Below, piece by piece: positions 1 to 64,000 of a stretch of DNA of 64,000 nt. The position numbers and the translations under genes were made by a program. Source of the DNA: Gammaproteobacteria bacterium (GTDB lineage Bacteria; Pseudomonadota; Gammaproteobacteria; Arenicellales; Poriferihabitantaceae); the NCBI GenBank assembly GCA_024644945.1, contig JAHEGU010000006.1, positions 39,143-103,142 of the forward strand, given 5' to 3'. The notes under the pieces were generated by a model. It made no database searches, was not told where the DNA came from, and saw only the letters and a list, made by a program, of their open reading frames with translations. How positions within the stretch are numbered: position 1 is the stretch's first letter; every line of letters starts with the position of its first letter.

Positions 1-1737
1 CGATACAGTCGTTTGCCGCTCATGGGAGTATCCGACATGATGACTGGCAGCTATGATCCGGTTCAGGCCTACGCTGTAAGCAAACGCGATATTTCTGCAC
101 TCAGAAAGATGCATGTAGACGCAGCAATTCGGGCACGAGACATCGGGTTTGATATTATTTACTGCTACGCAGGTCACGATCTTTCGCTAGCGCATCATTT
201 TATCAGCAGGCGACACAATAGACGCACAGATGAATATGGCGGTTCGCTGGAAAACCGCGTACGGTTCCTGCGCGAAATTTTAGAAGCCACGGTCGAAGCA
301 GTGGGAGATCAATGTGCAGTTGCCTTACGATTCGCTGTGGACGAACTGATCGGCGAGGAAGGTACTGTTGCCGCTGAGGAAGGCAAAGATATTGTGGAAA
401 TGCTAGCTGATATCCCGGACCTTTGGGATGTCAATGTGTCCGACTGGTCCAATGATTCATTGACTGCAAGGTTTGGCGAAGAAGGTGCCCAGGAGAAGTA
501 CACAGCGTTCGTCAAACGAGTAACCTCAAAACCGGTGGTGGGGGTCGGGAGATTTACTTCACCTGATACCATGGTCTCTCAAATCAAACGCGGGATTCTT
601 GACCTGATCGGCGCCGCACGTCCCTCTATTGCAGACCCTTTCCTGCCGAAGAAGATCGAGGAAGGCCGGCTGGAAGATATTAGAGAATGTATAGGATGTA
701 ATATCTGCGCGTCCAGCGACATGGTGATCCAGCCGCTGCGCTGCACCCAGAACCCAACCACCGCTGAGGAATATCGACGTGGATGGCATCCTGAGCGCAT
801 CGCGGTTAAACATAAAGATGAGCACGTTATGATCGTAGGCGCGGGTCCGGCAGGCCTGGAAGCGGCGCTATCACTGGGACGCAGAGGCTATCAGGTGACC
901 GTGGCAGATGCCGGGAAACAGGCTGGCGGCCGGGTTTTAAATGAGTCGAAACTGCCGGGATTATCAACCTGGAGACGGGTAGTAGATTACCGTCTCGGCC
1001 AAATAGAAAAGCTGGCTAACGTAGATATTCATCTTGAGAGCGCTCTCGATGCCGAGCAGGTTTTGGAATTCTCCAAGATGCTCGGTATTGATCGCCTGGT
1101 CATTGCAACCGGTGCGCGTTGGCGCAGGGATGGAATCGGCCGAACTCACTTTAAGCCTGTTTTGCAGGATTCGGATATGCGGACTCTGACGCCCGATGAT
1201 CTTTTTGAAAATTATTCGCCAGGTGAAAGGGTAGTGATTTACGATGACGACTATTATTACCTGGCGAGCGTAGTGGCAGAGAAGCTGTGTGCGGCAGGGG
1301 CACATGTAACTATTGTTACACCTGCCCCAGAGGTGGCTGCGTGGACGAAAAACACGCTGGAGCAACGTCATATAGAAACGCGTCTGTTCGATCTCGGGGT
1401 CACCATTATCACAAAACATGTTATTGAAAACGCCTGCGCCGAAAGTGTGCAGGTAAATAGGCTGAATAGCGATCACAAGCTTCAGATCGCCTGCGACCAA
1501 TGCATATTAATCACATCGCGCCAAGCGCAACATCAACTCTTTTTTGATCTTGATGCGATGCCCGATCGCACTGCTGCAGCAGGTTTGACACACATCACCA
1601 GAATTGGAGACTGCCTCGCCCCCTCAACCATCGCAGCGGCGGTATATGAAGGACATCGATACGCACAGGAGTATGAACAGGAAAACGATTTGCATCGTAT
1701 CCCCTTTAAACGCGAAAATATCGAACTGGCTCCGTAG
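1..1737 (+). CDS. FadH / 2,4-dienoyl-CoA reductase-like NADH:flavin oxidoreductase (OYE barrel + 4Fe-4S + FAD/NAD(P) domain); 5' end outside the window
   Basis: Frame 1 is open from nt 1. Motifs: YCYAGHDLSLAHHFIS...RRTDEYGGSLENR (OYE-type flavin site), CIGCNIC (Fe-S ligand cluster as in the FadH/trimethylamine dehydrogenase family), VMIVGAGPAGLEAA (Rossmann). The flavin-site motif sits about 120 residues closer to the N-terminus than in full-length family members, so the gene is truncated by the window edge. Confidence 0.75.
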   Translation, partial: RYSRLPLMGVSDMMTGSYDPVQAYAVSKRDISALRKMHVDAAIRARDIGFDIIYCYAGHDLSLAHHFISRRHNRRTDEYGGSLENRVRFLREILEATVEAVGDQCAVALRFAVDELIGEEGTVAAEEGKDIVEMLADIPDLWDVNVSDWSNDSLTARFGEEGAQEKYTAFVKRVTSKPVVGVGRFTSPDTMVSQIKRGILDLIGAARPSIADPFLPKKIEEGRLEDIRECIGCNICASSDMVIQPLRCTQNPTTAEEYRRGWHPERIAVKHKDEHVMIVGAGPAGLEAALSLGRRGYQVTVADAGKQAGGRVLNESKLPGLSTWRRVVDYRLGQIEKLANVDIHLESALDAEQVLEFSKMLGIDRLVIATGARWRRDGIGRTHFKPVLQDSDMRTLTPDDLFENYSPGERVVIYDDDYYYLASVVAEKLCAAGAHVTIVTPAPEVAAWTKNTLEQRHIETRLFDLGVTIITKHVIENACAESVQVNRLNSDHKLQIACDQCILITSRQAQHQLFFDLDAMPDRTAAAGLTHITRIGDCLAPSTIAAAVYEGHRYAQEYEQENDLHRIPFKRENIELAP

Positions 1738-2522
1738 TGAATACCAAGATTGGAAAAAGCGTCCTGATCCGTGTGACCGAGAATGTGGCGACAGTCACGT
1801 TGAATCGACCGGAAGTGGTCAATGCTATTGATGAAAATACTCGTAGTGATCTGAAAGAGATTTTTACAAATATCCAGGCGAGCGATGACATCAAAGCGGT
1901 GATTCTAACCGGCGATAGGGATAATTTTTGTGGTGGCAGCGAGGTCACCTCATTGCAGGATATCAGCACCTCTCTGGCAATGGAGCAGATGCGAAATGTG
2001 CGACATACTGCCATGGCTATCGCCGCGTGTAATAAACCAATAATCGTCGCTGTCGAAGGACACGCAGCCGGGGCGGGGATCGGACTGGCGCTATTGTGCG
2101 ACAAGATTATCGCAAGTAAAAAATCAAAGTTTACTTTCTCTTTCAGTCGAATCGGCCTGGGCCCGGAATGGGGACTTAGTGTTACGCTACCAGACCGAGT
2201 AGGTCGCATAGGGGCACGAAATCTTTTTTGGAATGCGCAAAAAATGAGCGCGCGTTCAGCCCTGGAAATCGGATTGATCGACGAGATCTGCATTCCTGGG
2301 GGGGCACTGGATTGCGCCTGGGTAGAGGCAAAAATGCTCGCCAATAAAGCAACCCTGGCAGTTCAGGGTACTAAATTTCTTACCCGGATCCCCCTTGATG
2401 AATTGCGCGCTGCATTGGACAATGAGGCCGTCAGCCAGGCTGCCTGCGTATCCTCTGATGATTTCAGCAACGGAATCAAGGTCTTCAAGAATCGCAGAAG
2501 GCAAAAATCGGAAATTGAATAG
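1737..2522 (+). CDS. enoyl-CoA hydratase/isomerase (crotonase superfamily)
   Basis: 261 aa. GTG start overlaps the upstream stop (TAGTG). Crotonase-type segments AVILTG..NFCGG and VAVEGHAAGAGIGLALLCD. Confidence 0.8.
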   Translation: MNTKIGKSVLIRVTENVATVTLNRPEVVNAIDENTRSDLKEIFTNIQASDDIKAVILTGDRDNFCGGSEVTSLQDISTSLAMEQMRNVRHTAMAIAACNKPIIVAVEGHAAGAGIGLALLCDKIIASKKSKFTFSFSRIGLGPEWGLSVTLPDRVGRIGARNLFWNAQKMSARSALEIGLIDEICIPGGALDCAWVEAKMLANKATLAVQGTKFLTRIPLDELRAALDNEAVSQAACVSSDDFSNGIKVFKNRRRQKSEIE

Positions 2523-2536
2523 AAGGTATTGATCGA

Positions 2537-4072
2537 ATGAGCTATCCGCGCCAGTACAACGCCGTAACCGACCTACTAGATAATAATGTGGACCAGGGGC
2601 GAGGCAGCAAAACGGCGTTTATCGATCAAAGCCGAAGCGTTACCTATCGCGAGCTGCAAAGCCAGTCCTGTCGGGTCGCAAATCTGCTCACACAGCTTGG
2701 TGTAAAACCGGAGTCGAGAATAGCGCTACTGATGCACGATACCGTTGACTGGCCCGCTGTTTTTCTGGGGTCGATCCGTGCAGGGATAGTACCGGTAGCG
2801 ATTAATACATTGCTTGGCACAGACCCCTATAAGTATATTCTCGAAGATTCTCGGGCCCAGATACTGTTTATATCCGCCCCCCTGCTCGATACCGTTGCGC
2901 CTATCATTTCCGACCTGCAATTCTTACAGCAGATGATTGTTGCAGGAGGCCATGCTGAAGGCCACATGAGCCTGGACAGCGCACTGGCCGAACAGCCAGA
3001 CACTTTCGAAACCGCCGGCACCTGCTGTGACGAAGTAGCGTTCTGGCTATATTCATCAGGCTCCACCGGCACCCCAAAAGGTGTTCCCCATATTCAAACC
3101 AGCATGATGGAAACTGCCCGTCATTACGGACAGGATGTGATGGGAATCCGCGAAGACGACACCGTTTTTTCCGCTGCCAAGCTGTTCTTTGCTTATGGCC
3201 TTGGTAATGCATTGAGTTTTCCAATGTCAGTGGGGGCCACCACTGTCCTGTGGACTGCCAGACCGACCCCACAAGACATGTTTGACATGCTGAAACATCA
3301 CCAGCCAACCATTTTCTACGGTGTGCCCACTTTATACGCTGCGATGCTTGCTCATCCCGAATGCGGCCCGGCAATAAGTTCGGAACAGTTAAGGCTATGC
3401 GTTTCCGCCGGTGAAGCTCTGCCGAAGGAAGTGGGTGAAAAATGGCACAACATATTTGGTGTCGACATCATTGATGGTGTCGGTTCCACCGAGATGCTGC
3501 ATATCTTTCTTTCGAATAGTCCTGGTGACGTGGTTTACGGCACGTCTGGAACCGCGGTGCCTGGATACCAGTTGCGCCTGGTGGGCGAACATGGTGATGA
3601 AGTAAGTGACGATGAAATTGGCGAACTGCTTGTAGACGGCCTGTCGTCGACACCTGGCTACTGGAACCAGAGAGAGAAGTCGCGCCAGACCTTCGAGGGA
3701 CGCTGGACCCGGACCGGTGACAAATACACCCGGACCAGTGACGCTCGCTATATTTATTGTGGGCGCACGGACGACATGTTTAAAGTAAGTGGTCAATGGG
3801 TATCCCCATTTGAGGTTGAATCTGCACTCGTGACGCACCCATCCGTGCTGGAAGCGGCGGTAGTTGGGTACGAAGATCATGATGGACTTACCAAGCCACG
3901 GGCATTCGTCACCCTTATACCGGGAGAGTCTATAGATAATATCGAAGAGATACTCAAACAGCAGGTCAAGTCTGCGATCGGCAAATGGAAGTATCCCCGG
4001 GAGATCAAGATCGTCGATGAATTGCCAAAAACCGCAACTGGAAAAATCCAGAGATTCAAACTCCGTAACTAG
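2537..4072 (+). CDS. benzoate-CoA ligase family aryl-CoA ligase (ANL superfamily)
   Basis: 511 aa. AMP-binding motif YSSGSTGTPKG and C-terminal TATGKIQRFKLR. Size and N-terminal region fit benzoate/4-hydroxybenzoate-CoA ligases. Located inside a box cluster. Confidence 0.8.
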   Translation: MSYPRQYNAVTDLLDNNVDQGRGSKTAFIDQSRSVTYRELQSQSCRVANLLTQLGVKPESRIALLMHDTVDWPAVFLGSIRAGIVPVAINTLLGTDPYKYILEDSRAQILFISAPLLDTVAPIISDLQFLQQMIVAGGHAEGHMSLDSALAEQPDTFETAGTCCDEVAFWLYSSGSTGTPKGVPHIQTSMMETARHYGQDVMGIREDDTVFSAAKLFFAYGLGNALSFPMSVGATTVLWTARPTPQDMFDMLKHHQPTIFYGVPTLYAAMLAHPECGPAISSEQLRLCVSAGEALPKEVGEKWHNIFGVDIIDGVGSTEMLHIFLSNSPGDVVYGTSGTAVPGYQLRLVGEHGDEVSDDEIGELLVDGLSSTPGYWNQREKSRQTFEGRWTRTGDKYTRTSDARYIYCGRTDDMFKVSGQWVSPFEVESALVTHPSVLEAAVVGYEDHDGLTKPRAFVTLIPGESIDNIEEILKQQVKSAIGKWKYPREIKIVDELPKTATGKIQRFKLRN

Positions 4073-4080
4073 ACAATTTA

Positions 4081-4881
4081 ATGCTGCAGCCAGGCAGCGG
4101 CAGGATTCGGTGCCGTGAAGGCAGTTTAGAATTCGAGCTGCATAAACCTCCTCAATTAGGCAATGTCGTGCCGGCTGCTACCCTGGTATTGCTGCATGAA
4201 GGTCTGGGCTCGGTGTCAATGTGGAGGCACTTTCCCGGTCATCTGGCCGAGGCAACGGGCTGCAATGTACTTGCATACTCACGATTAGGATATGGAGAAT
4301 CGGATCCGTGTAAGTTGCCTCGAGAGGTGAATTATATGCATCTTGAGGGGCAAGAAGTGTTGCCCCAGGTAATAGCTCAGATCGACAGCACCGAAATTGT
4401 TTTGATTGGACACTCCGACGGTGCTTCTATTGCTGCGATTTATGCGGGTGACAATCCAGATATCAAAATAAAATCCATCGTTTTAATGGCCCCTCACTTC
4501 TTTACCGAAAGCATTGCACTGAAATCTATCGAAGCCGCCAAGGAGGCCTATGAACTAGGCGATTTGCGAAGGCGACTGGAGCGCCACCATGGGGCCAACA
4601 CTGACAATGCATTTTACGGATGGAATGGGGCCTGGCTGAATCCTGCTTTCAGAAACTGGGACATCACTGAGTTCCTTCCAAAAATCTCGGTTCCAATACT
4701 GCTGGTACAGGGTAAACAGGATCAATATGGCAGTTCCGCGCAACTGGAAGTGGTCAAACAACGGTGTGGTGTAGAAGTGGAAATATGCGTTCTGGATGAC
4801 TGCCGCCACTCGCCGCACTTTGAGCAAGAACAACAAACAATCGGGGCGATCTCCAGTTTTCTGGCTAACGTGTCATCGTGA
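4081..4881 (+). CDS. alpha/beta-fold hydrolase
   Basis: 266 aa. Nucleophile elbow GHSDGA, HEGLGS oxyanion-type segment, C-terminal D..CRHSPH consistent with an Asp/His triad. Confidence 0.7.
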   Translation: MLQPGSGRIRCREGSLEFELHKPPQLGNVVPAATLVLLHEGLGSVSMWRHFPGHLAEATGCNVLAYSRLGYGESDPCKLPREVNYMHLEGQEVLPQVIAQIDSTEIVLIGHSDGASIAAIYAGDNPDIKIKSIVLMAPHFFTESIALKSIEAAKEAYELGDLRRRLERHHGANTDNAFYGWNGAWLNPAFRNWDITEFLPKISVPILLVQGKQDQYGSSAQLEVVKQRCGVEVEICVLDDCRHSPHFEQEQQTIGAISSFLANVSS

Positions 4882-4939
4882 ATCTATGCTTTTAAGATGG
4901 TACTCTGGCGGAATACTGCTGAGCGGCTGCACATAAGGA

Positions 4940-5467
4940 TTGCGTCAATGCGTATCAGGATCTAATCTGAGTGCTTCACCCTCTGCGGTCATTCATCCGT
5001 TGACTCATTCACTGACCATACTTTCGGACGACCGATTCGGTCTCCCTCCAGCTCGTCATATTCCCGGAAGCGGCTCTGTGCCCTGTCTCGATTTTCTCAG
5101 GCCAATCAACGAGCGCTGCCCAACTAAGGTGGAATCTGAAAATTGGTGCGATAACGTCGCTTACCGATACGGATGGTTCTTGTTCCTTAACGCATACTAC
5201 TGGGAGTCCCACGAAATATGGGAAACGGTGTGGATGCGGTGCGCAGTTAACAGTAGAGAAAGGTTTCTGTTAAAAGGATTAATTCAACTGGCGAACGCCA
5301 GACTAAAAACTGCACAAGGAAAATATAACGCCGCACAAAAAATTCTACTTCAAAGCCAAGAGGTGATCGAAGAAGCCTTTCGAGGGAGACCACAAGCTGA
5401 CTCAGGGACGATCATGGGGGTGAAACAATATGACCTGCTTGAGCTGAATCAGAATTACGCATTATAG
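4940..5467 (+). CDS. DUF309-like small protein (start uncertain)
   Basis: Core FLFLNAYYWESHEIWETVW resembles the DUF309 signature as I recall it. The TTG at 4940 has an SD-like AAGGA directly abutting it, so the true start may lie further downstream. Confidence 0.45.
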   Translation: MRQCVSGSNLSASPSAVIHPLTHSLTILSDDRFGLPPARHIPGSGSVPCLDFLRPINERCPTKVESENWCDNVAYRYGWFLFLNAYYWESHEIWETVWMRCAVNSRERFLLKGLIQLANARLKTAQGKYNAAQKILLQSQEVIEEAFRGRPQADSGTIMGVKQYDLLELNQNYAL

Positions 5468-5479
5468 TACATGTTTTAA

Positions 5480-5493
5480 TGCAGTCTTATGCA
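5480..5493 (+). promoter_or_regulatory. TGCA-N6-TGCA direct repeat, candidate BoxR/BzdR-type operator
   Basis: TGCA at 5480-5483 and 5490-5493 separated by gtctta, about 20 bp upstream of a candidate -35 and about 100 bp upstream of the boxC ATG. BzdR/BoxR operators are reported to contain TGCA repeats (recalled from the literature). Confidence 0.35.
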
Positions 5494-5512
5494 CTTTACA
5501 GCTGTTTCTGCG

Positions 5513-5541
5513 TTGAACAGACAGGGCTGTATAGCTATAAC
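5513..5541 (+). promoter_or_regulatory. candidate sigma70 promoter for boxCBA (TTGAAC-N17-TATAAC)
   Basis: -35 TTGAAC at 5513-5518, a 17-nt spacer, and -10 TATAAC at 5536-5541, about 55 nt upstream of the boxC ATG at 5596. Confidence 0.4.
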
Positions 5542-5595
5542 CATTTCTGCTTGTCTTCTAATAGCCGAGCCGCCCACAACCCACAACGACTAGCA

Positions 5596-7245
5596 ATGAT
5601 AGATTTTCAAACCGGTCCAGATCAATATCGACATTGGAAAATTAACTATGAGGGAGAGATTGCCCGGTTAATAATGGACGTTGATCAGAATGCCGGCTTG
5701 TTTGAGGGCTATGAGCTGAAGCTCAATTCCTACGATTTAGGAGTTGATATTGAGCTCTATGATGCGCTGCAAAGAATACGGTTCGAACATCCTGAAGTAC
5801 GCGTGGTTATCCTTGAGTCGGGAAAGGAAAATGTGTTCTGCGCCGGCGCTAATATACGCATGCTGGCTGGTGCGTCGCATGCGCACAAGGTCGGATTTTG
5901 CAAATTCACTAACGAAACTCGAAACTCGATCGAACAGGCCAGTGCGCAATCCGGCGTGCAATTTATTGCCCTGATCAATGGCGCCTGCGCGGGCGGAGGG
6001 TATGAACTGGCAATGGCGTGTGATTATCTGATACTTAATGACGATGGGAGTTCATCCGTAGCATTGCCAGAGGTGCCTCTACTCGCGGTGCTTCCGGGTA
6101 CTGGCGGATTGACACGCCTGACCGATAAGAGAAAGGTACGCCGAGATCGGGCTGACATTTTTTGTTCGGTTGAAGAAGGCGTTCGAGGCGCAAAAGCGGT
6201 AGATTGGCGACTGGTCGATGAGACCGCGCCACGCTCAAAGATTGCAGAGCTCGCAGTTGAACGGGCGCGCGAGCTGGCGGCACAATCTGATCGCCCCGAT
6301 AATGCTCAAGGCATTGCGCTCGGTCCACTCAGCCGACAAATTACTGATGATGCAATCACCTACTCCAGCGTAAGCGTAATCATCAACCGCCAGAAAGGAC
6401 TGGCGACAATAGAAATTGCAGCTCCAGCAATGCAGCCACCGGCCGATCCTGAAAAAATGCAGGGGCTGGGCGATCAATTCTGGCCACTGCGGGCCGCCAG
6501 GGAGTTGGACGATGCATTACTTCATTTGCGTACCAACGAAGAACAGATAGGTGTATTAGTGTTCACCACCAGCGGAGATCTGGATAGCGTAGTGGCGATG
6601 GATAACTTTCTCGAAGCCCATGCCGATCACTGGCTGGCACGAGAAATATTGTTGAACTGGTGTCGAGTGCTCAAGCGCATTGACCTGACCTCACGTTCTT
6701 TGGTGGCGCTGATTGAACCCGGCAGTTGCTTCGGTGGCACCCTTGCTGAAATCGCCTTTGCCTGTGATAGAAACTTCATGGCGCTGGGGGAATTCGAAGA
6801 TGACCCGAGACCAGAAGCTAATCTGGCGCTTACCGCGGTTAATTTCGGTCGCTACCCGATGTCTAATGGGCTCAGTCGTCTGCAAACCCGCTTTCTCGGG
6901 GAACCCGAAACACTGGAGCTCGCTTGGTCAACCATCGGACAGTTCCTCGATGCAACGCAAGCCGAGAAGCTGGGGTTGGTGACAGCTAGTTTCGACGATA
7001 TTGACTGGGAAGATGAAATCAGAATATTCCTTGAGGAACGAATAAGCTTTTCTCCCGACGCGATGACTGGAATGGAAGCTAACCTGCGGTTTGCCGGCCC
7101 TGAAACCATGGAAACGCGAATCTTCGGTCGACTCACAGCGTGGCAGAACTGGATATTCCAGCGGCCTAATGCGGTAGGGGAAAACGGAGCACTTAGACGG
7201 TACGGAAGCGGCCAAAAAGCCGAGTTCAATCGCCAGCGAGTTTAG
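5596..7245 (+). CDS. boxC: BoxC, 2,3-epoxybenzoyl-CoA dihydrolase (benzoyl-CoA-dihydrodiol lyase)
   Basis: 549 aa from the ATG at 5596 (MIDFQTGPDQYRHWK...). Double crotonase-like architecture (VFCAGANIRML; second half TSGD...). Immediately upstream of boxB and boxA. The 39-codon upstream ORF extension looks non-protein-like and covers the candidate promoter. Confidence 0.85.
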   Translation: MIDFQTGPDQYRHWKINYEGEIARLIMDVDQNAGLFEGYELKLNSYDLGVDIELYDALQRIRFEHPEVRVVILESGKENVFCAGANIRMLAGASHAHKVGFCKFTNETRNSIEQASAQSGVQFIALINGACAGGGYELAMACDYLILNDDGSSSVALPEVPLLAVLPGTGGLTRLTDKRKVRRDRADIFCSVEEGVRGAKAVDWRLVDETAPRSKIAELAVERARELAAQSDRPDNAQGIALGPLSRQITDDAITYSSVSVIINRQKGLATIEIAAPAMQPPADPEKMQGLGDQFWPLRAARELDDALLHLRTNEEQIGVLVFTTSGDLDSVVAMDNFLEAHADHWLAREILLNWCRVLKRIDLTSRSLVALIEPGSCFGGTLAEIAFACDRNFMALGEFEDDPRPEANLALTAVNFGRYPMSNGLSRLQTRFLGEPETLELAWSTIGQFLDATQAEKLGLVTASFDDIDWEDEIRIFLEERISFSPDAMTGMEANLRFAGPETMETRIFGRLTAWQNWIFQRPNAVGENGALRRYGSGQKAEFNRQRV

Positions 7246-7280
7246 GATTTATACAATTTTATATACGAGAGAATTCAATC

Positions 7281-8723
7281 ATGACAAGCAATGCAGTTGA
7301 CTACGATACTTTGATCCCAAATAATGTTGGCCTGTCCGAAGACCGACGCTTACTCAAAGCACTTGAACGATGGCATCCGGGATACATAGATTGGTGGAAG
7401 GACATGGGCCCCAACGGATTCCAGGAGAGCAATGTGTATTTGCGCACCGCAGTGGGCGTGGAAAAGGATGGTTGGGCACAATTTGGATATGTAAAAATGC
7501 CGGAGTATCGATGGGGCGTGTTACTGGCACCTCAAGTTCAGGATCGTAAGATTGGATTTGGCAATCACCAAGGCGAACCGGCATGGCAAGAGGTGCCGGG
7601 CGAATATCGCGCAATGCTCAGGCGTCTGATCGTTATACAAGGCGATACGGAGCCCGCATCAGTTGAGCAGCAACGCTATCTGGGCAAAACCGCTCCCTCG
7701 CTGTACGATATGCGCAACCTGTTTCAGGTAAATGTAGAAGAAGGCCGCCACCTGTGGGCCATGGTTTACCTGCTGCAAAAATACTTCGCTGCAGATGGCA
7801 GAGAAGAAGCAAATATGCTCCTTGAGCGACGATCTGGTGATATAGACAAACCGCGTATGCTGGGCGCATTCAACGAAGAAACTCCTGACTGGCTATCGTT
7901 CTTCATGTTCACTTTCTTTACCGATCGAGACGGTAAGATGCAGCTCGAAAGCCTGGCACAATCCGGATTCGACCCGCTTTCTCGAACCACCCGATTTATG
8001 CTGATGGAAGAAGCCCATCATATGTTTGTTGGTGAAAGCGGAGTCGGTCGCGTAATTGAAAAAACCTGCGAAGCAATGAATCAGGCTGGGATAGAAGATC
8101 CCTACGAGATTGAGGCCGTTAGAGCTTTGGGTGTGGTTGACTTACCCACAGTGCAGAAGAAAGCCAACCTGCATTACTCGCTGTCACTCGATCTGTTTGG
8201 ATCAGAAGTATCTACAAATGCCGCTAATGCCTACAATGCCGGTATCAAAGGACGCTATCAGGAAGATAAAATCGAAGATGATCACCGCTTGTTGAGCGAC
8301 ACTTATCCGGTTCTTAAGTTAGTAAACGGAGAAATTAAGGGTGTAGAAGAAAACGCGCTTACTGCACTCAATATGCGACTGCGCGACGACTACTCCAAAG
8401 ACGCTGGGAAGGGCGTCGGCCGGTGGAACAAAATTATTAAGAAAAATGGAATAGAATTTGAAATCACCCTGCCGCATTGCGCTTTCCATAGAATGATTGG
8501 TGAATTTGCAAATATTTCGGCTTCGCCGGAAGGAACACTGATGTCTAACGAAACGTTTAGCCAACAAAAAGATAATTGGTTACCGTCGCAACAGGATGGG
8601 GAATTCATCCAGTCCTTGATGCGACCTGTTGTTGAACCAGGCCAATACGCCAATTGGATTGCTGCGCCCAAAGTTGGTGTTGATCGTAAGCCAGGTGATT
8701 TTGAATATGTTCAGCTCAACTGA
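7281..8723 (+). CDS. boxB: BoxB, benzoyl-CoA 2,3-epoxidase diiron oxygenase subunit
   Basis: 480 aa. Two ExxH diiron motifs (VEEGRHLW, MEEAHHMF). Typical BoxB size and position between boxC and boxA. Confidence 0.9.
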   Translation: MTSNAVDYDTLIPNNVGLSEDRRLLKALERWHPGYIDWWKDMGPNGFQESNVYLRTAVGVEKDGWAQFGYVKMPEYRWGVLLAPQVQDRKIGFGNHQGEPAWQEVPGEYRAMLRRLIVIQGDTEPASVEQQRYLGKTAPSLYDMRNLFQVNVEEGRHLWAMVYLLQKYFAADGREEANMLLERRSGDIDKPRMLGAFNEETPDWLSFFMFTFFTDRDGKMQLESLAQSGFDPLSRTTRFMLMEEAHHMFVGESGVGRVIEKTCEAMNQAGIEDPYEIEAVRALGVVDLPTVQKKANLHYSLSLDLFGSEVSTNAANAYNAGIKGRYQEDKIEDDHRLLSDTYPVLKLVNGEIKGVEENALTALNMRLRDDYSKDAGKGVGRWNKIIKKNGIEFEITLPHCAFHRMIGEFANISASPEGTLMSNETFSQQKDNWLPSQQDGEFIQSLMRPVVEPGQYANWIAAPKVGVDRKPGDFEYVQLN

Positions 8724-8737
8724 GGAAGAAAAACACA

Positions 8738-9925
8738 ATGCCGGAGCTGATCAAGCAGCATCTCATTGACCCAGAAATTTGCATTCGCTGTTACACCTGT
8801 GAGGAAACCTGCCCGATAGATGCAATAACCCACGACGACGAAAATGTAGTGGTGGACGCTGACTTATGCAATTACTGCATGGAGTGCATTGCGCCCTGTC
8901 CTACCGGTTCTATCGACAACTGGCGATTGGTCAATTCTCCCTACTCACTAGAACAGCAATTCGAGTGGGAGGAGTTGCCAATGCAGGAGGAACTCGGGGA
9001 GCAAGACAGCGTTTCTTTGAATGAAGCACTGGAACAGGAGATTGCAAGCCTTCTCGAGCAGGCCCACGAAGGAACTGGCGGTAATCCCTCAGCACCTGCT
9101 AGTGCCGCGCAACCAACCATAAATCTTTACAGTCGCGGCAAACCAGCTTTCGCGCAGGTACAGGGCAATTACCGTCTGACTGAAGAACACACGGAAAATG
9201 ATGTGCGCCATATTATCCTGAATTTTGGCGACACTGTATTCCCCGTGCTTGAAGGTCAAAGCATCGGTATTGCACCTCCCGCCGAAGAAGGAGAAAACGC
9301 ACAACTTATTCGGCTTTACTCGATCGCAAGCGCTAGAGACGGCGAAAAGAGGAATGCTAACAATTTTGCCCTGACTGTAAAGCGCGAACCCGATGGTCGC
9401 TGCTCAAACTACTTATGCAATCTACAAAAGGGCGACCAAGTCGAGGTGACCGGACCATTTGGAGGCACCTTTTTAATGCCAAATGATCCCAATGCTAATA
9501 TTATTATGATTTGTACAGGTACGGGATCGGCGCCGTTTCGCGCATTTACCGAACGCAGACGTCGCGCCGCGCCGGGCGCCAGCGGCAAGCTGCTATTGTT
9601 TTTTGGCGCACGCACGCCTGAGGAGCTACCTTACTTCGGCCCTCTCAATAAACTCCCGCACAAACTGATCGAGAAACACCTCGTTTACTCCCGGATTCCC
9701 GGGAAGCCTAAGGAATACGTGCAGGATCGTATGCTGGAACAGTCGGATACTGTTGGAAAATTACTGCAATGTAATCAAACCTATATCTATGTTTGCGGTC
9801 TTAAAGGCATGGAGACTGGCGTCGATAAATCGTTACAAGAAATTTGCCTGCGTCATCACCTGAACTGGGGCGACCTCAAAACCAATATGCGAGCCTCTGG
9901 TCGCTACCATGTCGAAACCTACTGA
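8738..9925 (+). CDS. boxA: BoxA, benzoyl-CoA oxygenase reductase subunit (2x[4Fe-4S] ferredoxin + FNR-like domain)
   Basis: 395 aa. CIRCYTCEETCP and CNYCMECIAPCP ferredoxin motifs, RLYSIAS FAD motif, CTGTGSAPFRAF NAD(P)H motif. Confidence 0.9.
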   Translation: MPELIKQHLIDPEICIRCYTCEETCPIDAITHDDENVVVDADLCNYCMECIAPCPTGSIDNWRLVNSPYSLEQQFEWEELPMQEELGEQDSVSLNEALEQEIASLLEQAHEGTGGNPSAPASAAQPTINLYSRGKPAFAQVQGNYRLTEEHTENDVRHIILNFGDTVFPVLEGQSIGIAPPAEEGENAQLIRLYSIASARDGEKRNANNFALTVKREPDGRCSNYLCNLQKGDQVEVTGPFGGTFLMPNDPNANIIMICTGTGSAPFRAFTERRRRAAPGASGKLLLFFGARTPEELPYFGPLNKLPHKLIEKHLVYSRIPGKPKEYVQDRMLEQSDTVGKLLQCNQTYIYVCGLKGMETGVDKSLQEICLRHHLNWGDLKTNMRASGRYHVETY

Positions 9926-10442
9926 CCCAGTCAAATACAGTGGTATACGCTTGCCGAAGGGCTACGCCGATATCGATGTACCCTTTTCGGACCTCGATGA
10001 GCCCTTTGTGCATGCGATTTCAGTGGGTTGGGGCGACTGCGATCCTGCACAAATCGCCTATACCGCGAATATTCCAGCTTGGAGCTTGCGGGGTATTGAA
10101 GCCTGGTACAAAGCCTGTCTCGGCATTGACTGGTACGTGATAAATCTACATTTCGGCATCGGAACACCCTTTGTTTCACTTAATTTTGAGTTTAAATCGC
10201 CTATAACACCGTTGGGGGATCTTCTGATTTCTGTCTATGTGGACAGATTAGGAGGGTCCTCTATCAGTCATTGTGTAGAAGGCCATCAGAACGGGGCGCT
10301 GTGTTTCACAGGGATAACCGTGGCGGCATTCGTAGATGCTTCGACAATGAAACCAATGCCAATACCGCCAAATATGCGGCAAAGCATTCAACATTACGCG
10401 CAGATTCAGAATCGTGAATATACAAGCGGAAAACATTGCTGA
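9909..10442 (+). CDS. hotdog-fold acyl-CoA thioesterase (4HBT/YbgC-like), probable benzoyl-CoA thioesterase
   Basis: 177 aa. The segment GWGDCDPAQIAYTANIP matches the 4HBT-type catalytic Asp region. The ATG overlaps the boxA 3' end by 17 nt. A thioesterase is known in box clusters (Azoarcus). Confidence 0.65.
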   Translation: MSKPTDPVKYSGIRLPKGYADIDVPFSDLDEPFVHAISVGWGDCDPAQIAYTANIPAWSLRGIEAWYKACLGIDWYVINLHFGIGTPFVSLNFEFKSPITPLGDLLISVYVDRLGGSSISHCVEGHQNGALCFTGITVAAFVDASTMKPMPIPPNMRQSIQHYAQIQNREYTSGKHC

Positions 10443-11310
10443 AACTGATCTCGGAAAAGCCCAACAATTTCTATTTCAAGTGGGGAGCCGAGTTAGAGCC
10501 GCTCGAAGTCGAGCCGGTCTTACCCGCAAACAGCTATCACAGGCATGCGGCGTTTCAGAACGTCATCTTGCCCAGGTCGAAACCGGCAAAGGCAATATTT
10601 CAATCCGATTGCTGCGCCAGATTGCGGCTGCAATCCAGACACCTGTGGAGCAACTAGTCCGGCAGGATGGCGACTTAGAAGAAATGTCGATGCTTATAGA
10701 CCGCATTGGCAAACTCGACCGCGCTGAAATGATGGAGCTACTGAACCAGGTAGACCAATGGATGGTCGAACGCAAATCCCAGGACAAGCAGGGCCGCATC
10801 GCTCTTATCGGTCTCAAGGGGGCAGGTAAAAGTACCATTGGCGCTCGTTCAGCACAGCAGCTTAGTATCCCGTTTATCGAGCTTGATAACGAGATCACTC
10901 GCGAGAGCGGACTATCCGTAGAAGAAATTTTTTCGCTTTATGGAGAACAGCGCTATCGAGAGCTGGAATCCGAATGTCTAAAAAAAGTTATTGCCCAGAA
11001 CCAGCGGTTTATCTTAACCGTTGCTGGAGGGATCGTCTCTAACCTCGATACCTATACAGAGCTACTCAGATCCTTTCATACCGTGTGGCTTAGCGCAGCA
11101 CCGGAAGAACATATGGGCCGGGTGATGGCTAACGGCGATCGCAGAGCAGTGGAAGGCAATCCTGATGCAATGGATAATTTGAAAGCTTTACTCGCAACCC
11201 GCCAGTCATTGTACAAGCGAGCACAATTTCAGTTAGAAACCAGCAATAAAGGCATCAGCGAATGCGGTGAAGAGTTAACAAAGTTGATTCAGCCTTTAAT
11301 TCGATCCTAA
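10414..11310 (+). CDS. boxR: BoxR/BzdR-type regulator (XRE HTH + shikimate-kinase-like domain)
   Basis: 298 aa. N-terminal HTH (LTRKQLSQACGVSERHLAQVETGKGN) and a C-terminal P-loop GLKGAGKSTIG with a shikimate-kinase-like fold. The GTG start overlaps the thioesterase 3' end. Confidence 0.75.
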   Translation: MNIQAENIAETDLGKAQQFLFQVGSRVRAARSRAGLTRKQLSQACGVSERHLAQVETGKGNISIRLLRQIAAAIQTPVEQLVRQDGDLEEMSMLIDRIGKLDRAEMMELLNQVDQWMVERKSQDKQGRIALIGLKGAGKSTIGARSAQQLSIPFIELDNEITRESGLSVEEIFSLYGEQRYRELESECLKKVIAQNQRFILTVAGGIVSNLDTYTELLRSFHTVWLSAAPEEHMGRVMANGDRRAVEGNPDAMDNLKALLATRQSLYKRAQFQLETSNKGISECGEELTKLIQPLIRS

Positions 11311-11379
11311 ATAGATCGTTATAAAATGATTGAGTTTCTGTCGAGATGTTTTAAAGGCTGATACAAAGTTATTGATCTC

Positions 11380-12042
11380 ATGGAATCAGATTTCTGGCAC
11401 CAGCGCTGGTCTGAAAACCAGATTGGTTTTCACCAGGAAAACATTAATTCAAGATTGATTAAACTATGGCCCAAAACCGGGCTACAGTGCGGAGATAAAG
11501 TATTTGTGCCACTCTGTGGCAAATCCAAAGATATGCTCTGGCTGGCCGAGCACACACACCCATTGCTGGGAGTTGAGCTAAGCGCAATCGCATGCCGAGA
11601 CTTCTTTAAAGACAACGGGATCAATTATCTGACAACGCAAGAAGGCAAATTTGAAGTCTTTCGTGACGACACCGACACTATCGAACTTTGGTCAGGGGAT
11701 TTTTTTGAGCTTTCGATGGAGCACTTGTCAGGCGTTGCTGGAGTTTATGATCGCGCATCCCTTATTGCACTTCCTCCATCAATGCGAAAGAAGTATGCCG
11801 CACATCTAGGATCGATCTTAGAATCCAGAACAAAGGTATTGCTGATTGCCATGGAGTACGATGAGAAAAAGATGAAGGGACCCCCATTTTCTGTCCCAGA
11901 AGAGGAGGTAAGAACTCTATTCAACAAAGATTTTACTCTTGAGCAAATATCCGAATCATCTGGTCCAGATATTGTCGGCAATCTGAAACAGCGTGGGCTA
12001 AATACACTTACTGAAAAAATCTTTCTGCTCGAACGCAGATAA
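11380..12042 (+). CDS. tpm: thiopurine S-methyltransferase family (Tpm)
   Basis: 220 aa. N-terminal FWHQRWSENQIGFHQ and VFVPLCGKSKDMLWLA are characteristic of the TPMT family. Confidence 0.8.
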   Translation: MESDFWHQRWSENQIGFHQENINSRLIKLWPKTGLQCGDKVFVPLCGKSKDMLWLAEHTHPLLGVELSAIACRDFFKDNGINYLTTQEGKFEVFRDDTDTIELWSGDFFELSMEHLSGVAGVYDRASLIALPPSMRKKYAAHLGSILESRTKVLLIAMEYDEKKMKGPPFSVPEEEVRTLFNKDFTLEQISESSGPDIVGNLKQRGLNTLTEKIFLLERR

Positions 12043-12061
12043 TCACGGTAATACGATTAGA

Positions 12062-12724
12062 TCAGGCGTATTTGCGGTCTTGTTCGATATTATCCATAAA
12101 CTCCTCGTCCAACAGTGAGTCACCAAGTGAATCCACCTGCTCCCCAAGCTGCTGGCCGATGTGACGTAATTCGTTCTGAACGAAATCACTTTCCATCAGT
12201 TTCTGCTCAAACTCCTCTCTGGATTTTTTCAAGAGCTTTTTCTGTTGACCAATTTCACGAGCCAGCAGGCCGAGCTTAGCCAGTAGATCGTGTAATTGCT
12301 GTTCGCGCTCCTGAATCTTTGCCCGATCTTTATGGCGTGAACTCTTAAGCTGTTTTTTAACACGCTGATTGGCCTCGATCTCCAACCTTTTGATCTGTTG
12401 GCGATAGGCATCCTTTAATCTCGCATGTTCCTTGCTGCGCTGCCTGGCAAATTCGTGCCGTAATGCAGCCACAAGGGTCTGAATGGCTGACTCCAAATAA
12501 TCGCCATCACTGTCTGGTTGCGCGAAAAAATCAGTCGGCGGGCCAGAGGGTTCTGAGTCAGATTCAATATCGGTTTCGGTTTCGGATTCTGAATCAGGCT
12601 CGGATTCAGGATCGAGCCGACTACTTTGTGTCAAACTGGAAAGCGTTTCTTTGTATGCCTCCACCAACTCACTTTCAGCCTCTCCAGAGGAATCCCCGGA
12701 TAGGGTCGGGTCTTCAGCAGCCAT
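12062..12724 (-). CDS. hypothetical acidic / coiled-coil protein
   Basis: 220 aa from the ATG at 12724, with GAGAGG 7 nt upstream. The N-terminal third is extremely acidic (ESEPDSESETETDIESDSEP). The C-terminal two-thirds is heptad-like and K/R/E/Q-rich. I recognise no family. Confidence 0.5.
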   Translation of the reverse strand: MAAEDPTLSGDSSGEAESELVEAYKETLSSLTQSSRLDPESEPDSESETETDIESDSEPSGPPTDFFAQPDSDGDYLESAIQTLVAALRHEFARQRSKEHARLKDAYRQQIKRLEIEANQRVKKQLKSSRHKDRAKIQEREQQLHDLLAKLGLLAREIGQQKKLLKKSREEFEQKLMESDFVQNELRHIGQQLGEQVDSLGDSLLDEEFMDNIEQDRKYA

Positions 12725-13053
12725 AAGGCGACCTCTCATGTTGTTTGTTATCTTTGAAGCGTATGTTAATCATTCAAAATGCCAATTCCCGTCGACATAG
12801 AATGATCAGTCAAATCGGAAAATCAAGCCATCAGCGCTGTTTCCCCCGATTTACTTATCATATCAAAAACAGTTCAGATTGACACCCTAAAGGGATTTTA
12901 TTGGAATTTTCTGAAAAATCATAAAACGTTTATAAATCAACCATATAAATCGCTTACATTACGGGTATTTAACAAGAAATTGTGAACCGAGGGACCCCTG
13001 CGAATCAAGTACAGCCACAACATGGCGCACCTGAAACGCAGGAGAGGATCGGC

Positions 13054-14154
13054 TTAACTGTAGCGATAAGGTACGCCGGCCTGTTCCATAACCGCTGTAT
13101 AGTCCTTGAAAATCTGCACTACCCGCGCAGCCCGGGGACTGATGGAAGCCAGTTCGTCCCAGAATTCTTCCGCGTCCTTGACCACGGTATCCCACTCTTC
13201 TGCAGGTATTTCAGTGAGCTCCATTTTCTTGCCTTCGACACGCAGCTTGGCCTCTCCACCCCAGTACCAGATCTGTCGGTAATAATGGGAACTGTCGATG
13301 GAAAGCTTGAATAGCTCCTGAAGATGGGGCGGTACCGCTTCCCAGCTCTTGGTGTTGGCAAAATAAGATCCACACCACGCACCGGTAACATTGTTGAGCA
13401 GAGCGTAGTTACAAACGTCAGCCCAGCCAACCTCATATGCCTCAGTAAAACCGCACCAGGCGACACCGTCAAGTTCACCGGTCTGAATTGCGACTTCGAT
13501 ATCGTCCCACGGTAGGGTGACCGGTACCAGGCCATAGCGAGATAGAAATCTACCTGCAGTGGGTACACCGAACACTCGCTTTCCTTTCATATCGGCAAGA
13601 CTGCGGATGGGGTCCTTGGTGAAAATGTGACACGGATCCCACGCCCCTGCACTGATCCATTCGACACCTTTGACCTCACCATAAGCTTCGGCCCAGATCT
13701 CATCCATGCCGTAATATTTAAAAAGAACCGGAAGATCGAGACTGTAGCGGGTTGAAAACGGGAAGTACCCACCAAATACGTTGATATCCACTGGCGATGC
13801 CATGGTGGCGTCATCACTCTGGACCGCATCGATCGTACCGTTTTGCATTGAGCGAAACAGTTCATCTGTGGGCACAAGTTGATCAGCGTAGTACAGTTCA
13901 ATTTCCATCTGGCCATGCGCTGCCTTGTTGAAGGCCTCGATCTGTGGTTTGATGACATGAGCGCCGAGCGGCGCACCGGAATAAGTCTGCAATCGCCACT
14001 TAATCGGATTGGACTGCGAAAATGCGTAGGGTGCGGTGGCCGCTGCGAGTGCGCCTGCGGTACCGGTGCTGGCCTTCTTAATGAAGTCGCGACGGCTGGT
14101 GGATTTAGTTTGTAGTAGTGGTTTACTGTCTTTATTTTTACTGTCTTTCATCAT
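13054..14154 (-). CDS. TRAP transporter substrate-binding protein (DctP type) with Tat signal
   Basis: 366 aa from the ATGATG at 14154, with AGAGGAG just upstream. Twin-arginine signal SRRDFIKKASTGTAGALAAATAPYAFS. DctP-like body. Confidence 0.85.
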   Translation of the reverse strand: MMKDSKNKDSKPLLQTKSTSRRDFIKKASTGTAGALAAATAPYAFSQSNPIKWRLQTYSGAPLGAHVIKPQIEAFNKAAHGQMEIELYYADQLVPTDELFRSMQNGTIDAVQSDDATMASPVDINVFGGYFPFSTRYSLDLPVLFKYYGMDEIWAEAYGEVKGVEWISAGAWDPCHIFTKDPIRSLADMKGKRVFGVPTAGRFLSRYGLVPVTLPWDDIEVAIQTGELDGVAWCGFTEAYEVGWADVCNYALLNNVTGAWCGSYFANTKSWEAVPPHLQELFKLSIDSSHYYRQIWYWGGEAKLRVEGKKMELTEIPAEEWDTVVKDAEEFWDELASISPRAARVVQIFKDYTAVMEQAGVPYRYS

Positions 14155-14188
14155 TTTCTCCTCTTTGGTTGGAAACATTGCGTATGGG

Positions 14189-15511
14189 TCACCGGGCATA
14201 AAACTGCTCTGGTAACCACATTGCAATTTGTGGGAACGCCATTACCAATATAAGTGCAAGCGTCATTACCATTACAAATGGAATAATCGAACGGTAAATA
14301 TCAGCCAGGCTGATCTCTTTAGGCGCCATGGCCCTCATGAGAAACAGATTGTATCCGAACGGTGGTGTCATGTAGGCAATCTGGCAGGTGATCGTATATA
14401 AAACGCCATACCATACCGGGTCAAATCCAAGTACTTTAACGAGCGGCACGTAGAGCGGTGCCACGATGACCAGCATTGCAGTGTCGTCGAGAAACATCCC
14501 CATAACCAGGTACGAGAGCTGCATCATAATCAACACTTCCCAAGGGGTCAGATCCCACTTAGTGATAAATAATGACTCGATCGCTCTGACCGCGCCGATG
14601 CCATCGAACACAGCACCAAAGCAAAGTGCCGCCAAAATTATCCACATGAACATGCAGGAAATACCCAAAGTCTTGCGCATGGTTTCCTCCATGACCTGCT
14701 TGGTCAAACGCCTTTTGGCAAGGGCCGCCAGGGTTGCGGCCGTGGCGCCTACTGCGGAACTCTCTACCAGACTAGTAATCCCCATGACGAACAAGCCGGT
14801 CATCGTGAAGAAAATCAGGAATGGAGTTATTCCGGCCCCGAGCAGTTTTAACTTCTCGACCATAGGCATTTTGAGCTCTTCCTCGCTCACTGTGGGCCCG
14901 AGGTGTGGTTGAATTCGACAGCGAATAACAATATAGATAATAAACATCGCCGCCATCATCAAACCCGGAACGGCGCCGGCTAGCCAAAGCTTGCCCACCG
15001 GTTGGCGAGCAATCATCCCGTATAACACCAGCACTACACTCGGCGGCACCAGAATACCGAGAGAACTCCCTGCCTGGACAACACCTGTGATCATCGTCTT
15101 GTCATAGCCCCGCCGCAACATCTCGGGCAGTGCAATAGTCGCACCAATCGCCATGCCAGCAACGCTCAGGCCGTTCATTGCCGAAATGACCACCATCAAT
15201 CCTATAGTACCAACCGCCAGACCGCCTTTAAGCCCGCCAAACCAGACATGAAACATCCGATATAGATCATCCGCAATACCCGATTCAGACAGGATGTAAC
15301 CCATGTATATAAACAATGGCAGGGTTAGCAGCGGATACCAATTAAACAGTTTAAACGCAGCATTGAACGGCATCTCTATAGCGCCCTGTCCATACAACAT
15401 CAACGCCGCCGCTGCGGATACAAAACCAATCGCTCCAAACACACGCTGACCGGTCAACAGCATCAGCAGCATCGATGAAAACATCAAGATCGCAATGGAC
15501 TCGTAGCTCAT
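14189..15511 (-). CDS. TRAP transporter large permease (DctM family)
   Basis: 440 aa polytopic membrane protein with typical DctM length and composition. ATGA overlap with the upstream dctQ-like gene. Confidence 0.9.
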   Translation of the reverse strand: MSYESIAILMFSSMLLMLLTGQRVFGAIGFVSAAAALMLYGQGAIEMPFNAAFKLFNWYPLLTLPLFIYMGYILSESGIADDLYRMFHVWFGGLKGGLAVGTIGLMVVISAMNGLSVAGMAIGATIALPEMLRRGYDKTMITGVVQAGSSLGILVPPSVVLVLYGMIARQPVGKLWLAGAVPGLMMAAMFIIYIVIRCRIQPHLGPTVSEEELKMPMVEKLKLLGAGITPFLIFFTMTGLFVMGITSLVESSAVGATAATLAALAKRRLTKQVMEETMRKTLGISCMFMWIILAALCFGAVFDGIGAVRAIESLFITKWDLTPWEVLIMMQLSYLVMGMFLDDTAMLVIVAPLYVPLVKVLGFDPVWYGVLYTITCQIAYMTPPFGYNLFLMRAMAPKEISLADIYRSIIPFVMVMTLALILVMAFPQIAMWLPEQFYAR

Positions 15512-16065
15512 TTGAAATCAATTCCCCTTGCTTTAGCGATGTCTTTGAATAACGTCGATATGGTTTGCAGCAACATCAGGATGATGCCGAAAACCATGAT
15601 GACCTTAATCGGGATCATCGAGGGATTCCACTGCGAAAACTTGCGCTGGTCATACTCAATCGCATAGATCGTACTTGAGATTGAACCTACCAGCAGACAC
15701 ACAAGGTAAAATATGAGGAACAGGGTTGTGAAACTGTCAATCCTGGCTTTGGTTCGATCAGAGCAATGATCGTAAACAAGATCCATACGCACGTGAGCGT
15801 TTAATTGCATCGAGTAAGCACCGCCCACTATGTAGTAGGCCGTCATCGTGAACTGTGCAAGCTCCACAGTCCAAGAGAGAGGTATATTGATAATATTTCT
15901 GGTAATTGCGCCCAAAAGAAGTGTTCCAATCATCAGAAATATGGAATACATCGCAAGTCGCCCGAATTTGGTTGATGCGTAGTCGACGTACTTGACATAA
16001 CTCACAATAAACTTCGGCATCTTATTCTTATTTTCCTCCGGTTTTTCTGGCATCGGTTCTTCCAT
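15508..16065 (-). CDS. TRAP transporter small permease (DctQ family)
   Basis: 185 aa with four predicted TM segments, translationally coupled to the large permease. Confidence 0.8.
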   Translation of the reverse strand: MEEPMPEKPEENKNKMPKFIVSYVKYVDYASTKFGRLAMYSIFLMIGTLLLGAITRNIINIPLSWTVELAQFTMTAYYIVGGAYSMQLNAHVRMDLVYDHCSDRTKARIDSFTTLFLIFYLVCLLVGSISSTIYAIEYDQRKFSQWNPSMIPIKVIMVFGIILMLLQTISTLFKDIAKARGIDFK

Positions 16066-16080
16066 TGCGACTATATCACT

Positions 16081-16431
16081 TCAACCGCGTCGAGTTGCAG
16101 CGCTTGCATTAATGCAGACCCGGGGTTGGGTATCGATAGTTATTGTTTGCTCTGGCGAGGCCATCGCCACGGCTTTTTTTGCAATCTCCCATTTAGCGGC
16201 AACATTGTCTCCAAGGCGCTGCGGCAAAGGACCTTTTCCCTCGGTTAAGGGTATAGTGGCTCCTGCGTGCATTTTCTTCACATTTTCCACATTCGCGAGG
16301 ACATTCAGATCACGCCTGATCGTCTCTGCGGAGGACTCAAACTTTGTGCACAGCTCCTCTACGCTCACCGTACCAACCTGTCGCACCAAGCCGGCTATCA
16401 TGGATTGTCTTTGTCTTAAACGCACAACCAA
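16081..16431 (-). pseudogene. truncated DeoR-family regulator (HTH domain only)
   Basis: RQ..I...V...GTVSVEELCTKFESSAETIRRDLNVL...HAGA is a DeoR N-terminal HTH. Similarity to the family ends at ..KAVAMASPEQTITIDT, where the sugar-phosphate sensor domain should begin. It is followed by an unrelated 15-aa tail and a stop 15 nt before dctQ. Confidence 0.6.
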
Positions 16432-16784
16432 TTATTTATTAGAAATTTCCCACTCGGGCAGTCAGCATTATTCCAACGAGAGTCCAGATTATCAAGGCCG
16501 CATTATCTGCGACCCCATTTCAGTATCAATTTAATCTTCACTACCAAGAATCAAAACTATCCGTATAAACATGACTGAGTGTTCTAATTATACTGCCCGT
16601 ATAGTCATTTATTTGTAAAATGAATTGGTCTATCACTGGATACCGGCCCTCTGGATAGGTTGCAGGCAGTGCTCGAAAGCGTCGCCATGCGGGTTGTGGA
16701 AGTGATCAATACGATGAGCGGCGGCAAGTGGACCGAATCTTCAGGCCGTGTCGTATCCCCGCAACTGGGGAATAGACCGAAGGA

Positions 16785-17663
16785 TCATCCGAACTGACTT
16801 GTGAATTCACCATATACCCGCTCAAACCGCTGCTCATTACCCCGCGTATACGCCACGTAGTCAAAATCAATCTTGGAATAAATTTCAGAAACCATAGACC
16901 ACATCGTTTCCCGCAATAAAGACGCGCATTTCATCGCCGAGTATCGATACCAGAGTTGATCATCTACTGGATGCCCAAAGTACTGCTCCAGCATATTTTT
17001 CTCACTAGCCTCCACGAACTCACTATTCGATGCCAGGTTCGCCAGATCAAACAGTGGGCTATTGAATCCCGCATAGTCAAAATCGATCAACCAAATTCTT
17101 TCACCGTCATCAATAAAATTTGCGGGTAAAAGGTCATTGTGACCGAACACAAGAACTACTGACCCCACTGCTATCTCAAGGCGCTCGGCGATCGCCATCA
17201 GATCTGGCAATTGTTTGAGATATGAACTGCCCCCCTGTTCAAGCATATTGCGATAGTGTCGTAGCACCTGAAAGACCCAGAACAAAACCGGGTAACCATT
17301 AAATCTGTGAGGCATTTCACTATGAAACCGATGTACCAAATTAACTAGCCGCTGTTGATTAGTTGGGTCTCGAACGTCTTTTTCTGTAAAGACTTTGCCC
17401 TCGATAAAATCAATGACCAATACCCCAGGTTCACGATAGATTACTCTGGGCGAGAAACCGCAATCAGCCGCCACCTGGGAAGTTATGCCTTCGTTTTCAC
17501 GCCATACTAAATGCTCGGGCACGTCGTCCCCCAGTCTCACTACGAAATGCTTTTCATCCTCCTGCACCTTGAAATTAAGATTTGTCATGCCCCCACTCAA
17601 AGGCTCGACCGCCACTGGCTGCTGCCAGCAGGGCAGGTTTTTGATCTTCTCTATTTCTGCCAT
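16785..17663 (-). CDS. choline/ethanolamine kinase family (APH-fold) small-molecule kinase
   Basis: 292 aa. LSGGMTNLNFKV, Brenner motif HNDLLPANFI, and choline-kinase motif LIDFDYAGFNSPLFDLANL. Confidence 0.75.
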   Translation of the reverse strand: MAEIEKIKNLPCWQQPVAVEPLSGGMTNLNFKVQEDEKHFVVRLGDDVPEHLVWRENEGITSQVAADCGFSPRVIYREPGVLVIDFIEGKVFTEKDVRDPTNQQRLVNLVHRFHSEMPHRFNGYPVLFWVFQVLRHYRNMLEQGGSSYLKQLPDLMAIAERLEIAVGSVVLVFGHNDLLPANFIDDGERIWLIDFDYAGFNSPLFDLANLASNSEFVEASEKNMLEQYFGHPVDDQLWYRYSAMKCASLLRETMWSMVSEIYSKIDFDYVAYTRGNEQRFERVYGEFTSQFG

Positions 17664-17676
17664 CGACTACCCCTGT

Positions 17677-19887
17677 TTAATTCTGGACGGTTCTTTTTTG
17701 GTTTATCAACGCCAGCAATTCAGCTGCCGCTTCAGCATCACACATCGCTCTGTGATGCGACTCAAGACTAATTTCAAATCTTTCACACAAATTTTTGAGG
17801 CTGTAGGATTTGAACCCTGGATACCATTTACGCATCTGCGCACAGCTGCACAAGGTCGGCCGTTGATAGGTCTGTTGTAATCGTCGATATTCGTCCCCTA
17901 TAAAACTATAGTCAAATCGAACGTTATGGGCAACAAAAACCGCTCCCTCGGTGAACGCCCTGAAATCTTCTGCGATCTCGGCAAATACAGGTGCATCAGC
18001 AACCATTTTATTATTGATTCCTGTTAGATCAGTGATATTTCGCGGTATCGAGCGACACGGATTGATCAAGGACTGCCAACGGTCGATCACTTCACCATGC
18101 TGCAATTTCACAGCGGCGACCTCAGTAATTCGATTCGACGCTGACCGTCTCCCAGTGGTTTCAATGTCTACCACCACATAAATTTGTTCAGGATCAACCA
18201 CCCACTTAATTCGATTGACCTCTACCGGAAATCCTGCCTGCTCCATTGCCACAAATTGCTTCAGCTGGTTACGGCGAAGCTGGTCACCTTCAGCCTTTAT
18301 TTCAATGAAGCGTGCTCCCTTATGCTCAATCACCAGTAAGTCTGGAAAACCCGAGTGGTTGCCAGCGTAGTCCTGGGCCATGCGGCGAAGAATAACGGCT
18401 ACCGCACTTGAAGCGACGTTAGGAAGAAATGCGCGAATTTCGTCCATCATTTTGGAATTCCAACGGAAGATGCTGTTTGCAGTGCCGTACTCTCGAGTGA
18501 CGGTAGCAAGTATTGTCCGCATTGTAGCGTCGGTATCTTTTAGACCGGATAGAATTTTCTCGATCTTGGAATTAAATCGTGCATAGAATGCGCCGGTTTC
18601 TAAATTTTTCGGACGTTTTTCAAAATCATTAAAGATCGCAGAAGCCTCATCGTTATAAAGTAATTCCCAAAACAGCAGGCCAAATAATTTCTTCCACAAT
18701 CTGTTTTCAGTATGAAACACCTGAGCGCCATAAGACCGAAAGTAGTCGGCAGCGCCTTGCTCGGGAGCATCGCGATGACATTCATCGAGATTGATGACTG
18801 CGCCACTACGCAAAATATCGGTAATCCGGCTGGTGCGTTTCTTGTGGAACTTGCGTTGGTAAAAATCTGTTGCAAAGAGCAGTTCTTCATCACATGACGG
18901 ATCGTCAATCATACGCTCCAATCGAGTGCGAACCTTGTCGCGCTCTCCACTTACATACATTAGCCGGGTCAGCCGTTCGCTTGCTGGCCAGCCATCGGAT
19001 CGCCGGTATATTCGAACTGCCAGCGCCTGGTTTCCGTATTTCTCCACTTGTTCCCCGAGCTGGTAGATAGCTTGCTGACGTAATAGACTCGATTGTTCTC
19101 CGATGGCATCTGGCCAGGTGATGATACTGTCTGCAATCGATTCATAGTCCTTAGGTTCTATAGACCGGACATCACTTAATTTTTGGCAATAGAACCAGGT
19201 GCTCATTGCGGAGTCTTTATCGTCAAAGCGAGGCTTGAACGTTTTCTTAAAACCAGAAGTTTTGACTACACCCAGGTCGCGCAAAGTGAATCGAGATAAA
19301 CCCGATTCAAACTTTCCAAAATATAGAAAGAGTAGATAACCGATCTGCTCACATCTCGTTTGCACCACATAGGGTTCCAGAGCTGGCGCCATGCACGGAT
19401 GCTTGAAACTCACATTGCCCTGGGCAAATTCGACCAGGGTCGACTTGGGCCAGCTACGACGGTAGCTACCTGGAGAACACTGGTGGCTGAGCACATCCAG
19501 TAGCGCATCACGTGTTATCAATTCGAACCAGTGTTTAAGATCATCCTGAGCCACCGATCTAGAAAAACCATATTCTCTCAATCGCGCCAATTGTGCCGGA
19601 ATGTCATCGATCTCAGGATACTTGAACCGTCGGCTGTCAAACAGGCGACCACGCCGATTCAGCATTCGAACATAGAGACATTGGGCATTGCCATTGAGAA
19701 GCCTAAAATCGTCTATGAAACTTGCATGAGTCGGCTCCAACACATGGGTATACCGGTCCTCAATCACCCCAAGAAATTCGTTGAAGTGATCAAGGTAATA
19801 TCGCACCGGCAACTCCGGTGTTGCTGGATTTTGGGAAGGTGGCAGAGTCACCCGGGCTGATTCTGGAAATGGCATCGCTGGCACCAC
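17677..19887 (-). CDS. FAN1-like VRR-NUC nuclease fused to a C-terminal DEDDh (DnaQ/epsilon-like) 3'-5' exonuclease
   Basis: 736 aa. FAN1-type N-terminus (VRYYLDHFNEFL..., LYVRMLNRRG). VRR-NUC core GFPDLLVIEHKGARFIEIKAEGDQLRRNQ. Then VVDIETTG (ExoI), AHNVRFDYSF (ExoII) and HHRAMCDAEA (ExoIII). The start is either the GTG at 19887 or the ATG at 19875. Confidence 0.8.
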   Translation of the reverse strand: MVPAMPFPESARVTLPPSQNPATPELPVRYYLDHFNEFLGVIEDRYTHVLEPTHASFIDDFRLLNGNAQCLYVRMLNRRGRLFDSRRFKYPEIDDIPAQLARLREYGFSRSVAQDDLKHWFELITRDALLDVLSHQCSPGSYRRSWPKSTLVEFAQGNVSFKHPCMAPALEPYVVQTRCEQIGYLLFLYFGKFESGLSRFTLRDLGVVKTSGFKKTFKPRFDDKDSAMSTWFYCQKLSDVRSIEPKDYESIADSIITWPDAIGEQSSLLRQQAIYQLGEQVEKYGNQALAVRIYRRSDGWPASERLTRLMYVSGERDKVRTRLERMIDDPSCDEELLFATDFYQRKFHKKRTSRITDILRSGAVINLDECHRDAPEQGAADYFRSYGAQVFHTENRLWKKLFGLLFWELLYNDEASAIFNDFEKRPKNLETGAFYARFNSKIEKILSGLKDTDATMRTILATVTREYGTANSIFRWNSKMMDEIRAFLPNVASSAVAVILRRMAQDYAGNHSGFPDLLVIEHKGARFIEIKAEGDQLRRNQLKQFVAMEQAGFPVEVNRIKWVVDPEQIYVVVDIETTGRRSASNRITEVAAVKLQHGEVIDRWQSLINPCRSIPRNITDLTGINNKMVADAPVFAEIAEDFRAFTEGAVFVAHNVRFDYSFIGDEYRRLQQTYQRPTLCSCAQMRKWYPGFKSYSLKNLCERFEISLESHHRAMCDAEAAAELLALINQKRTVQN

Positions 19888-19938
19888 TCCACGTCAATTG
19901 TTTTTGAGTTCTCAAAATAGAGAACAAATTGACCTATG

Positions 19939-20628
19939 TCAACCGTTTATTGACCAGTCCACAGGTTTCAGGCCATGCTGTTCCAGCCATTTATTACTCT
20001 TTGAGAAATGACCGCAGCCGAAGAATCCTCGATGCGCTGACAGCGGTGATGGATGCGGCGCCTTCAAAATCAAGTGTTTGTGCGGGTCTATGAAGTGGCC
20101 TTTCTTCTGCGCATAACTGCCCCAAAGCAGAAAAACAAGGCTGTCGCGCTGCTGGTCGAGGGCCTGAATGGCTCGGTCGGTGAATTGCTCCCAGCCCTTT
20201 CCCTGATGCGATCCTGCACGATTGCGTTCAACCGTGAGCGTAGCATTTAACAGTAATACACCCTGGGCGGCCCAACCTTGCAGACAACCGTTGGTCGGCC
20301 CGGAAATTCCAAGATCACTCCGAATCTCCTTAAAGATGTTCAGCAGCGATGGTGGAAATGGCACACCCGGAAGAACCGAAAAACAGAGCCCGTGCGCCTG
20401 TCCCGGCCCGTGATACGGATCTTGTCCCAGGATCACAACCTTCACCCGATGAAATGGTGTCGAGTTAAAAGCGTTGAACCAGTTATCGCTTGCAGGGTAA
20501 ATTATTTTGCGTTGAGATTTTTGTTGCTTCAGGAATGTTTTTAGCGACAACATATAAGGTTGCTGGAATTCATCCTCCAGCACCGCCAGCCATGAGGGCT
20601 CCAGTTCTATTGATCGATCAGTGTTCAA
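19939..20628 (-). CDS. ung: uracil-DNA glycosylase (family 1)
   Basis: 229 aa. [18 protein letters not shown] and [13 protein letters not shown] motifs. Apparent TTG start. Confidence 0.9.
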
Positions 20629-20921
20629 TATCGGATCAGGAAAAAATACAGACTACCTTAATTGTTGACCGTGTGCATTAGAAAAGGTTTGGATGTACAA
20701 AATCGCGCCTGCACAGCGTAACGATAGTGGAAGCAACACCCTCTCCGAAAACTATCCCAGGTGCCCGCTGCTGGCGAACACGAGCAACGACCACAACAAG
20801 GTAACAAGGATCGTAGACCCTGCTCTCCAAGATCCTCTGACTAACAATTTCTGTCTATCAGTGAAGCAGTTGTTATGGCCCCCACTAAAGCACGCTCCCG
20901 CGGCAAATTTGCCGATCAGGA

Positions 20922-21716
20922 TCAAGCCACATCATGGGCTGCCAGAAATTTACGAATATGTCGAGCAAGATTATCAGGTTGCTCCACCGAGGGCAGATGC
21001 CCAGCGGAGGCAATCCTTTCATACCATGAGCCCTGAATCAGTAGCGCAAGGGATTCCACTACCTCGGGAGGTGTAGCGCCGTCTTCTTCTCCGCATATAC
21101 ACAGAGACGGTAACTTAAGTCGCGCACTAGTCTCACTGAGGTCAGCATCCCTTATTGATGCACAGGTTGCTAAATATCCTGATGCGGATGTGTGGCTGAA
21201 CATGTTGCGATAACCGCGCAACTGGGCAATCTGATGTTCTCTAAAATGCGCCGAAAACCAGCGTTCCATAACCGAGTCGGCAATGCCGTCCAAACCATTG
21301 TCGCTGATCGCCTGCATCCTTTCGTTCCACATCTCCACAGTGCCAATTTTCTGAGCCGTATCACATAGCACCAGAGCCTGAACCCGCTCCGCCATGCGTG
21401 CTGCAAATCTTTGCGCAATCATTCCGCCGACGGACACCCCGCATAAAATTACGCGATCTATGCCCAGGTACTCCAGCAGCGCGATCAGGTCGTCGACATG
21501 ATCATCCATTGTATAAGGGCCTTCGGGCACATCCGACAAACCATGGCCACGCTTATCATATAACACTACCCTGTAATCGTTAACCAAATCCAATGCAACG
21601 TCCTGCCAAATCCTGAAGTCCGTTCCCAGAGCGTTGGCAAACACAATAGTGTGTTTGGAGGGATTACCTGCCACTCCGTAGTGGATGGTAACGTTATTTA
21701 CTTTAGCAAAACGCAT
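20922..21716 (-). CDS. alpha/beta hydrolase, 3-oxoadipate enol-lactonase (PcaD)-like
   Basis: 264 aa. The N-terminus (VTIHYGVAGNPSKHTIVFANALGTDFRIWQ) and GVSVGGMIAQ nucleophile elbow resemble PcaD-type lactonases/hydrolases. Confidence 0.65.
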   Translation of the reverse strand: MRFAKVNNVTIHYGVAGNPSKHTIVFANALGTDFRIWQDVALDLVNDYRVVLYDKRGHGLSDVPEGPYTMDDHVDDLIALLEYLGIDRVILCGVSVGGMIAQRFAARMAERVQALVLCDTAQKIGTVEMWNERMQAISDNGLDGIADSVMERWFSAHFREHQIAQLRGYRNMFSHTSASGYLATCASIRDADLSETSARLKLPSLCICGEEDGATPPEVVESLALLIQGSWYERIASAGHLPSVEQPDNLARHIRKFLAAHDVA

Positions 21717-21804
21717 AGCAGTTTCTTATGATGCCTAAACTAGGGTCTTAGATAGTTGTAAAATTCAACGATTAAATGACCGAGTACTGTTACTTAATGC
21801 GCGG

Positions 21805-22506
21805 TCAAATTCCAAGATACTTCGATTTCAATTCTGGTTGCGCCGCGAGCGCATTGGAATCTCCTTCCCATACTACGGTGCCTTTCGCAATAATGTAGTG
21901 TTTATCCGCTATTTTTGACAGATCATCAATATTCTTGTCGATCAGTAATATTGTCAGACCGGATTGTTTCAGCCGCTGCAACCGATTCCAAATTTCCTGT
22001 CGAATCAGTGGCGCCAGGCCTTCGGTAGCTTCATCCAGAATAAGCAGTCCGGGATTCAGCATCAGCGCACGCCCAATTGCCAGCATTTGTTGCTCGCCAC
22101 CCGAGAGCTGGTTGCCCATATTACCAAGTCTCGGTTTCAGAGTTGGAAAAAATTCCATCACCTTGTCGAGATCCCAGGAGTCGCTGGATTTTGAAAAATT
22201 TGCCGCGGTAGCAATCAAATTCTCTCGTACGCTTAGATTCGGGAAAATCTGACGTCCCTCGGGAACAAGCCCAATTCCCCGCTGGGCCACCACATGGGCC
22301 GGTTTTCCGCTAATATTCTCCCCGTTGAATCGGATTTCACCACTCTTCGGCGGTACCGTTCCCATTATCGAATTCACGGTGGTGGTCTTACCCATACCGT
22401 TACGACCGATCAATGTCGTCACCTTGCCCTGATCTAAAGTTAAAGTAATACCGAACAGCACCTGGATCGACCCGTAGAAGGTTTCTACATTGTGCAGCTC
22501 AAGCAT
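21805..22506 (-). CDS. ABC transporter ATP-binding protein (LivF type)
   Basis: 233 aa from the ATG at 22506, which overlaps the upstream gene by 8 nt (ATGCTTGA). Walker A GRNGMGKTT and signature LSGGEQQ. Confidence 0.9.
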   Translation of the reverse strand: MLELHNVETFYGSIQVLFGITLTLDQGKVTTLIGRNGMGKTTTVNSIMGTVPPKSGEIRFNGENISGKPAHVVAQRGIGLVPEGRQIFPNLSVRENLIATAANFSKSSDSWDLDKVMEFFPTLKPRLGNMGNQLSGGEQQMLAIGRALMLNPGLLILDEATEGLAPLIRQEIWNRLQRLKQSGLTILLIDKNIDDLSKIADKHYIIAKGTVVWEGDSNALAAQPELKSKYLGI

Positions 22507-23251
22507 GTTCCTCTCCCAAATAAGCCTGCTGCACATCTGAATTGTTGCGGATTTTTTCAACCGTATCTGTGGCGATAATATGGCCGTTAACCAGCACCGA
22601 TAGACTATCAGCTAAGGAGAAGACCGCGTCCATATCATGCTCAATCAATAGTATGGTTTTATCTCCCTTCAGCCTGCTCAGTATTTCCACCATACGAGCC
22701 GTTTCTTCCGAACCCATACCTGCCATTGGCTCATCCAACAGCAGCAGTTTGGGACCCATTGCCAGCGCCATGGCAACTTCCAGCTGACGTCTTTCACCGT
22801 GGGACACCTGGGCAGCAATCCGGTCGGCGCGATCGTCCAAACCGACTTCCACTAAACTTTTCATGGCGGCATCGATCATTTCACCGTCGCGCTTTACCGA
22901 CGCCCAGAAACGAAACGAGTGCCCCTCACTGCCTTGAACTGCCAGCATCACATTCTCCAGCAATGTCATCGGCATAATGACACTGGTGATCTGAAACGAC
23001 CGCGCCAGCCCTGCGCGGGCACGGCGGGCAGTTGAGTATCCAGTGATGTTCCGGCCTTCGAACTCTATTCGCCCACTAGTAGGTTTTAACTGACCTGAAA
23101 GCTGAGAGATCAAAGTCGTTTTTCCGGCACCATTGGGACCAATAACCGCGTGCACCTGACCTTGCTCCACGCTCAAATAGAGTCTGCTTGTGGCAATGAT
23201 CCCGCCGAAATTTTTATTCAGATCGGTGACCTCCAACAGCGGCTGATTCAC
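22499..23251 (-). CDS. ABC transporter ATP-binding protein (LivG type)
   Basis: 250 aa. Walker A GPNGAGKTT, and a LivG-like N-terminus LLEVTDLNKNFGG. Confidence 0.9.
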   Translation of the reverse strand: MNQPLLEVTDLNKNFGGIIATSRLYLSVEQGQVHAVIGPNGAGKTTLISQLSGQLKPTSGRIEFEGRNITGYSTARRARAGLARSFQITSVIMPMTLLENVMLAVQGSEGHSFRFWASVKRDGEMIDAAMKSLVEVGLDDRADRIAAQVSHGERRQLEVAMALAMGPKLLLLDEPMAGMGSEETARMVEILSRLKGDKTILLIEHDMDAVFSLADSLSVLVNGHIIATDTVEKIRNNSDVQQAYLGEEHA

Positions 23252-24210
23252 CCGCGCTCCTCCTCGCTATCGAATGCACTCAGCCATCCATGAATACCGC
23301 CTTTTCCAAACAGCACCAGGGCAATCAGCATCAGCCCAAATATCAGGTGCCAGTAGATCGTAATGCGGGACAGGAACTCTTCGAGAAATACAAATGCCGC
23401 GGTTCCCACCAGTGGACCGAAGAGCGTCCCTGCGCCGCCCATAACCACCATAAATATCAACTCACCGGAGCGAGTCCAGCCCATCATTTCCGGACTAATG
23501 AAACTGGTAAAGTTACCAAGCAGCATACCTGCTATGCCACAGATCACCCCGGAGATCACATAACAGCTGAGCCTATATCGATAAGTGCTATAACCGAGTG
23601 ACTGCATACGATCCTCGTTGAATCGTGAGCCAACGATTACCCGGCCAAAACGCGCATGCACCAGCCTATGAATGAAAAACAGCGTAATTAACAACACTGT
23701 AAAAATCCAGTAATACAGGGCCACCGGGCTATCCATACTAAGCCAGGTGGGGAACTCACTGCGCAGATAAATCACCAATCCGTCGTCCCCCCCATACTCT
23801 TCGAGACTGACAAAAGTGAAGTACACCATCTGACTAAATGCCAGCGTGATCATAATAAAGTAGACGCCCTTGGTACGCAGACATATCGCACCGGTCACCA
23901 GAGCGAAAAGGCCGCTGACCAGCACCGTTAGCCCGAGATGCAGCCAGCCATTGTAAAAATCATAGTAGGCAGGAATCCCAACACAGTATGCGCCGATACC
24001 TATATATGCTGCATGCCCCAGGCTGACCATACCTCCATAACCGAGAATAAGGTTGAGACTGAGCGCAGCGACCGCAAGAATCAGGCCCCGACTTAACAGA
24101 TCGAGATAAAACGGTTCATCGATTACGCTGAAAATCCAGGGTGCAATGGCGAGCAAGACCAGAAATCCGGTGTAAACAGTTGCGGAAACAGTTCTTGGCA
24201 GTATCCGCAT
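23248..24210 (-). CDS. branched-chain-amino-acid-type ABC permease (LivM type)
   Basis: 320 aa polytopic protein with ATGA overlap with the ATPase gene. Confidence 0.85.
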   Translation of the reverse strand: MRILPRTVSATVYTGFLVLLAIAPWIFSVIDEPFYLDLLSRGLILAVAALSLNLILGYGGMVSLGHAAYIGIGAYCVGIPAYYDFYNGWLHLGLTVLVSGLFALVTGAICLRTKGVYFIMITLAFSQMVYFTFVSLEEYGGDDGLVIYLRSEFPTWLSMDSPVALYYWIFTVLLITLFFIHRLVHARFGRVIVGSRFNEDRMQSLGYSTYRYRLSCYVISGVICGIAGMLLGNFTSFISPEMMGWTRSGELIFMVVMGGAGTLFGPLVGTAAFVFLEEFLSRITIYWHLIFGLMLIALVLFGKGGIHGWLSAFDSEEERG

Positions 24211-25133
24211 TACTTGCTGCCCGCGGGTGGAAACAATCCCTGGGGTCGGAATGCCAGCACCACTGCCATCAGGATATAGACCAGCATCGCCGAAAGTGCG
24301 GGAGCGGCAGTCTCCGCATACTTTGTCGGCATTGACAACTCGAGCACATCATCGAGATAGGATCGGCCGAGGGTATCCATTAATCCAATGATAAGTGCAG
24401 CGTAGAAGGCGCCCTTTATCGAGCCAATACCACCCACAATCACGACTACGAATGCAATGATGATAATTTCATTGCCCATGCCTATGCTGGCCTCGGTTAT
24501 TGGCGCGATCAACATCCCGGCAAAACCTGACATCGTGGCGCCGATCGCAAACACAATCAAAAAAAGTTTGTTGATGTTTACACCAAGTGCTTCCACCATG
24601 GTGCGGTTGGATGCCCCTGCTCTGATCAGCATACCGAGGCGTGTTTTCGAGACCATGATATAGAGAATGGCAGCAACCAGCAGTCCGCTCATAATGATTA
24701 CCAGCCGATATGTTGGTAACACAAGAGTGCCCAGACTGACCTGCCCGTTTAGTACTTCCGGCAACGGTATTGCCATCCCTGCCGCTCCCCAAACCATGTG
24801 GACCAGGGTATCAAAAACCAGAATCAGGCCAAATGTCACCAGCACATGATCAAGATGATCGCTGCGATATAACCTCCTTGCAATGAACCACTCCACCGCC
24901 GCACCGATGGCAAATGTGCATATCAGCCCGACTACAATTCCAGACAGCAGTGAGCCCGACATCGATACCACAGTGCCGCAAAAGTAGGCGCCGATCATGT
25001 AAAACGATCCGTGGGACAGATTGATGAAATCCATGATCCCGAATATCAGGGTCAGCCCGGAAGCGAGCAGAAACAGAAGCAGGCCAAGCTGCAGGCCGTT
25101 CAGCACCTGAGTGATCAGCAGATTCCAGTCCAT
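24210..25133 (-). CDS. branched-chain-amino-acid-type ABC permease (LivH type)
   Basis: 307 aa. N-terminus QVLNGLQLGLLLFLLASGLTLIFG is typical of LivH. TAATG overlap with the next gene. Confidence 0.85.
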   Translation of the reverse strand: MDWNLLITQVLNGLQLGLLLFLLASGLTLIFGIMDFINLSHGSFYMIGAYFCGTVVSMSGSLLSGIVVGLICTFAIGAAVEWFIARRLYRSDHLDHVLVTFGLILVFDTLVHMVWGAAGMAIPLPEVLNGQVSLGTLVLPTYRLVIIMSGLLVAAILYIMVSKTRLGMLIRAGASNRTMVEALGVNINKLFLIVFAIGATMSGFAGMLIAPITEASIGMGNEIIIIAFVVVIVGGIGSIKGAFYAALIIGLMDTLGRSYLDDVLELSMPTKYAETAAPALSAMLVYILMAVVLAFRPQGLFPPAGSK

Positions 25134-25241
25134 TACTAGAAAGTATTATTAATCAGAGTAATCCAGGTATAAAGTAAAAGCGCGCCGCCACCGGCTTGCG
25201 GTGAGGGCGCGCTCCCTGGCCTTGATCAACCGATTGCTAAG

Positions 25242-26435
25242 CTATAGTGCGCACTCGGCAGCGTATGGATCCTGGTGATTCTCTAACACCGTGCTCACGA
25301 TCTTGGTAGTCCATCTACCCTGATCATCTTTTACCACCTCTCGCAGATAGAAGTTCTGGATCGGCATATGATTGTTACCATAAGTATACTTACCACGCAC
25401 CGAATCGTAGTCAGCTGCTTTCATCGCAGCTCGAAGTCCGTCCATGTCACCAAGATTTCCGTCCACTGCTTCTACCGCGCTCTTTATCAGCATTATAGAA
25501 TCATAAGCCTGCGCCGCATAGAAGGAAGGATAGCGATCATACTTAGCGAGGAAACCGTCGACAAATTTCTTATTCGCTGCGATATCCAGGTCAGGTGACC
25601 AGAACTGCGTCATCTTAGATCCCAATACACCTTCAAGACCACCCGCCTGCAATTTTGGCAATGCAATCGCATCAACTGTAAATACAGTATATAGCGGCAT
25701 AACACCCTGAAGCCCAGCCTGCTGATACTGCTTGATAAACGCACCACCCGCCTTGCCTGGATAAAAAATGAATATTCCCTCAGCGCCTGAAGCTTTAGCC
25801 TTAGCTAACTCGGCAGAAAAATCCAACTGAGCATCTGCGCCCCACTTGGTGAAATCCTTGCCGACCACATTACCTTTAAAAGTTTTTTCCACACCAGCGA
25901 CCATATCCTTCCCGGCAGCATAATTAGGCGCCATGATATACAGAGATTTGACACCCTGTTGCGAAAGATACTCACCCATCGCCATCGGCGTCTGGTCATT
26001 CTGCCATGAGGTTGAGAAAAAGTTTTCGTGACACAATTCACCAGCAATCTTGGATGGTCCAGCATTTGCGCTGATCAGAAACTTGCCAGCGTCCAGGGCT
26101 GATTTCATTGACGCAAGCAGCACATGTGACCAGATGTAGCCCACCACGAAATCCACATCATCCTGCTTCACAAGTTTGTCGGTTTTCTGTTTTCCGATAT
26201 CCGGTTTAAAACCGTCATCTTCCATGATCAGTTCCACATCAAGACTGCCCATCTTGTTGTCGATATGTTCGAGAGCCAGATTCACAGCATCCTGTATGTC
26301 GGCGCCGATGACACCTGCAGGCGTTGTGAGTGTGGTGACAAAACCGATTTTGACACTATCGGCCTGAGCCATACCGGCTCCAGCCATGGCGGTCGCCAAC
26401 AAAGCGCTGCCAACTAGTTTAGGGATTATTTTCAC
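25242..26435 (-). CDS. ABC substrate-binding protein (LivK/LivJ, periplasmic binding protein type I)
   Basis: 397 aa from the GTG at 26435, with GAGGAA 7 nt upstream. Signal peptide VKIIPKLVGSALLATAMAGAGMAQA, then DSVKIGFVTTLT typical of the family. Confidence 0.85.
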   Translation of the reverse strand: MKIIPKLVGSALLATAMAGAGMAQADSVKIGFVTTLTTPAGVIGADIQDAVNLALEHIDNKMGSLDVELIMEDDGFKPDIGKQKTDKLVKQDDVDFVVGYIWSHVLLASMKSALDAGKFLISANAGPSKIAGELCHENFFSTSWQNDQTPMAMGEYLSQQGVKSLYIMAPNYAAGKDMVAGVEKTFKGNVVGKDFTKWGADAQLDFSAELAKAKASGAEGIFIFYPGKAGGAFIKQYQQAGLQGVMPLYTVFTVDAIALPKLQAGGLEGVLGSKMTQFWSPDLDIAANKKFVDGFLAKYDRYPSFYAAQAYDSIMLIKSAVEAVDGNLGDMDGLRAAMKAADYDSVRGKYTYGNNHMPIQNFYLREVVKDDQGRWTTKIVSTVLENHQDPYAAECAL

Positions 26436-26615
26436 GTGAGAATTCCTCGCAGTACGTATGTAATAGATATATTGTTTTCTAATGAATTTGAGCAGGACCT
26501 TAACGAGGCGAGCAGATGCCTGCCTTCGGACCCGTTGATCATATATTAGCGTCTTTTGCCACGCTTTACACCTGTTCAGCTGACATACCGCCTGCAACCA
26601 GGCCCTATGCTCCTC

Positions 26616-28070
26616 TTAGAACAGGGAAAAATACTCCGTGTGCTCCCAATCAGAAACGGTGTGCATGAAACGGGTCCATTCCGCTCGCTTTATATGAGCG
26701 TAATAGTCTACAAAATCCTGCCCGAGTTTGCTGCGGTAGAACTCGCTTGACTGAAATGCTTCCAATGCCTGGAACAAGCTTTCAGGTAGCCTCGCCGCGT
26801 CGCCCTGGTACGGCCTTTCTGATGCAGTCGGTGCTTGCTTTTCCTGTTCAATCCCATCAAGGCCGCTCAATACCTGAGAAGTGATGTAGAGGTAGGGATT
26901 TGCCGCAGGTTCACCGACCCGATTTTCAACCCGTGAATTAGGATTCCCGCTATCACAAAGCGAACGCACCATAGCGCCGCGATTGTCCTGTCCCCATTGC
27001 ACCCTGTCAGGGGCCAGGGCAAAAGGCTGGTAGCGCTTGTAACCATTGATCGTCGGGGTCGTTAGCAGGCAACTTTCGAGGCCATGGTCCAATATTCCAG
27101 CAATCCATTGCGCACCCAACTGTGACAGTACTTCACCCTCATCGGGCACGAACATGTTGCGTCCTGAATCAAGTGCGACAACTGACTGGTGAAGGTGCCA
27201 GCCGTTGCCCATTGCATTTTCAAGATTGGGCCTGCACATGAACGTTGCGTGGTAACCCTCGCGTCTGCAGACCTGTTTCACCATACTCCGAAACAAAGTC
27301 ATATTATCGGCTGTCCGCAAGGCGGTATCCGGGTGAAATGTCACTTCGAACTGGCTCGGCCCAAACTCAGTTTCCAGTGATCTGAGCGGCAGATTAAGCG
27401 CGTCAGCATGATACCGGATCAGATCCATTACCGGTTCAATCTGATCATAATTCTGTTCAGTGAGGTATTGGTAACCGTGCGACAGTAACCGCGTCGCAGG
27501 CGGCGCATGTGGTTTTCCTGAATGGTGGTGCTCCAAATTCAGGTCGGTCAGCTGATAGACATAGAACTCCACTTCGAGCCCGCACATCAGATCAAGATTC
27601 CGTTGATGCAGTCGTTCCAGAGCACGCTTCAATATTCCCCGGGTACACAACTCGAGTGGCGAACCATCACTAAAATACAAATCACCAAGCAGCCATCCCG
27701 TCGATTTTGCCCATGGAAGTATTTTGAATGTACTTGGATCGGGCAGCATCAAAATGTCCGATGCGCCAGTCAACAGGCCTTTACCAAATCCTGCGTCCTC
27801 GCCCCAGACCGGAAACACCGTAGTATGAGAGGTATCCTTGAGCAAAAGTGTGCTGGTTATGGAGACACCGCTTTCAATTAGGCTTGCCAGGTCCGCCGCC
27901 ATGACCACCTTGCCCCGCAGCACGCCGTGTTGATCGGCAAATGAAATTCTTACGGTCTCCACACCGTGCGCCGATACAATTTCGAGCAACTCCTTGGCCG
28001 CCTGCTTCCGATCTGAATTCCGAAAACCATGAGGCGAGGCAAATCCCTCTGAATCGGTCGAGATATTCAT
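26616..28070 (-). CDS. glutamine synthetase family protein, gamma-glutamyl-amine ligase type (PuuA/GmaS/IpuC/TdnQ-like)
   Basis: 484 aa. GS beta-grasp N-domain (VETVRISFADQHGVLRGK) and GS catalytic domain (GLEVEFYV, NGWHLHQS, ENRVGEPAANPYL). Its start lies 2 nt after the Rieske gene stop. Confidence 0.8.
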   Translation of the reverse strand: MNISTDSEGFASPHGFRNSDRKQAAKELLEIVSAHGVETVRISFADQHGVLRGKVVMAADLASLIESGVSITSTLLLKDTSHTTVFPVWGEDAGFGKGLLTGASDILMLPDPSTFKILPWAKSTGWLLGDLYFSDGSPLELCTRGILKRALERLHQRNLDLMCGLEVEFYVYQLTDLNLEHHHSGKPHAPPATRLLSHGYQYLTEQNYDQIEPVMDLIRYHADALNLPLRSLETEFGPSQFEVTFHPDTALRTADNMTLFRSMVKQVCRREGYHATFMCRPNLENAMGNGWHLHQSVVALDSGRNMFVPDEGEVLSQLGAQWIAGILDHGLESCLLTTPTINGYKRYQPFALAPDRVQWGQDNRGAMVRSLCDSGNPNSRVENRVGEPAANPYLYITSQVLSGLDGIEQEKQAPTASERPYQGDAARLPESLFQALEAFQSSEFYRSKLGQDFVDYYAHIKRAEWTRFMHTVSDWEHTEYFSLF

Positions 28071-28072
28071 GC

Positions 28073-29407
28073 TCAGGCTGCCGAAGAATCCAGGTCAGCC
28101 GGCCACGTAGCCCTGGAACGTCTCTGCTTCTCAGCCTTGACCCACTCAGTCTGCCAGTCCTCGTTGCCGGTAATCGCGTCGATCGCCATCGGTCCGTGTA
28201 TATCTGAAAGTCCTTGAGCGATCCCTCGCATCGGTAAATCATCATCCTGACCCTGGTCGACGCGTTCGATCATCTCCTTAAGCAGCCGGCGATAGCTGAT
28301 AATTCCCACGTCACTGCGCCCCAGGTGTTCATCAGTGCGATCCTGTATGGGCCCCATTGATTCGCAGGCCCATTGGTCATGAACGTTGATATCCTGGCCC
28401 ATCCCAGTAAAAGTCAATGTCCGCTGCTCGTCGGGATTATAGTGATACTGATTGGTCCGATTTTTGAGCGGCACGTAGTCTGGCAACGTGTGCTCCATTA
28501 GTCTCTGAGCACGCATGGTGTCTTTATCCACCGCGTCACCGAAGCTGGTAAACATCGAGTACCAATAACAACTAAAGTCATCCACCGGTACATGCCATTG
28601 GGTAATATTCATATGCTTTGACATGGGAATGGTGATTGCACATGGAAATATCTGGTTAGTGACTCTTACATGCATACGATCCGCATCCAGCTGTCTCAGA
28701 CTGAGCAGGCGCAAACCATATTCCGTTGATTCAACTTCTATTTTCGGCCGAGGATATTCCCGCAATAGCCTGGTCATCGGAATCTCTGTATCGGCCGCAG
28801 CATCCCGAAACTGCTTGCCATAACTATCGGCCGGATCCTCATCTTCGAGAAACCGATGCAAGAATGAAGCGTGAGCCGGATCAATTCCGACTTCCAAAGC
28901 TTGCAACCAGTTACACTGCCACAGCCCTTTAAAGGCAAACACATGGCTGTCTGGCGCACGAAAACAATCGAAGTCCGGAAATTCGGGTGGCTCACCAGGT
29001 CCCATGTAAGCAAAGATCACCCCGTTTATTTCTGTCACGGGATAGTTGGTTGCTCTGATCTGCTCATGCATCCTGCTTTTTTCAGGCTCGGCGGGCGTTT
29101 CAAGACATCGACCTTGCACGTCAAACAACCAGCCATGAAATGCGCAGCGCAATCCACTATCCTCAAGTCGGCCGTAACAAAGATCGGCGCCTCGATGCGG
29201 GCAGTGTCGCTGCAACAATCCAGCCTCGCCACGATCATCCCGAAACAATACCAGATCTTCACCCATCAACCTTACCGGCACCACCGGCCTGTCAACTTTC
29301 AGTTCGTCGCTGAGTGCCACTGGCATCCAATATCGACGCAGCAGTTCACCCGCAGGCTGGCCTTTACCAGTCAGTGTCAGGTATTCGTTCTGTTCACGGC
29401 TCATCAT
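28073..29407 (-). CDS. Rieske non-heme iron oxygenase, homomeric phthalate/KshA-type alpha subunit
   Basis: 444 aa. Rieske motif CPHRG-x16-CAFHGW and mononuclear iron motif DPAHASFLH. No beta subunit or reductase gene is adjacent. Confidence 0.85.
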   Translation of the reverse strand: MMSREQNEYLTLTGKGQPAGELLRRYWMPVALSDELKVDRPVVPVRLMGEDLVLFRDDRGEAGLLQRHCPHRGADLCYGRLEDSGLRCAFHGWLFDVQGRCLETPAEPEKSRMHEQIRATNYPVTEINGVIFAYMGPGEPPEFPDFDCFRAPDSHVFAFKGLWQCNWLQALEVGIDPAHASFLHRFLEDEDPADSYGKQFRDAAADTEIPMTRLLREYPRPKIEVESTEYGLRLLSLRQLDADRMHVRVTNQIFPCAITIPMSKHMNITQWHVPVDDFSCYWYSMFTSFGDAVDKDTMRAQRLMEHTLPDYVPLKNRTNQYHYNPDEQRTLTFTGMGQDINVHDQWACESMGPIQDRTDEHLGRSDVGIISYRRLLKEMIERVDQGQDDDLPMRGIAQGLSDIHGPMAIDAITGNEDWQTEWVKAEKQRRSRATWPADLDSSAA

Positions 29408-29623
29408 GGCCGTGGTCCTCTCTGTTGATATTTTTTGGAATCATACTGAAATCGACAATGCCTGTCATTGTGGTCCGCTTTCGGCAAAACCAAAATTACC
29501 GGCAATCCTTAATCTGTATTCAGCCGGATCTGGTAGGAGTTTGCTAAAAGTCTGGGGTCGAACTCTTCTCGTTCAGTTGACGGCTGTATAATTTGGATTA
29601 AATTTGCTGGCTAGAATCCGCAC

Positions 29624-30490
29624 ATGAGCAATCTTGAAGGCGTCTGCACCCCTATATGCAGCGTATTTACAGAAGACGGCAGCCGTATCGACGAATCAGC
29701 GCAGTGTCGACATATCGATTCATTATTGGGTGCGGGTGTTCACATCATAGCTGCCTGCGGCGGCACGGGAGAATTTTCCTTTCTCACCCGCGATGAAAGG
29801 ATCAGCCTCACCGAGCTGATCGCCCGTCGAGTCAATGGCAAGGCCAAACTGCTTGTGCATGCCTCAGCGGTCATGACCGAGGAAACCATTGATTACGCGA
29901 GGCACGCGCAAGATTGCGGTGCAGATGGGCTTTTAATACTGCCGCCCTACTTTGAAGGTCCGACTCTTGCGGGTGTTCACGAGCATTATGAAAAAGTCGC
30001 TGCAGCGGTACAGATAGAAATCATGGCCTACAATATTCCAGCCCACACCGGCATTGATCTGCAACCGGAATTCGTCCAGCGGTTAATGGAAATTGACAAT
30101 ATTACCTGCATCAAGGATAGCACCGGCGACTTCATACGAATTCAGCAATTGATCAACGCGGGCATCAATGTGTTCAATGGAGCAGATCCACTAATGCTGC
30201 ATAGCCTGATGACAGGTGCACGAGGCTGTTTCTGGGGCACCTCCAACGCCATTCCAGCAGATGCCGTCAAGCTCTATCACCTTTGCCAGGACAAACAGTG
30301 GGAGCAGGCGCGACTGCTGTGGCAGAGAATATATAAGGTAAACGATTTCGTTTGGAATAACCCATTTAATCCTAGCGTCAAAGCGCTGGCAAACTTATTG
30401 GGACATGATCTGCGCCACTGTCGACGGCCTGTCCAGCCCTTATCTGACGATCAACTGGCATCTTTGAGTTCACTTGTAGACGACTTTTGA
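29624..30490 (+). CDS. DHDPS/NAL (DapA) family lyase, candidate pyrroline-4-hydroxy-2-carboxylate deaminase
   Basis: 288 aa. GGTGEF, an active-site Lys context ITCIKDSTGD, and Y in YNIP. Context includes a proline-racemase-family gene and an FAD dehydrogenase. Confidence 0.75.
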   Translation: MSNLEGVCTPICSVFTEDGSRIDESAQCRHIDSLLGAGVHIIAACGGTGEFSFLTRDERISLTELIARRVNGKAKLLVHASAVMTEETIDYARHAQDCGADGLLILPPYFEGPTLAGVHEHYEKVAAAVQIEIMAYNIPAHTGIDLQPEFVQRLMEIDNITCIKDSTGDFIRIQQLINAGINVFNGADPLMLHSLMTGARGCFWGTSNAIPADAVKLYHLCQDKQWEQARLLWQRIYKVNDFVWNNPFNPSVKALANLLGHDLRHCRRPVQPLSDDQLASLSSLVDDF

Positions 30491-30588
30491 AAGCGTGAGC
30501 AAGGCAGCGTCTCAATTCATTTTTCTTCTCGCCCGATTGTTTTTATTCATTCCTAAAGATTGCCAATTGACCTCAAAATCAGGTTGCA

Positions 30589-31827
30589 ATGACTGACCGA
30601 CCCAGTGTTCTGGTTATAGGAGCTGGGATTGTAGGCATTGCCTGCGGCATTCATCTTATAGAACGAGGGGCAGAAGTGACCCTGGTCGATCCAGAACCAC
30701 CGGGCAGTTTGACATCATCCGGGAACGCAGGGGGTCTGGGATCTACCGAGGTCATGCCAATTGGGGCACCTGGAGTAATTAAACGCATACCGGGCTGGTT
30801 ACTCGATCCTCTTGGGCCACTCTCCCTACGGTGGCGGCACTTACCTTCTATGTTGCCGTGGCTGTTGCATTTTCACCGCGCAAGCGGAAGACACGAGGTT
30901 GAAAGAATTTCAAAAGGCCTGTCTAGCCTGCTCAGGCGGTCCATGCAGGACACCCGCGAGCTTGTTCATCGCGCAAATCTGCAGAACTTGATCACCGAAA
31001 GAGGCGCGATTACGGTCTATGAAAACGAAAAAAGTCGCCAGCTAGATGCGCTTGAATGGCAAATAAAAAGGGAGCGTGGGATTATTGTGGAAGCGCTCGA
31101 TGCTGCCAGCATCAAACAAATGGAGCCGGCATTGCATAATGTGTCCTGTGGTTACTTCACACCCCAGTGGTGCAACACTACGAGTCCAATCAGATTGGCT
31201 GAATCTTTAGCATCCTTTCTGCATTCAATGGGGGCGAAGTTTGTTAGAGGTCGTGTTGACGCGTTTCAAGAAGATGATCCGTTGCGTCCCGTTATGCTCA
31301 ACAGCACGGTTAGCAGCTGGGATAAAGTAATTGTGGCGGCAGGAGTCTGGTCGGCAGAGTTGTGTCACCTGCTCAACGAGTCCGTGCTGCTGGAGTCAGA
31401 ACGAGGATACAACACTACTCTTTCTGATCCTGGGATTAACCTGAATCGTCAGATTATTTTTGGCGATCGTAAGTTCGTGGCCACGGAAATTGAGGAAGGT
31501 CTGCGGATTGGCGGTGCTGCTGAGTTTGCGGGAATTTATGCGCCACCGGACTATCGACGCAGCGAGCGTTTACTAGAGATTGCCAAAACCTATTTACCAG
31601 ATCTCAATATTTCTGATGGCAAAAGCTGGATGGGTCATCGTCCGTCAACACCAGACTCACTTCCAGTGATCAGCAAGTCAATTCGACACCCAGAGCTTTA
31701 TTACGCTTTTGGACATGGACACATAGGGCTGACCACCGCAGCGACTACCGGACATCTGATAGCGCAACTCTCTATGGGAGAAAAACCTGATATTGATCTT
31801 TCTCCATATTCTATCGGCAGGTTTTAG
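30589..31827 (+). CDS. FAD-dependent oxidoreductase (DAO/DadA family), candidate D-hydroxyproline/D-amino-acid dehydrogenase
   Basis: 412 aa. N-terminal VLVIGAGIVGIACGIHL...VTLVD dinucleotide fold and C-terminal FGHGHIGLT. Confidence 0.8.
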   Translation: MTDRPSVLVIGAGIVGIACGIHLIERGAEVTLVDPEPPGSLTSSGNAGGLGSTEVMPIGAPGVIKRIPGWLLDPLGPLSLRWRHLPSMLPWLLHFHRASGRHEVERISKGLSSLLRRSMQDTRELVHRANLQNLITERGAITVYENEKSRQLDALEWQIKRERGIIVEALDAASIKQMEPALHNVSCGYFTPQWCNTTSPIRLAESLASFLHSMGAKFVRGRVDAFQEDDPLRPVMLNSTVSSWDKVIVAAGVWSAELCHLLNESVLLESERGYNTTLSDPGINLNRQIIFGDRKFVATEIEEGLRIGGAAEFAGIYAPPDYRRSERLLEIAKTYLPDLNISDGKSWMGHRPSTPDSLPVISKSIRHPELYYAFGHGHIGLTTAATTGHLIAQLSMGEKPDIDLSPYSIGRF

Positions 31828-32005
31828 AGCCCCTCTCTTTAAAGGACATTGCATCGGCTATCGCTGACATATCAAAACGAATGCGAGAATTTGATTTTTA
31901 CTGTGCACCCTGGATGGTGACGTCTTTAACTTGCCCTCGTTTTCAAGTTGCCAGGAAAATTCGGCTTTTAACAATACGGCAATGGATCTGATTGCGATCC
32001 TTGTT

Positions 32006-32317
32006 CTATTTTCGACTTGCTTCCTTTTCTTCGACCTTAACTACTGCGTCAATTTTACGTACGATACATCTTGTTCCCTTTATTCTTGACCACTGTTCTT
32101 TTCTTGGAGCACGGTCATACATTGGTATGGGCGTTTCCAGATGTTTGCTATGGGCGATACCGGCTTCCGTCATTTCGGGGAAGTCGGGTTGCATAAATCC
32201 TTTGGGATATTTCTGATCGCGAATACTCTCCCGCAAAGTACAGACTTCCAATTTATTGCTTTTTGTCTCTTTCTTCACGGTCACTTCTTCTTTACTGCAG
32301 CTTTGAAACTGAAACAT
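32006..32317 (-). CDS. orphan hypothetical protein (P2), lysine-rich
   Basis: 103 aa if started at the ATG at 32317, in the +1 frame relative to P1 and overlapping its 3' end by 26 nt. Weak RBS. I recognise no family, and the coding status is uncertain. Confidence 0.3.
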   Translation of the reverse strand: MFQFQSCSKEEVTVKKETKSNKLEVCTLRESIRDQKYPKGFMQPDFPEMTEAGIAHSKHLETPIPMYDRAPRKEQWSRIKGTRCIVRKIDAVVKVEEKEASRK

Positions 32318-32663
32318 CCATCTCAGCAAGTGTAGGAACATGCTTCCACGCAATCTCTGATAAAACCGGACCTTCTGATTCGGTAACCAGTCGGGGCTTC
32401 TGTGCCAATGCCAGCCGAACAAGTTTGCGGGTCAGCAGGTAAAGTTCTATCTTGCTTAAAGGTCTACTCGCGACTGCCGCACGAGCGTCGAACAAAAGTT
32501 CGCTCGTTCCGTACCGAGCGTCGAGATCGTCCAGCATCGAGAGGAATTGGTCTTTAGAGCTTGCGTCCGCTTTCTCCATTGCAGGGAAATCCAGCTCGTT
32601 CACCACGGAGCAGGAAAGTTTGGCGAGGTCGCGTATGTCTTGTTTTTTTATCGGTTGGTTCAT
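32292..32663 (-). CDS. orphan hypothetical protein (P1)
   Basis: 123-aa ORF with an ATG start inside an AT-rich 1.3-kb insert. I recognise no family. Confidence 0.4.
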   Translation of the reverse strand: MNQPIKKQDIRDLAKLSCSVVNELDFPAMEKADASSKDQFLSMLDDLDARYGTSELLFDARAAVASRPLSKIELYLLTRKLVRLALAQKPRLVTESEGPVLSEIAWKHVPTLAEMDVSVSKLQ

Positions 32664-32742
32664 CGTTTTATTCTCATTGAGCTATCCGTAATGGACGTTT
32701 TATATTGTCAGCCTCTATCTTCTGAGGGATGCCTGGTGTGGT

Positions 32743-32797
32743 AAAAGAAAGGGAGGGCTCGTTAACATCAACCGAGGTCTATGCAACGAGTCCCTCC
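32743..32797 (-). terminator. orphan intrinsic-terminator-like hairpin (12 bp stem with 1-nt bulge, 21-nt loop, TTTCTTTT tail) upstream of P1
   Basis: On the minus strand, GGAGGGACTCGTT (32797-32785) pairs with AACGAGCCCTCC (32763-32752), followed by C TTTCTTTT (32751-32743). No minus-strand gene lies immediately upstream. Confidence 0.45.
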
Positions 32798-33126
32798 TTA
32801 CAAGCACCACTCTCACCACAAGAATCTTAGGTACCGCCTTTCCCAGGCTTCACTCTCTGAATTTTACGAAGCAAGAAGCGTACCAACTATTTTTATAAGC
32901 CTAGATATAAGTCGATTTCTCTCTCTATATTATTGTTTTATATATACTAAATAGATTTTATAATAGGAGTAAAATTTTACCGTACTAACCCATTGTTCAC
33001 CTGATCGGACCTGACAACTCGCGATACCCATGTGATAATTTTTGTCACTTCACGCCCTCCAGTAAGGGTCAATGCGCCCAAACTTGCGCTTGCCCATCAC
33101 TTTGGCAACAGGGTTTAATAGATGCC

Positions 33127-34128
33127 ATGGTGAACAATACCTTCGAGTGTATCGACGCCCACACGTGCGGTAATCCCGTCCGGGTCGTTATTGGCAATGG
33201 TCCTGTACTAGAAGGCAAAGATATGAGCACTCGACGCCAGCATTTTCTGCGCGAATTTGACTGGATTCGCACTGGACTTATGTTTGAGCCCAGAGGACAC
33301 GATGCGATGTCAGGCTCGATTGTTTACCCCCCGGTTACCTCGGATGGGGATTTATCGGTGCTGTTTATAGAGGTGAGCGGTTGCCTGCCAATGTGTGGGC
33401 ACGGCACCATCGGCACCGTTACTGTCGCGCTTGAGCGTGGTCTGGTTGCACCTCGAAGACCAGGCAATCTGCTGCTGGACACCCCAGCTGGTCGGATCGT
33501 GGCAAGATACCAAATCGAAGACGAATACGTTTCGTCCGTATCACTCACCAATGTGCCCTCATTTTGTCATACCGTTGGCGCACGGGTCAGGGTACCGGAC
33601 ATGGGAGAGCTTAAAATGGATATCTGCTACGGCGGGAATTTTTACGCCATCATCGAACCTCAAGACGGTTATGAAGATTTGAACCGGTTATCTGTAGATG
33701 ATATCCGCCGTCTGAGCCCCTTGATTCGAACTCAACTTAACCAGGCATTTGAAGTCAATCATCCGCAGGACAATACGATAAGCAGAGTCAGCCACATTAT
33801 GTGGACCGGCAAAGCGGTAAATTCCTCATCAAGCGCGCGCAATGCGGTTTTCTATGGTGACAGAGGCATCGATCGATCTCCCTGCGGCACCGGCACTTCG
33901 GCTCGCATGGCCCAGCTGGTTGCACGCGGAGAGCTTGGGATCAACCAGCCATTTATTCATGAGAGCATCATCGGCAGCCAATTTACCGGGTATGCGATTG
34001 AGCATGTAAAAGTGGATCAATACGATGCCATCGTGCCAACAATTTCAGGTTGGGCCAGGATCACAGGTGAGAATAAAATTATCATCGACACCCGTGATCC
34101 CTATGCACATGGTTTCCTGCTGACCTGA
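33127..34128 (+). CDS. proline racemase family enzyme, Cys/Cys type (4-hydroxyproline 2-epimerase or proline racemase)
   Basis: 333 aa. AHTCGNPVRVV N-terminus. Both catalytic cysteines are present (LPMCGHGTIG and DRSPCGTGTSA). Confidence 0.85.
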   Translation: MVNNTFECIDAHTCGNPVRVVIGNGPVLEGKDMSTRRQHFLREFDWIRTGLMFEPRGHDAMSGSIVYPPVTSDGDLSVLFIEVSGCLPMCGHGTIGTVTVALERGLVAPRRPGNLLLDTPAGRIVARYQIEDEYVSSVSLTNVPSFCHTVGARVRVPDMGELKMDICYGGNFYAIIEPQDGYEDLNRLSVDDIRRLSPLIRTQLNQAFEVNHPQDNTISRVSHIMWTGKAVNSSSSARNAVFYGDRGIDRSPCGTGTSARMAQLVARGELGINQPFIHESIIGSQFTGYAIEHVKVDQYDAIVPTISGWARITGENKIIIDTRDPYAHGFLLT

Positions 34129-34135
34129 GTAGGAA

Positions 34136-34657
34136 TTAATCGCTGGAATCGGACTTTTTCATATGCGAAGAGTGGTCCATACTTGATTCGCTTCTGTCCT
34201 CAACCTGCACTACGACATCGAGCTTACCGGCGCTTTCAAATTCCAGTGTCAGGTCATATTCTGTCCCCTCCTTGAGTGCGCTGGTCAGTCCCAGCAACAT
34301 CACATGCAGTCCGCCAGGGTGAAACTTAACCACTTCACCTGGAGGCAGCTCGGCACCCTGCTCAAGGTGCACCATTTTCATCAGCCCGTCTTGATTGACG
34401 TGGGTATGGACTTGAACGTTTTCGGCAACTTCCGAGGTTGCACCAAGCAAACGCTCCGACTTCGCACCATTGTTGTGAATAGTCAGATAGGCAGCGCCAT
34501 TTACTGATACCTCCGGAAGTGGACGAGACCAGATATCAGTCACCGTCAGGTCTCCAACAGGGTAACTCTCGGCGTAGGAGAAGGATGACACGGTGAAAAA
34601 TAATATTACTAACGTAACATTTTTTGATTTTGAAACTAGGTTCATTGAAATTCTCAT
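34136..34657 (-). CDS. periplasmic copper chaperone PCu(A)C (DUF461)
   Basis: 173 aa. Signal peptide, and H/M copper motifs (HTHVNQDGLMKM ... GGLHVML) as in the PCuAC family. Confidence 0.8.
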   Translation of the reverse strand: MRISMNLVSKSKNVTLVILFFTVSSFSYAESYPVGDLTVTDIWSRPLPEVSVNGAAYLTIHNNGAKSERLLGATSEVAENVQVHTHVNQDGLMKMVHLEQGAELPPGEVVKFHPGGLHVMLLGLTSALKEGTEYDLTLEFESAGKLDVVVQVEDRSESSMDHSSHMKKSDSSD

Positions 34658-34810
34658 TAAAAATTAGGCACTACGCCGCTGCCACGGCTGGACGACCAGA
34701 AAGAACACTGAGCTAAACAACTAAGCAGCGGATTTATAGATAATTAAGGGATACCGCACACAGCCGGCGGACGCATAAAAGGGCAGAATTGAAAGCAGTA
34801 TAGGCTGCCA

Positions 34811-35218
34811 TCAAATAGGCCCCTGAAACAAGAAGCCGTAAGGTGGCGCCCTTGACCAGAAGTTGACACGCGACCTGTAAACAGGGACCAATACCGATAC
34901 CGCCGTAGTCATCTCGCCCGCACTAGAGCTAACGGAGAATTCAGTGATGCCTGGGTTAATGCCTGTATCGAGTTCGTCTGCACTGGATAGCGCATGACAC
35001 ACAGGGCATAACAAATTAACAAGTTGCAGACTGTTCTGCTCACCTGTGGGACCACAATTAACGCCTTGAGTGAGGCTGGAATCGGTCACAACACCCGAAA
35101 TCGGGCTCTGCATTATAGCGCCGTGTGCCAGGCCCAATCCCAGGCGAAACATGATCGCAAGCATCACGAATGATGCAATACTGACTCTGCGCCGGTTGGC
35201 TCTCAATAGTGGAAGCAA
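34811..35218 (-). CDS. small secreted/membrane protein, possibly DUF2946-like
   Basis: 135 aa with an N-terminal hydrophobic segment and LCPVCH. DUF2946-type proteins often accompany PCuAC genes, but that is recalled rather than verified. TTG start uncertain. Confidence 0.3.
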   Translation of the reverse strand: MLPLLRANRRRVSIASFVMLAIMFRLGLGLAHGAIMQSPISGVVTDSSLTQGVNCGPTGEQNSLQLVNLLCPVCHALSSADELDTGINPGITEFSVSSSAGEMTTAVSVLVPVYRSRVNFWSRAPPYGFLFQGPI

Positions 35219-35297
35219 AATGAATGGCCGTTAGGAAAGAGACTCACAATTATATTGCAAATCCATTGATTCGCAGTGAATACGTTAGCATTAGGTT

Positions 35298-36344
35298 CTA
35301 GTTGTCGGCTGCGGCTGATGCTTTTTGAAGGCTCAGTATTATCGGCACGAGGATAGTCAGAAATAACAGTCTTATTACATGGTGTACTGCCACAAAACTT
35401 GGATCGACTTCCAGTAAAACCGCCATAGCCGCCATGGTTTCCACCCCACCAGGCGCAAACGCAATTAAAATGTGATTGATGGGCAGCCCAAGTATTTGTG
35501 CAGCAATAAAGGATGCCAGCACTGAAATCACTGCAGCAATTGTGGTAACCACAAGGCCCGCTGCAAGCGACTGTCGCAGTGCTGAAGTGGTAATGCCGCT
35601 GAATCGAGTGCCAATTAATGTCCCCATCACTAAAAACGCGGAAACTGACAGCCACGCCGGTAAATCTCCAGTGGTGTGGTTGTTAACGTGAGCAAAAGTC
35701 GATACCAGCATGCCGCCCAACAGGAACGCGGCTGGAATCCTAAACCGTTTAAATCCCCATCCTATCAATACCGATAACAGCACCACGACTAGAATATGTG
35801 TCCATGGCATCAGTAATGGAAGACGTCCCAAAGCCACCGCAGTATCGCCACCAATGACCACAAACATCAGAGGCACCAACATTGTCAGAAACAGCACCCT
35901 CAGACTCTGCACAATACTGACTCGCTGGACATCAGCCTTAGTATCGGCGCTCAATCCCAGGATGTAGCTGAAGTGACCTGGGGACGATGCAAGCACCGCT
36001 GAGACACGGTCGAAACCAAACAAATGTTTAAGAGTCCATGTACTGACAATTAAAATCGAAAGCAAAGAGACAAGCAGGGTAATAATTCCGAGCGGCCACT
36101 TTGACGCCGATTCGACCACTTGCAGGGTCACCCCTGAACCCATCCCGATTCCGATCAAAATGAAGCACGTGTCTCTCAACCAGACCGGCACCAGCAGCCC
36201 AAATCCGTACACACCAGCAAGTGAAACCGCCAGCGCTGGTCCAGTTAGAAATGGTGCTGGAAGTCCCAACAAATAACCGCCGACGGCACCAATGACGCCG
36301 AAGCAGAGCGCAATAACCGTCGCCTTCGTATTGTTGGTTAACAC
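35298..36344 (-). CDS. AbrB-duplication family integral membrane protein (PF05145-like)
   Basis: 348 aa, about 10 TM segments, internal duplication, and a size identical to E. coli AbrB-type membrane proteins. GTG start preceded by AAGGA. Confidence 0.6.
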   Translation of the reverse strand: MLTNNTKATVIALCFGVIGAVGGYLLGLPAPFLTGPALAVSLAGVYGFGLLVPVWLRDTCFILIGIGMGSGVTLQVVESASKWPLGIITLLVSLLSILIVSTWTLKHLFGFDRVSAVLASSPGHFSYILGLSADTKADVQRVSIVQSLRVLFLTMLVPLMFVVIGGDTAVALGRLPLLMPWTHILVVVLLSVLIGWGFKRFRIPAAFLLGGMLVSTFAHVNNHTTGDLPAWLSVSAFLVMGTLIGTRFSGITTSALRQSLAAGLVVTTIAAVISVLASFIAAQILGLPINHILIAFAPGGVETMAAMAVLLEVDPSFVAVHHVIRLLFLTILVPIILSLQKASAAADN

Positions 36345-36421
36345 TGATCCTTATGAAATTGAAAAAAGCAGATTAAGCTGGCATTGCACTAAGATCAAAT
36401 GCACGGTATCGATGTCGACAC

Positions 36422-36883
36422 CTATCCGCTCGAACTGAACACAAGCACGGACATGCCTGCGAAGGTGAGTCCGACGCCTATCCATTGTCCAGGATTCAGC
36501 GTTTCTCTGAACAAGAAACTGGATACGACCAAAGCAATAACAATAGTGCCACCAACAATGAATGGTATCGCAGCACTAGCGGCAATAGGCTTCTCTCCGC
36601 CAACGCCTCGGAAAAGATAAAAATACATTACTTCGGCGAGACCGATACATAGACCTGCGGTAACCGCCCAGAAATAGGCTCGTCCTGGCAGTGCAACAGT
36701 AATCTGCTGGCGCGACAAGTAAACAAGATAAATCAGCGAAACCGACAGTGCCGCAAGCTGCAGACTTACCGTCGCCAGTATCGGGGTAGTAGACGTACCA
36801 GAGTAGCTACTGGATAATTTAACCAAAAGATTGTAGGCCGCGTAGCAGGCGGTAATCAGGAACAGGAGAACAAGTGTCTGCAT
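36422..36883 (-). CDS. small DMT-superfamily (EamA-like) membrane protein
   Basis: 153 aa from the ATG at 36883, with five predicted TM segments and EamA-like composition. Confidence 0.5.
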   Translation of the reverse strand: MQTLVLLFLITACYAAYNLLVKLSSSYSGTSTTPILATVSLQLAALSVSLIYLVYLSRQQITVALPGRAYFWAVTAGLCIGLAEVMYFYLFRGVGGEKPIAASAAIPFIVGGTIVIALVVSSFLFRETLNPGQWIGVGLTFAGMSVLVFSSSG

Positions 36884-36998
36884 CAGATCGCTCGGAAATA
36901 TTGATGGACTGATTTTATCAGCCCGAACCCGCAATCTCAGGTCAACGGGTCAACGATTACTGCGGGGGCAGTAAGAATTGTTCTGCTGCAGCCACTAA

Positions 36999-38183
36999 TC
37001 AGTCCAGGCCCAGTCCGAGCTCAGCGGCCATTCGCGGATCCGGTTCGAGTAACAGATGAAAACGACGATCAACCCTGAAATCTATGATCACATCGGGCTG
37101 ATACTGCTCGATAAATGACTTCATGCCAAATAGATCGTAAGACGGCATATAAACAACCTCATTGAAACTTTCATTCAGGAACTGTTTGAGAAATTGTCCA
37201 AACGAATCATGTATTACAACCGCTTTACGCGACTTCCCAGGGCATCCATTGGCTTCAGGTAACCGTTTGGGTATTTCACGATAAGCCTGAGTCTGTGCAA
37301 ACGATTCCAGCACACGGTATTCATCACTGGAGCAAGGTTCGAGCAAATACAGTGCCTCTGCCGGTTCGGTCAGGTCAGTCGGCAGTCCCGAAGCCTGCGC
37401 AATATCACCTTTTTTGTTTTTTGCTTTACGCGCGAATTGTGTCAATGGCAGCGGCGCAATATCAGGAAACCATTTCCTGAGATCTTGCATTACAGCAGCA
37501 TACACCTGATATGCCCCGTGATCGTTCCAGTGTGTATCGGTGCGAAAAAACATCGGACCTTGGGTCTTTGATTCAAGCAAAACCCTATAAGCATCAACTA
37601 AGAACTCGTTTTCAGGTAACGCAGACAGATACTCACGAAATGCCTGAAGCCGAGTGGTTCCTGCCACCTTCCTGACACGATCGGGCAAATATTCTGAGTA
37701 CACCGACATTTTCCCGGGAATCGGCACCAGAAGGTACTGAACCCCTAAACTTTCCAGCCACAATTGCTTGAACCGCAAAGCCTGTTCCCAGCGCTGCATT
37801 TGATTTCTGGTCGGATGATATTCACCAATAAAATCCCTTAACGACCCATCTATGCTGTAATAGCGCCAGCCTTCGCGACCGATGATCACTCTGTCTGAGA
37901 TTGATTTGTTAAACAGAGATTCTCTGGACCACCGGGCCGCATTCAGTATTTCGCTGCGCAGGCCAAAATGATCTCTAAAATAATTGTTGTACTCGCGCTG
38001 GTAGTCGCCACTCCAGAGCGCCCGCAACTCGAAAGTTGGCTTAGCGGCGAGTCGTCTTTTCTCGCGCCCGGAGATCTCCGCCTGATGCCCGCTGAGCATT
38101 ACGAGCAATGGAATAAAAAGCGCCAGCACAACCAGGCCGCTCATAACCTTGTCAGCCCATTTTATTGATACCGGACGCTGCAT
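36999..38183 (-). CDS. AlgJ/AlgX-type SGNH-like O-acyltransferase partner protein
   Basis: 394 aa. N-terminal membrane anchor and signature FFRTDTHWNDHGAY. The ATG overlaps the MBOAT stop (TGATG). Confidence 0.7.
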   Translation of the reverse strand: MQRPVSIKWADKVMSGLVVLALFIPLLVMLSGHQAEISGREKRRLAAKPTFELRALWSGDYQREYNNYFRDHFGLRSEILNAARWSRESLFNKSISDRVIIGREGWRYYSIDGSLRDFIGEYHPTRNQMQRWEQALRFKQLWLESLGVQYLLVPIPGKMSVYSEYLPDRVRKVAGTTRLQAFREYLSALPENEFLVDAYRVLLESKTQGPMFFRTDTHWNDHGAYQVYAAVMQDLRKWFPDIAPLPLTQFARKAKNKKGDIAQASGLPTDLTEPAEALYLLEPCSSDEYRVLESFAQTQAYREIPKRLPEANGCPGKSRKAVVIHDSFGQFLKQFLNESFNEVVYMPSYDLFGMKSFIEQYQPDVIIDFRVDRRFHLLLEPDPRMAAELGLGLD

Positions 38184-39625
38184 CAAAACCTGAAGTAGAT
38201 AAAGGGGTTATATGATCCAAGTGCAATATCAAAAATCGCCGCAACCAGTATTATGAATACAAGCAACTGTTTAGCCCCAAGCATTAGATCAGCCTGCAAT
38301 GCATCGGCATATTCATTGACGAACTGGAGACTACGCTGTCGGCACCAGCTGAAGATTGGAGTGCTAAAAATCAAAGCCAGCACGAAAGTAAAATAGAAGC
38401 GATGATCAAGTTGAATGTATACCAGCGGGGAAAATTCCACGTCGCCATTCCGACCAAACATAGCTTTGAGAAAAACATGGCTGTGTCCGAGAGAATCCGC
38501 CCGAAAGAATACCCAGCCTACCAGCACCACGAAGACGACATAAAGATGTTGCAGCGTATTTGGAACCAAGGCAAGGATCGCGCCTAATCGACCGCGCTCC
38601 AGAGCCAGAAAAGTACCGTGGAACAAACCCCAGACTACAAAATTCCAGCTAGCGCCATGCCATAAGCCGCATAGCAGAAACACCACCAGAAGGTTACCCG
38701 AAACTCGTATTGAACTGAGCCGATTGCCACCAAGCGTTATATAAACGTAATCACGAAACCAGCGCGACAGTGAGATATGCCAACGTCGCCAGAATTCGCG
38801 AATAGAACGGGAAATATACGGGTAGTTGAAATTTTCAAGAAAGCGAAATCCGAACATACGCCCCAGTCCTATCGCCATGTCGGAGTAACCAGAAAAATCG
38901 AAGTAAATCTGCAGCGCGTAGCAAACGATACCGAGCCACGCCACCGCCATTCCAAGCTCGTTTCCGTCTAACGAGAAAACCAAGTCGGCGACCTGACCCA
39001 GGGGATTGGCAATCAGCACCTTCTTACCGAGACCGTAAACAAACCGCTCAGCGCCTTTAGCGAAGTCCGCCATCGATACCCAGCGCTTCTGTAACTGGTC
39101 ACTAATATCCCGATAACGCACGATCGGTCCCGCGATAAGTTGGGGAAATAGAGAGATGTAGAGCCCGAGATCAAGCAACGATTTCTGACCCGGCGCCTGA
39201 CGACGGTAAACATCTATCAGGTAGGATAGCGACTGAAACGTGAAGAACGAAATGCCAATAGGTAGAGTGACCTCCTCAGGTAACAAGAACTCTTTGGCTG
39301 CAGCGCCAAATACAAACTGCAGATTACTTGCGAGGAAAACCGAATACTTGAAATACAGAAGCGGCGCGAGATTCAGCACCACTCCCAGCCATAAAATGAT
39401 CTTTCGAGTCGATTGCCGGTCTACGTTATCGAGCAGTTTTCCGAATACCCACGATGTTGTGATGGCATAAAGCATAACCAGCACGTATCCACCTTCACCC
39501 CAAGCGTAAAATCCCAGGCTGAAAAGCAGAAGTACGGTGTTACGAAACTTCTGGCCAACCGAAAAGTGCGCCAGCAGGACCAGCGGTAAAAAAAGAAATA
39601 GGAAAATCGTTGACGAAAAAACCAA
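38183..39625 (-). CDS. MBOAT family membrane O-acyltransferase (AlgI/PatA/DltB-like)
   Basis: 480 aa. N-terminus MVFSSTIFLFLFLP (apparent TTG start) and conserved-His region CGLWHGASWNFVVWGLFHG. Confidence 0.85.
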   Translation of the reverse strand: MVFSSTIFLFLFLPLVLLAHFSVGQKFRNTVLLLFSLGFYAWGEGGYVLVMLYAITTSWVFGKLLDNVDRQSTRKIILWLGVVLNLAPLLYFKYSVFLASNLQFVFGAAAKEFLLPEEVTLPIGISFFTFQSLSYLIDVYRRQAPGQKSLLDLGLYISLFPQLIAGPIVRYRDISDQLQKRWVSMADFAKGAERFVYGLGKKVLIANPLGQVADLVFSLDGNELGMAVAWLGIVCYALQIYFDFSGYSDMAIGLGRMFGFRFLENFNYPYISRSIREFWRRWHISLSRWFRDYVYITLGGNRLSSIRVSGNLLVVFLLCGLWHGASWNFVVWGLFHGTFLALERGRLGAILALVPNTLQHLYVVFVVLVGWVFFRADSLGHSHVFLKAMFGRNGDVEFSPLVYIQLDHRFYFTFVLALIFSTPIFSWCRQRSLQFVNEYADALQADLMLGAKQLLVFIILVAAIFDIALGSYNPFIYFRF

Positions 39626-39827
39626 TAGTCTATTTACCTCGCCGCATCACGGTAATTTTGTACTTGTATCCTGACAAATTTGCGCTGCACTATAACAAAC
39701 CCAGGCGCAGTGATGACAATCCAGTTTGGTTTCGACACAATACAATGTGTCCTGCAAATTCTTTAACACATCGCTGGTCCCAATCCAGTCCAGGTCGACG
39801 TCGCTAACAATCGGATAACTCTGACCA

Positions 39828-41255
39828 GTGCCACCTGACGCATCTACTATCTCGAATCGATTACCGCAGAGGCTGCTCGCGCTATCAATGTTAATACTGA
39901 TGCTATCGGTATTGATCGCACGTCATGATCCAGGAAAGCTGTTTGCCTTACTGTCTTATATTGCAATGGCCCTGGTGGCCCTGCTGTCAATTAGAAAAAT
40001 CGGGATCAGGGAAACCTATCTGTTAATTATCAGCGGATTGCTGTCCATCACAGTTTGTCTTGAGCACCCAGAACCATTGCATGCCTTTCAGGCCTCCCTC
40101 GATCAAGCAGCATTCATGATGGCCTTCATTCTGCTGCTTGGACTACTGTATGAAGCGGCGGTCAATTCACCAGCAATAACCGAATGCGGTCGCTACATCA
40201 CCAGGCAGCCGCCGGGGCGGCGTTTCGTATCACTTTATCTCGGTACTGGACTGATGTCGGTATTATTCAATCTTGGTGTCATCAGTCTGCTTACTCCCTT
40301 AATTCAAAGTGGTGTCAGAACCGTCAATCCGGGAGATCCACTTAATCCAATTCGGGAACGGCGTCAGCTGGTAGCGGTTCAACGGGGATTTGCATGGGGT
40401 ATTATCTGGTCACCCACGGCTCTGGCACCACTGACGATTCTCGACCTGGTGCCGGGTATCGACAGATCACGATGGATCTTGTTCGGTTTTATCATCGCCT
40501 CGATAGCCATGGTTATTGGATGGCTGGAAGATTATCTGCGGTTTCGCTACATCAGTCGCGCCAGAAAGACTCCTCGACCGACTCCCCCTGCTTTACCGCG
40601 CAGTGCACTGCTTCGATTTACCGCTGCTTTTTTCTGGCTGCTTTCCTTGACTCTTTGCTTCAGCTATACGTCAAACGACACTGTAGTATTCGGATTAATG
40701 TTGGCGTGCCCATTCATGATGCTTGGCTGGCTGTTAGCGCAGCAGGGATTTGTTGCAGGTGCGGTGTCACGTGCAAAAAAACAGCTAGGAATAGTGGTGT
40801 TTGAGAATCTGCCTCACGCCGCACCAGTATCCATCACCTTAGCCTGTTCCGGATTCATCGGTCGTGCGGCGGCGGCTCTGGTGCCCGCAGATCAGCTGAT
40901 CGCTGCCGCTGGTATCGATTTATTTCCCAACTACGTATTCCTTTCCCTACTGCCGCTGGCAATCACGTTGTTGTCTTTCATGGCGCTGAGTCCTATCGTC
41001 ACTTCGGTATTCCTTGGAAGTGTGCTGGGCAGTCTCGACGTCTTGCCTATTGATGCCACCTTGCTAGCTATCTCGATTTCCTGCGGATGGGCACTAGCCA
41101 TGACGGTGTCTCCTTTTGTGACATTGGTTCTGGTCATGGTGCGCGCGTCCGGACATACAGGGATAACGCTCTCGCTGAAGTGGAATTTTGGATTTGCACT
41201 GATGTCGGCACTCATGCTGTTTCCAATATTCTGGATTCTCACTGGTGGACGTTGA
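39828..41255 (+). CDS. polytopic membrane protein of unknown function
   Basis: 475 aa, about 12 hydrophobic segments, GTG start. I recognise no family signature. Confidence 0.5.
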   Translation: MPPDASTISNRLPQRLLALSMLILMLSVLIARHDPGKLFALLSYIAMALVALLSIRKIGIRETYLLIISGLLSITVCLEHPEPLHAFQASLDQAAFMMAFILLLGLLYEAAVNSPAITECGRYITRQPPGRRFVSLYLGTGLMSVLFNLGVISLLTPLIQSGVRTVNPGDPLNPIRERRQLVAVQRGFAWGIIWSPTALAPLTILDLVPGIDRSRWILFGFIIASIAMVIGWLEDYLRFRYISRARKTPRPTPPALPRSALLRFTAAFFWLLSLTLCFSYTSNDTVVFGLMLACPFMMLGWLLAQQGFVAGAVSRAKKQLGIVVFENLPHAAPVSITLACSGFIGRAAAALVPADQLIAAAGIDLFPNYVFLSLLPLAITLLSFMALSPIVTSVFLGSVLGSLDVLPIDATLLAISISCGWALAMTVSPFVTLVLVMVRASGHTGITLSLKWNFGFALMSALMLFPIFWILTGGR

Positions 41256-41281
41256 ATTTCTGCGGTCAACCAAATACTTAA

Positions 41282-41494
41282 TGCAAATTCTTTTTGCAAA
41301 TAGCTTTGATTCTTATTTCCATTTGCAATATTAGTTTCCCGGGTTGTTTACAATAACGGACCCATTTGTGCAGGAGTTAGTTAATCTAGAAGGCAGAGAT
41401 CACGCGTTTGTGCAATCTGATTTGGATTTGCAGCCGTATTTCACAGCCGCTTCATCCGCATTTTGGGATCGTCTATCTGTTATCTGTATTTCAC
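41282..41494 (+). promoter_or_regulatory. repeat-rich upstream region of the HiPIP gene (multiple TGCAAAT/ATTTGCA, TTTGTGCA, TATCTGT and GTATTTCAC copies)
   Basis: TGCAAAT at 41282 and 41295. ATTTGCA at 41321 and 41426. TTTGTGCA at 41365 and 41407. Tandem TATCTGT at 41474 and 41481. GTATTTCAC at 41436 and 41486. AGGAG RBS at 41516-41520. Confidence 0.3.
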
Positions 41495-41528
41495 GATGTG
41501 TAACTTAAGTTTTTCAGGAGATTAAAAT

Positions 41529-41867
41529 ATGAAACAAGAAGATAAATTGCAACGACGAGAGTTCGTCAAGCTTGCTGTTGGCTCTGCGGTCGTCGTGCCA
41601 TTTTTAACCACTAACCAGGCTTTAGCCGGCGGGCACATGCCTCGGGTCGATGAAAGCGACCCGCAAGCTACTGCGCTAGGATACAAGCACGACAGCACTG
41701 CAGTAGACGGCTCCGCCTACGCTAATCATGAGGCGTCCCAGATTTGCTCTGGCTGCAATCTTTATCAGGGCAAGGAAGGCGACGAATGGGGCCCCTGTTC
41801 GATTTTTCCTGGCAAGGAAGTAGCCGCGGCAGGATGGTGTTCCGCCTTTGTTCCCAAGCCAAGTTAA
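41529..41867 (+). CDS. high-potential iron-sulfur protein (HiPIP) with Tat signal
   Basis: 112 aa. RREFVKLAVGSAVVVPF twin-arginine signal, and the Cys pattern CSGC...WGPC...GWC typical of HiPIP. Confidence 0.85.
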   Translation: MKQEDKLQRREFVKLAVGSAVVVPFLTTNQALAGGHMPRVDESDPQATALGYKHDSTAVDGSAYANHEASQICSGCNLYQGKEGDEWGPCSIFPGKEVAAAGWCSAFVPKPS

Positions 41868-41890
41868 ATCTGTACTGGAAAAGCAGGAAG

Positions 41891-41918
41891 TCCGGGCGCT
41901 TAAGTTACAGCGCCCGGA
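41891..41918. terminator. bidirectional hairpin between convergent genes (9-bp perfect GC-rich stem)
   Basis: TCCGGGCGC (41891-41899) and GCGCCCGGA (41910-41918) with a 10-nt loop, lying between the HiPIP stop and the DmdA-like stop. The T-tracts are weak on both sides. Confidence 0.55.
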
Positions 41919-41932
41919 TTAAGGCATCCCGA

Positions 41933-43045
41933 TCACATTGGCAAACCCGTCACTTTGCCCTCCCTGACCACTCGATCCTCACCCTCAACCAAAACCCGCT
42001 GTTGTTCCTCCCAGTAACCTCTTTCGATCATTGCCAAACCAACATTGGTCTTAAAACGCGGCGACCAGATCGCGCTGGTGACGTAACCAACGGGTTCGTC
42101 ATCGATCCTGACCGGCCACGGTATCGAACACGGCGGACAACGTTCTTGACCAAACTTGACGCCCCGGATGCTTCGTTCCGGCCCTGTCGCATAAATCTTC
42201 TGAAGTGCTTCACGTCCTATAAAATTTATGGATCCGTCAAGCTGGCAAAAGCGCTCAAGCCCGCATTCCAGGGGATTGTTATCAAGAGTCATCTCGTTGC
42301 CATAGGAAAGCAATCCCGCCTCGATTCGCTCAATCAAGTTAGGACAGCCGGGGGACACTTCCAGCCCTTGGCCTGCTTGCCACAAATTCGACCATAAACG
42401 ATCTCCTAGTTTGGGCTGATCGAGGTAAATTTCAAATCCTCCCTGTTTACTGAATCCCGACCGGGCGATAACCAGCGGCTGAGATTCAAAATCGAACCTA
42501 TCGAAAGTAAAAAACTTGAGTTTCCTGATCGCCTGGCCAAACACCTCCGCCATCAGATCATCCGCTTTCGGCCCCTGCACAGCCATGGGCCAGACGTCAG
42601 GTTCGCTAACTTCGACCTCGAGTCGCAGGCCATAGGAAAGCCCCTTGGCCCACAACAGCACATCGGAATCCGCCAACGATAACCAGTATCGATCGGCACT
42701 TAATTTAAGGATGACCGGATCATTTAACATACCTCCGTTATGGTCGACTAACGGTGCATAGAGGCACTGCCCGACAAAAGCGTTGCCGAGATCCCGCGGT
42801 GTCATCAGCTGCATCAGCTTAGTGGCGTCAGGTCCTTTAACCTCTACCTGTCGCTGACAACCAACGTCCCACAGTTGAACATGCTCGCGCAGATGCCAAT
42901 AGTCCTCTTCCACGCTACGGCTAAATCCCTTGGGCAAAATAGTGTGATTTACCACGGTGTATCCCGACACCCCGTGTTTCTCCACCTGCCTTTTATAAGG
43001 CGTGGAACGGATACGGCGGGAGCTCGCTAGCGTTAGAGAAGTCAT
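41933..43045 (-). CDS. dmdA: GcvT-family aminomethyltransferase, DmdA (DMSP demethylase)-like
   Basis: 370 aa. Segments RRIRSTPY...GVSGYTVVNHTILP, HVQLWDVGCQRQVEVKGPDA, VIARSGFSKQGGFEIY and CPNLIERIEAGLLSYGNEM closely resemble what I recall of characterised DmdA rather than canonical GcvT. Not verified by alignment. Confidence 0.6.
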   Translation of the reverse strand: MTSLTLASSRRIRSTPYKRQVEKHGVSGYTVVNHTILPKGFSRSVEEDYWHLREHVQLWDVGCQRQVEVKGPDATKLMQLMTPRDLGNAFVGQCLYAPLVDHNGGMLNDPVILKLSADRYWLSLADSDVLLWAKGLSYGLRLEVEVSEPDVWPMAVQGPKADDLMAEVFGQAIRKLKFFTFDRFDFESQPLVIARSGFSKQGGFEIYLDQPKLGDRLWSNLWQAGQGLEVSPGCPNLIERIEAGLLSYGNEMTLDNNPLECGLERFCQLDGSINFIGREALQKIYATGPERSIRGVKFGQERCPPCSIPWPVRIDDEPVGYVTSAIWSPRFKTNVGLAMIERGYWEEQQRVLVEGEDRVVREGKVTGLPM

Positions 43046-43057
43046 GAAGGCTCAGGA

Positions 43058-43414
43058 CTATTCAGACCACCATACGGTATAAGAATGCGGCGAGAGAATC
43101 ACCGGAATGTGATAACGCTGCTCACGCGCAACCATTGAAAACCGGATCACCACTTGTTTCAAATGTTGTGCCATATTTTCGATCTTGTGCATGTCAACAA
43201 AGTATTGGTGCCCGTAGACCACCATTTCAAACAACTGCTCCGAGTCTCCGTCGACAATCTCAACGGACTCAGCTATGCGTCCCTGTTCATCGCTAACTAC
43301 GTCGAACACGATCTTGTTCTCCAGCTCTGAACTCACGCCTAACAGCTGGACCCGGATGCCGCAGGCCGATTTTCCGCTAACGGCGTCGAGGATATGGGAA
43401 GATAATTCTGGCAT
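43058..43414 (-). CDS. transthyretin-fold protein (5-hydroxyisourate hydrolase family-like) lacking the C-terminal YRGS motif
   Basis: 118 aa. N-terminal SSHILDAVSGKSA and C-terminal RYHIPVILSPHSY fit the HIUase/TTR fold. The protein ends ...TVWWSE instead of ...YRGS. Confidence 0.7.
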   Translation of the reverse strand: MPELSSHILDAVSGKSACGIRVQLLGVSSELENKIVFDVVSDEQGRIAESVEIVDGDSEQLFEMVVYGHQYFVDMHKIENMAQHLKQVVIRFSMVAREQRYHIPVILSPHSYTVWWSE

Positions 43415-43436
43415 GTTGAACTAAGGTCTTCTCTGC

Positions 43437-45152
43437 TTATTCGATCGAAGCTTTATCGCGTTTGCTGGTTGTTGCCAGTACGATTGGACTGATATATCCC
43501 TTTGTCTTAACGTTGACACAAGCAGTCTTACCGCTATCAATAGCCCGCTTTAGAGCAGGCAACAGTTGCTCGGGACGTTCTACAAGTTCGCCGTGACCGC
43601 CCAGGCCCTCGAACATGTTATGAAACGGTATATCCCGAAAGTCGGTTGCAAAGTGATCTCCTGTCTCAAACATGCGCTCCTGCTGCTGAGAAATACAGTC
43701 GAGACCACCATTGTTGTCAATTACCACAACAATAGGCAGTTTCTCCTGAAACGCCGCCTCGACACTTAATCCCCCTGACAGGAACGCACCATCTCCGCTA
43801 ATCAGCACTATGTTTGAATCAGGGTTGTTCATCTTTGCTGCGATTGCAAACGATACGCCTACTCCAAGCATACTGAAGGTGCCGGGATGTAAAATACTAC
43901 CCAGCTTCTGCCCTCGCCAGCCGGCGATATTGACCGCAATCTCCGACCAGAAGTGCGTATTCCCCCCATCAATAACCAGCCAGTCATCTTTGCTCAATAC
44001 CGACTGTACCTCTAGCGCCAGACGCAACGGGTGAAGCAGTCCGTCAGACTCTTCCAGGGATGGAATATCTTTCTCCGTTTGTACCACCCACGCCTCTCTT
44101 TTCCGGCGGTTAAGTTCCATCCACTCCTGACTCCATTGGCGTTCATTTTCTAGACTTAAAATCGCATCCAGAAACGCGCCGGGATCACTCAGTAATTGCA
44201 CATCCGCCGGCCGGTTGTGTTCTAGCTCTTCATGGGAGCCGTTAATGCAAACCAGTTTTGTTGTATCCGGAAAAAAAGGCGGGTTACCAAAATTCATCTG
44301 ATTATCCAAACGCGCGCCGATCATCAACACAAGGTCAGATTCCTGGATCGCAAATTTCGACGGTGCGTATTGATGAAAATCTGCAAGACCCATGTAAGCC
44401 TCGCTCTCTTCCCCCAGGAGCTTCTGATGGTAAGGCACATTGAAAACAGGGATTCCAAGCAGCTTTCCTGCCTGCTCGAGCTTGGCTTCCGCGCCAGACC
44501 ACCAGACGCCATGACCACCGATTAACACTGGACGCATGGCTTGGCGCACTAACTCGAGCACGAATTCCAGATCCTGTGGATCGGGCCACGCTTTAGGAGG
44601 GGCAGTAAATCCTCTTGTGAAAGGGCGCTCTTCACGTCCCACGTCCTCCTCGAACGAACTGAACATAATGTCAACCGGCACGCTCAAGTGGACTGGACCG
44701 GGGTATCCACTGAGCGCAATTCTGAAAGCGCGGTCAACAAATTCAGGAATTCTCTCACCATCGGTGACCTGAGCGCTGTACTTAGTCAGAGGTGCTGCAA
44801 TCGCGACGTCGTCGATCTCCTTAAAGCCCCCGGAACCTTGGCGCCTCAGAGTACTCGAACCGGTCACAAAAATCACCGGAGAGCGCTCACCCCAGGCCTC
44901 CATCATAGAAGGGATTGCGTTGGCGAATCCCTCGGGTCCCACCAGGCACACCGCAGGATGACGGGTGATGCGGGTGTAACCGTCTGCGAGATGACCCGCC
45001 ACCTGTTCGTGGGGAGCATTGATCACCGGGATGCCGCAGGTCATAAATCCTTCAAGTGCTGGATTACAAAAACCACCACTCAGAGTAAATACCTGCTTCA
45101 CTCCTTTCTCTTTAAACGCACGCGCAAGTAGCATGCCCCCACGGATTTTCAT
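43437..45152 (-). CDS. thiamine-diphosphate-dependent enzyme of the ALS/POX/oxalyl-CoA decarboxylase/BFD family
   Basis: 571 aa from the ATG at 45152 (ATGA overlap with the upstream gene). Three-domain layout, N-terminal HEQVAGHLADGY, and ThDP motif GDGAFLSGG...VVVIDNNGG. Confidence 0.85.
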   Translation of the reverse strand: MKIRGGMLLARAFKEKGVKQVFTLSGGFCNPALEGFMTCGIPVINAPHEQVAGHLADGYTRITRHPAVCLVGPEGFANAIPSMMEAWGERSPVIFVTGSSTLRRQGSGGFKEIDDVAIAAPLTKYSAQVTDGERIPEFVDRAFRIALSGYPGPVHLSVPVDIMFSSFEEDVGREERPFTRGFTAPPKAWPDPQDLEFVLELVRQAMRPVLIGGHGVWWSGAEAKLEQAGKLLGIPVFNVPYHQKLLGEESEAYMGLADFHQYAPSKFAIQESDLVLMIGARLDNQMNFGNPPFFPDTTKLVCINGSHEELEHNRPADVQLLSDPGAFLDAILSLENERQWSQEWMELNRRKREAWVVQTEKDIPSLEESDGLLHPLRLALEVQSVLSKDDWLVIDGGNTHFWSEIAVNIAGWRGQKLGSILHPGTFSMLGVGVSFAIAAKMNNPDSNIVLISGDGAFLSGGLSVEAAFQEKLPIVVVIDNNGGLDCISQQQERMFETGDHFATDFRDIPFHNMFEGLGGHGELVERPEQLLPALKRAIDSGKTACVNVKTKGYISPIVLATTSKRDKASIE

Positions 45153-46258
45153 TTTTGTACGATCACTGAGTGATTGATCTGCTGAATTCCGGTACAACCT
45201 ATTTGCGCCATGGTGACACTGATCTCATTGCGCACAAGGTCTATCACCCGCTGGAGTCCATGCTCCCCATCAGCCCCCAGCCCATAAAGCAGAGAACGAC
45301 CCAGCATCACGAAACTCGCGCCCAGGGCGAGCGCCTTGACCACGCCTTCTCCACCTCGAATACCGCTATCAAAAAGCATTGGATAATCAGGCCCTAGAGC
45401 TTCACGCAGCAGCGGCAGCATGTCAATGGCAGCCGGTGCTGCGTCAAGTTGACGGCCGCCATGATTAGAGACATAAATTGAATCAATACCGGTGTTCTGA
45501 ATTCGTAACGCATCCTCGACAGACAGCACACCTTTAACGATCAGACGCCCTTTCCATCGACGCCGCAGGCGATCAAGAAACTCCCAGTCGACCAGACCCC
45601 GGCCGCCATCACGGTAAAACTCTCCCGGGGAAAAATTAGCCAGACTGGGCGCACCTGCCAACAACGTTTTTACAGACCAGCCGGGATGCAATGCAAAATC
45701 GACAATCTGCCTGACCCCGATTCGAAGCGGTGCTTCAAATCCATTTTTAAGATCACGGACCCGTGGCGCAACTTGCGGGACATCGACTGTAAGAATCAAT
45801 GTGGTATAGCCCGCGTCTTCGACGCGCTGCACAAGTTGCATGGCTTGGGATTCAGATTGCCCTACGTAGAGCTGAAACCAGCCGTTTTCTGGGATCCATT
45901 GTGCGACCTGTTCGAGGCTGGTGGAAGACATCGTGGACAGCGCCATCGGAATATCAAACTTTTTCGCCGCATCTGCCAACATCCGATCCGCATCTGGCCA
46001 AGTGAGATTGCACATCCCCATCGGTGCGATGCCGAAAGGAAGACCCCAGTCCCGATCAAGAAATCGAGTGCTAAGATCTCGCTGCGCCACATTCACCAAC
46101 ACTCTGGGTAGCAGTCGCAATTGCTGAATTTTCTCCTGATTCAGGCCATTGGCGTACTCGGCACCGGCGGCACCATCGACACAATCAAACATGATTTTCG
46201 GCATACGACGCCTGGCGTAACGGCGTGCGTCAGCGATGCAGTGAATCGGTTTTGCCAT
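45149..46258 (-). CDS. FMN-dependent alpha-hydroxy-acid dehydrogenase/oxidase (LldD/glycolate oxidase/mandelate dehydrogenase family)
   Basis: 369 aa from the ATG at 46258. Motifs VSNHGGRQLD, FDSGIRGG and PFGIAPMG. Confidence 0.85.
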   Translation of the reverse strand: MAKPIHCIADARRYARRRMPKIMFDCVDGAAGAEYANGLNQEKIQQLRLLPRVLVNVAQRDLSTRFLDRDWGLPFGIAPMGMCNLTWPDADRMLADAAKKFDIPMALSTMSSTSLEQVAQWIPENGWFQLYVGQSESQAMQLVQRVEDAGYTTLILTVDVPQVAPRVRDLKNGFEAPLRIGVRQIVDFALHPGWSVKTLLAGAPSLANFSPGEFYRDGGRGLVDWEFLDRLRRRWKGRLIVKGVLSVEDALRIQNTGIDSIYVSNHGGRQLDAAPAAIDMLPLLREALGPDYPMLFDSGIRGGEGVVKALALGASFVMLGRSLLYGLGADGEHGLQRVIDLVRNEISVTMAQIGCTGIQQINHSVIVQK

Positions 46259-46430
46259 TAAAGACCAGGTAGGTAATTTTATACATTTGTGGGTTGAAGT
46301 ATGGGCGATTACAGCGGCTTTGCAAACTGTTATCAATCCTGGATCAACGAGTTACGATTTGATCGTATTGCACCTTGAGATAAGAGAGTTTTACTTTCTG
46401 AATGGTAAACGAGGCAAATTGAAATGTCGC

Positions 46431-46439
46431 TGTTATAAT
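46431..46439 (+). promoter_or_regulatory. candidate extended -10 element (TGTTATAAT) for the ytoQ-like gene
   Basis: TGnTATAAT match at 46431-46439, 36 nt upstream of the ATG at 46475. No good -35 element. Confidence 0.3.
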
Positions 46440-46474
46440 TATTCTCGTTTACACCTTTATCCCTGGTTATAAAA

Positions 46475-46924
46475 ATGACGATGATCTGGTCCGTATATCT
46501 CTCCGGCGAAATTCATACCGACTGGCGTGAGCAAATCATGAGAGGTTGTGAATCTCTCGGATTACCGCTTGAATACATGTCCGCAGTGACCGACCATGAA
46601 GCCAGCGACGCTGCGGGGGATTTGCTGGGCGAAGAGAACAGCGGATACTGGCGCGATCACAAATCTTCCAAAGTGAATGGTATTCGCACCAAGACGCTGA
46701 TCGAAAATTGCGACATCGCAATAATCCGATTTGGCGACAAATACAAGCAGTGGAACGCGGCTTTCGATGCAGGGTACTGCGCAGCCATGAATAAACCTTA
46801 CATCACGCTTCACGCTGAAGACATCGTCCACCCTCTCAAGGAAGTAGACGCTGCAGCGATGGCCTGGGCGACGACACCCGAGCAGGTTGTTGGAATTCTA
46901 AAGTACGTAACCCAGGAGGGTTAG
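46475..46924 (+). CDS. YtoQ family protein (nucleoside 2-deoxyribosyltransferase-like fold)
   Basis: 149 aa. VYLSGEIHTDWREQI and FGDKYKQWNAAFDAGY match my recollection of B. subtilis YtoQ. Confidence 0.7.
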   Translation: MTMIWSVYLSGEIHTDWREQIMRGCESLGLPLEYMSAVTDHEASDAAGDLLGEENSGYWRDHKSSKVNGIRTKTLIENCDIAIIRFGDKYKQWNAAFDAGYCAAMNKPYITLHAEDIVHPLKEVDAAAMAWATTPEQVVGILKYVTQEG

Positions 46925-46995
46925 CCGTTTCAACCACGGCGAAGTTGTACAAAAAAATTAAAACGTGGAATATCGATCTGGTTAGAGTTTAAAAA

Positions 46996-47181
46996 ATGAG
47001 CCGGGAAACCATAAAAGCGATCGTGCTGGCGGGGCACGGTGCAACGGACAAGCTCGAATATGTCGACTTCCCGAAACCGGTTACAGCGGAAGACGAGTTT
47101 TTGATTGAGGTGCATACTTGCGGCATGGACAACCCCGACGTTTGGGCTCGTCAAGGAGCGTACACCACTGCTGGCTCCTGA
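46996..47181 (+). pseudogene. 5' remnant of a zinc-type alcohol dehydrogenase / quinone oxidoreductase (MDR family) gene
   Basis: A 61-codon ORF, IKAIVLAGHGATDKLEYVDFPKPVTAEDEFLIEVHTCGMDNPDVWARQGAY, equals the first ~55 residues of a ~330-aa MDR enzyme. It then stops 25 nt before the convergent OCD gene. Confidence 0.6.
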
Positions 47182-47206
47182 TATCGAACTGGTCGCTTTC
47201 GATCCC

Positions 47207-48220
47207 TTAACTAGGAATCTCAAATCCAGCGCCCGTAGAAATCGCTTTCTGATACGCCAAGGACGCTAACGCGAGATCCCCAATCGCCACTGCGCGAAAT
47301 ACAAAAGCAGTGCGCTCAGCTGGCGTCTGACGCCCAGAGACAGTGCCGCTGACCAGGCCGGTAATATCACCTCCTACCAACTCAATCTCAACCATCGGAT
47401 CGGGCATTGCGGCTTCCTGGGTCAGATCGTCAATAATGATCCGATCAAATGCCTTCATGCTCTCATCGATCCAAGGCAATGCAAGGTCAGTTGATGAGAC
47501 AAACACGCCCTGCTTCAGCCATCCCGCATCGATAAATGGGTCGACCCTGGAGGTAATGGGAATTGAAGATACAATAATGTCCGCATCGTCAACCGCGGAA
47601 TTTGCGTCATCACAGGGTACTGCCTTGAGACCCATTTTTGAGGCTGTATCGCACAGCAAATCGCGACTTTTGGTGCCGCGCCCAAGCGCTCGAATTTCTT
47701 TAATCGGGTATAGCGTGCTGAATAACTTTAGGTGGGCTCTGGACTGTAGACCAGTACCGATAAATGCCATTACCGAAGATTCTGCATTCGCCAGATACCG
47801 TGCCGCCAGCGCACTCGCTGCGGCAGTTCGCACAGCCGTAATCCAGTTACCGTCCAGATACGCAACCGGCACACCGGTCTGACCATTAAGTAACATGATT
47901 GATCCGTTGATAGCCTCCAGCCCCTGTTTAGCGTTCTCCTGATTGACAATCACCCCTTTAACCGCCATCAATGGTGGTTCGTCACAGGTCGACAAAGTAG
48001 CCATCAGATAACGGCCATCTGGCGTTGCCAGCGCGGCTTTAGGAGCGGCCTGCACGCTTCCCGCTGCCTGAGCCTTCAGTAATGTCTCAAGTTGCGTCAC
48101 CATCTCTTCAGTTTTGATATCGAGGGACTCAAGATTTTGCCGCGACAAATAGAGCATGGAGTTGTTTGAGTTGTTGAATTTGAATTCAATGGTAACAGGC
48201 TTGTTCATAGATTTTGTCAT
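47207..48220 (-). CDS. ornithine cyclodeaminase / mu-crystallin family protein
   Basis: About 337 aa (start at 48220 or 48208, uncertain). OCD-like pattern including the Rossmann FIGTGLQSRAHL and ...AVRTAAASALAARYLA. Confidence 0.75.
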   Translation of the reverse strand: MTKSMNKPVTIEFKFNNSNNSMLYLSRQNLESLDIKTEEMVTQLETLLKAQAAGSVQAAPKAALATPDGRYLMATLSTCDEPPLMAVKGVIVNQENAKQGLEAINGSIMLLNGQTGVPVAYLDGNWITAVRTAAASALAARYLANAESSVMAFIGTGLQSRAHLKLFSTLYPIKEIRALGRGTKSRDLLCDTASKMGLKAVPCDDANSAVDDADIIVSSIPITSRVDPFIDAGWLKQGVFVSSTDLALPWIDESMKAFDRIIIDDLTQEAAMPDPMVEIELVGGDITGLVSGTVSGRQTPAERTAFVFRAVAIGDLALASLAYQKAISTGAGFEIPS

Positions 48221-48244
48221 TCTGAAAGCTGCTAACTCGTCATT

Positions 48245-48260
48245 CCGGATTCCAATCCGG
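48245..48260. promoter_or_regulatory. perfect 7-2-7 palindrome CCGGATTccAATCCGG in the OCD/sulfotransferase divergent region
   Basis: Seen directly in the sequence. It lies 25-40 nt upstream of the preferred OCD start, and a related ATCCGG copy sits at 48351-48356. Confidence 0.3.
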
Positions 48261-48483
48261 GACTCGAAGCAGCTTCCTGGGGTCCAGGACCGGGTGTCGC
48301 GCACTTTTATCCAGATGGCAGAGTTCGTAGATTCATCATCTTGAAATCCGATCCGGGAATTAGGGCAAATATATAAGACCCTGAATACAGTGCAGAATGA
48401 CGCTTAGAAAGTTCGGTAAAGCTGGCCCCATCCAATCTTAAGTTATACTGCGGGCCAAATTCAATATCGATGTAATCCACGCC

Positions 48484-49383
48484 ATGGCAGCGCCTTTGAC
48501 CCGGCCAACTACGATCGAAGAGGTAAAGGCCCGTCTCGACCGCTTCAGTTCAGATGAAAGTAATAAGGCAGGCCTAAATTATCGGCCCAAACCAAGTGAC
48601 GTATTTATTGCGACCTATCCAAAATGCGGTACCACCTGGATGCAGCAGTTGGTCCATTGTCTGCGTACACGGGGGGATATGGGTTTCGCGGAGATCACAC
48701 AAGTCGTGCCCTGGCTTGAGCTGTCTTATGACTTAGGCATCGATAACTACGCCCCACAGATATCAGCTCCCCAAGCATTTAAATCCCATTTCTCTTGGAA
48801 TCAGATTCCCAAGGGCGGACGCTATATCCACGTGACCCGGAACCCTGAAGACGTACTGGTTTCATTCTACCGCTTCTTCGAGGGTTGGTTTTTTGAAACC
48901 GGCTCCATCAGTCTCGATAGTTTCGCCACTGAGCTTTTTCTTGGCGGAAGCGGATCCGGAAAATACTGGGATCACGTTGTCGATTGGTGGCCACATCGTC
49001 AACAAGAGAATGTTCTGTTTCTGACTTATGAAGACATGGTGGATGAACCTGACAGGATGATTGAACGTGTAGCCGACTTTATAGGCATAAACCTTGATCC
49101 GGAGCTGCGTTCGATTGCACTGGAGAATTCTTCGGCCGCGTTTATGCGTCAACACGCACATAAATTTGACGATCATGCTGTTCGACAGAAAACTGACCCA
49201 AGATGTGGGCTGCCGCTTAGCGGGGACTCCGCAAAGATTAGTGCCGAAGATAGTGGATCTCCAAAACCCAAAATAAGCATGCAACTCAAGGCTCGGCTGC
49301 AAACAAACTGGCAACAGATGGTCTTTCCAGTTACCGGACTAAAGGACTATCATCAGCTGCGTCAAAATATACTGGCTGGATGA
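48484..49383 (+). CDS. cytosolic-type PAPS-dependent sulfotransferase (Sulfotransfer_1-like)
   Basis: 299 aa. 5'-PSB loop YPKCGTTWMQQLV, catalytic-His context AFKSHFSW, and YIHVTRNPEDVLVSFYRF. Confidence 0.75.
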   Translation: MAAPLTRPTTIEEVKARLDRFSSDESNKAGLNYRPKPSDVFIATYPKCGTTWMQQLVHCLRTRGDMGFAEITQVVPWLELSYDLGIDNYAPQISAPQAFKSHFSWNQIPKGGRYIHVTRNPEDVLVSFYRFFEGWFFETGSISLDSFATELFLGGSGSGKYWDHVVDWWPHRQQENVLFLTYEDMVDEPDRMIERVADFIGINLDPELRSIALENSSAAFMRQHAHKFDDHAVRQKTDPRCGLPLSGDSAKISAEDSGSPKPKISMQLKARLQTNWQQMVFPVTGLKDYHQLRQNILAG

Positions 49384-49426
49384 AATTTGGTGAAGATGCT
49401 GCAAATCCTTTCTATTCGAATCTGAT

Positions 49427-50998
49427 ATGTATGCACTGATCCTATTGCTCGCATTCTTATCCGGTCTGATTTTCCGTTCGCTCGGTTTTCCGCCACTGCT
49501 TGGATATCTGGTAACGGGATTTGCGGCGCATACACTTGGGATCGGTAGCGCCGAGAGTATCGAACCATTTGCCGAGCTCGGCATTACCCTGCTGTTGTTC
49601 ACCATCGGTCTAAAACTCAATCTAACAAAACTTGCGGCGCCGCAGGTCTGGGCCGTTGCCGGGATCCATATGGTGGTTGTGTTAATCCTAACCATGCCAT
49701 TTATATTGCTGGTTGTGACCTGGTTGGAGACGTTTAATATCGCGAACCAGGAAGGATTCTGGACGTTAGCATTCGCATTGTCGTTTTCAAGCACCGTGTT
49801 CGCAGTAAAGATGTTTGATACCCGAGGAGAGAACACTTCTTATCATGCGACCATTGCTATAGGCATACTTATCATACAGGATCTGGTCGCAGTTGCTTAT
49901 CTGGTAGTGACGTCGGACAAATCTCCGAATCTATATACCGCACTGCTACTACTTCTGCCATTGGCTCGCCCTTTGCTGCTCGCGACGCTGCAGCGTGTGG
50001 GACATGGTGAGCTGCTGCTTTTATTCGGCGTAGGTGCCGCTATTGGTGGTTTCGAGTTGTTCGAGCTTTTAAATCTTAAAGGCGGCCTTGGCGCGCTGGT
50101 ATTTGGACTACTCCTGGGTGGAACTGCAAAGTCACAGGAACTGTATAAAAACCTGATCCAGTTAAAAGACCTTTTTTTGATCGGCTTTTTTCTGCTGATT
50201 GGATATTTCGGACTGCCGTCGGCCGAAATATGGATCATGGCAGGATTACTGTGTCTGGTTCTGCCACTAAGACCGCTCATCTACTATGCGCTGCTGGTCA
50301 CATTTAGGCTCCGATCTAGAACGGCATTCTTCGCCGGGATGTCGCTATTTAACTATAGCGAATTCGGACTGATCGTCGCTGCGATCGCAACCGAAGCCGG
50401 GACGATGCAGGCAGAATGGCTAACCACCCTTGCCCTGGCTATGGCGCTATCGTTCTTCATCGCCACACCAGTCAATACGCGAATTCACAAACTTTATAGA
50501 CGCCATTTTCTCTGGACCGAGCGGTTCGAGCGGGAGGATCGGTTGCCCATTGAGCGTTTCCCTGATCTCGGACGAAGTGAGATCGCGGTGCTCGGCATGG
50601 GACGGGTAGGCCTCGGCGCATACACCTTCCTCAAAGAGAATTATTCAGACTCAATCGTTGGAATTGAGGAGAATTACGAGAAAGCCAAACTTCATCAGGC
50701 GAACGGAATCAACTGCGACCATGGAAATGCCAGCGACCAGGCTTTCTGGATGCTTTCTGGATTAAATCGTTGCAACAAGATTTTTGTCTGTCTTTCGAAC
50801 CATCGGGAAAATCTCAACGTGGTTGACCTGGCTAGGGAATCGGGTTTTAGAGGAATTCTCGCGGTGGTATCGAGATTTCCCGACGAAGAAAGAGAGCTCC
50901 AGGAGCTTGGATGCATCACTTTTAATCTGTACGCCCAAGCAGGACACGGTTTTGCCGAACACGTTATGCATCAGATTGAACAGCCTGCCAAGGTCTGA
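49427..50998 (+). CDS. CPA2 cation:proton antiporter with C-terminal KTN/TrkA-N domain (Kef-like)
   Basis: 523 aa, with about 11 TM segments followed by the Rossmann IAVLGMGRVGLG. Confidence 0.8.
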   Translation: MYALILLLAFLSGLIFRSLGFPPLLGYLVTGFAAHTLGIGSAESIEPFAELGITLLLFTIGLKLNLTKLAAPQVWAVAGIHMVVVLILTMPFILLVVTWLETFNIANQEGFWTLAFALSFSSTVFAVKMFDTRGENTSYHATIAIGILIIQDLVAVAYLVVTSDKSPNLYTALLLLLPLARPLLLATLQRVGHGELLLLFGVGAAIGGFELFELLNLKGGLGALVFGLLLGGTAKSQELYKNLIQLKDLFLIGFFLLIGYFGLPSAEIWIMAGLLCLVLPLRPLIYYALLVTFRLRSRTAFFAGMSLFNYSEFGLIVAAIATEAGTMQAEWLTTLALAMALSFFIATPVNTRIHKLYRRHFLWTERFEREDRLPIERFPDLGRSEIAVLGMGRVGLGAYTFLKENYSDSIVGIEENYEKAKLHQANGINCDHGNASDQAFWMLSGLNRCNKIFVCLSNHRENLNVVDLARESGFRGILAVVSRFPDEERELQELGCITFNLYAQAGHGFAEHVMHQIEQPAKV

Positions 50999-51035
50999 TC
51001 CACAACGAATTTCCGTTCAGACCATCCGTGCATAC

Positions 51036-52589
51036 CTATAACGGCAAAGGTTCCAGCCGTGGCTCATCGGTTTTGAGCCCTTCTTTACGCTTGACCACAT
51101 AGGCTTCAAGCTCCTCCACGATAGCGGGATCGATAGCCGGGGCTTCGAAATCCTCAAGCACTTTCTGCCATAGCTCCGTAGCACGCATGGTTGCATCCTT
51201 GGCTCCTGCTGCCTGCCAGTTCTCGTTGTTCTGCCAGTCACTTAAGAACGGTTCGTAAAAGGCAGTCTTGTATCGCGCCATGGTATGCCCACAGCCGAAG
51301 AAATGGCCTCCCGGTCCCACCTCCTGCATGGCTTCCAGACCAAGCTCCGCATCGTTAACCTCAATCGGTCGCAGAAGGTAACTCATGTGTTGCAGCATTT
51401 CGCAGTCCATCACAACTTTTTCAAAAGAAGCAACCAATCCACCCTCAAGCCAGCCGGCCGCGTGATAAATCAGATTACCGTGACCCATCACTGCACCCCA
51501 AAGCGCCATCTGCGTCTCCCAGACCGCCTGTCCATCCACTGTATTGGACGCGTTGCACCCACTCGTGCGGTAAGGCAACCGGTAACGACGGGCGAGCTGA
51601 CCGCCGGCCATATTAGCTAAAGAGTTTTCCGGGGTACCAAAGGCCGGTGCACCGGAACGCATATCAACATTGGAGGTAAAACCTCCATACACTACCGGCG
51701 CGCCGGGTCGGGTCAACTGCAACAGGCAGATACCGAGCAACGCCTCTGCATTCTGCTGCGCCAACGCAGCGGCCATCGTAGCCGGCGTCATCGCCCCCAT
51801 CAGGGTAAACGGTGTCACCGTTACCGGCTGACCCAGCATCGCGAGTTGCATCGCCCCATATGCCATGGAGTCGTCAAGCTTGCGAGGCGAGTTAATATTG
51901 ATATTAGTCATCACCGTTGGATGCTCGATCATTTGATCAAGACTAAGACCTTTCGCAATTGCCGCCATTGCCACTGCATCATGGACACGACCACCGCCAA
52001 TACCGATAGTGAAAAAAGGTTTATCGCTTAAAGTCAAATTAACTAGCGTGGTGTCCAGGTGACGACTGTTGGGTGGCAGATCAGTCGTCGCCACCCCCTG
52101 GGTCCCGATAAAACTGATCACATTGAAATACTGACCCAGACTGATAATTTTTTTGTAGTCGGCAAAGTTACCGGGCCGGCGGCCATTAATACAGTCGTGC
52201 ACATTGGGTGGTCCTGACACCAGACCGAAATTAATGCTGTTGCCACCGCAGTGTATAGTATTTTCCGGGTTTCGAGGGGTCACGCTGAACTCGGCCGGCG
52301 CACATGAAACCGTTTCCATTACTAATCCCCGATCCATCTTGACTATGCCGTCGGTAACCTCGGCGCCCGCTTTTCGAAATACATTCAGTGCCTGATCTCC
52401 CAGCACCTCGATGCCTTGCTGCTCGAGTATGTGCATCGAGGCCTCGTGGATTTTTTCCAGCTGCTCTTCGTTCAGGGGCTCTACGGGCGCCAGTCGACTC
52501 GTCAGCCTGGTTTTCTCCAGTTGCCGAATAGTGGGCGTCGGCTCGCTTGTTTCTGGTTCACGCCGTCTGCGGCGACCCGCACGCGCCAT
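51036..52589 (-). CDS. MttB-superfamily (trimethylamine methyltransferase-like) protein, non-pyrrolysine type
   Basis: 517-aa uninterrupted ORF with no in-frame TAG. Family-typical N-terminus LNEEQLEKIHEASMHILEQQGIEV and overall size. Confidence 0.8.
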   Translation of the reverse strand: MARAGRRRRREPETSEPTPTIRQLEKTRLTSRLAPVEPLNEEQLEKIHEASMHILEQQGIEVLGDQALNVFRKAGAEVTDGIVKMDRGLVMETVSCAPAEFSVTPRNPENTIHCGGNSINFGLVSGPPNVHDCINGRRPGNFADYKKIISLGQYFNVISFIGTQGVATTDLPPNSRHLDTTLVNLTLSDKPFFTIGIGGGRVHDAVAMAAIAKGLSLDQMIEHPTVMTNININSPRKLDDSMAYGAMQLAMLGQPVTVTPFTLMGAMTPATMAAALAQQNAEALLGICLLQLTRPGAPVVYGGFTSNVDMRSGAPAFGTPENSLANMAGGQLARRYRLPYRTSGCNASNTVDGQAVWETQMALWGAVMGHGNLIYHAAGWLEGGLVASFEKVVMDCEMLQHMSYLLRPIEVNDAELGLEAMQEVGPGGHFFGCGHTMARYKTAFYEPFLSDWQNNENWQAAGAKDATMRATELWQKVLEDFEAPAIDPAIVEELEAYVVKRKEGLKTDEPRLEPLPL

Positions 52590-52803
52590 CTATAACCTCT
52601 CTCTTGGTGGACTGGGTTTGATCAATTGTTGTGGGACACTCTAATGTCTGGCAATCTAACTGAAACGAATTATTCGCCGGTTAGCTTATCAATACTGGTG
52701 AAATTTAGACACACTCAAAACTAATTTTATGATCGCACGATTTGTCCCCACATTACGGCGATCCGAGACATTGAAGACGGCGGGCCATCTAGACGCACGG
52801 GTT

Positions 52804-53430
52804 TCAGTTAGTTTTTACCGCGGCATCTCTATAGGGCCTATAAACATAATATTTAGGTCTGTCATCTAACCGCACGTGCAACCATGCCACCCCACCACCA
52901 GCGGTATTCAGCCATAGCGGCCTATCACCAAGACGTTGCTGCACGCAGGCGCCTACTAGCTGCCAAAATGAATGTAACTGTTGAGCAGGCGCCGTTTTTA
53001 AAAAAGACAGGAGATGGCTGTAGGCCGAGTCGTCATCAACTGGACCTGGCAAGATCATGATCGCGTCACCCCCTAAATTCGGGAACGCCCCAACACCACT
53101 ATCGTCGATCCGCCTAAAAAGAGCGCGAAAGGTTTCCTTGTCAGCGCTTCCTTTCAATCCCGGACTATTCAGCACTGCACATTCAAATGGACCGTCCGCT
53201 GAGTGGGTAGTTAAAGGTGGAAATTCCCATCGTATCGCCGGGTAAGGAAGACCGGTAAGAAGTGTCGTGAAATAGTCTCGAAACACCCCCTTGTTAACCC
53301 ACATGGCAAAAACATCCCGGTAGGAAAGGACCGCATCGCCGCAGGTGATAGAGATTAACTGCCCCTCGATGCCCTTTAATTCCCGACTCGTATGACTATA
53401 CATGGAAGACTGAGAGGATTCGTTTGACAA
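52804..53430 (-). CDS. hypothetical protein, no family recognised
   Basis: 208-aa ORF (start at the TTG at 53430 or the ATG at 53403). Soluble, with distinctive IRWEFPPL and FPNLGGDAIMILPGP segments. Confidence 0.45.
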   Translation of the reverse strand: MSNESSQSSMYSHTSRELKGIEGQLISITCGDAVLSYRDVFAMWVNKGVFRDYFTTLLTGLPYPAIRWEFPPLTTHSADGPFECAVLNSPGLKGSADKETFRALFRRIDDSGVGAFPNLGGDAIMILPGPVDDDSAYSHLLSFLKTAPAQQLHSFWQLVGACVQQRLGDRPLWLNTAGGGVAWLHVRLDDRPKYYVYRPYRDAAVKTN

Positions 53431-53709
53431 TTGAAGCGGGTAAAACTCCGGATTGATCTAGCTCTCATTGGAGCGAGACAGGTAGAGTGATATCCGCAAG
53501 ATAGTTATCCAGAGTATCGGGGCTTGCTTGAGTAATTTGCGTTCTACTCATAGGAAAGAAGATTTTGAACACCAGATCAGCAGTTCGACTGATCACCAAG
53601 ATAAAGCCGGCGCAAAGATCCACTTTGATCGCAAATCCTGCTGACTTCTGATGCATATAAAATTTTTCAAAGCGTATCAATCGCTACACCCATCGTTATA
53701 GGTACGCGG

Positions 53710-54831
53710 TTACTCAGTCCCGGCACGCTCCAGCGCTCGCGCCAAATATTGATGGAAGTCCCAAACTGTTCCTTCCATATCCGGAGGCGCAAGTGGGCCA
53801 GGCACTTGAAATCGGGAGCCCATTCCATACTGAACCTGCTCAAGCACTTCTTTATCTTCCTGCATCGTATCCTGGAACAGTTTTATAGCGTTGTCTATCT
53901 GCTTCTGGTGCCATTGATCACCATAAAAAATCAACCCGATTTTAACTCGTACTTTGTCGATAGCCTCAGGCCTGATGCATAGAAACGAGCTGTAGTCACT
54001 GCCGATTCCAACGGTCAGCCCAGGTGGTATAGCAAACATTACACAGGTATCCATTTCTGCCTCAGACAGATCTGGATGACCAATACGATCCTCGGGGAGC
54101 CTGGTGCTGAATCCAACCTTGTATCCAAAATAAGCGGTTCCAGGTGCTAATTGTTGGCACAGGCTGGTGGGATTTACCTTATGAAGCGTGTTTCTGTGCA
54201 GTGGCGAGAGATGATAGCCCTCCATGAAATTCTCAACCAGTGTCTTCCAGTTTACCGGCCAGGTCTCATCGGACAGATATCGAAGCTGCATTTGTTCCAG
54301 ATGATAGTTGCCGATCTCCACATCCAGCGGGGCCAGCAACGCATGAAGATCCGGCGGGGACGAGGATAGAGACACGAAAAGGAAACCCTGCCATGTTTCA
54401 CAAGCCAGCTGCGGCAGGCGGCAGTTTGCCAGGTCGTAGTGGCTTGAAGGTTCTATTAACGGCGCGTTCACCAACTTGCCTGTAGTGTCATAGGCCCAAT
54501 GGTGATAGGGACAAAGCAGACTTTTAACATTGCCGGAATCTTTTAAGATGACAGTACCGCGGTGGCGACAGACGTTCGACAGCGCCCGAATCACCCCATC
54601 ATGGCTGTGAATCACTAATATCGGCTCAGAAGCAAGATCAAAGGTAATGTAATCTCCACTCTTATTAATTTCTTCCTCACGCCCGACGCAGATCCAGTGC
54701 TGCGCAAACAGTCTTTCTCGTTCGATATCTAGCCACTCCGTGTCGGTGTAAAAAGCACCGGGCAGGGACAATGCCTCAGCATAAGGTTTATCTTTTATTG
54801 CTCTTAAAACATCAAGAAATTCCGGTTTCAA
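53710..54831 (-). CDS. Rieske non-heme iron oxygenase alpha subunit, CntA/GbcA/choline-monooxygenase-like
   Basis: 373 aa. CRHRG-x16-CPYHHW Rieske motif, mononuclear iron motif NFMEGYHLSPLH, and size close to CntA. TTG start with GGGAG 9 nt upstream. Confidence 0.8.
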   Translation of the reverse strand: MKPEFLDVLRAIKDKPYAEALSLPGAFYTDTEWLDIERERLFAQHWICVGREEEINKSGDYITFDLASEPILVIHSHDGVIRALSNVCRHRGTVILKDSGNVKSLLCPYHHWAYDTTGKLVNAPLIEPSSHYDLANCRLPQLACETWQGFLFVSLSSSPPDLHALLAPLDVEIGNYHLEQMQLRYLSDETWPVNWKTLVENFMEGYHLSPLHRNTLHKVNPTSLCQQLAPGTAYFGYKVGFSTRLPEDRIGHPDLSEAEMDTCVMFAIPPGLTVGIGSDYSSFLCIRPEAIDKVRVKIGLIFYGDQWHQKQIDNAIKLFQDTMQEDKEVLEQVQYGMGSRFQVPGPLAPPDMEGTVWDFHQYLARALERAGTE

Positions 54832-54892
54832 TTAAGATTGCTCCCAGGGAAACGAATCCGGTCGAGCGGAGATTGTCGCAGGGGCACTGTAC

Positions 54893-55723
54893 TCACGTTG
54901 TTCTCCCATAAAACCCGAGCTGCTCTTCCTCTGAAAATAGTTTTCCAGGGTGTTCATAATACGAAAACACGGCAATCATTCTTTCTCTTGATCCAACCAC
55001 CGGGGTTATCCTGTGTGCGGTATTCTTACCACGAAATACACTTAGTGTGCCGGCTTTTAGACGCAGAATTTTCATTTTTGGGTCATCGCCACCAAGCAGA
55101 CGTGCGACGCCATCGTAATTTGGGTCGACGTCGTTGCGCAAACCGGTACGATACTGTAACTCACCCCCACCTTTTGGAGCTTGCAGAAGTAAGGTGGTAG
55201 TGAACTCCGAGCGATCAAAGTGCCAATTTAACCCTTCATGCTCACGATAAGACATCACGTTAACGCGCGCTAGCGGGTCATCCATCAAATAGAGCATAGT
55301 TTTATTCATTGTGTTCGCGAGAAACTTTATCAACGGAGGGTATTCATACACCTTGATCACGACACTGTTTTCGATTTGATCCGCGCACACAGTACGATTG
55401 GCGGTCTCAACCTGCACAAGAGCTGGGTGGTTAGGCTCAAGGCCTGGAACGCTATCAAGAAAATAAATGTTGTGCCGCCGCCGGTGAGTATAAGAATCAA
55501 TAGCCATCACCGGCTGCATTTCATCGACCGCTGCGCGGCAGACATCGGGGCGAAGAAAGCCTTCCAGATTAAACATTCCGATTCGTTCGAGATCTTTTTG
55601 ACATCGATCAACTAGCGACCGATAAGCGTCACTGTCGGGTCGCCCTATTGGATAGTTCTCAAGGTCGATCAGATTTTGCATAGTAACGTTAAGGTCAAGG
55701 TCAAAGAGATGGTCAATCAGCAT
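54893..55723 (-). CDS. 2-oxoglutarate/Fe(II)-dependent oxygenase superfamily protein
   Basis: HxD...H...R pattern (NWHFDRSEF; NTAHRITPVVGSRERMIAVFSY). The start is uncertain: ATG at 55723 or 55681. The longer ORF to 55894 would overlap the divergent gene. Confidence 0.6.
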   Translation of the reverse strand: MLIDHLFDLDLNVTMQNLIDLENYPIGRPDSDAYRSLVDRCQKDLERIGMFNLEGFLRPDVCRAAVDEMQPVMAIDSYTHRRRHNIYFLDSVPGLEPNHPALVQVETANRTVCADQIENSVVIKVYEYPPLIKFLANTMNKTMLYLMDDPLARVNVMSYREHEGLNWHFDRSEFTTTLLLQAPKGGGELQYRTGLRNDVDPNYDGVARLLGGDDPKMKILRLKAGTLSVFRGKNTAHRITPVVGSRERMIAVFSYYEHPGKLFSEEEQLGFYGRTT

Positions 55724-55814
55724 GCAATCTTTGTCAATGGGGCACCAGGCCGGTTGAATCGTCTGCGGCGATACAGGAAACTCGAGGTTTGTAGACACTG
55801 AATCGATTCTCCCC

Positions 55815-57422
55815 GTGCAAGACGTGCAACAAGACAAAAAACGGTCTAACGCTCTAAGGCCTATCAATGCCGAAATCGTGGACGGAGAGAACAACCCCGT
55901 CTTTTATGATTTTGCCTATTCGGTTAAAGGAGATGCTTTGCCAGGCAGCATTGATCAAATTAAACAGGCGCACGGACAAAACGTCCGCCTGCTGCCACTT
56001 TCAGGCGCATCTGGTGGTGGAGGAATATTCCAGATTTCAAGCCCTGCAAACGGACCTATTGTGGGTCTGCAAATCACGCCCACCAGTCAACCGAATATTG
56101 AGCTTGGAGAAGTTTCCGATCTCACCACCCTGGCGCTGGATCAGATCATCATTGACCAAGAGCGTGAACGAATCTATGCCGGGGCTGCGATCACACTGGA
56201 TCAACTGAGCCAAGCACTGGCTGACCGACTTGGGGAACAATATAGAATATTGGGAGCAGACCTGACCAGCTATACCTATGCACAAGTCGGCGCCACTTTT
56301 ATGACTGGCGGCATGGGACCGCAACGACGCTATTTCAGTGACAGCGTCACCAGTATATCGTTACACAACGGCGATCAAATTGAGTTGATATCTGGCGATA
56401 GGCTTTACGACTATGCGGGCACATATGGCTGGACAGGCCTGGTGACCGCGGTGTGCTGTCGCTACTATACTTTGCCAATGCACGAGATAGCTTTCGCTGT
56501 TCCGGTCAGCAATACCCCAGACCACCTGGCCCGTCTGCTTGCCTCCTTTTCCGCGCATGCCTACCTTAAATTCGACAACAGCCGAGTGGTCACAGTTAAT
56601 AACGAAACAGATCTGATTACCGGTCTTGAACATGTTACCGCCCTATCCATGGAACCGATGTTTCAAAGAGATGGCGATAACCCCGTCACTCGCCGTGCTG
56701 CTGGACTTAAACAGAAATGTCTTGACGCCGGCGCAGACGGGCTGCTTTTCGTAAGCGGATACAGCGACCGTTCCACTGATGAATTCCTTTTGCGGCTAAT
56801 CGACGATCCAGAGTCGAAAGAGCTCACCATTGCTGGCACCAGCCTTGAATACACTGAAGTGTTCAGCGATCCAGATCTGATGCGCGCACTCAGAGAAGCC
56901 ATTCCCTTCGCCGCCCGTACCCAGGAGCCCGAAGGGCAATTCGTATACAAAGGTCACACTGACGCCACTATTCGTCTGCACCCGGACCGGGTTGCTTCGG
57001 CCATGTCCTCACTATGGCAGGCGAATCAAGATTACGTTAATAGTGTTGAAGCAATTTTCGATGACAATAGCGAAGTAGAAGGACAAATTCTGATTTACGG
57101 CCACCTGAACCCATACGGCGTCGATCCACACAATCGACTTACCATGGCATGTAATGATGAAGCAGTATTTAAAAATGCAGTGTCCTTTCTGCACGAAAAG
57201 CGTGCGCATTTTTACCAAGCACTGAGCGCCTTATGTGATGACACCGGATCACTATTCATCGGCGGCGAAAAAGGCGCGGGCTCGGAACAGGAAATTCTGC
57301 CAGCACTCGGTGGCCCTGAAAATGCGCCCACTGCACTAGCGGATAAATTCAATCGACAGTCTGCAGTGATCCGTACCGCCTCACCAATGTTTAACTGGAG
57401 AGCTTTGGCCCCTTATCACTAG
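55815..57422 (+). CDS. divergent FAD-linked oxidase (PCMH/FAD_binding_4-like N-domain)
   Basis: 535 aa, GTG start. LPLSGASGGGG, AQVGATFMTGGMGPQRRYFSDSV..ISLHNGDQIELISGD...YDYAGTYGWTGLVTAV fits the FAD-binding PCMH fold. The C-terminal half is unrecognised. Confidence 0.6.
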   Translation: MQDVQQDKKRSNALRPINAEIVDGENNPVFYDFAYSVKGDALPGSIDQIKQAHGQNVRLLPLSGASGGGGIFQISSPANGPIVGLQITPTSQPNIELGEVSDLTTLALDQIIIDQERERIYAGAAITLDQLSQALADRLGEQYRILGADLTSYTYAQVGATFMTGGMGPQRRYFSDSVTSISLHNGDQIELISGDRLYDYAGTYGWTGLVTAVCCRYYTLPMHEIAFAVPVSNTPDHLARLLASFSAHAYLKFDNSRVVTVNNETDLITGLEHVTALSMEPMFQRDGDNPVTRRAAGLKQKCLDAGADGLLFVSGYSDRSTDEFLLRLIDDPESKELTIAGTSLEYTEVFSDPDLMRALREAIPFAARTQEPEGQFVYKGHTDATIRLHPDRVASAMSSLWQANQDYVNSVEAIFDDNSEVEGQILIYGHLNPYGVDPHNRLTMACNDEAVFKNAVSFLHEKRAHFYQALSALCDDTGSLFIGGEKGAGSEQEILPALGGPENAPTALADKFNRQSAVIRTASPMFNWRALAPYH

Positions 57423-57567
57423 CACTGAATTGACTTACTTCATTATTACTAACGCTGGATGTCAATACTGATGATATTGCGCAGTTAGTTTGTTACTGGC
57501 TCCGATTTGATCACCTTATGATGATCCCTCCAAGAACCAACCAAGCGGAGTTGATTTCATAAATATA

Positions 57568-57604
57568 AACTAATATACTAGTTATTTAGTTATATATAGA
57601 TAAC
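57568..57604 (+). promoter_or_regulatory. two 16-bp imperfect palindromes (AACTAATATACTAGTT, GTTATATATAGATAAC), candidate ArsR-family operators
   Basis: Each palindrome pairs at 7 of 8 positions, with the mismatch at the same position. They lie 4-40 nt upstream of the arsR-like ATG at 57608. Confidence 0.35.
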
Positions 57605-57607
57605 CAC

Positions 57608-57919
57608 ATGCTTGCTATTGAAGAAGCCGCAAACGGATTTGCAGCAGCCGGTTCGGAACCCAGACTTGAAGTGCTGTTGACCTTAGTCCGGGCTGGACCA
57701 GATGGTCTGACTGTTGGCGAAATCATCGAGCGTGTTGGATTACCAGCCTCCACACTTGCTCATCACTTGCGATTCCTTGGTGCCGGAGGCTTGATCGATC
57801 AACATAAACAAGGACGTGTGGTCATCAATCGCGCCAATTACCAAAAAATTGAAGAGCTGGCCGCTTTTCTGCTTCAAGAGTGCTGCGCTGATACTAATTC
57901 GGTGGCCAAATCGGGATGA
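57608..57919 (+). CDS. ArsR/SmtB family transcriptional regulator
   Basis: 103 aa. Winged HTH (LTVGEIIERVGLPASTLAHHLRFLGAGGLI). No alpha3 CxC site, but a vicinal CC pair near the C-terminus (LLQECCAD). Confidence 0.85.
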   Translation: MLAIEEAANGFAAAGSEPRLEVLLTLVRAGPDGLTVGEIIERVGLPASTLAHHLRFLGAGGLIDQHKQGRVVINRANYQKIEELAAFLLQECCADTNSVAKSG

Positions 57920-57950
57920 TTAATGAAACCAATATACTGCACTCATCGCA

Positions 57951-58988
57951 ATGACTGAACTGGTTTTCAAAGGCTTTTCCGGACTGCAGAAAGTTGTAGA
58001 AAAGATAACCTCAGTGTGGACATTGATCTTGTTGATCCCGCTCATTGTGGCGCTGGTCGATGTCACACAGGTGAATCAGATAATTCGGCTGGCGAGTGAA
58101 GCGCTGGTCGGCACACTTCCATTTATTTTAATTGCAGTTCTGTTGGTGGCTTTGCTTAAAGCGAGCAGCGCCGAGTCGCTAGTTGCCAGAGTGTTTGAGG
58201 GGAAGGAAAACAGGATGATCATATTGGCTGCCCTGTTTGGTGGTCTGGCCCCGTTTTGTTCGTGTGAAGTGATTCCATTCATTGCCGGGTTACTGGCTGT
58301 AGGCGCACCGCTCTCGGCAGTAATGGCATTTTGGCTTTCTTCCCCTCTGATTGATCCAGCAGGTCTGATGATTACTGCCGGGGCATTAGGCTGGGAATTC
58401 GCGGTTGGAAAGACAGTCGCGGCAGTCTGTCTAGGGCTCATCGGTGGCTTTGCGATTCGATTTGCCAGCCGACATGGGGTATTCAATCATCCTCTAAAAG
58501 ATCATGGTGTCGACGGCGGGTGTGGCTGTGGTCCCTCTCCTTTTCAGGGCAAACCGTCCTGGCGCGTATGGAAGGACCCAGAGAGATTATCTGTTTTCAG
58601 AGACCAGGCATCCGAAAATGCTGGGTTTTTAATTAAGTGGCTGGCATTTGCATATCTTCTTGAGGCGCTCTTAATCACTTACGTTCCCGCCCAGACCATT
58701 GCCGGAGTTGTCGGTGGAGAAGGGCTGTTTCCAATCATAATTGGGGCATTGGTCGGCGCCCCCGCATATCTCAACAGCTATGCGGCACCGCCACTGGTAG
58801 CCGGACTGATGCAGCAGGGGATGACTGCGGGAGCGGCGATGGCATTTATGGTTGCGGGCGCAGTCAGCTCAATCCCTGCGATGGCTGCGGTTTGGTCGTT
58901 GGTGAGGCTATCTGTGTTTCTTGTATATATCGGATTTGGGATCTTCGGTGCCATTGTCATCGGTTTGTTTTACGAAGTGTTGGTATAA
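57951..58988 (+). CDS. PF03773-type permease (ArsP-like)
   Basis: 345 aa polytopic protein. The APFCSCEVIPF motif matches the conserved CSC-containing segment reported for ArsP organoarsenical efflux permeases. Confidence 0.7.
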   Translation: MTELVFKGFSGLQKVVEKITSVWTLILLIPLIVALVDVTQVNQIIRLASEALVGTLPFILIAVLLVALLKASSAESLVARVFEGKENRMIILAALFGGLAPFCSCEVIPFIAGLLAVGAPLSAVMAFWLSSPLIDPAGLMITAGALGWEFAVGKTVAAVCLGLIGGFAIRFASRHGVFNHPLKDHGVDGGCGCGPSPFQGKPSWRVWKDPERLSVFRDQASENAGFLIKWLAFAYLLEALLITYVPAQTIAGVVGGEGLFPIIIGALVGAPAYLNSYAAPPLVAGLMQQGMTAGAAMAFMVAGAVSSIPAMAAVWSLVRLSVFLVYIGFGIFGAIVIGLFYEVLV

Positions 58989-59031
58989 ATTTAACTCACA
59001 TCAAGGAATCCAGAGATGGATTGATCAAGGA

Positions 59032-61935
59032 TTGAACTTTCCAATCACGTTCAAGGCTCTTTTGACCTCACATACTGATACTGCGAAGTCTGATATTTCT
59101 GCCCAAGATATCAAACCGGAGCTGGAACAAAGCTTGCTCTTTCTTATTGAGGATCTGGCGCATGAAATCAATCCGCGGCGGCAAGTTCGAGCCACAATGC
59201 AATCGTCACTGCAGCGCGATCTTGGTTTCGACAGCCTGGGCTTCTCGGAACTGGTGTTGCGGGCCGAAAAGCAATATAAACTGAGATTGCCGGATGATCT
59301 GCTCAGTCGTTTAGAAACACCCGCTGATCTGGCTGAAGAAATCGAGCGAGCACGTCGATCCACTGACGCTTCATACTCCCAGCAAGCAAAGCATCTACCC
59401 AGATCCACAATCGAAACTCTGCCGGATACTGCTACTACACTCATCGAAGTATTGCAGTGGCACACTCACCACAATCCAGACAGACCACATATTTTATTGT
59501 CAGACGGATACCATGAAAGCGAAAGCATTACTTTTCGCAAACTCGCTGAAACCGCAAGCATTCAGGCTAATGGCATGCGTTCATGGGGACTGGAACCAGG
59601 AGAGTTCGTCGGCATCATGCTGCCGACCGGTCGCGAATTCTTCGAAGCGTTCTTTGGAACGCTTCTTGCGGGTGGCGTGCCTGTGCCGATGTATCCCCCG
59701 GTACGTTTGTCTCAGCTCGAGGAACACCTGCGCAGACAGGCTGGTATTCTGCGCAACTCTGAAGCTGCTTTGTTGTTAGTGCCCGATCAAGGTAAAGCGC
59801 TCACCTCCTTACTGGGGGGACAAATACAGTCCCTGCGCGCGGTTTCAACCGTTGAGGACATGCGCGGAGAGTCGAAGTCGATGCCCCCATTGTTACGCAG
59901 GGCCGAAGATCTCGCTATGTTGCAATACACATCAGGCAGTACCGGCGATCCAAAAGGTGTCATGCTGACCCATGCCAACTTGCTCGCCAACATCCGGGCA
60001 ATGGGCGATGCTATTCAAGCCAAACCCAGTGATGTTTTTGTCAGTTGGCTGCCGCTATATCATGATCTTGGTCTCATAGGTGCCTGGTTCGGCAGTCTTT
60101 ACCATGCGATACCGGTCATAATTATGTCACCCTTGCGTTTCATTGTGCGACCGGAAAGCTGGCTATGGGCGATTCATAGAAATTCGGCCACGCTCTCGGC
60201 CGCCCCTAACTTTGCTTTCGAACTCTGTGCCAACAAAATTGAAGATAGCTCCATTGAAGGACTTGATCTAAGTTCTTTACGGATGATTGCGAACGGTGCT
60301 GAGCCCGTCAGTGCTGAAACTATTCGCAGATTTACCAGACGCTTCGCGCCATACGGATTGAGCGCGAAAGCGATGACCCCGGTATACGGCTTAGCAGAGA
60401 ATTCGGTCGGACTTGCTTTCTCATCTATAAATGACGAACCCGTTGTCGACTTGGTCAGTCGCGACAAGCTCCAACAAAACGAAATTGCCTCTCCGGCAGA
60501 CGCCGCTGAAACACATCCATTGTCTTTCGTTTCATCTGGCATGCCTTTGCGCGGCCATCAGATCCGGATTGTCGATGCACTCGGACGCGAGCTTCCGGAA
60601 CGTCATCAGGGTCGACTTGAATTCAAGGGACCGTCAGCGACCCAGGGCTACTACCGAGATCTGCAAAAGACCAACGCCATTCTTCACGACGGCTGGATAG
60701 ACAGCGGCGACCTCGCTTACATTGCTGAAGGCAATGTCTTCCTCACAGGTCGGATAAAGGACATCATTATAAAAGGCGGTCACAATATATACCCGCAGGA
60801 ACTAGAAGAGGTTGTTGGCAATCTCGCGGGCATCCGTAAAGGCTGCGTAGTGGCATTTGCCAGCGCTGATAGCGACACCGCTTCAGAGCGTTTGATTATC
60901 GTTGCGGAAACACGCAGCACCGACAACGCATCACACGAACAGTTGGAAAAATCCGTGGCACAAACGGTGACGGATATACTAGGCGCCCCGGCCGATCGAG
61001 TCATCATCTCGCCGCCACATACGGTGCCCAAAACATCAAGTGGAAAAATTCGACGTTCAACCACACGCGATCTATACGAAGCCAACAAGCTCGGACAACC
61101 GGTTCGGGCACTTTGGCTGCAGGTTCTGCGTCTTGGCCTGATATCGGCTTGGCCGCGGTTAAGACGACTGACTAAAACACTATCTGATCTGGCCTACGCA
61201 GGTTGGTGGTGGACGGTACTTGTAACTATGGGTGCAGTGACCTGGTTCGCGATTCTGTTACTTCCTAAGCGTCGCCAACGATGGGGGTTTTGCCGAACTG
61301 CGGCTCGAGTTGCATTATGGTTGATGCGCATTCCGGTTACAGTGGCTGGCAAAATACGATTGGAAATTGATACCGCCATCCTTGCCGCAAATCATTCGAG
61401 CTACTTCGATGTTCTGGTACTCACCTCGATCTTGCACGGAGAGCCTGTTTTTGTAGCCAAAAAAGAGCTATCTACGCAGTTTGTTGCCGGCACCTTCTTA
61501 CGCAGGCTCGGGGCGCAATTCGTTGACAGGGCAATAGCAAAAGCCGGACTCGATGAAGTAGAGGCTTTCAAAGACATGGTTAATTCAGGGCAACAGCTAG
61601 TGGTTTTTCCTGAATCGACATTTTTCAGAATGCCGGGACTTCTTCAATTCCGACTTGGTGTATTCGCGATTGCCTGCAGCACAAACACCCGGGTACTACC
61701 TATCGCCATCAGCGGCACCCGATCGATTCTACGCGGCGAACAATGGTTCCCTCGTCACGGGTCGGTAAAAGTTGATGTACTTAAGCCGGTAGCACCAACA
61801 GGAAAGGACTTTGCCGCCACCATTCAACTCCGAGACAGAGTCAGAGAAGACATCCTTTCCTCTTGTGGCGAACCCGATACGTTGGAAACAGAGGTAGTGT
61901 TTTCGGTTAGCCCGAATCGGCAAGTTCGCAGCTAA
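59032..61935 (+). CDS. tri-domain fusion: acyl carrier domain + fatty acyl-AMP ligase (FAAL) + TM segments + PlsC-type (LPLAT) acyltransferase
   Basis: Carrier motif LGFDSLGFSEL. FAAL hallmarks LQYTSGSTGDPKGVMLTHANLLANI and WLPLYHDLGLIG. Hydrophobic WWWTVLVTMGAVTWFAILLL. Acyltransferase motifs ANHSSYFD (HX4D) and VVFPESTF. The ORF is open from 58921 and has no in-frame ATG before the carrier domain. TTG at 59032 or 59062 is plausible. Confidence 0.8.
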   Translation: MNFPITFKALLTSHTDTAKSDISAQDIKPELEQSLLFLIEDLAHEINPRRQVRATMQSSLQRDLGFDSLGFSELVLRAEKQYKLRLPDDLLSRLETPADLAEEIERARRSTDASYSQQAKHLPRSTIETLPDTATTLIEVLQWHTHHNPDRPHILLSDGYHESESITFRKLAETASIQANGMRSWGLEPGEFVGIMLPTGREFFEAFFGTLLAGGVPVPMYPPVRLSQLEEHLRRQAGILRNSEAALLLVPDQGKALTSLLGGQIQSLRAVSTVEDMRGESKSMPPLLRRAEDLAMLQYTSGSTGDPKGVMLTHANLLANIRAMGDAIQAKPSDVFVSWLPLYHDLGLIGAWFGSLYHAIPVIIMSPLRFIVRPESWLWAIHRNSATLSAAPNFAFELCANKIEDSSIEGLDLSSLRMIANGAEPVSAETIRRFTRRFAPYGLSAKAMTPVYGLAENSVGLAFSSINDEPVVDLVSRDKLQQNEIASPADAAETHPLSFVSSGMPLRGHQIRIVDALGRELPERHQGRLEFKGPSATQGYYRDLQKTNAILHDGWIDSGDLAYIAEGNVFLTGRIKDIIIKGGHNIYPQELEEVVGNLAGIRKGCVVAFASADSDTASERLIIVAETRSTDNASHEQLEKSVAQTVTDILGAPADRVIISPPHTVPKTSSGKIRRSTTRDLYEANKLGQPVRALWLQVLRLGLISAWPRLRRLTKTLSDLAYAGWWWTVLVTMGAVTWFAILLLPKRRQRWGFCRTAARVALWLMRIPVTVAGKIRLEIDTAILAANHSSYFDVLVLTSILHGEPVFVAKKELSTQFVAGTFLRRLGAQFVDRAIAKAGLDEVEAFKDMVNSGQQLVVFPESTFFRMPGLLQFRLGVFAIACSTNTRVLPIAISGTRSILRGEQWFPRHGSVKVDVLKPVAPTGKDFAATIQLRDRVREDILSSCGEPDTLETEVVFSVSPNRQVRS

Positions 61936-61943
61936 AACGCGTT

Positions 61944-63053
61944 TCAATTTTTACAGGTAAACAGCGGCTCACCAAGTCGATCTACATCTACTTCTACACC
62001 TAACCCGGGACCGGTGGGTGCTGCACCAACACCATTATCTGACCGTGGCATGTAACCCGCAATATGTTCGTTGGTCCAGTCGTTCATAAATGATACCGTT
62101 AAAACTTGATCTGCCCGGGTGCTGGCCGCGAGATGGCTGACTGCGGCCGTAACCAGGTCACCGCCCCATGAATCTTCAATGGTCACTCGTAATCCAAGCT
62201 TGTCAGCGATATCTCGAACCAGTTTCGATCCTGTGAGGCCCGCAAACTTGGAAATTTTTAAATTTACCGCCTCCATGCCGTCGGCATGAAATGCACGTAG
62301 CATGGTATTAATATCCGTGATGACTTCATCCAGTACCATGGGCAGGCTGGTATGGCGACGCACGTAAAGACACTCCTCCAAAGTCTTGCACGGTTCCTCG
62401 AAAAAGACACGGTGCAACGGTTCCAGTAATCGTGCCGCAATCATCGCATCTTGCAATCGCCACCCACCATTGGCGTCGGCGACAATATAGTCCTCATCGC
62501 CAGTGACCTCCACCACATGGCGAACCCGTTCAGCGTCTTTATAGGGGTTGGCGCCTATCTTCAGCTGAAAGCGATGAATCCCTTCAGCTCTCCTTTCCAG
62601 CACATACTCTTTCATTTCCTCTGGCTCGCCTAGCGGCACCGCCTTGTACAGCGGAAAGTTGTGCTGTAATCGACCACCAAGTAAAGTCGCGACATCCCGT
62701 CCCGTCGCCTTGCCGAGCAGATCCCAACAGGCTACATCCACTGCGCTCTTGGCGTAACTATGGCCTCTAAGCGATCCGTCCAGGGCGATGTGTACCGCGC
62801 TCAGATTTGTCGGATCCACTCCGATCAGTCCGGGTGCCATTTCCTGCAAAGCTGCTCTGGCGCCTTGTCCATGCGATGCTAAATACAAAGGACCCAGCGG
62901 ACAAACCTCCCCCCATCCTTCCAGTCCCTGATCGGTTGAAATTCTAACTACTGTGCTCGGCAAATGGGTGATCACCTGATTGCCAGACATGACATAGTCA
63001 CCATATCGATAACTTAGATCGTATCCATAGACGGTAAGCTGGGTAACTTTCAT
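61944..63053 (-). CDS. enolase-superfamily enzyme (mandelate racemase/muconate lactonizing enzyme family; proline-derivative epimerase/dehydratase-like)
   Basis: 369 aa. FQLKIG, ADANGGW, FFEEP and VLDEV metal/acid-base motifs. Confidence 0.85.
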   Translation of the reverse strand: MKVTQLTVYGYDLSYRYGDYVMSGNQVITHLPSTVVRISTDQGLEGWGEVCPLGPLYLASHGQGARAALQEMAPGLIGVDPTNLSAVHIALDGSLRGHSYAKSAVDVACWDLLGKATGRDVATLLGGRLQHNFPLYKAVPLGEPEEMKEYVLERRAEGIHRFQLKIGANPYKDAERVRHVVEVTGDEDYIVADANGGWRLQDAMIAARLLEPLHRVFFEEPCKTLEECLYVRRHTSLPMVLDEVITDINTMLRAFHADGMEAVNLKISKFAGLTGSKLVRDIADKLGLRVTIEDSWGGDLVTAAVSHLAASTRADQVLTVSFMNDWTNEHIAGYMPRSDNGVGAAPTGPGLGVEVDVDRLGEPLFTCKN

Positions 63054-63234
63054 TGTATATACTTTGCAGTAAGCATTTATTTCGCCGGGTTATTGTACGC
63101 CACCGCCTCGGGACTGAAGCGCCTGTATCGATCCCATCGCGATCGAATTTGATCACCCATAGCGCGAAGCGCAGGGAATGTGCGGATATACTCTCCACCG
63201 CAGAGCACTTAGCCTGACATTGAGGGCTGTTAGT

Positions 63235-63999
63235 TCAGTAGAAAACAAAACAACGCGTCTCAATACTCTGGCGAACCGGCGCATTCCGTGGTGCTGAAGG
63301 GTCAGCGAAAGACGTGTGAATGGTATAGCGGGCTCGGCCATCTTCTGCGGAATCATAGGTCTTGAATAACAACACCTCGTCCGCCGTCATATGAGGAAAA
63401 TAAAACCATTTATGTTTAGGATTGTATGTGGCCAGCTGAATTTCCCCGGTACGATCCTTGGCTAAACGTTTTACCGGAATCAGATCCTCGGCCGCAGTTG
63501 TGCTTGCATCACACAACGCTAGTGGAAAGTTTTCGATTACCCCAAGCATTGACCTCCAGACATTAACGATCGCGAAGCGACGCTCTAATATTTGAGCAAG
63601 TCTCTGTTGCTGATCCCGGTAAATTTCTTGCAGACGTTTAGGTCCGGACCATGCGGTGTAGTCATTGTGGATCGTTGATGCCGGCTCCCGGGTCATCCTT
63701 TGCTTGCGCGTTTTCTCACAAGCTGCCCGTCGAGTGTGATCGAAGATCACCACCTCATTTGCAGCGGTTTCTTGCTTCACCAGACGCCTGACTTCCGCTT
63801 CATAAATTACCTCAACCTGGGCGTTGTCATAAAAATCTAGAACACGACTGGTTTGCTTGACCAGTTTAAATCCCTGTCGATCTAGACTGAACTCTAATCC
63901 ACACCTACGTCCATCCTCCATTGCAACCATCTGCTGTAGATAGTTGCCTTCGTGAGGCCGAACCTCTCCACCGCCGACTGAAGCGATATACGCGGCCAT
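63235..63999 (-). CDS. CmcJ/NvfI-like oxygenase family protein (tentative)
   Basis: 254 aa, with the ATG 1 nt from the window end. Segments VVIFDHTRR, IHNDYTAWSGPKR and FAIVNVWRS resemble what I recall of the CmcJ/AsaB family. Confidence 0.45.
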   Translation of the reverse strand: MAAYIASVGGGEVRPHEGNYLQQMVAMEDGRRCGLEFSLDRQGFKLVKQTSRVLDFYDNAQVEVIYEAEVRRLVKQETAANEVVIFDHTRRAACEKTRKQRMTREPASTIHNDYTAWSGPKRLQEIYRDQQQRLAQILERRFAIVNVWRSMLGVIENFPLALCDASTTAAEDLIPVKRLAKDRTGEIQLATYNPKHKWFYFPHMTADEVLLFKTYDSAEDGRARYTIHTSFADPSAPRNAPVRQSIETRCFVFY

Positions 64000-64000
64000 A

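Follow-up and report, generated by a model that had tools for sequence, protein, structure and literature searches.

The region analyzed lies within a 64,000-nucleotide stretch of DNA from a gammaproteobacterium (GCA_024644945.1, JAHEGU010000006.1:39143-103142), referred to here as the window. Three co-directional ORFs on its minus strand encode a uracil-DNA glycosylase, a protein in which a FAN1-type nuclease is fused to a DEDDh exonuclease, and a kinase with the fold of choline and ethanolamine kinases (Table 1). The gaps of 51 nt between ung and the fusion gene and of 13 nt between the fusion gene and the kinase gene agree with those given in the initial annotation of this DNA. The first of these depends on the start codon of the fusion gene. 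The first in-frame start, GTG 19887, overlaps the sole Shine-Dalgarno-like sequence, GGAG (19890-19887); ATG 19875 lies 11 nt 3' of this GGAG, agrees with a 732-residue orthologue (P0001) and is the start used by gene calls on identical contigs. These observations make it probable that the fusion protein has 732 residues and that its gene is separated from ung by 63 nt rather than 51 nt.

Table 1 Features of the ung-fusion-kinase region (window coordinates).
Feature	Position	Strand	Basis or remark
Choline/ethanolamine-kinase-fold small-molecule kinase	16785..17663	-	292 aa; 13 nt 3' of the fusion gene; own GGGG ribosome-binding site
FAN1-DEDDh fusion nuclease gene	17677..19887	-	ORF from GTG 19887, 736 aa; likely true start ATG 19875, 732 aa
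DEDDh 3'-5' exonuclease domain, residues 568-732	17689..18186	-	Pfam RNase_T 2.2e-33; TIGR00573; PDB 2p1j
FAN1 module, residues 15-565 (NTD/SAP-like HTH + TPR + VRR-NUC)	18193..19845	-	Alignment to PaFAN1
VRR-NUC (PD-(D/E)XK) domain, residues 458-559	18211..18516	-	Pfam PF08774; FPDLLVI...FIEIKAEGD in translation
Sigma-70-like promoter match TTGACA-17-TATTTT, 10/12	19914..19942	-	Consensus scan; covers the stop codon of ung and the gap to the fusion gene
ung, family-1 uracil-DNA glycosylase	19939..20628	-	229 aa; adjoins the fusion gene upstream, same strand
Terminator-like hairpin	20803..20824	-	Between the upstream hydrolase gene and ung

The domain content of the fusion protein was examined with Pfam, which detected FAN1_HTH (residues 30-108; 1.7e-20, 73.1 bits against a cut-off of 27), VRR_NUC (1.7e-14, 54.3 bits against 23.8) and RNase_T (residues 571-725; 116.5 bits against 24), and no further Pfam domain. 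The presence of a FAN1 region, a complete VRR-NUC motif and a complete DEDDh exonuclease in one ORF, as the initial annotation had proposed, is thus borne out. An AlphaFold2 (AF2) model of the protein was obtained with a pLDDT of 90 and a pTM of 0.81. Residues 1-21 are disordered in this model and the FAN1 core begins at approximately residue 25, similar to the Pseudomonas aeruginosa protein PaFAN1.

The N-terminal part of the fusion was aligned with PaFAN1. A phmmer search matched the two proteins across fusion residues 15-565 with an E-value of 7e-34, and Foldseek placed the AF2 model on PaFAN1 structure 5y7g with a TMt of 0.82 over 563 columns. The key residues of PaFAN1 are E386, D507, E522, K524, N387, Q534, R65 and R69 (PMC4201288). 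Mapped through the alignment, the metal ligands of the fusion are E394, D516 and E529, the catalytic lysine is K531, and the DNA-contact residues are R74, R78, N395 and Q541. The PD...ExK motif is complete, with D516, E529 and K531 in addition to E394. All mapped residues are invariant across 28 sequences. In a larger alignment of 200 homologues, which comprised fused sequences only at 33-89% identity, they are again invariant except for R78 (198/200). Residues 15-565 are a complete FAN1 of the NTD/SAP-TPR-VRR-NUC type with an intact two-metal PD-(D/E)XK site; ahead of VRR-NUC, the NTD/SAP-like HTH and the TPR domains make up the scaffold that binds the junction.

The C-terminal 165 residues form an intact DEDDh 3'-5' exonuclease of the PolC/DinG/epsilon type with an RNase H-like fold. 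ExoI (DxE; D574/E576), ExoII (HNxxFD; H654..D659) and ExoIII (Hx4D; H712..D717) are all present, and these six residues are kept in 200 of the 200 fused homologues. Neither of the two nuclease domains is therefore catalytically dead on alignment, and purifying selection on both sites is strict. Conservation is highest in the exonuclease domain, which has a median identity of 59% as compared to 39% for the FAN1 part. Between the two modules, the spacing from W562 to D574 is 11 residues in every one of the 200 fused sequences; FAN1 and the exonuclease are joined rigidly, by a junction of invariant length.

The affiliation of the exonuclease domain bears on whether the C-terminal domain is mainly a DNA polymerase III epsilon proofreading subunit or a replisome dock, in which case FAN1 would be tethered to the replisome and the protein would not be bifunctional. 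The fused proteins are named only generically in databases, and JGI lists relatives as 'DNA polymerase-3 subunit epsilon'. The domain scores 115.5 bits against TIGR00573, the dnaq-family domain model with a cut-off of 71.5, and E. coli epsilon structures superpose on it at an rmsd of 1.6-2.0 Å. However, it reaches only 98.2 bits against TIGR01406, the dnaQ_proteo equivalog, for which the cut-off is 222.7. The C-terminal segment of epsilon binds the alpha subunit, and the tail of the fusion past ExoIII, approximately 15-21 residues long (median 21 among the fused homologues), leaves no room for such a segment. Moreover, the nearest relatives of the domain are exonucleases of the PolC, DinG and DEDD-fusion type: the PolC exonuclease 2p1j was matched in the PDB at 2.7e-25, and the S. 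aureus DinG exonuclease superposes at an rmsd of 1.1 Å across 166 columns. We consider an epsilon or replisome-docking role highly improbable.

A domain-architecture census, one of the checks suggested by the initial annotation, was conducted with the best 150 representatives at 50% identity retrieved with the FAN1 part alone. The exonuclease domain is carried by 96 of these 150, so that the fused architecture occurs in at least 96 clusters at 50% identity. It is found in at least 38 species of Alpha- and Gammaproteobacteria, Verrucomicrobiota and Bdellovibrionota, and carriers include Pseudoalteromonas, Bradyrhizobium, Hellea, Woeseiaceae, Verrucomicrobiales and Bdellovibrio. A neighbor-joining tree groups 87 of the 88 fused representatives in a single clade. 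Five 'stand-alone' sequences also lie inside this clade and at least three of them are truncated or frameshifted fused genes. The fusion of FAN1 with the exonuclease appears to have arisen once, giving a monophyletic and widely dispersed subfamily of bacterial FAN1. No paper on a FAN1-DEDDh fusion family was found in our literature search. In Bradyrhizobium a copy of the fusion gene is present on a conjugative megaplasmid; this copy and the patchy spread across phyla would also fit an accessory role.

The two genes that flank the fusion gene were assigned by profile searches and motifs. The ung product exceeds the cut-offs of two models (NCBIfam equivalog NF003589, 354.2 bits against 223; TIGR00628, 277.8 against 185.75) and contains the GQDPYH and HPSPLS motifs. 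The kinase matches Pfam Choline_kinase (PF01633; 8.8e-25, 88.1 bits against a cut-off of 29) as well as APH, and its translation shows a Brenner catalytic loop (HxDxxxxN), HNDLLPANF, and a metal-binding motif of the DFD type, IDFDY. Its closest solved relatives are choline/ethanolamine kinases (PDB 3dxq and 4r77), and it scores below the substrate-specific equivalogs ThiK (66.8 bits against 299) and GntI (154.8 against 357).

The initial annotation had suggested a dedicated lesion-processing module formed by ung, the fusion gene and the kinase gene. Spelled out, this model has Ung make abasic sites and the fusion process the resulting nicks from either side, with the kinase adding phosphate to a modified base or to the end of a DNA strand. 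The three genes do share a strand and short gaps, with no terminator-like site between them. A terminator-like hairpin upstream of ung may delimit the transcription unit on that side, a weak match considering that the scan returned 7 sites where 5.9 were expected. In the window's own clade, defined as fused relatives at 50% identity or more and probably corresponding to Arenicellales, ung lies upstream of the fusion gene in all six lineages examined, once with an intervening gene. The gap between the two genes in this clade varies from 63 to 188 nt, however, and in the window it holds a promoter-like site from which the fusion gene could be transcribed independently; the scan is a pattern match only, with 15 sites in the region against 9.1 expected. 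No E. coli-type LexA box was found upstream, and thus no sign of damage-inducible regulation. The kinase gene is absent from two of the six lineages (L086 and L087), where ung and the fusion gene are retained. Synteny across the clade is also broader than the trio, extending to an ABC transporter, a hydrolase and a TRAP transporter, so that the adjacency is explained by descent.

Linkage outside the clade was examined at 38 genome and 23 metagenome loci in which the fusion is 34-46% identical. The ung gene is adjacent in 1 of these 61 loci (L023, in divergent orientation) and the kinase gene in none; no neighbor family is common to more than 5 of the 38 loci, and the annotated neighbors of the fusion genes in Pseudoalteromonas xiamenensis and Bradyrhizobium japonicum are unrelated. 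The adjacency of ung and the kinase gene is synteny inherited in one gammaproteobacterial lineage and not a conserved partnership. Wherever the kinase gene is present in the clade, it is spaced -8 to +38 nt from the fusion gene, and such tight spacing makes co-expression probable. Orthologues of the kinase at 60-65% identity adjoin an OpuAC-type ABC transporter or a class-V aminotransferase without the nuclease, which argues for a small-molecule metabolic kinase and not for the nucleic-acid kinase that had been envisaged. The two genes are probably co-transcribed with the kinase being functionally independent. On balance, a dedicated three-gene operon is improbable. Since the adjacency of ung and the fusion gene survives to 50% identity in the clade despite nearby insertions, and since L023, an unrelated locus, represents an independent adjacency, a weak functional link of the fusion to uracil or AP-site processing may exist.

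We also considered the possibility that the fusion is an accessory nuclease of conflict or defense rather than of housekeeping repair, acting either as an effector against phages or plasmids or as a toxin like the VRR-Nuc effectors of type VI secretion systems. Such effectors are already known (PMC9635880), the distribution over distant phyla and the megaplasmid copy are compatible with such a role, and the exonuclease domain resembles the PADLOC candidates PDC-S48 and Cas-associated DEDDh. These matches are restricted to the generic exonuclease domain, however, and no full-length defense model was matched. The protein has no PAAR or secretion domain and its gene has no adjacent conserved immunity-like gene. 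No full-length copy was present among 50,697 phage records. No defense-island context was observed in the window, in its clade or around the fusion genes of P. xiamenensis and B. japonicum, where the neighbors are metabolic genes, and the chromosomal position of the fusion gene is stable in the clade over 50-89% identity. Lastly, the whole DNA-junction-recognition apparatus of FAN1 is conserved, as would be expected for structure-specific repair more than for indiscriminate cleavage. It is therefore unlikely that the fusion functions primarily in conflict or defense.

We propose instead, with moderate confidence, that the fusion is a solitary, single-polypeptide repair nuclease of dual polarity, that its neighbors reflect local synteny and that the kinase is a metabolic enzyme co-transcribed by chance. 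Since both nuclease sites are intact and invariant, the earlier suggestion that one enzyme combines 5' and 3' end-processing is a reasonable prediction. The FAN1 module would dock on a nick, a gap or a 5' flap junction, and, like PaFAN1, it would incise the 5' strand a few nucleotides inside the duplex before digesting it 5' to 3'. The DEDDh domain tethered to it would trim the opposing 3' end, be it a 3' flap or a mismatched or damaged terminus; alternatively, it might degrade the released single strand. Where a junction is branched or blocked, the two activities together would leave a clean gap that repair synthesis could fill; crosslinks, stalled forks and strand-displacement intermediates are candidate settings. 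We infer that both sites cooperate on one DNA junction. A more specific version, which we regard as rather doubtful, is that the junction positions the DEDDh site such that one enzyme treats the two DNA ends at a single nick or flap junction simultaneously, the 5' strand being handled by FAN1 and the 3' strand by the exonuclease, possibly with additional coupling to Ung-initiated base excision repair in the Arenicellales lineage.

If the two ends are indeed processed simultaneously, the fusion would represent a new class of repair nuclease in bacteria, characterized by 'bidirectional gap-making'. Bacteria would then process crosslinks or fork junctions without a recruitment platform of the eukaryotic kind. 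FAN1 is of medical importance through its link to karyomegalic interstitial nephritis and as a modifier of the onset of Huntington's disease. To our knowledge, bacterial FAN1 homologues are known almost only through the crystal structures of PaFAN1. In a large bacterial subfamily, apparently of single origin, FAN1 is permanently tied to a 3'-5' exonuclease and the active sites of both are conserved, which suggests that FAN1-type junction processing gains from trimming of the opposing polarity; in eukaryotes such trimming would have to come in trans. The neighborhood of ung and the kinase adds little to this picture because it is synteny of one lineage. Crosslink repair had been taken in the initial annotation as the established function of bacterial FAN1. 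The biochemical part of that statement holds, PaFAN1 being a 5' flap endonuclease in vitro, whereas the in vivo tests in the same paper used S. pombe (PMC4201288). Culturable and genetically tractable carriers such as Pseudoalteromonas and Bradyrhizobium make the in vivo role of a bacterial FAN1 directly testable.

Comparison with known systems places each module of the locus. The downstream kinase shares its APH/ChoK fold with LicA-type and other bacterial choline/ethanolamine kinases (PDB 4R77, 3DXQ). For fusion residues 568-732, the best matches are PolC, S. aureus DinG and the NCBIfam PRK07883-group 'DEDD exonuclease domain-containing' proteins (NF005906, 7.9e-51; dinG_rel, 3.6e-46; PolC, 1.8e-44). 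They are precedents for such an exonuclease domain being fused to another repair or replication module, although the partner in these proteins is a helicase-like module, a polymerase or another module and not FAN1; the fusion misses all full-length equivalog cut-offs by a wide margin. E. coli DnaQ (PDB 1j53/2gui) shares the DEDDh fold and motifs with an E-value of 1e-15, whereas the fusion lacks the alpha-binding C-terminal segment and falls below the dnaQ_proteo cut-off. Human FAN1 (PDB 4RI8, 4REA and others) and the fusion have the SAP-TPR-VRR-NUC core fold in common (Foldseek E ~1e-20, TMt 0.64-0.72) and match in VRR-NUC sequence (E ~1e-13). The human protein has an N-terminal UBZ domain, regions for interaction with PCNA and MLH1 and recruitment by FANCI-FANCD2, all of which the fusion lacks, and it carries no exonuclease fusion. 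The UBZ zinc finger, a ubiquitin-binding trait of eukaryotic FAN1 that serves its recruitment by FANCD2-Ub, was found in the fusion neither by Pfam nor in the AF2 model, and it is lacking in PaFAN1 as well. PaFAN1 (PDB 4R89/4R8A/5Y7G), a stand-alone protein, resembles the fusion in its NTD/SAP-TPR-VRR-NUC architecture of approximately 550 residues (Foldseek TMt 0.80-0.82). Its metal-binding and catalytic residues E386, D507, E522 and K524 correspond to the identical residues E394, D516, E529 and K531, and its DNA contacts R65, R69, N387 and Q534 to R74, R78, N395 and Q541. The two proteins are nevertheless only about 23% identical, and the fused proteins form their own clade. While PaFAN1 stops right behind VRR-NUC, the fusion runs on through the junction of invariant length into a 165-residue DEDDh exonuclease.

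We recovered three minus-strand ORFs exactly where the initial annotation had placed them, and its intergenic gaps were reproduced: 13 nt between the FAN1-exonuclease fusion gene and the kinase gene, and 51 nt between ung and the fusion gene when the latter is read from the GTG at 19887. This GTG overlaps the only Shine-Dalgarno-like motif (GGAG), and an ATG at 19875, 11 nt 3′ of that motif, gives a 732-aa product equal in length to the 89%-identical orthologue P0001 and to the gene as called on contigs that match the window exactly. For these reasons, a gap of 63 nt, counted from the ATG, is more likely. NCBI contains a protein identical to the 732-aa product, and another member of its 90%-identity cluster bears the name 'exonuclease domain-containing protein [Arenicellales bacterium]'; an Arenicellales (Gammaproteobacteria) origin of the window is therefore probable. 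An Rfam scan for structured RNAs across the window returned no match. Sites for the LexA box, CTGT-N8-ACAG, are fewer in the window than expected by chance; none lies upstream of ung or the fusion gene, and SOS regulation is not supported.

Features of the window around the fusion gene. Pfam domain calls on the kinase, fusion and ung ORFs are all above curated cut-offs.
Feature	Position	Strand	Length	Assignment
TRAP transporter	13054-16065	minus		DctQ/DctM/DctP
HTH ORF	16081-16431	minus	106-116 aa	DeoR-type HTH only (PF08220 on identical contigs L089/L090)
Kinase ORF	16785-17663	minus	292 aa	Pfam Choline_kinase/APH
Fusion ORF	17677-19887	minus	736 aa	Pfam FAN1_HTH 30-108, VRR_NUC 458-559, RNase_T 571-725
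ung ORF	19939-20628	minus	229 aa	Pfam UDG; NCBIfam Ung, 354 bits vs cut-off 223
PcaD gene	20922-21716	minus		NCBIfam equivalog PcaD, 3-oxoadipate enol-lactonase, 320 vs 255.85 bits
Liv-type ABC transporter operon	21805-26597

Residues 15-565 of the fusion align end to end with PaFAN1, the stand-alone FAN1 of Pseudomonas aeruginosa (E 7e-34). AlphaFold, given 28 homologues, produced a confident model (mean pLDDT 90, pTM 0.81). In structural superposition, the N-terminal part of the model fits PaFAN1-DNA complexes (TMt 0.80-0.82, ~560 columns) and, at greater distance, human FAN1; residues 568-732 fit the S. aureus DinG exonuclease (rmsd 1.1 Å) as well as PolC and E. coli epsilon. The active site of PaFAN1 comprises the metal ligands E386, D507 and E522 together with K524, with phosphate contacts by N387 and Q534 and with R65 and R69 as the NTD arginines (Gwon et al. 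2014; PMC4201288). The respective equivalents in the fusion are E394, D516, E529, K531, N395, Q541, R74 and R78. When 200 fused homologues with 33-89% identity to the window protein were aligned, the first seven were invariant (200/200) and R78, the sole mapped FAN1 residue to vary, was kept in 198. The DEDDh residues D574, E576, H654, D659, H712 and D717 were likewise invariant. Both nuclease domains are thus non-degenerate, and the initial description of a complete VRR-NUC motif and a complete DEDDh exonuclease holds. The exonuclease domain is the best conserved, with a median identity of 59% vs 39% for the FAN1 part. In 200/200 homologues, 11 residues separate W562, the end of VRR-NUC, from D574 of ExoI, a constancy that points to two nuclease modules held in a fixed geometric relation.

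The same three-domain architecture was found in at least 120 clusters at 90% identity by a word-indexed search; where database names are given, they read 'exonuclease domain-containing protein' or 'VRR-NUC domain-containing protein'. The FAN1 part alone, searched against 1.84 billion 50%-identity representatives, gave 2160 matches at E≤1e-3 and 499 at E≤1e-30. Among the best 150 matches, the exonuclease domain is present in 96, and the rest comprise 40 full-length FAN1 proteins that stand alone and 14 fragments; fused forms make up almost all of ranks 1-99. In a neighbour-joining tree of the FAN1 part, midpoint-rooted and without bootstrap support, one clade takes 87 of the 88 fused representatives. 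Five 'stand-alone' sequences fall inside it, at least three of which are visibly truncated or frameshifted fused genes. Because of this near-exclusive clade, the fusion appears to have had essentially a single origin, followed by spread. Scanning species-representative genomes yielded 38 fused loci, with carriers in Hellea, Neomegalonema, Bradyrhizobium, Woeseiaceae, Chromatiaceae and Allohahella, in Alteromonas, Glaciecola, Paraglaciecola, Idiomarina and several cultured Pseudoalteromonas species, and in Verrucomicrobiales, Bdellovibrio and Bacteriovoracaceae. No description of the fusion was found in the full-text literature, where coverage of subscription journals is incomplete and absence is no proof. 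It is a FAN1 variant present in databases under generic names, for which we found no published description.

Some fused genes look split or frameshifted, with two ORFs each in the homologous loci L032 (6001-8011) and L037 (6001-8111), and two homologous proteins are shortened, P0265 stopping just past ExoI and P0299 at the junction; pseudogenization or misassembly may account for these. The bin of L037 is 'uncultured archaeon' and that of locus L023 'Patescibacteria group'; both contigs are probably mis-binned. The nearest relatives of the exonuclease domain alone are Bacteroidota proteins without a FAN1 part (L040-L080; Saprospiraceae, Roseivirga, Pontibacter and others), with 44-52% identity over residues ~565-730. 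They may represent the donor lineage or a sister group of the fused domain.

In Pseudoalteromonas, full-length copies of the fusion lie on second chromosomes (chromids); in Bradyrhizobium they lie on megaplasmids, of which one is conjugative. None was found in 50,697 phage records. That the fusion is a conflict or defence nuclease is improbable: PADLOC matches are confined to the exonuclease domain, the locus is stable, and it has no immunity-like partner gene. A defence or phage origin was rejected on these matches, on the lack of a full-length phage copy and on the identity of the 'plasmid' matches as chromids or megaplasmids.

Gene linkage was compared within the window's clade using loci L081-L088 (50-89% identity). 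In every one of them ung lies upstream of the fusion gene, separated in L087 by one 310-aa gene; the ung-fusion gap ranges from 63 to 188 nt in the clade, and in the window it holds a sigma-70-like match (10/12, a pattern match). The kinase gene lies downstream in four lineages, spaced by -8 to +38 nt, and is missing from two (L086 and L087), which are also without the downstream TRAP transporter. The wider synteny kept in the clade includes the Liv-type ABC transporter, a PcaD-like hydrolase and TRAP DctQMP. The ung-fusion-kinase trio is thus inherited synteny of one lineage.

In L087, a 50%-identity relative, the intervening gene (4981-5913, plus strand) has no Pfam match. In L083, L086 and L087, an aldo-keto reductase and a DUF6064 protein are encoded between the PcaD-like hydrolase and ung (~2.7-5.2 kb); this insertion is not in the window, and ung-fusion adjacency is intact despite such local gene flux. 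The PcaD gene of the window follows the Liv-type ABC transporter operon, and other pca genes are not adjacent.

Outside the clade, Ung, the kinase and the other neighbours from the window served as tblastn queries against the 38 genome loci with 6-kb flanks. Ung was present in one locus (L023, in divergent orientation) and the kinase in none, and neither was found in 23 further metagenome fused loci. All-vs-all clustering of flanking ORFs from the 38 loci, excluding antisense shadows of the fusion gene, found no gene family common to more than five loci, and P. xiamenensis and B. japonicum have unrelated genes annotated beside the fusion. A conserved ung-fusion-kinase operon was rejected on these grounds. 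The initial annotation had proposed that the three genes form a dedicated lesion-processing module, which is unlikely given an ung count of 1/61 and a kinase count of 0/61 and no family-wide neighbour. By a rough estimate, ung would be immediately adjacent by chance in ~0.05% of loci per genome, or ~0.03 expected across the 61 vs the one independent case observed. A weak functional affinity of ung with the fusion is conceivable; a single event establishes no module.

The kinase itself has very abundant orthologues. Those with 60-65% identity follow an OpuAC-type binding protein and an ABC permease (L091) or precede a class-V aminotransferase (L093-95), and no nuclease is encoded close by; the nearest solved structures are choline/ethanolamine kinases. 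On these contexts and structures a nucleic-acid kinase was rejected, contrary to the suggestion that the enzyme could act on a nucleic-acid end or a modified base. Although probably co-transcribed with the fusion, it is a small-molecule kinase functionally independent of it. Kinase and TRAP transporter co-occur in the window, L082 and L083 and are jointly absent from L086 and L087. This co-presence, together with the position of the L091 kinase behind an OpuAC-type ABC importer, suggests an uptake-plus-phosphorylation pairing for a small molecule. The HTH ORF between the kinase and dctQ is about half the normal DeoR size and is missing from the orthologous gap of L082; it may be what is left of a truncated gene or, alternatively, an HTH-only regulator of the TRAP operon.

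DEDDh domains of the PolC, DinG and epsilon types degrade DNA 3′→5′. Once bound to a 5′ flap, nick or gap junction, PaFAN1 incises the 5′ strand at a point 4-5 nt inside the post-nick duplex, and the 3′ end of the pre-nick strand stays exposed (PMC4201288; PMC4103454). In the fusion, a single polypeptide carries two intact nuclease sites with opposite expected polarities and the whole FAN1 scaffold for junction recognition, and the junction between its two parts is invariant. We favor, with moderate confidence, a solitary dual-polarity repair nuclease. Its FAN1 part would dock the enzyme on a branched or nicked junction, where the 5′ strand would be incised and resected and, at the other end, a 3′ flap, or a 3′ terminus that is mismatched or blocked, trimmed; alternatively, the exonuclease may digest the oligonucleotide that is released. 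A clean gap would result. Simultaneous action of the two sites at one junction is rather doubtful. The repair operon with the kinase, the more eye-catching part of the finding, fails on comparison, and the fused family is a worthwhile and testable target for bacterial FAN1 enzymology.

Database naming bears on one further reading, that the fusion is a replisome epsilon subunit or tether. JGI names its relatives 'DNA polymerase III epsilon', which is a domain-level transfer, and the NCBIfam matches are likewise domain-level only, to DEDD/DinG/PolC/DnaQ exonucleases. DnaQ equivalog identity was rejected (98 bits vs a cut-off of 222.7). Since only ~15-21 residues remain beyond ExoIII in the homologues, there is no epsilon-like C-terminal segment, and this reading is very improbable. 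The C-terminal domain has the features of a DEDDh exonuclease and not those of replicative epsilon. The fusion has the FAN1 features that can be assessed on sequence and fold, and like PaFAN1 it is without the eukaryote-only UBZ domain.

Follow-up and report, generated by a model that had tools for sequence, protein, structure and literature searches.

The locus studied here encodes a Rieske oxygenase and a glutamine synthetase (GS)-like ligase side by side, followed by an ABC importer and a hydrolase, and raises the question which amine such an operon takes up and what becomes of its nitrogen. A first-pass annotation had suggested that an imported amine, possibly related to proline or pyrroline, is gamma-glutamylated, hydroxylated by the Rieske enzyme and released by the hydrolase, in an enzyme combination unlike those of known systems. 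We addressed this question within the 64 kb of DNA that were analysed around the operon (hereafter the window) and by comparison with related loci.

Organization of the operon

Eight co-directional genes run on the minus strand from position 29407 to 20922. All eight open reading frames were verified at these coordinates, and reading them also bore out the short junction and the gene overlaps reported in the first-pass annotation. The first gene (28073..29407) encodes a SadA-like, single-subunit Rieske oxygenase of the phthalate family with 444 aa and the domains PF00355 and PF19301 (LigXa_C). The second (26616..28070) encodes a 484 aa protein (PF00120, 286.7 bits) predicted to be a GS-like gamma-glutamyl-arylamine ligase of the SadB/AtdA1/NpaA1 type ("GoaS"). 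At their junction, TGAGCATG, which was read directly, the Rieske stop codon is separated by 2 nt from the GS-like start. The importer genes comprise a HAAT-family binding protein, apparently of the benzoate-derivative-binding type (25242..26435 in an open reading frame of 25242-26597; PF13458, 244.6 bits), permease 1 (24210..25133) and permease 2 (23248..24210), both with a BPD_transp_2 domain, a LivG/UrtD-like ATPase that stayed below every equivalog cut-off (22499..23251) and a LivF/UrtE-like ATPase (21805..22506). The binding protein probably starts with GTG at 26435, as called in a 97%-identical relative, which gives 397 aa with a signal peptide. The two permease genes overlap by 1 nt, permease 2 and the first ATPase by 4 nt, and the two ATPases by 8 nt, assuming ATG at 22506 as start of the second. 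The last gene (20922..21716) begins 88 nt past the last transporter gene and encodes an alpha/beta hydrolase assigned to 3-oxoadipate enol-lactonase, PcaD.

An SD-like GAGAGGA lies 8-9 nt ahead of the Rieske ATG, and about 30 nt 5' of this start there is a weak consensus match to a promoter on the same strand (29440..29468; ATGACA-17-TATGAT, 10/12 consensus matches). Such sites were no more frequent in the region than in shuffled sequence, so this one is only suggestive. No oxygenase beta subunit, ferredoxin, reductase or amidotransferase is encoded in the operon, in agreement with the earlier reading as to the beta subunit, reductase and amidotransferase. Queries with ferredoxin, reductase and GATase sequences of Polaromonas and Xanthobacter (tblastn) had no match in the whole 64-kb window, where protocatechuate dioxygenase was not found either. 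Divergently oriented genes of the DHDPS family, DAO and the Pro_racemase family are present at 29624-34128, as had been described under the heading of hydroxyproline-type genes. The operon belongs to an uncultured Arenicellales gammaproteobacterium of marine origin.

Conservation of the gene pair

Of 87 related loci with sufficient downstream sequence, 84 had the GS-like gene directly 3' of the Rieske gene on the same strand. This is far above chance and identifies the pair as a conserved two-gene module; the comparative check proposed with the first-pass annotation, co-occurrence of both genes in other genomes, therefore turned out in its favour. At least 597 species-level genomes contained the family, and many belong to marine or pristine-soil organisms. 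In Polaromonas JS666 the order is Rieske, GS, ferredoxin, ferredoxin reductase, five ABC genes and GATase1, with which the order in the window agrees. The sulfanilate degrader Novosphingobium resinovorum SA1 has the pair between IS elements on plasmid pSA3, and a ferredoxin, a reductase, an IclR regulator and a maleylacetate reductase are encoded nearby. Hydrolases of one kind or another (PcaD, Abhydrolase_1, dienelactone hydrolase, Abhydrolase_3) adjoin the pair in several lineages. Transporters near the pair were of organic-anion types only across the loci (benzoate-like HAAT ABC, TRAP, TctC and NMT1), including an NMT1/TauA-type, sulfonate-like ABC system next to the pair of Xanthobacter.

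The GS-like ligase

Compared with solved structures, the ligase scored 437 bits against NpaA1 (8WWU), at most 191 bits against any true GS, and 150 and 135 bits against the GmaS structures 7CQL and 9QUR. It also failed the cut-offs for GlnA type I (TIGR00653, 225.7 vs 429.15 bits), PuuA (NF045547, 233.3 vs 650 bits) and GmaS/type III (TIGR03105, 240.3 vs 469.6 bits). A bona fide glutamine synthetase was rejected on the basis of the missed TIGR00653 cut-off and the low scores against true GS structures. Amino acid identities were 42.5% to NpaA1, 45.5% to DcaQ of Variovorax SRS16 (dcaQTA1A2B cluster) and 50.5% to the GS-like protein of SA1 pSA3. Judged by sequence similarity, its nearest characterised relatives are NpaA1 and DcaQ, both gamma-glutamyl ligases for aromatic amines, rather than true GS, PuuA or GmaS. 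Together with the tight pairing, this relationship supports the earlier proposal that the ligase gamma-glutamylates an amine for the Rieske enzyme.

The residues K78-D79 are invariant and occupy the position of F75'-D76' in NpaA1, with K78 present in 85/85 sequences. The surrounding loop is hydrophobic in NpaA1 and polar and cationic in the window ligase; the invariant lysine and the cationic loop would fit an amine bearing an anionic substituent. The window ligase has T at position 83, which is R or K in 78 of 85 relatives.

The Rieske oxygenase

A domain search of the Rieske protein did not find PF00848. Its best solved relatives were the homomeric enzymes isophthalate dioxygenase (9INA) and phthalate 4,5-dioxygenase (PDO, 7FJL), both with about 227 bits over residues 1-388, and DdmC and NdmA were distant matches. 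The CXH...CXXH Rieske ligands, the bridging Asp and the 2-His-1-carboxylate iron site are all present, and C69/H71/C88/H91, D176, H179/H184/D344, R238 and R248 are invariant across 86 loci. As mapped by alignment only, the invariant R248 and R238 are the counterparts of PDO Arg244 and Arg231. Arg207, which together with Arg244 anchors the carboxylate in PDO, aligns with position 213; the window has R there, and the family varies between K, R and Q. The protein is 58.8% identical to the Polaromonas JS666 enzyme and 55.5% to the pSA3 enzyme of strain SA1, which shares the window residue at 27 of 29 positions checked and differs at 180 and 213. For the Rieske protein we propose deaminating 3,4-dioxygenation of a gamma-glutamyl-arylamide.

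Substrate import

The best solved relatives of the binding protein were 4EVQ/4EVR, 4EY3, 4EVS and 4F06, which we take to be benzoate/4-hydroxybenzoate binders of Rhodopseudomonas palustris. The binding protein thus resembles binders of benzoate derivatives, and it reached only 54 against the cut-off of 477 for the LivJ-type profile. A urea transporter UrtABCDE was considered and rejected, all components being below cut-off (score/cut-off: UrtA 71/493, UrtB 180/250, UrtC 145/296, UrtD 227/304, UrtE 215/286). Binding of benzoates has been described for RPA0668 (PMC3223731).

PcaD and a probable link to protocatechuate

The hydrolase scored 320.2 bits against TIGR02427 (equivalog cut-off 255.85), and its best solved relative was the 3-oxoadipate enol-lactonase 2XUA (181 bits). 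It is therefore a bona fide PcaD, an enzyme acting downstream in ring cleavage, and not the product-releasing amidase that had been assumed. In arylamine dioxygenation the nitrogen is lost spontaneously after ipso-dioxygenation. A locus from a member of the Rhizobiaceae (L012) encodes on one strand a PcaR-type regulator, Rieske, GS-like, PcaD, PcaC, PcaH and PcaG; its PcaD, PcaC and PcaH scored above equivalog cut-offs, PcaG was recognised by a translated sequence motif only, and its PcaD is 52.5% identical to that of the window. This pcaD-pcaC-pcaH-pcaG context points to protocatechuate as the product of the pair.

The box cluster and a possible electron supply

A box cluster for benzoyl-CoA is located at 13-11310, about 11 kb from the pair, and contains a gene (8738..9925, plus strand) identified as boxA by the domain architecture of its product (4Fe-4S and FNR-type reductase). 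The pair lies beside or within a box cluster in at least six other loci. Box genes flank or come after it in L016, L047, L054, L059 and L093; in L093 the pair and boxCBA form one strand-contiguous block, as do the pair and BCL-hydrolase-boxCBA in L016. In L043 a BoxA homologue with 57% identity and the same architecture is encoded between the GS-like and ABC genes, and boxB and boxC are missing from this locus. Among the loci examined, a ferredoxin was encoded beside the pair in only 13 and a reductase in only nine, and a GATase-like gene in only two related loci (Polaromonas and Azoarcus). BoxA is a candidate electron donor for the Rieske enzyme.

Predicted function and alternative explanations

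With slightly better than even confidence we read the operon as one for uptake and deamination of an acidic aromatic amine by the logic of SadA/SadB, the most probable substrate being 4-aminobenzoate (pABA). The substrate would enter through the benzoate-type ABC importer and be converted by the GS-like ligase, with ATP and glutamate, to a gamma-glutamyl anilide (gamma-glutamyl-4-carboxyanilide). The Rieske dioxygenase would grip the distal carboxylate at its conserved R248/R238 face and dihydroxylate the ring at the nitrogen-bearing carbon and the adjacent one. Collapse of the geminal amino-alcohol would then release the glutamyl-bound nitrogen and yield protocatechuate, which would enter the beta-ketoadipate pathway, to which PcaD, encoded at the operon end, belongs. 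A reductase encoded outside the operon, possibly BoxA of the box cluster, would supply the electrons. The sequences show the gene content, the conservation of the pair, the family relationships and the neighbouring pathways; we infer which substrate is used, which protein donates electrons and, for the homomeric family, the gamma-glutamyl intermediate. Against pABA count T83 in the ligase, the lack of a reductase, ferredoxin or protocatechuate dioxygenase gene in the 64-kb window, a pca link consisting of a single pcaDCHG locus and the Arenicellales PcaD, and the position of the pair at box clusters in at least six loci, which formation of protocatechuate leaves unexplained.

A different natural aminoaromatic acid handled by the same mechanism, such as 3-aminobenzoate, anthranilate, aminosalicylate, aminophenylacetate or aminohydroxybenzoate, is an appreciable though clearly less probable alternative, with protocatechuate, catechol or another diol as product. 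Everything that speaks for an acidic arylamine applies here equally, PcaD functions in both the catechol and the protocatechuate branches, and since the equivalent of PDO Arg207 varies (K/R/Q), the data do not fix the geometry. 3-Aminobenzoate would also lead to protocatechuate and so fits the Rhizobiaceae locus as well. Anthranilate, however, is served by well-known dedicated dioxygenases, and pABA is the most widespread natural arylamine acid; it is also the direct carboxylate analogue of 4-aminobenzenesulfonate, the para-substituted compound that is the sole characterised substrate of the family (PMC5632844). That the enzyme is a true dioxygenase of 4-aminobenzenesulfonate (sulfanilate) or another arylsulfonate-amine, forming 4-sulfocatechol as in Hydrogenophaga and Novosphingobium, seems improbable to us. 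The similarity to the pair of the degrader SA1, in overall identity as well as at the Rieske positions checked, and the NMT1/TauA-type system in Xanthobacter would agree with it; but the family is spread over many marine and pristine-soil genomes, its natural substrate has been argued not to be a xenobiotic (PMC5632844), and the window has no 4-sulfocatechol genes. PcaD and the pcaDCHG context indicate ordinary beta-ketoadipate chemistry instead, and IS elements around the SA1 pair are expected of a recruited module.

The contiguity of the pair with box genes in L093 and L016, and their proximity in L047, L054, L059 and the window, could also mean that the pair feeds the box pathway, for instance by gamma-glutamylation of benzylamine and Rieske-catalysed N-dealkylation to glutamine and benzaldehyde, then benzoate. 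N- and O-dealkylation are common in the Rieske superfamily, to which the distant matches DdmC and NdmA belong. We regard this as very improbable, since such a route has no precedent, the Sad precedent is a ring dioxygenation, the TRAP, TctC and benzoate-type binders suggest an anionic substrate, and the L012 context favours protocatechuate; the box link could alternatively stem from a shared BoxA reductase, as in L043, or from clustering of aromatic catabolism in islands. Least probable of all is the original suggestion, import and gamma-glutamylation of an aliphatic or proline-related amine, its mono-hydroxylation by the Rieske enzyme and release of the product by the hydrolase. It could draw on the divergent hydroxyproline-type genes, on the recurrence of hydrolases beside the pair and on the aliphatic-amine precedent of IpuC and its P450, the Ipu pathway oxidising the glutamylated amine. 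But the hydroxyproline-type neighbours were confined to near-identical Arenicellales genomes, with no match in 80 other loci, and lose their value as a substrate hint; the ligase resembles arylamine ligases much more closely than PuuA or GmaS, the hydrolase exceeds the PcaD cut-off, and an aromatic acid is indicated by the binding protein, by the Rieske active site, with the enzyme's nearest relatives among aromatic-acid ring dioxygenases, and by the neighbouring pathways.

Returning to pABA, we put forward more tentatively that the pair may represent the general aerobic route by which pABA, a vitamin precursor, is catabolised to protocatechuate via a gamma-glutamyl anilide, with sulfanilate use as a recent recruitment and BoxA-type electron supply where SadC/SadD-type proteins are absent. 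If so, supply by a BoxA-type 4Fe-4S/FNR reductase would account for the repeated fusion with box clusters, and marine and soil Proteobacteria of at least about 600 species would have this route.

Comparison with known systems

The isophthalate and phthalate 4,5-dioxygenases of Comamonas testosteroni KF1, which are the closest solved structures, have the same Rieske ligands, mononuclear-iron ligands and bridging Asp as the window enzyme. The alignable parts are only moderately alike, PDO Ser179/Ser182 being Pro/Ala in the window, and the KF1 enzymes take free dicarboxylates with a PDR-type reductase and require no ligase. ATP-dependent gamma-glutamyl ligase chemistry on a GS fold is common to the window ligase and to PuuA for putrescine, GmaS for methylamine, IpuC for isopropylamine (with a P450) and GlnA3/GlnA4, whereas the partner oxidases of these aliphatic pathways belong to other enzyme families than the window Rieske protein.

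In the aniline, chloroaniline and 1-naphthylamine dioxygenases (AtdA1-A5, TdnQTA1A2B, DcaQTA1A2B, NpaA1-A5) a GS-like ligase acts ahead of a Rieske dioxygenase, as proposed for the window. To our knowledge, gamma-glutamylation has been demonstrated for these two-subunit aniline and naphthylamine systems and not for the homomeric Sad type. The aniline-type systems have an alpha/beta oxygenase, a GATase-like hydrolase (AtdA2/TdnT) and a dedicated reductase, whereas the oxygenase of the window is homomeric and of the LigXa_C type, and the other components are missing; the hydrophobic F75' loop of NpaA1 likewise contrasts with the polar loop and invariant Lys of the window ligase. Glutamylation followed by dioxygenation is the established mechanism in aniline-type systems (PMC11335346).

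Most similar is the Sad system of Hydrogenophaga intermedia PBC, in which sadA encodes 4-aminobenzenesulfonate 3,4-dioxygenase, sadB a GS-like protein and sadC a ferredoxin, while SadD is named as one of the proteins taking part in 4-aminobenzenesulfonate deamination; the natural substrate of the system was considered probably a close natural analogue of this compound (PMC5632844). As in the window, a GS-like gene comes immediately after the gene of a one-subunit phthalate-family Rieske oxygenase; the Sad enzymes deaminate a para-substituted acidic aniline by dioxygenating its ring (PMC5632844). Similarity was gauged with the SA1 pair as a stand-in (55.5%/50.5%) for Hydrogenophaga SadA (WP_009515254.1) and SadB (WP_009515256.1). 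The window differs in having no equivalents of sadC and sadD within 64 kb, in ending the operon with PcaD in place of sulfocatechol genes, in its host and in the likely substrate, a carboxylate instead of a sulfonate. The claim of a novel combination has to be given up, since SadA/SadB already unites both enzymes (PMC5632844) and homologous operons of the same gene order even carry ferredoxin, reductase and GATase; what stands of the earlier pathway is gamma-glutamylation before oxidation by the adjacent Rieske enzyme. What is new is the wide spread of the family; the chemistry itself is known, and the window operon is a further member of the SadA/SadB-type systems.

Organization and conservation of the operon

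On the minus strand from position 29407 to 20922, ORF calling returned eight open reading frames running in one direction, to which gene identities were assigned with Pfam and NCBIfam profiles. The first encodes a Rieske oxygenase (28073-29407; PF00355 and LigXa_C) and the second a glutamine synthetase (GS)-like protein (26616-28070; Gln-synt_C, 286.7 bits), followed by a binding protein of the HAAT family of ABC importers (ORF 25242-26597), two permeases and two ABC ATPases, and an alpha/beta hydrolase (20922-21716). The binding protein likely starts at a GTG at 26435, which would give a product of 397 aa with a signal peptide; the same start was called in a 97%-identical relative. Direct reading of the junction (TGAGCATG) showed that 2 nt separate the stop of the Rieske gene from the start of its GS-like neighbour, and the transporter genes overlap by 1, 4 and 8 nt. 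Genes, junction and overlaps are as described in the first-pass annotation, which had also noted the lack of an oxygenase beta subunit, reductase and amidotransferase; a search for these and for a ferredoxin found none, either within the operon or in the rest of the 64 kb. Promoter and terminator scans of the region gave results no better than shuffles. The host is an uncultured Arenicellales gammaproteobacterium, and two MAGs encode 94% and 93% identical proteins in identical synteny.

Directly 3' of the hydrolase gene (17677-20628, minus strand) lie genes for a 736-aa FAN1-HTH / VRR-NUC / RNase T fusion nuclease, an unusual DNA-repair architecture, and for a UDG-family protein; both are also neighbours in a related MAG (locus L086). 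Elsewhere in the window (58921-61935, plus strand) a 1004-aa fusion of carrier-protein, AMP-binding and acyltransferase domains shows the architecture of an Aas-like acyl-ACP synthetase / lysophospholipid acyltransferase and adjoins an ArsP-type permease.

The Rieske and GS-like proteins each have thousands of homologues with at least 57% identity among Alpha-, Beta- and Gammaproteobacteria. When a single genome was scanned for each species, at least 597 loci emerged, of which the best 80 were examined together with loci reached via plasmids and encoding contigs (handles beginning with L). Of the 87 loci with room for it, 84 had the GS-like gene directly downstream of the Rieske gene and co-directional with it; the two genes co-occur in other genomes, and the pair is a real, strongly conserved module. 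An IclR regulator was divergent upstream of the pair in about 34 of the loci examined and a GntR regulator upstream in 10 betaproteobacterial ones. Beyond regulators and pair, neighbour content varied among loci. Transporters near the pair were of the HAAT ABC (about 25 loci), TRAP (about 6), TctC and NMT1-type ABC types; ferredoxin genes adjoined it in 13 of the examined loci, reductase genes in 9 and GATase1 genes in 2. Clustering of neighbour ORFs in high-GC loci was noisy because of antisense ORFs and mainly returned lineage-specific synteny (gyrB, a class I Trp/Tyr-type tRNA synthetase, PfkB). The Xanthobacter dioxanivorans locus (L082) encodes a 491-aa protein with only a faint DUF3604 match (6921-8396); an NMT1-type ABC transporter lies on one side of it and the Fd-FdR-Rieske-GS-like genes on the other, with GMC oxidoreductase and aldehyde dehydrogenase genes upstream.

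Family relationships of ligase and oxygenase

The GS-like protein scored below the GlnA equivalog cut-off (225.7 vs 429 bits) and below those for GmaS-type GSIII (240 vs 470) and PuuA (233 vs 650). Against solved structures, NpaA1 (8WWU/8WWV/8X6Z) was the top match with 437 bits (E = 7.5e-130; 42.5% identity), while any true GS structure reached at most 191 bits, GmaS 135-150 and PA5508 89. NpaA1 is a 1-naphthylamine/aniline gamma-glutamyl ligase (PMC11335346). Among plasmid genes, the tier of GS-like relatives next after the Sad-type partners was formed by aniline and chloroaniline clusters, including DcaQ of Variovorax SRS16 (45.5% identity to the window ligase), whose cluster reads GS-like / GATase / alpha / beta / reductase. 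In NpaA1 the loop V68'-M81', with F75', forms a hydrophobic aryl pocket, whereas the window family has a polar loop at this place: K78-D79 is present in 85 of 85 sequences and H82 in 75 of them, while position 83 is R or K in 78 and T in the window protein. Such a loop would fit an amine with an anionic substituent.

The closest structures to the Rieske protein were the homomeric isophthalate dioxygenase 9INA and phthalate 4,5-dioxygenase (PDO) 7FJL, at about 227 bits. Every cofactor ligand is invariant across the family alignment, as are R238 and R248, which align with PDO Arg231 and Arg244, the latter being the residue by which PDO holds the carboxylate of its substrate; the equivalent of PDO Arg207 varies.

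A second Rieske oxygenase with Ring_hydroxyl_A (53710-54831) belongs to a separate minus-strand set (51036-54831) with an MttB-family methyltransferase (51036-52589) and a DUF6940 protein; genes nearby encode an aminomethyltransferase (41933-43045) and a member of the ornithine cyclodeaminase family (47207-48304). Together these genes look like betaine or methylated-amine catabolism.

Probable substrate and product of the pathway

By profile scores the binding protein was neither UrtA nor LivJ, and a urea or branched-chain amino-acid transporter was rejected since all scores were under the cut-offs. Its best solved relatives were 4EVQ/4EVR, 4EY3, 4EVS and 4F06, which we take to be the Rhodopseudomonas palustris benzoate/4-hydroxybenzoate binders (Michalska et al. 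2012). RPA0668 is known to bind benzoates (PMC3223731). Every transporter type found beside the pair has organic anions as cargo.

The alpha/beta hydrolase is PcaD at equivalog level (320.2 vs 255.85 bits; structure match 2XUA), which argues against the hydrolase releasing the product as first proposed, and a role as gamma-glutamyl amidase was rejected on this ground. In a Rhizobiaceae MAG (L012) a PcaR/PobR-type regulator is followed on a single strand by Rieske, GS-like, PcaD (340.8 vs 255.85), PcaC (200.6 vs 155.7) and PcaH (307.6 vs 296.4) genes and by the start of PcaG, the last recognised from its translated motif only. In the simplest reading of these contexts, the product of the pair would be protocatechuate. 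The substrate would then be an aminobenzoate, probably 4-aminobenzoate (pABA), the carboxylate analogue of sulfanilate, and less likely 3-aminobenzoate. Searches of the literature turned up no pABA / gamma-glutamyl / dioxygenase pathway.

The first-pass annotation had instead hinted at a proline- or pyrroline-related substrate, pointing to the plus-strand genes diverging from the operon (29624-34128). These DHDPS-family, DAO and Pro_racemase-family genes are a typical hydroxyproline catabolic set, with two small unannotated ORFs on the opposite strand (32006-32663). Among the loci examined they recurred only in near-identical Arenicellales genomes, and a link to the operon was rejected because conservation stops there. 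With the ligase of arylamine type and the binding protein of benzoate type, a proline or aliphatic amine substrate is not supported; for the same two reasons N-demethylation of gamma-glutamyl-methylamide or -alkylamide for nitrogen scavenging was dropped. Because hydrolases of several families (PcaD, Abhydrolase_1, dienelactone hydrolase, Abhydrolase_3) adjoin the pair in several lineages, a hydrolytic accessory role keeps some slight likelihood. Dienelactone hydrolase, Abhydrolase_1 and Abhydrolase_3 genes flank the pair in unrelated lineages (L035 12779-13534, L062 3887-4774, L084 9028-9915), which may hint at a recurrent hydrolytic step that either opens a lactone or cleaves the amide or ester bond of a pABA conjugate.

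The analysis shows which genes are present, to which families they belong and what lies around the pair; from there on, a gamma-glutamyl intermediate for this homomeric Rieske family, the substrate and the electron donor are inferred. The ABC system would import the substrate, the aryl amine would be gamma-glutamylated in an ATP-dependent step, and the Rieske enzyme, with R248 holding the acid group, would dioxygenate the nitrogen-bearing and neighbouring carbons. Spontaneous loss of the glutamyl-bound nitrogen would give protocatechuate, to be degraded by the beta-ketoadipate pathway including PcaD.

Box cluster and possible electron donor

The window also encodes a complete-looking aerobic box (benzoyl-CoA oxygenase) cluster on the plus strand (13-11310). 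BoxC (5479-7245), BoxB (7281-8723) and BoxA (8738-9925) are preceded by genes for an OYE/2,4-dienoyl-CoA-reductase-like protein, an enoyl-CoA hydratase, a benzoate-CoA ligase (2537-4072), an alpha/beta hydrolase and a DUF309 protein, and followed by a thioesterase and an HTH plus shikimate-kinase-type regulator (10414-11310). In L016 and L093 the pair and a box cluster form a strand-contiguous block; in L047, L059 and L054 (Bradyrhizobium elkanii) the two are neighbours, and in L012 part of a box cluster adjoins the pair. This may simply reflect islands of aromatic-acid catabolism. There is a slight possibility that the box pathway is fed by the pair. On the minus strand, an FMN-dependent alpha-hydroxy-acid dehydrogenase (45149-46336) adjoins a TPP enzyme (43437-45197; both within 43437-46336); they resemble the pairing of mandelate dehydrogenase with benzoylformate decarboxylase, through which benzoate would reach the box pathway.

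Locus L043 encodes a stand-alone BoxA homologue (13074-14294; 4Fe-4S dicluster and FNR-type NAD_binding_1; 57% identity to the window BoxA) between the GS-like and ABC genes, with boxB and boxC absent nearby. BoxA-type reductases may thus serve the Rieske enzyme where Fd/FdR genes are not linked.

Significance and comparison with known systems

Present annotations name the genes of the pair 'aromatic ring-hydroxylating dioxygenase subunit alpha' and 'glutamine synthetase family protein'; such loci should not be annotated as glutamine synthetases, urea/branched-chain amino-acid transporters or phthalate dioxygenases. If 4-aminobenzoate is indeed the substrate, a very widespread and essentially unannotated gene pair would gain a physiological role, and pABA, a traded folate precursor, a sink in marine and soil communities. 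Glutamylation followed by dioxygenation would then apply to a natural metabolite as well as to xenobiotic anilines, and would include Rieske enzymes of the homomeric kind.

The closest precedent is the sad operon of Hydrogenophaga intermedia PBC, encoding 4-aminobenzenesulfonate 3,4-dioxygenase (sadA), a glutamine-synthetase homologue (sadB) and a ferredoxin (sadC), with SadD named alongside SadA and SadB among the deamination proteins; jointly, the Sad proteins convert 4-aminobenzenesulfonate to 4-sulfocatechol (PMC5632844). Its authors suggested a natural close analogue of this compound as the natural substrate (PMC5632844), a question that pABA would answer. On plasmid pSA3 of the sulfanilate degrader Novosphingobium resinovorum SA1, a Rieske/GS-like pair (55.5% / 50.5% identical to the window proteins) has ferredoxin, reductase, IclR and maleylacetate reductase genes nearby and IS elements on its flanks; its Rieske protein matches the window residue at 27 of 29 checked positions, the two exceptions being S instead of A at 180 and K instead of R at 213. 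In Polaromonas JS666, GntR is followed by Rieske, GS-like, Fd and FdR genes, then by five ABC genes and GATase1; the order agrees with that of the window, to which it adds the redox and amidotransferase parts that the window lacks. A homologue search from the Polaromonas enzyme gave no Hydrogenophaga entry among the matches listed, all with at least 79% identity. The enzyme combination had at first been considered different from known systems, a view that fails because the sad operon, the SA1 pair and Polaromonas JS666 share it. Taking the SA1 pair as sequence proxy for SadA/SadB, the window module belongs to the known SadAB-type arylamine dioxygenases, with a marine Arenicellales as new carrier. 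The chemistry is already known, and the interest of the module is moderate, lying in the family's breadth, its candidate natural substrate and a reductase that is either missing or replaced by another.

Follow-up and report, generated by a model that had tools for sequence, protein, structure and literature searches.

What common task could unite an FMN dehydrogenase, a ThDP enzyme, a transthyretin-like protein and a DmdA-like demethylase encoded in one operon? The question is raised by a 64,000-nucleotide stretch of contig JAHEGU010000006.1 from a gammaproteobacterium of the Arenicellales (the window, in what follows). An earlier note, made from the DNA letters alone, proposed that a 2-hydroxy acid is oxidised, shortened by one carbon and then demethylated, with DMSHB to DMSP to MMPA as one candidate route. 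The features concerned are as follows.

41891-41918, no strand assigned: GC-rich hairpin with a 10-bp stem, between the convergent DmdA and HiPIP genes
41933-43045, minus strand: DmdA-like gene, 370 aa, last gene of the operon
43058-43414, minus strand: transthyretin-like gene, 118 aa
43437-45152, minus strand: ThDP enzyme gene, 571 aa counted from the ATG
45149-46258, minus strand: FMN dehydrogenase gene, 369 aa counted from the ATG, first gene of the operon
46259-46474, no strand assigned: divergent intergenic region of 216 bp, presumed promoter region of the operon

All four genes share one orientation and are coupled in translation, and the ORF check bears out the coordinates and close packing described earlier. 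The TGA stop of the FMN dehydrogenase (45149-45151) overlaps the ATG of the ThDP enzyme (45150-45152) in an ATGA; gaps of 22 nt and 12 nt separate, respectively, the ThDP gene from the transthyretin-like gene and the latter from the DmdA gene. The same four start codons were chosen by an independent gene caller in three identical metagenome contigs. The downstream hairpin also holds, with an MFE of -26.9 kcal/mol (z -3.5) that none of 200 shuffled sequences equalled. For want of a clean T-run it was missed by a simple terminator scan; the hairpin is probably a bidirectional terminator. Both the 216-bp upstream region and its palindrome, TACGAT-ttg-ATCGTA at 46353-46367, are present as noted earlier, but the proposal that the palindrome is a regulatory site fails. 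Chance alone would give a 6+6 palindrome about this often, and this one is missing from the corresponding upstream DNA of all 65 relatives compared, being otherwise seen in that comparison only in two identical metagenome contigs; it therefore gives no evidence of an operator. No Rfam family, riboswitches included, was found within 41400-46800. Promoter-like matches are no commoner than in shuffled sequence, and no minus-strand match lies inside the gap 46259-46474.

How far the arrangement is kept was surveyed in one-genome-per-species data, in which the best 80 of 506 relatives of the ThDP enzyme were assessed. Of the 73 assessable species-level genomes, 55 repeat the order FMN dehydrogenase, ThDP enzyme, transthyretin-like protein, DmdA. 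They include members of the Arenicellales, Chloroflexota, Hoeflea, SAR116 and SAR11, and the neighbourhood conservation on which the earlier note had staked its reading is thereby confirmed. The four genes are co-inherited across phyla, with pairwise distance matrices of the four proteins correlating at r = 0.92-0.96. One locus (L088) has unrelated genes on both flanks of the module, which is therefore self-contained. The ThDP and transthyretin-like genes are its fixed core: in these best 80 loci, the transthyretin-like gene directly follows the ThDP gene in 76, making its product the most faithful partner of the ThDP enzyme. A DmdA gene lies downstream in 67 of 77 assessable loci, and the FMN dehydrogenase gene precedes in 66 of 74.

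The 370-aa protein is a putative THF-dependent S-demethylase of the DmdA family. It has GCV_T and GCV_T_C domains, scores 556.5 bits against the DMSP demethylase equivalog NF009133 (cut-off 410), matches the SAR11 DmdA structure 3tfh (E 4e-117) and is 47% identical to SAR11 DmdA and 48–53% to Roseobacter DmdAs. As the earlier note had predicted, it falls among the DmdAs in a neighbour-joining tree, between SAR11 DmdA and the Roseobacter DmdAs of canonical dmd contexts; the cluster-type DmdAs are sister to the latter, with SAR11 DmdA outside. The operon thus resembles the DMSP demethylation pathway (DmdA with DmdB, DmdC and DmdD/AcuH, or dmdA-acuI) in ending with a DmdA-family member, and a few variants (loci L075 and L081-83) have an enoyl-CoA hydratase after DmdA; SAR92 has dmdA-acuH (PMC10746254). 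In contrast, none of four canonical contexts (Marinovum dmdB-dmdA-acuI, Phaeobacter dmdC-dmdD-dmdB-dmdA, Antarctobacter dmdA-acuI and SAR11 dmdC-dmdB-hydrolase-dmdA) contains FMN dehydrogenase, ThDP or transthyretin-like genes, and dmdB, dmdC and dmdD show no linkage to the module in the surveyed loci.

An ordinary DMSP demethylase gene might simply have been fused to a generic lactate or 2-hydroxy-acid utilisation unit, the two parts being co-regulated yet metabolically independent. That the DmdA is an ordinary family member by sequence would fit, as would the roughly ten loci with ThDP and transthyretin-like genes but no DmdA, and no intermediate ties the steps together experimentally. We nevertheless consider such a fusion quite unlikely, since Gammaproteobacteria, Chloroflexota and several alphaproteobacterial orders all keep one gene order, with junctions that overlap or are short, and since the distance matrices are strongly correlated. 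Moreover, the canonical SAR11 dmdA sits elsewhere, in its dmdC-dmdB-hydrolase-dmdA context (PMC3160333), and the cluster-type copies form a separate monophyletic clade, which is the pattern expected of a dedicated function.

The assignments made earlier for the other three proteins, like that of DmdA, are upheld by domain, equivalog and structure matches. The 369-aa protein is predicted to be an FMN-dependent L-2-hydroxy-acid dehydrogenase of the LldD/MdlB type. It matches PF01070 over its full length (E 6e-119), contains the SNHGGRQLD motif and falls under both LldD cut-offs (269 vs 376 bits and 230 vs 550 bits); its nearest solved structures are L-lactate oxidase (7f22) and full-length (S)-mandelate dehydrogenase, MdlB (6bfg). 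The mandelate pathway core consists of MdlB, an FMN (S)-mandelate dehydrogenase, MdlC, a ThDP benzoylformate decarboxylase, and MdlD, an aldehyde dehydrogenase. The operon likewise has an LldD/MdlB-type dehydrogenase gene directly upstream of, and translationally coupled to, the gene for a ThDP enzyme of the same superfamily, and the mandelate-type logic of the earlier note is thus supported. It differs in that the module is without an aldehyde dehydrogenase, that its ThDP enzyme is closer to HACL/OXC/BAL than to MdlC, that it also encodes a transthyretin-fold protein and a THF-dependent demethylase, and that it is carried by marine oligotrophs and symbionts rather than by aromatic degraders. 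The dehydrogenase slot is occupied by three unrelated 2-hydroxy/2-oxo-acid oxidoreductase families, depending on lineage: a PanE/ApbA 2-oxo-acid reductase-family protein stands in at locus L015 and a GlcD-like FAD oxidase at L059. The step appears, from these substitutions, to be functionally conserved across lineages; many Granulosicoccaceae loci are without any dehydrogenase.

The ThDP enzyme has all three TPP_enzyme domains and scores under the cut-off of every NCBIfam equivalog, the top one being PRK05858 (303 vs 587 bits). It forms a distinct and extremely constrained subfamily, with 51% of columns invariant in 81 orthologues. In a 50%-identity library, full-length representatives occur at 66%, 47% and 36% identity, one each, the rest being at or below 36%. 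Among solved structures it comes closest, at about 30% identity, to 2-hydroxyacyl-CoA lyase/synthase, oxalyl-CoA decarboxylase and benzaldehyde lyase. With the first two it shares the three-domain architecture, the catalytic Glu, the F-x-E carbanion-protonation motif and a conserved C-terminal tail; HEQ, with that Glu, is retained, as are GGFKE and GDGAF...NNGG. Such kinship would suit one-carbon elongation, in which a 2-hydroxyacyl-CoA synthase joins formyl-CoA to an aldehyde from DMSP breakdown, giving a hydroxy acid for the dehydrogenase to oxidise. However, where ApbHACL/S has R260 and R400, the acyl-CoA-binding arginines named for the lyase/synthase family (PMC11271303), the operon's enzyme has invariant D258 and E404, and a Tyr takes the place of one ADP-binding arginine. 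Both acyl-CoA arginines being replaced, the enzyme would not be CoA-dependent and would act on a free acid. With these CoA-binding residues changed and no CoA ligase or transferase in the module, elongation is already disfavoured and we regard it as highly improbable.

The 118-aa protein has a transthyretin/5-hydroxyisourate-hydrolase fold. It matches PF00576 (E 8e-18), and its AlphaFold model (pLDDT 89) superposes on HIUases (PucM/HiuH) with Foldseek TM 0.83–0.84 at 25% identity, the His, Arg and His positions being retained within the invariant His7, Gly45-Arg46 and Tyr101-His102-Pro104. Unlike HIUases, it falls under the equivalog cut-off (63.7 vs 87.45 bits), ends in SY(S/T)xWWS, with WWS invariant, in place of the defining YRGS, and has no purine-catabolism genes nearby. 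It belongs to a "WWS" subfamily.

Our preferred, though tentative, reading is that the operon is a self-contained, horizontally mobile catabolic unit for a small DMSP-related organosulfur acid. The FMN dehydrogenase would convert an L-2-hydroxy acid to the 2-oxo acid, and the ThDP enzyme would decarboxylate the free acid, splitting its C1–C2 bond, much as benzoylformate decarboxylase follows on mandelate dehydrogenase. The transthyretin-fold protein, with its hydrolase-type His/Arg/His site and a Trp-rich C-terminus suited to an onium or hydrophobic head group, may act together with the ThDP enzyme, as a partner or on the product that this enzyme forms. The DmdA-type enzyme would pass an S-methyl group of the product, or of an imported precursor, to tetrahydrofolate. 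Top candidate substrates are DMSHB and MTHB, the sulfonium and thioether hydroxy acids of the methionine–DMSP transamination pathway, whose products would then join the DMSP/MMPA demethylation route. The choice of substrate is a guess.

The variable neighbours carry a sulfonium/DMSP theme: besides the enoyl-CoA hydratases, a homocysteine S-methyltransferase (PF02574) lies within or near the operon in two unrelated lineages, and in Pelagibius a TauD-like dioxygenase (near threshold as taurine-dioxygenase-like) occupies the DmdA position. Carboxylate importers are fused to the operon in Hoeflea (TRAP DctPQM) and Pelagibius (TctCBA), in both cases directly upstream. Transporter types vary by lineage (Opp/Dpp-type ABC, TRAP, TTT), and the imported compound may therefore differ between lineages.

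Sulfur chemistry of another kind has also to be weighed. In the SlcD, ComDE and Xsc route, sulfolactate is converted to sulfopyruvate, sulfoacetaldehyde, and finally acetyl phosphate and sulfite; like the operon, it sets a hydroxy-acid dehydrogenase before ThDP chemistry, on a C3 organosulfur acid, and one operon variant has TTT-type uptake. The ThDP enzyme could by analogy be an Xsc-like C–S lyase. The dehydrogenase would make a 3-substituted pyruvate (sulfopyruvate, methylthiopyruvate or dimethylsulfoniopyruvate) from the matching lactate; after decarboxylation the carbanion would expel the sulfur group to leave acetyl-ThDP, the small hydrolase-fold partner aiding acyl release. The absence of an aldehyde dehydrogenase would be accounted for, and the TauD-like gene and TTT transporter of Pelagibius would fit. 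Relatives point the same way. A sister family, 47% identical, repeats the layout of dehydrogenase, ThDP enzyme and small hydrolase (SDR, ThDP enzyme, 4HBT hot-dog hydrolase, then a split transketolase) in a sulfonate-like setting, beside a LysR regulator, an SsuA/NMT1-type ABC importer and a PF03601 transporter, named as a putative sulfate exporter. A relative at 37% identity comes after an OpuAC betaine-type importer and a GMC oxidoreductase resembling choline dehydrogenase, and the diagnostic motifs are common to all three branches. However, the operon proteins match neither the ComDE nor the Xsc family (195 bits against Xsc cut-offs of 620–676), neither a sulfite exporter nor a sulfite dehydrogenase accompanies the module in any conserved way in the surveyed loci, and the DmdA link would be merely thematic were sulfolactate the substrate. 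We know of no natural pool of 3-dimethylsulfonio- or 3-methylthio-lactate, and judge this chemistry unlikely.

The transamination pathway might also run in reverse, for sulfur and methionine salvage. The DmdA-type enzyme would turn DMSHB into MTHB, the FMN dehydrogenase would yield 4-methylthio-2-oxobutyrate and an aminotransferase would give methionine, while the ThDP enzyme diverted surplus oxo acid to methional and MMPA. SAR11 requires reduced sulfur, and in about 20 SAR11 loci the operon runs on into a branched-chain (class IV) aminotransferase (466 bits vs a cut-off of 396), a type that closes the methionine salvage pathway in several bacteria. The homocysteine S-methyltransferase genes would fit as well, and DmdA is optional in some lineages, as expected if a methionine-derived oxo acid enters directly. 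Yet the aminotransferase is limited to SAR11 among the surveyed loci, we know of no DmdA activity on DMSHB, and the invariant core pairs the ThDP enzyme with the transthyretin-like protein rather than DmdA with the dehydrogenase, so that the two best-conserved proteins would be mere accessories. Salvage has, in our estimate, a low probability.

Returning to catabolism of a DMSP-related acid, we regard the DMSHB to DMSP to MMPA route as a reasonable, unproven candidate, with three points of tension. Plain decarboxylation would leave an aldehyde, but in 74 of the best 80 loci the module neither contains nor adjoins an aldehyde dehydrogenase gene (one is part of the operon in L005 and another lies upstream in L032). 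The route gives the ThDP enzyme's most faithful partner no chemical step. Finally, the FMN-dehydrogenase family consists of L-specific enzymes, whereas the algal forms of DMSHB and MTHB are reportedly D-enantiomers (Summers et al. 1998). Were the candidate right, the net step would be that of DsyGD. The earlier statement that no gene was firmly assigned to DMSHB to DMSP conversion has been overtaken: the DsyD domain, assigned since 2024 as a DMSHB decarboxylase, resembles ureidoglycolate lyase (PF04115), is joined to a methyltransferase and is confined to Gynuella and some Oscillatoriales, and the decarboxylation step is still unknown in most producers (PMC11306096). DsyD has no sequence relation to any operon protein. 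No paper describing the four-gene set was found in the searchable literature, in line with the earlier view that no described pathway has this composition. The main checks that could have overturned the earlier idea left it standing, and the interpretation is, as a whole, partly supported. The operon, kept in dozens of species of marine bacteria, SAR11 among them, probably marks a hitherto undescribed step in the cycling of sulfur in the ocean.

ORF analysis recovers the four minus-strand genes described in the earlier note, together with their ATGA overlap and two short gaps. In 5′ to 3′ order they are as follows.

45149–46258, minus strand: FMN dehydrogenase, 369 aa, ATG start
43437–45152, minus strand: ThDP enzyme, 571 aa
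43058–43414, minus strand: transthyretin-like protein, 118 aa
41933–43045, minus strand: DmdA-like protein, 370 aa

The ATGA joins the dehydrogenase stop to the ThDP start, the ThDP/transthyretin-like and transthyretin-like/DmdA junctions are 22 and 12 nt, and the gene caller chose identical start codons on three identical metagenome contigs. The hairpin reported 3′ of the last gene is also present, lying between the convergent DmdA and HiPIP genes with a 10-bp GC-rich stem (−26.9 kcal/mol, z = −3.5). Upstream, the 216-bp gap and the 6+3+6 palindrome exist, but the palindrome does not hold up as an operator: it is expected by chance and, of the 68 upstream regions compared, it occurs in that of the window and otherwise in only a pair of identical metagenome contigs, the other relatives lacking it. 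No Rfam family was found there, nor any riboswitch upstream of the operon in the window or in SAR11, and promoter-like matches near the operon are not commoner than in shuffled sequence. The GC content of the four genes is that of their flanks, which argues against a recent horizontal transfer into the window genome.

Several other genes of the window were annotated. A plus-strand ORF at 39828–41255 (475 aa; 455 aa as called in the relatives' loci L001 and L087) has no Pfam match and is conserved beside the HiPIP gene in relatives. Upstream of the operon, 46475–49383 holds a YtoQ-type nucleoside 2-deoxyribosyltransferase-like gene and an ornithine cyclodeaminase/mu-crystallin gene, both syntenic in L087, and a sulfotransferase; no link between the genes of this segment and the operon was found. 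The minus-strand segment 51036–55894 encodes an MttB-family methyltransferase (517 aa) and a DUF6940 protein, whose genes are syntenic in L087, a Rieske ring-hydroxylating-type oxygenase, and a HalD-like 2OG oxygenase, and resembles a neighbourhood for the demethylation of betaines or osmolytes. On the plus strand at 58921–61935, preceded by an ArsP-type permease gene, lies the gene for a 1004-aa protein with a phosphopantetheine-binding site, an AMP-binding adenylation domain, and an acyltransferase domain, predicted to be NRPS-like or lipid-modifying.

A scan with one genome per species found 506 relatives of the ThDP protein. A separate look for copies on plasmids found none. The best 80 of the 506, which are 72–82% identical to the window protein, were used for the occupancy counts. 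Their carriers are Arenicellales, 'Poriferihabitaceae', Granulosicoccaceae, Acidiferrobacterales, Chloroflexota (Anaerolineales, Promineifilaceae), Hoeflea, other Rhizobiaceae, Pelagibius, Kiloniellales, Geminicoccaceae, SAR116, and about 30 Pelagibacterales, including HTCC8051, HIMB1709, and Uisw_090. Counting loci whose contig reaches far enough, the transthyretin-like gene lies directly 3′ of the ThDP gene in 76 of 80, the DmdA-type gene is downstream in 67 of 77, and the FMN dehydrogenase gene is upstream in 66 of 74. The earlier note had proposed such a survey of gene neighbourhoods, and all four genes keep the same order in 55 of the 73 assessable loci, across several phyla. That the genes are merely co-located is, in our judgement, quite improbable. 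Pairwise distances for one protein closely track those for the others (matrix correlation r = 0.92–0.96), which fits inheritance and transfer as a unit, with shared species phylogeny also contributing. By gene layout and neighbourhood, the four genes are shown to form a predicted co-transcribed, co-inherited unit.

At the relative's locus L088, the module is flanked by unrelated MoxR/VWA and housekeeping genes and is thus self-contained. The closest relatives of the window are Arenicellales MAGs, with a DmdA 90% identical. Clustered at 90% identity, the SAR11 ThDP protein falls in a group of 2449 members, so the module is common in ocean metagenomes. Cultured carriers are Hoeflea sp. TYP-13, Pelagibius sp. 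Alg239-R121, and the Pelagibacter strains HTCC8051, HIMB1709, and Uisw_090. In public annotation the products appear as DMSP demethylase, 'thiamine pyrophosphate-binding protein' or 'acetolactate synthase', and 'hydroxyisourate hydrolase'.

The DmdA-type protein, of ~370 aa, has a GCV_T folate-binding domain (PF01571, E 6e-39) followed by a GCV_T_C barrel (PF08669, E 2e-10). It scores 556.5 bits against the NCBIfam equivalog for DMSP demethylase, NF009133 (cut-off 410), which is passed by all the cluster-type proteins tested, that is, those encoded inside the module in SAR11, SAR116, Hoeflea, and Chloroflexota (511–552 bits). The canonical SAR11 DmdA structure, 3tfh, scores 637 bits, and other GcvT-like paralogues score 90–191. 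The window protein matches 3tfh with E = 4e-117 and is 47% identical to SAR11 DmdA and 48–53% identical to Roseobacter DmdAs; the SAR11 and Roseobacter proteins are just 42–43% identical to each other. The Roseobacter references come from plasmids of Marinovum (dmdB-dmdA-acuI), Phaeobacter inhibens DSM 17395 (dmdC-dmdD-dmdB-dmdA), and Antarctobacter (dmdA-acuI). In a neighbour-joining tree, which is a distance tree only and does not include the R. pomeroyi sequence or the published clades A–E, 69 cluster-type DmdAs are monophyletic and sister to the Roseobacter DmdAs, with SAR11 3tfh outside and the other GcvT-like paralogues far away. The window protein falls inside the clade spanned by the SAR11 and Roseobacter DmdAs, in keeping with the assignment in the earlier note, whose first possible refutation, a position outside the DmdA clade, is thereby not borne out. 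Since the cluster-type clade is sister to the Roseobacter DmdAs with SAR11 outside, it is, by parsimony, a probable descendant of a DMSP demethylase. The last enzyme of the operon, a putative THF-dependent S-demethylase, is in this way shown to belong to the DmdA family.

The folate-contact residues Glu204 and Tyr206 of 3tfh are both kept in cluster-type DmdAs. A Trp of DmdA has been called a DMSP-specific residue (PMC7487153). The position of Trp197 in 3tfh is occupied by Phe or Tyr in cluster-type proteins, and Tyr also stands there in canonical Roseobacter DmdAs, so we do not read its loss as a sign of another substrate. In SAR11 genomes the cluster-type proteins are 45–47% identical to canonical SAR11 DmdA, whose gene is located elsewhere, in a dmdC-dmdB-hydrolase-dmdA context (Sun et al. 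2011, PMC3160333), and the cluster-type clade remains distinct from canonical DmdA. The module is thus like the DMSP demethylation pathway in the family membership of its DmdA but lacks the dmd-gene linkage. No recurrent linkage to dmdB, dmdC, dmdD, or acuI occurs in the best 80 loci, an enoyl-CoA hydratase in 4–5 being the exception, and neither dmdB, dmdC, dmdD/acuH, and acuI nor an aldehyde dehydrogenase was found among the annotated genes round the operon (~30–63 kb of the window).

The first gene encodes a full-length PF01070 TIM barrel (E 6e-119, residues 15–366) with the SNHGGRQLD motif, and its closest structures are L-lactate oxidase (7f22) and full-length (S)-mandelate dehydrogenase. 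The scores fall below both NCBIfam cut-offs for LldD (269 vs 376 bits for PRK11197; 230 vs 550 bits for NF033901), so that the protein is not classed as LldD proper, the L-lactate dehydrogenase; the product is an LldD-like FMN-dependent alpha-hydroxy-acid dehydrogenase. LldD and MdlB pass electrons to quinone, and the FMN enzymes of this family are L-specific. Unlike the mandelate pathway, the module has no dedicated aldehyde dehydrogenase, a gene for one lying in or near it in only 6 of 80 loci.

The ThDP enzyme contains the three Pfam domains expected of its class (PYR, middle, PP), an invariant HEQ at residue 48 that supplies the catalytic Glu, an invariant GDGAF...NNGG at 453–483, and an F-x-E motif (GGFKE), and these features agree with the earlier assignment to the ThDP-dependent decarboxylase/ALS-like superfamily. 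Within the superfamily it stands apart. Its best NCBIfam equivalog score is 303 vs 587 bits, and all 25 of the 25 listed families, acetolactate synthase, Xsc, and oxalyl-CoA decarboxylase included, are under cut-off. Among 1.84 billion representatives, the full-length relatives are one at 66% identity, one at 47% (P0191), and one at 36% (P0196), with the rest at ≤36%, which shows the ThDP enzymes of the module as an isolated family. The family is also strongly constrained: 51% of ThDP columns are at least 97% conserved in 81 orthologues, and mean pairwise identity is 0.77, whereas the dehydrogenase and DmdA reach 0.58–0.61 and the small protein 0.47. The C-terminal tail of eight residues, KRDKASIE, is invariant.

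The nearest structures are 2-hydroxyacyl-CoA lyases/synthases (HACL/S), oxalyl-CoA decarboxylase, and benzaldehyde lyase, with pyruvate oxidase well behind. In HACL/S, R260 and R400 bind acyl-CoA and R156 and R276 bind ADP (PMC11271303). In a pairwise HMMER alignment to ApbHACL/S, with our own numbering offset, R260 becomes D258, R400 becomes E404, and R156 becomes Y150, only R276 being retained, and all four positions are invariant in the 81 orthologues. Because the acyl-CoA-binding arginines are replaced by the invariant D258 and E404, the enzyme does not look like a CoA-ester lyase, and we rejected a CoA-dependent lyase/synthase role. Elongation with formyl-CoA, which the same loss of arginines opposes, is scarcely credible.

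The two more distant relatives share the diagnostic motifs of the window enzyme. At L089 7158–12166 and L090 2622–7630, the gene for P0191 comes after an SDR gene and before those of a 4HBT hot-dog hydrolase and a split transketolase, in that order; a LysR regulator, a PF03601 transporter, and an SsuA/NMT1-type ABC importer are encoded alongside. The dehydrogenase/ThDP/small-hydrolase layout is repeated here, in what resembles a catabolic cluster of sulfonate type that has yet to be characterised. P0196 (L091 2468–9743, 36–37% identical) comes after an OpuAC-type betaine ABC importer and a choline-dehydrogenase-like GMC oxidoreductase, a context which hints that the ThDP enzyme acts on the oxidation product of a quaternary-ammonium or sulfonium alcohol. 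A dehydrogenase is upstream of the ThDP enzyme in all three branches, and a small hydrolase-fold protein is downstream in two of the three. These sister clusters also suggest an Xsc-like cleavage of the C–S bond of a 3-substituted pyruvate, which could explain the missing aldehyde dehydrogenase; we nevertheless consider it unlikely.

The AlphaFold model of the small protein (pLDDT 89) superposes on 5-hydroxyisourate hydrolases (HIUases) with TM 0.83–0.84 at 25% identity, and bacterial HIUases are its closest structures. His7, Gly45-Arg46, and Tyr101-His102-Pro104 are kept in the subfamily and align with the HIUase catalytic positions (His/Arg/His). HIUases are defined by a C-terminal YRGS. While fold and His/Arg/His positions are alike, the window protein ends in ...SYTVWWSE and the subfamily in SY(S/T)xWWS, with WWS invariant, in place of YRGS; the score against the HIUase equivalog TIGR02962 is 63.7 vs 87.45 bits. 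On both counts the protein departs from HIUase proper. Since the C-termini line the central channel in HIUase/transthyretin tetramers, we conjecture that the WWS subfamily would form a tryptophan-rich pocket suiting an onium or hydrophobic ligand.

Variants of the module support, at the level of gene content, the logic in which a hydroxy acid would become an oxo acid and then a ThDP substrate. L015 (Granulosicoccaceae) has a PanE/ApbA-family 2-oxo-acid reductase in place of the FMN dehydrogenase. In Pelagibius sp. Alg239-R121 (L059 6893–14466), the order is TctCBA, ThDP enzyme, transthyretin-like protein, GlcD-like FAD oxidase, and TauD-like dioxygenase; FMN dehydrogenase and DmdA are absent, and the dioxygenase, which scores 285 bits against the taurine dioxygenase cut-off of 313, occupies the DmdA position. 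Importers vary by lineage, with TRAP DctPQM fused directly upstream in Hoeflea, TctCBA upstream in Pelagibius, and an Opp/Dpp-type ABC importer with the module in SAR11, SAR116, Granulosicoccaceae, and Chloroflexota. Two of the binding proteins, DctP of Hoeflea and a family-5 protein of SAR11, were compared with solved structures; the matches are distant and give no clue to the ligand.

Judged by family, the extra genes lean towards sulfonium or DMSP chemistry. A homocysteine S-methyltransferase gene (PF02574) lies in the operon of four alphaproteobacterial single-cell genomes (L075, L081–L083, ~6581–7504), which also have an enoyl-CoA hydratase 3′ of DmdA, and 2 kb from the module in the Arenicellales relative L087 (13437–14342), the two lineages being unrelated. 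The PF02574 family includes betaine- and S-methylmethionine-dependent enzymes. The SAR11 operon (L058 8144–15270 and about 20 other loci) is extended by a peptidase S51 gene upstream, overlapping the FMN dehydrogenase start, and by a thiolase and a branched-chain aminotransferase 3′, with the Opp/Dpp-type importer and a further GcvT-like paralogue (30–34% identical) nearby. Sarcosine-oxidase genes downstream in Arenicellales proved to be the ordinary gcvT-H-P set. Four gammaproteobacterial loci (L040, L043, L049, and L079; e.g., L043 13176–16291) have a GntR/UTRA regulator 5′ of the module and, downstream, a PF08241 SAM-dependent methyltransferase, an isochorismatase-family hydrolase, a dimethylformamidase-beta-like protein, and a GNAT. 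The DsyG/DSYE MTHB methyltransferases have the PF08241 domain type too.

We tentatively propose the following scheme, which we rate as a serious possibility somewhat short of probable. The FMN dehydrogenase would oxidise an L-2-hydroxy acid to the 2-oxo acid, with electrons passing to quinone as in LldD and MdlB; the ThDP enzyme, working with the transthyretin-fold protein, would split the free oxo acid between C1 and C2; and the DmdA-type enzyme would transfer an S-methyl group to THF, before or after the dehydrogenase and ThDP steps. To our knowledge, 4-dimethylsulfonio-2-hydroxybutyrate (DMSHB) and MTHB are the sole DMSP-related 2-hydroxy acids, and they are therefore the leading substrate candidates. 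Algal MTHB and DMSHB are D-forms, whereas the FMN dehydrogenase family is L-specific. The scheme accounts neither for this stereochemistry nor for what the small protein does, why an aldehyde dehydrogenase is usually missing, or why the ThDP enzyme is so extremely constrained, and the specific DMSHB route is a hypothesis with difficulties. Methionine salvage by a reverse-transamination route is an improbable alternative for the same set of genes.

The earlier note held the DMSHB to DMSP gene to be not firmly assigned. This no longer holds entirely, as the DsyD domain of DsyGD is now the sole assigned DMSHB decarboxylase, but the authors of that work consider the step still unknown in most producers (PMC11306096); a June 2026 review (PMC13360808) brings nothing more. 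In the searchable full-text literature, no paper was found that ties dmdA or DMSP to a transthyretin-like/hydroxyisourate-hydrolase gene. Nor did one tie them to a ThDP enzyme with a lactate-dehydrogenase-like neighbour, prior mention in subscription papers being possible, and the claim that no pathway of this four-gene composition has been described stands within that same literature. Tested against the main refutations that the earlier note itself had named, its idea was not refuted.

The enzyme families are known and the layout is mandelate-like; what appears to be new is the composition and two subfamilies. The whole may be, though this is less likely than not, an unrecognised organosulfur pathway that is abundant in the environment and carried by SAR11, SAR116, and bacteria living with sponges or algae. 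In it, a new ThDP class and a repurposed HIUase-fold protein would process a sulfonium or thioether 2-oxo acid, either as the long-missing general DMSHB to DMSP conversion, run catabolically, or by a new ThDP-dependent C–S cleavage, and a DmdA paralogue dedicated to the pathway would receive the product.

How much sulfur the sea loses as dimethyl sulfide depends on DMSP turnover, which controls it, and dmdA is the standard marker gene of the demethylation branch. In SAR11, SAR116, and many symbionts, a separate dmdA clade is accompanied by three uncharacterised enzymes, and so some of the 'dmdA' counted in surveys may be part of another pathway or of an extended one. The operon is a concrete, clonable candidate for DMSHB catabolism or DMSHB to DMSP conversion, and also for the fates of the hydroxy and oxo acids of the methionine pathway. 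Its two new enzyme subfamilies, a ThDP enzyme conserved across phyla and a WWS-ending transthyretin-fold protein, have clear signatures and, with the composition of the module and the fact that it is widespread and abundant in SAR11, SAR116, and symbionts, make it a strong target for experiment.
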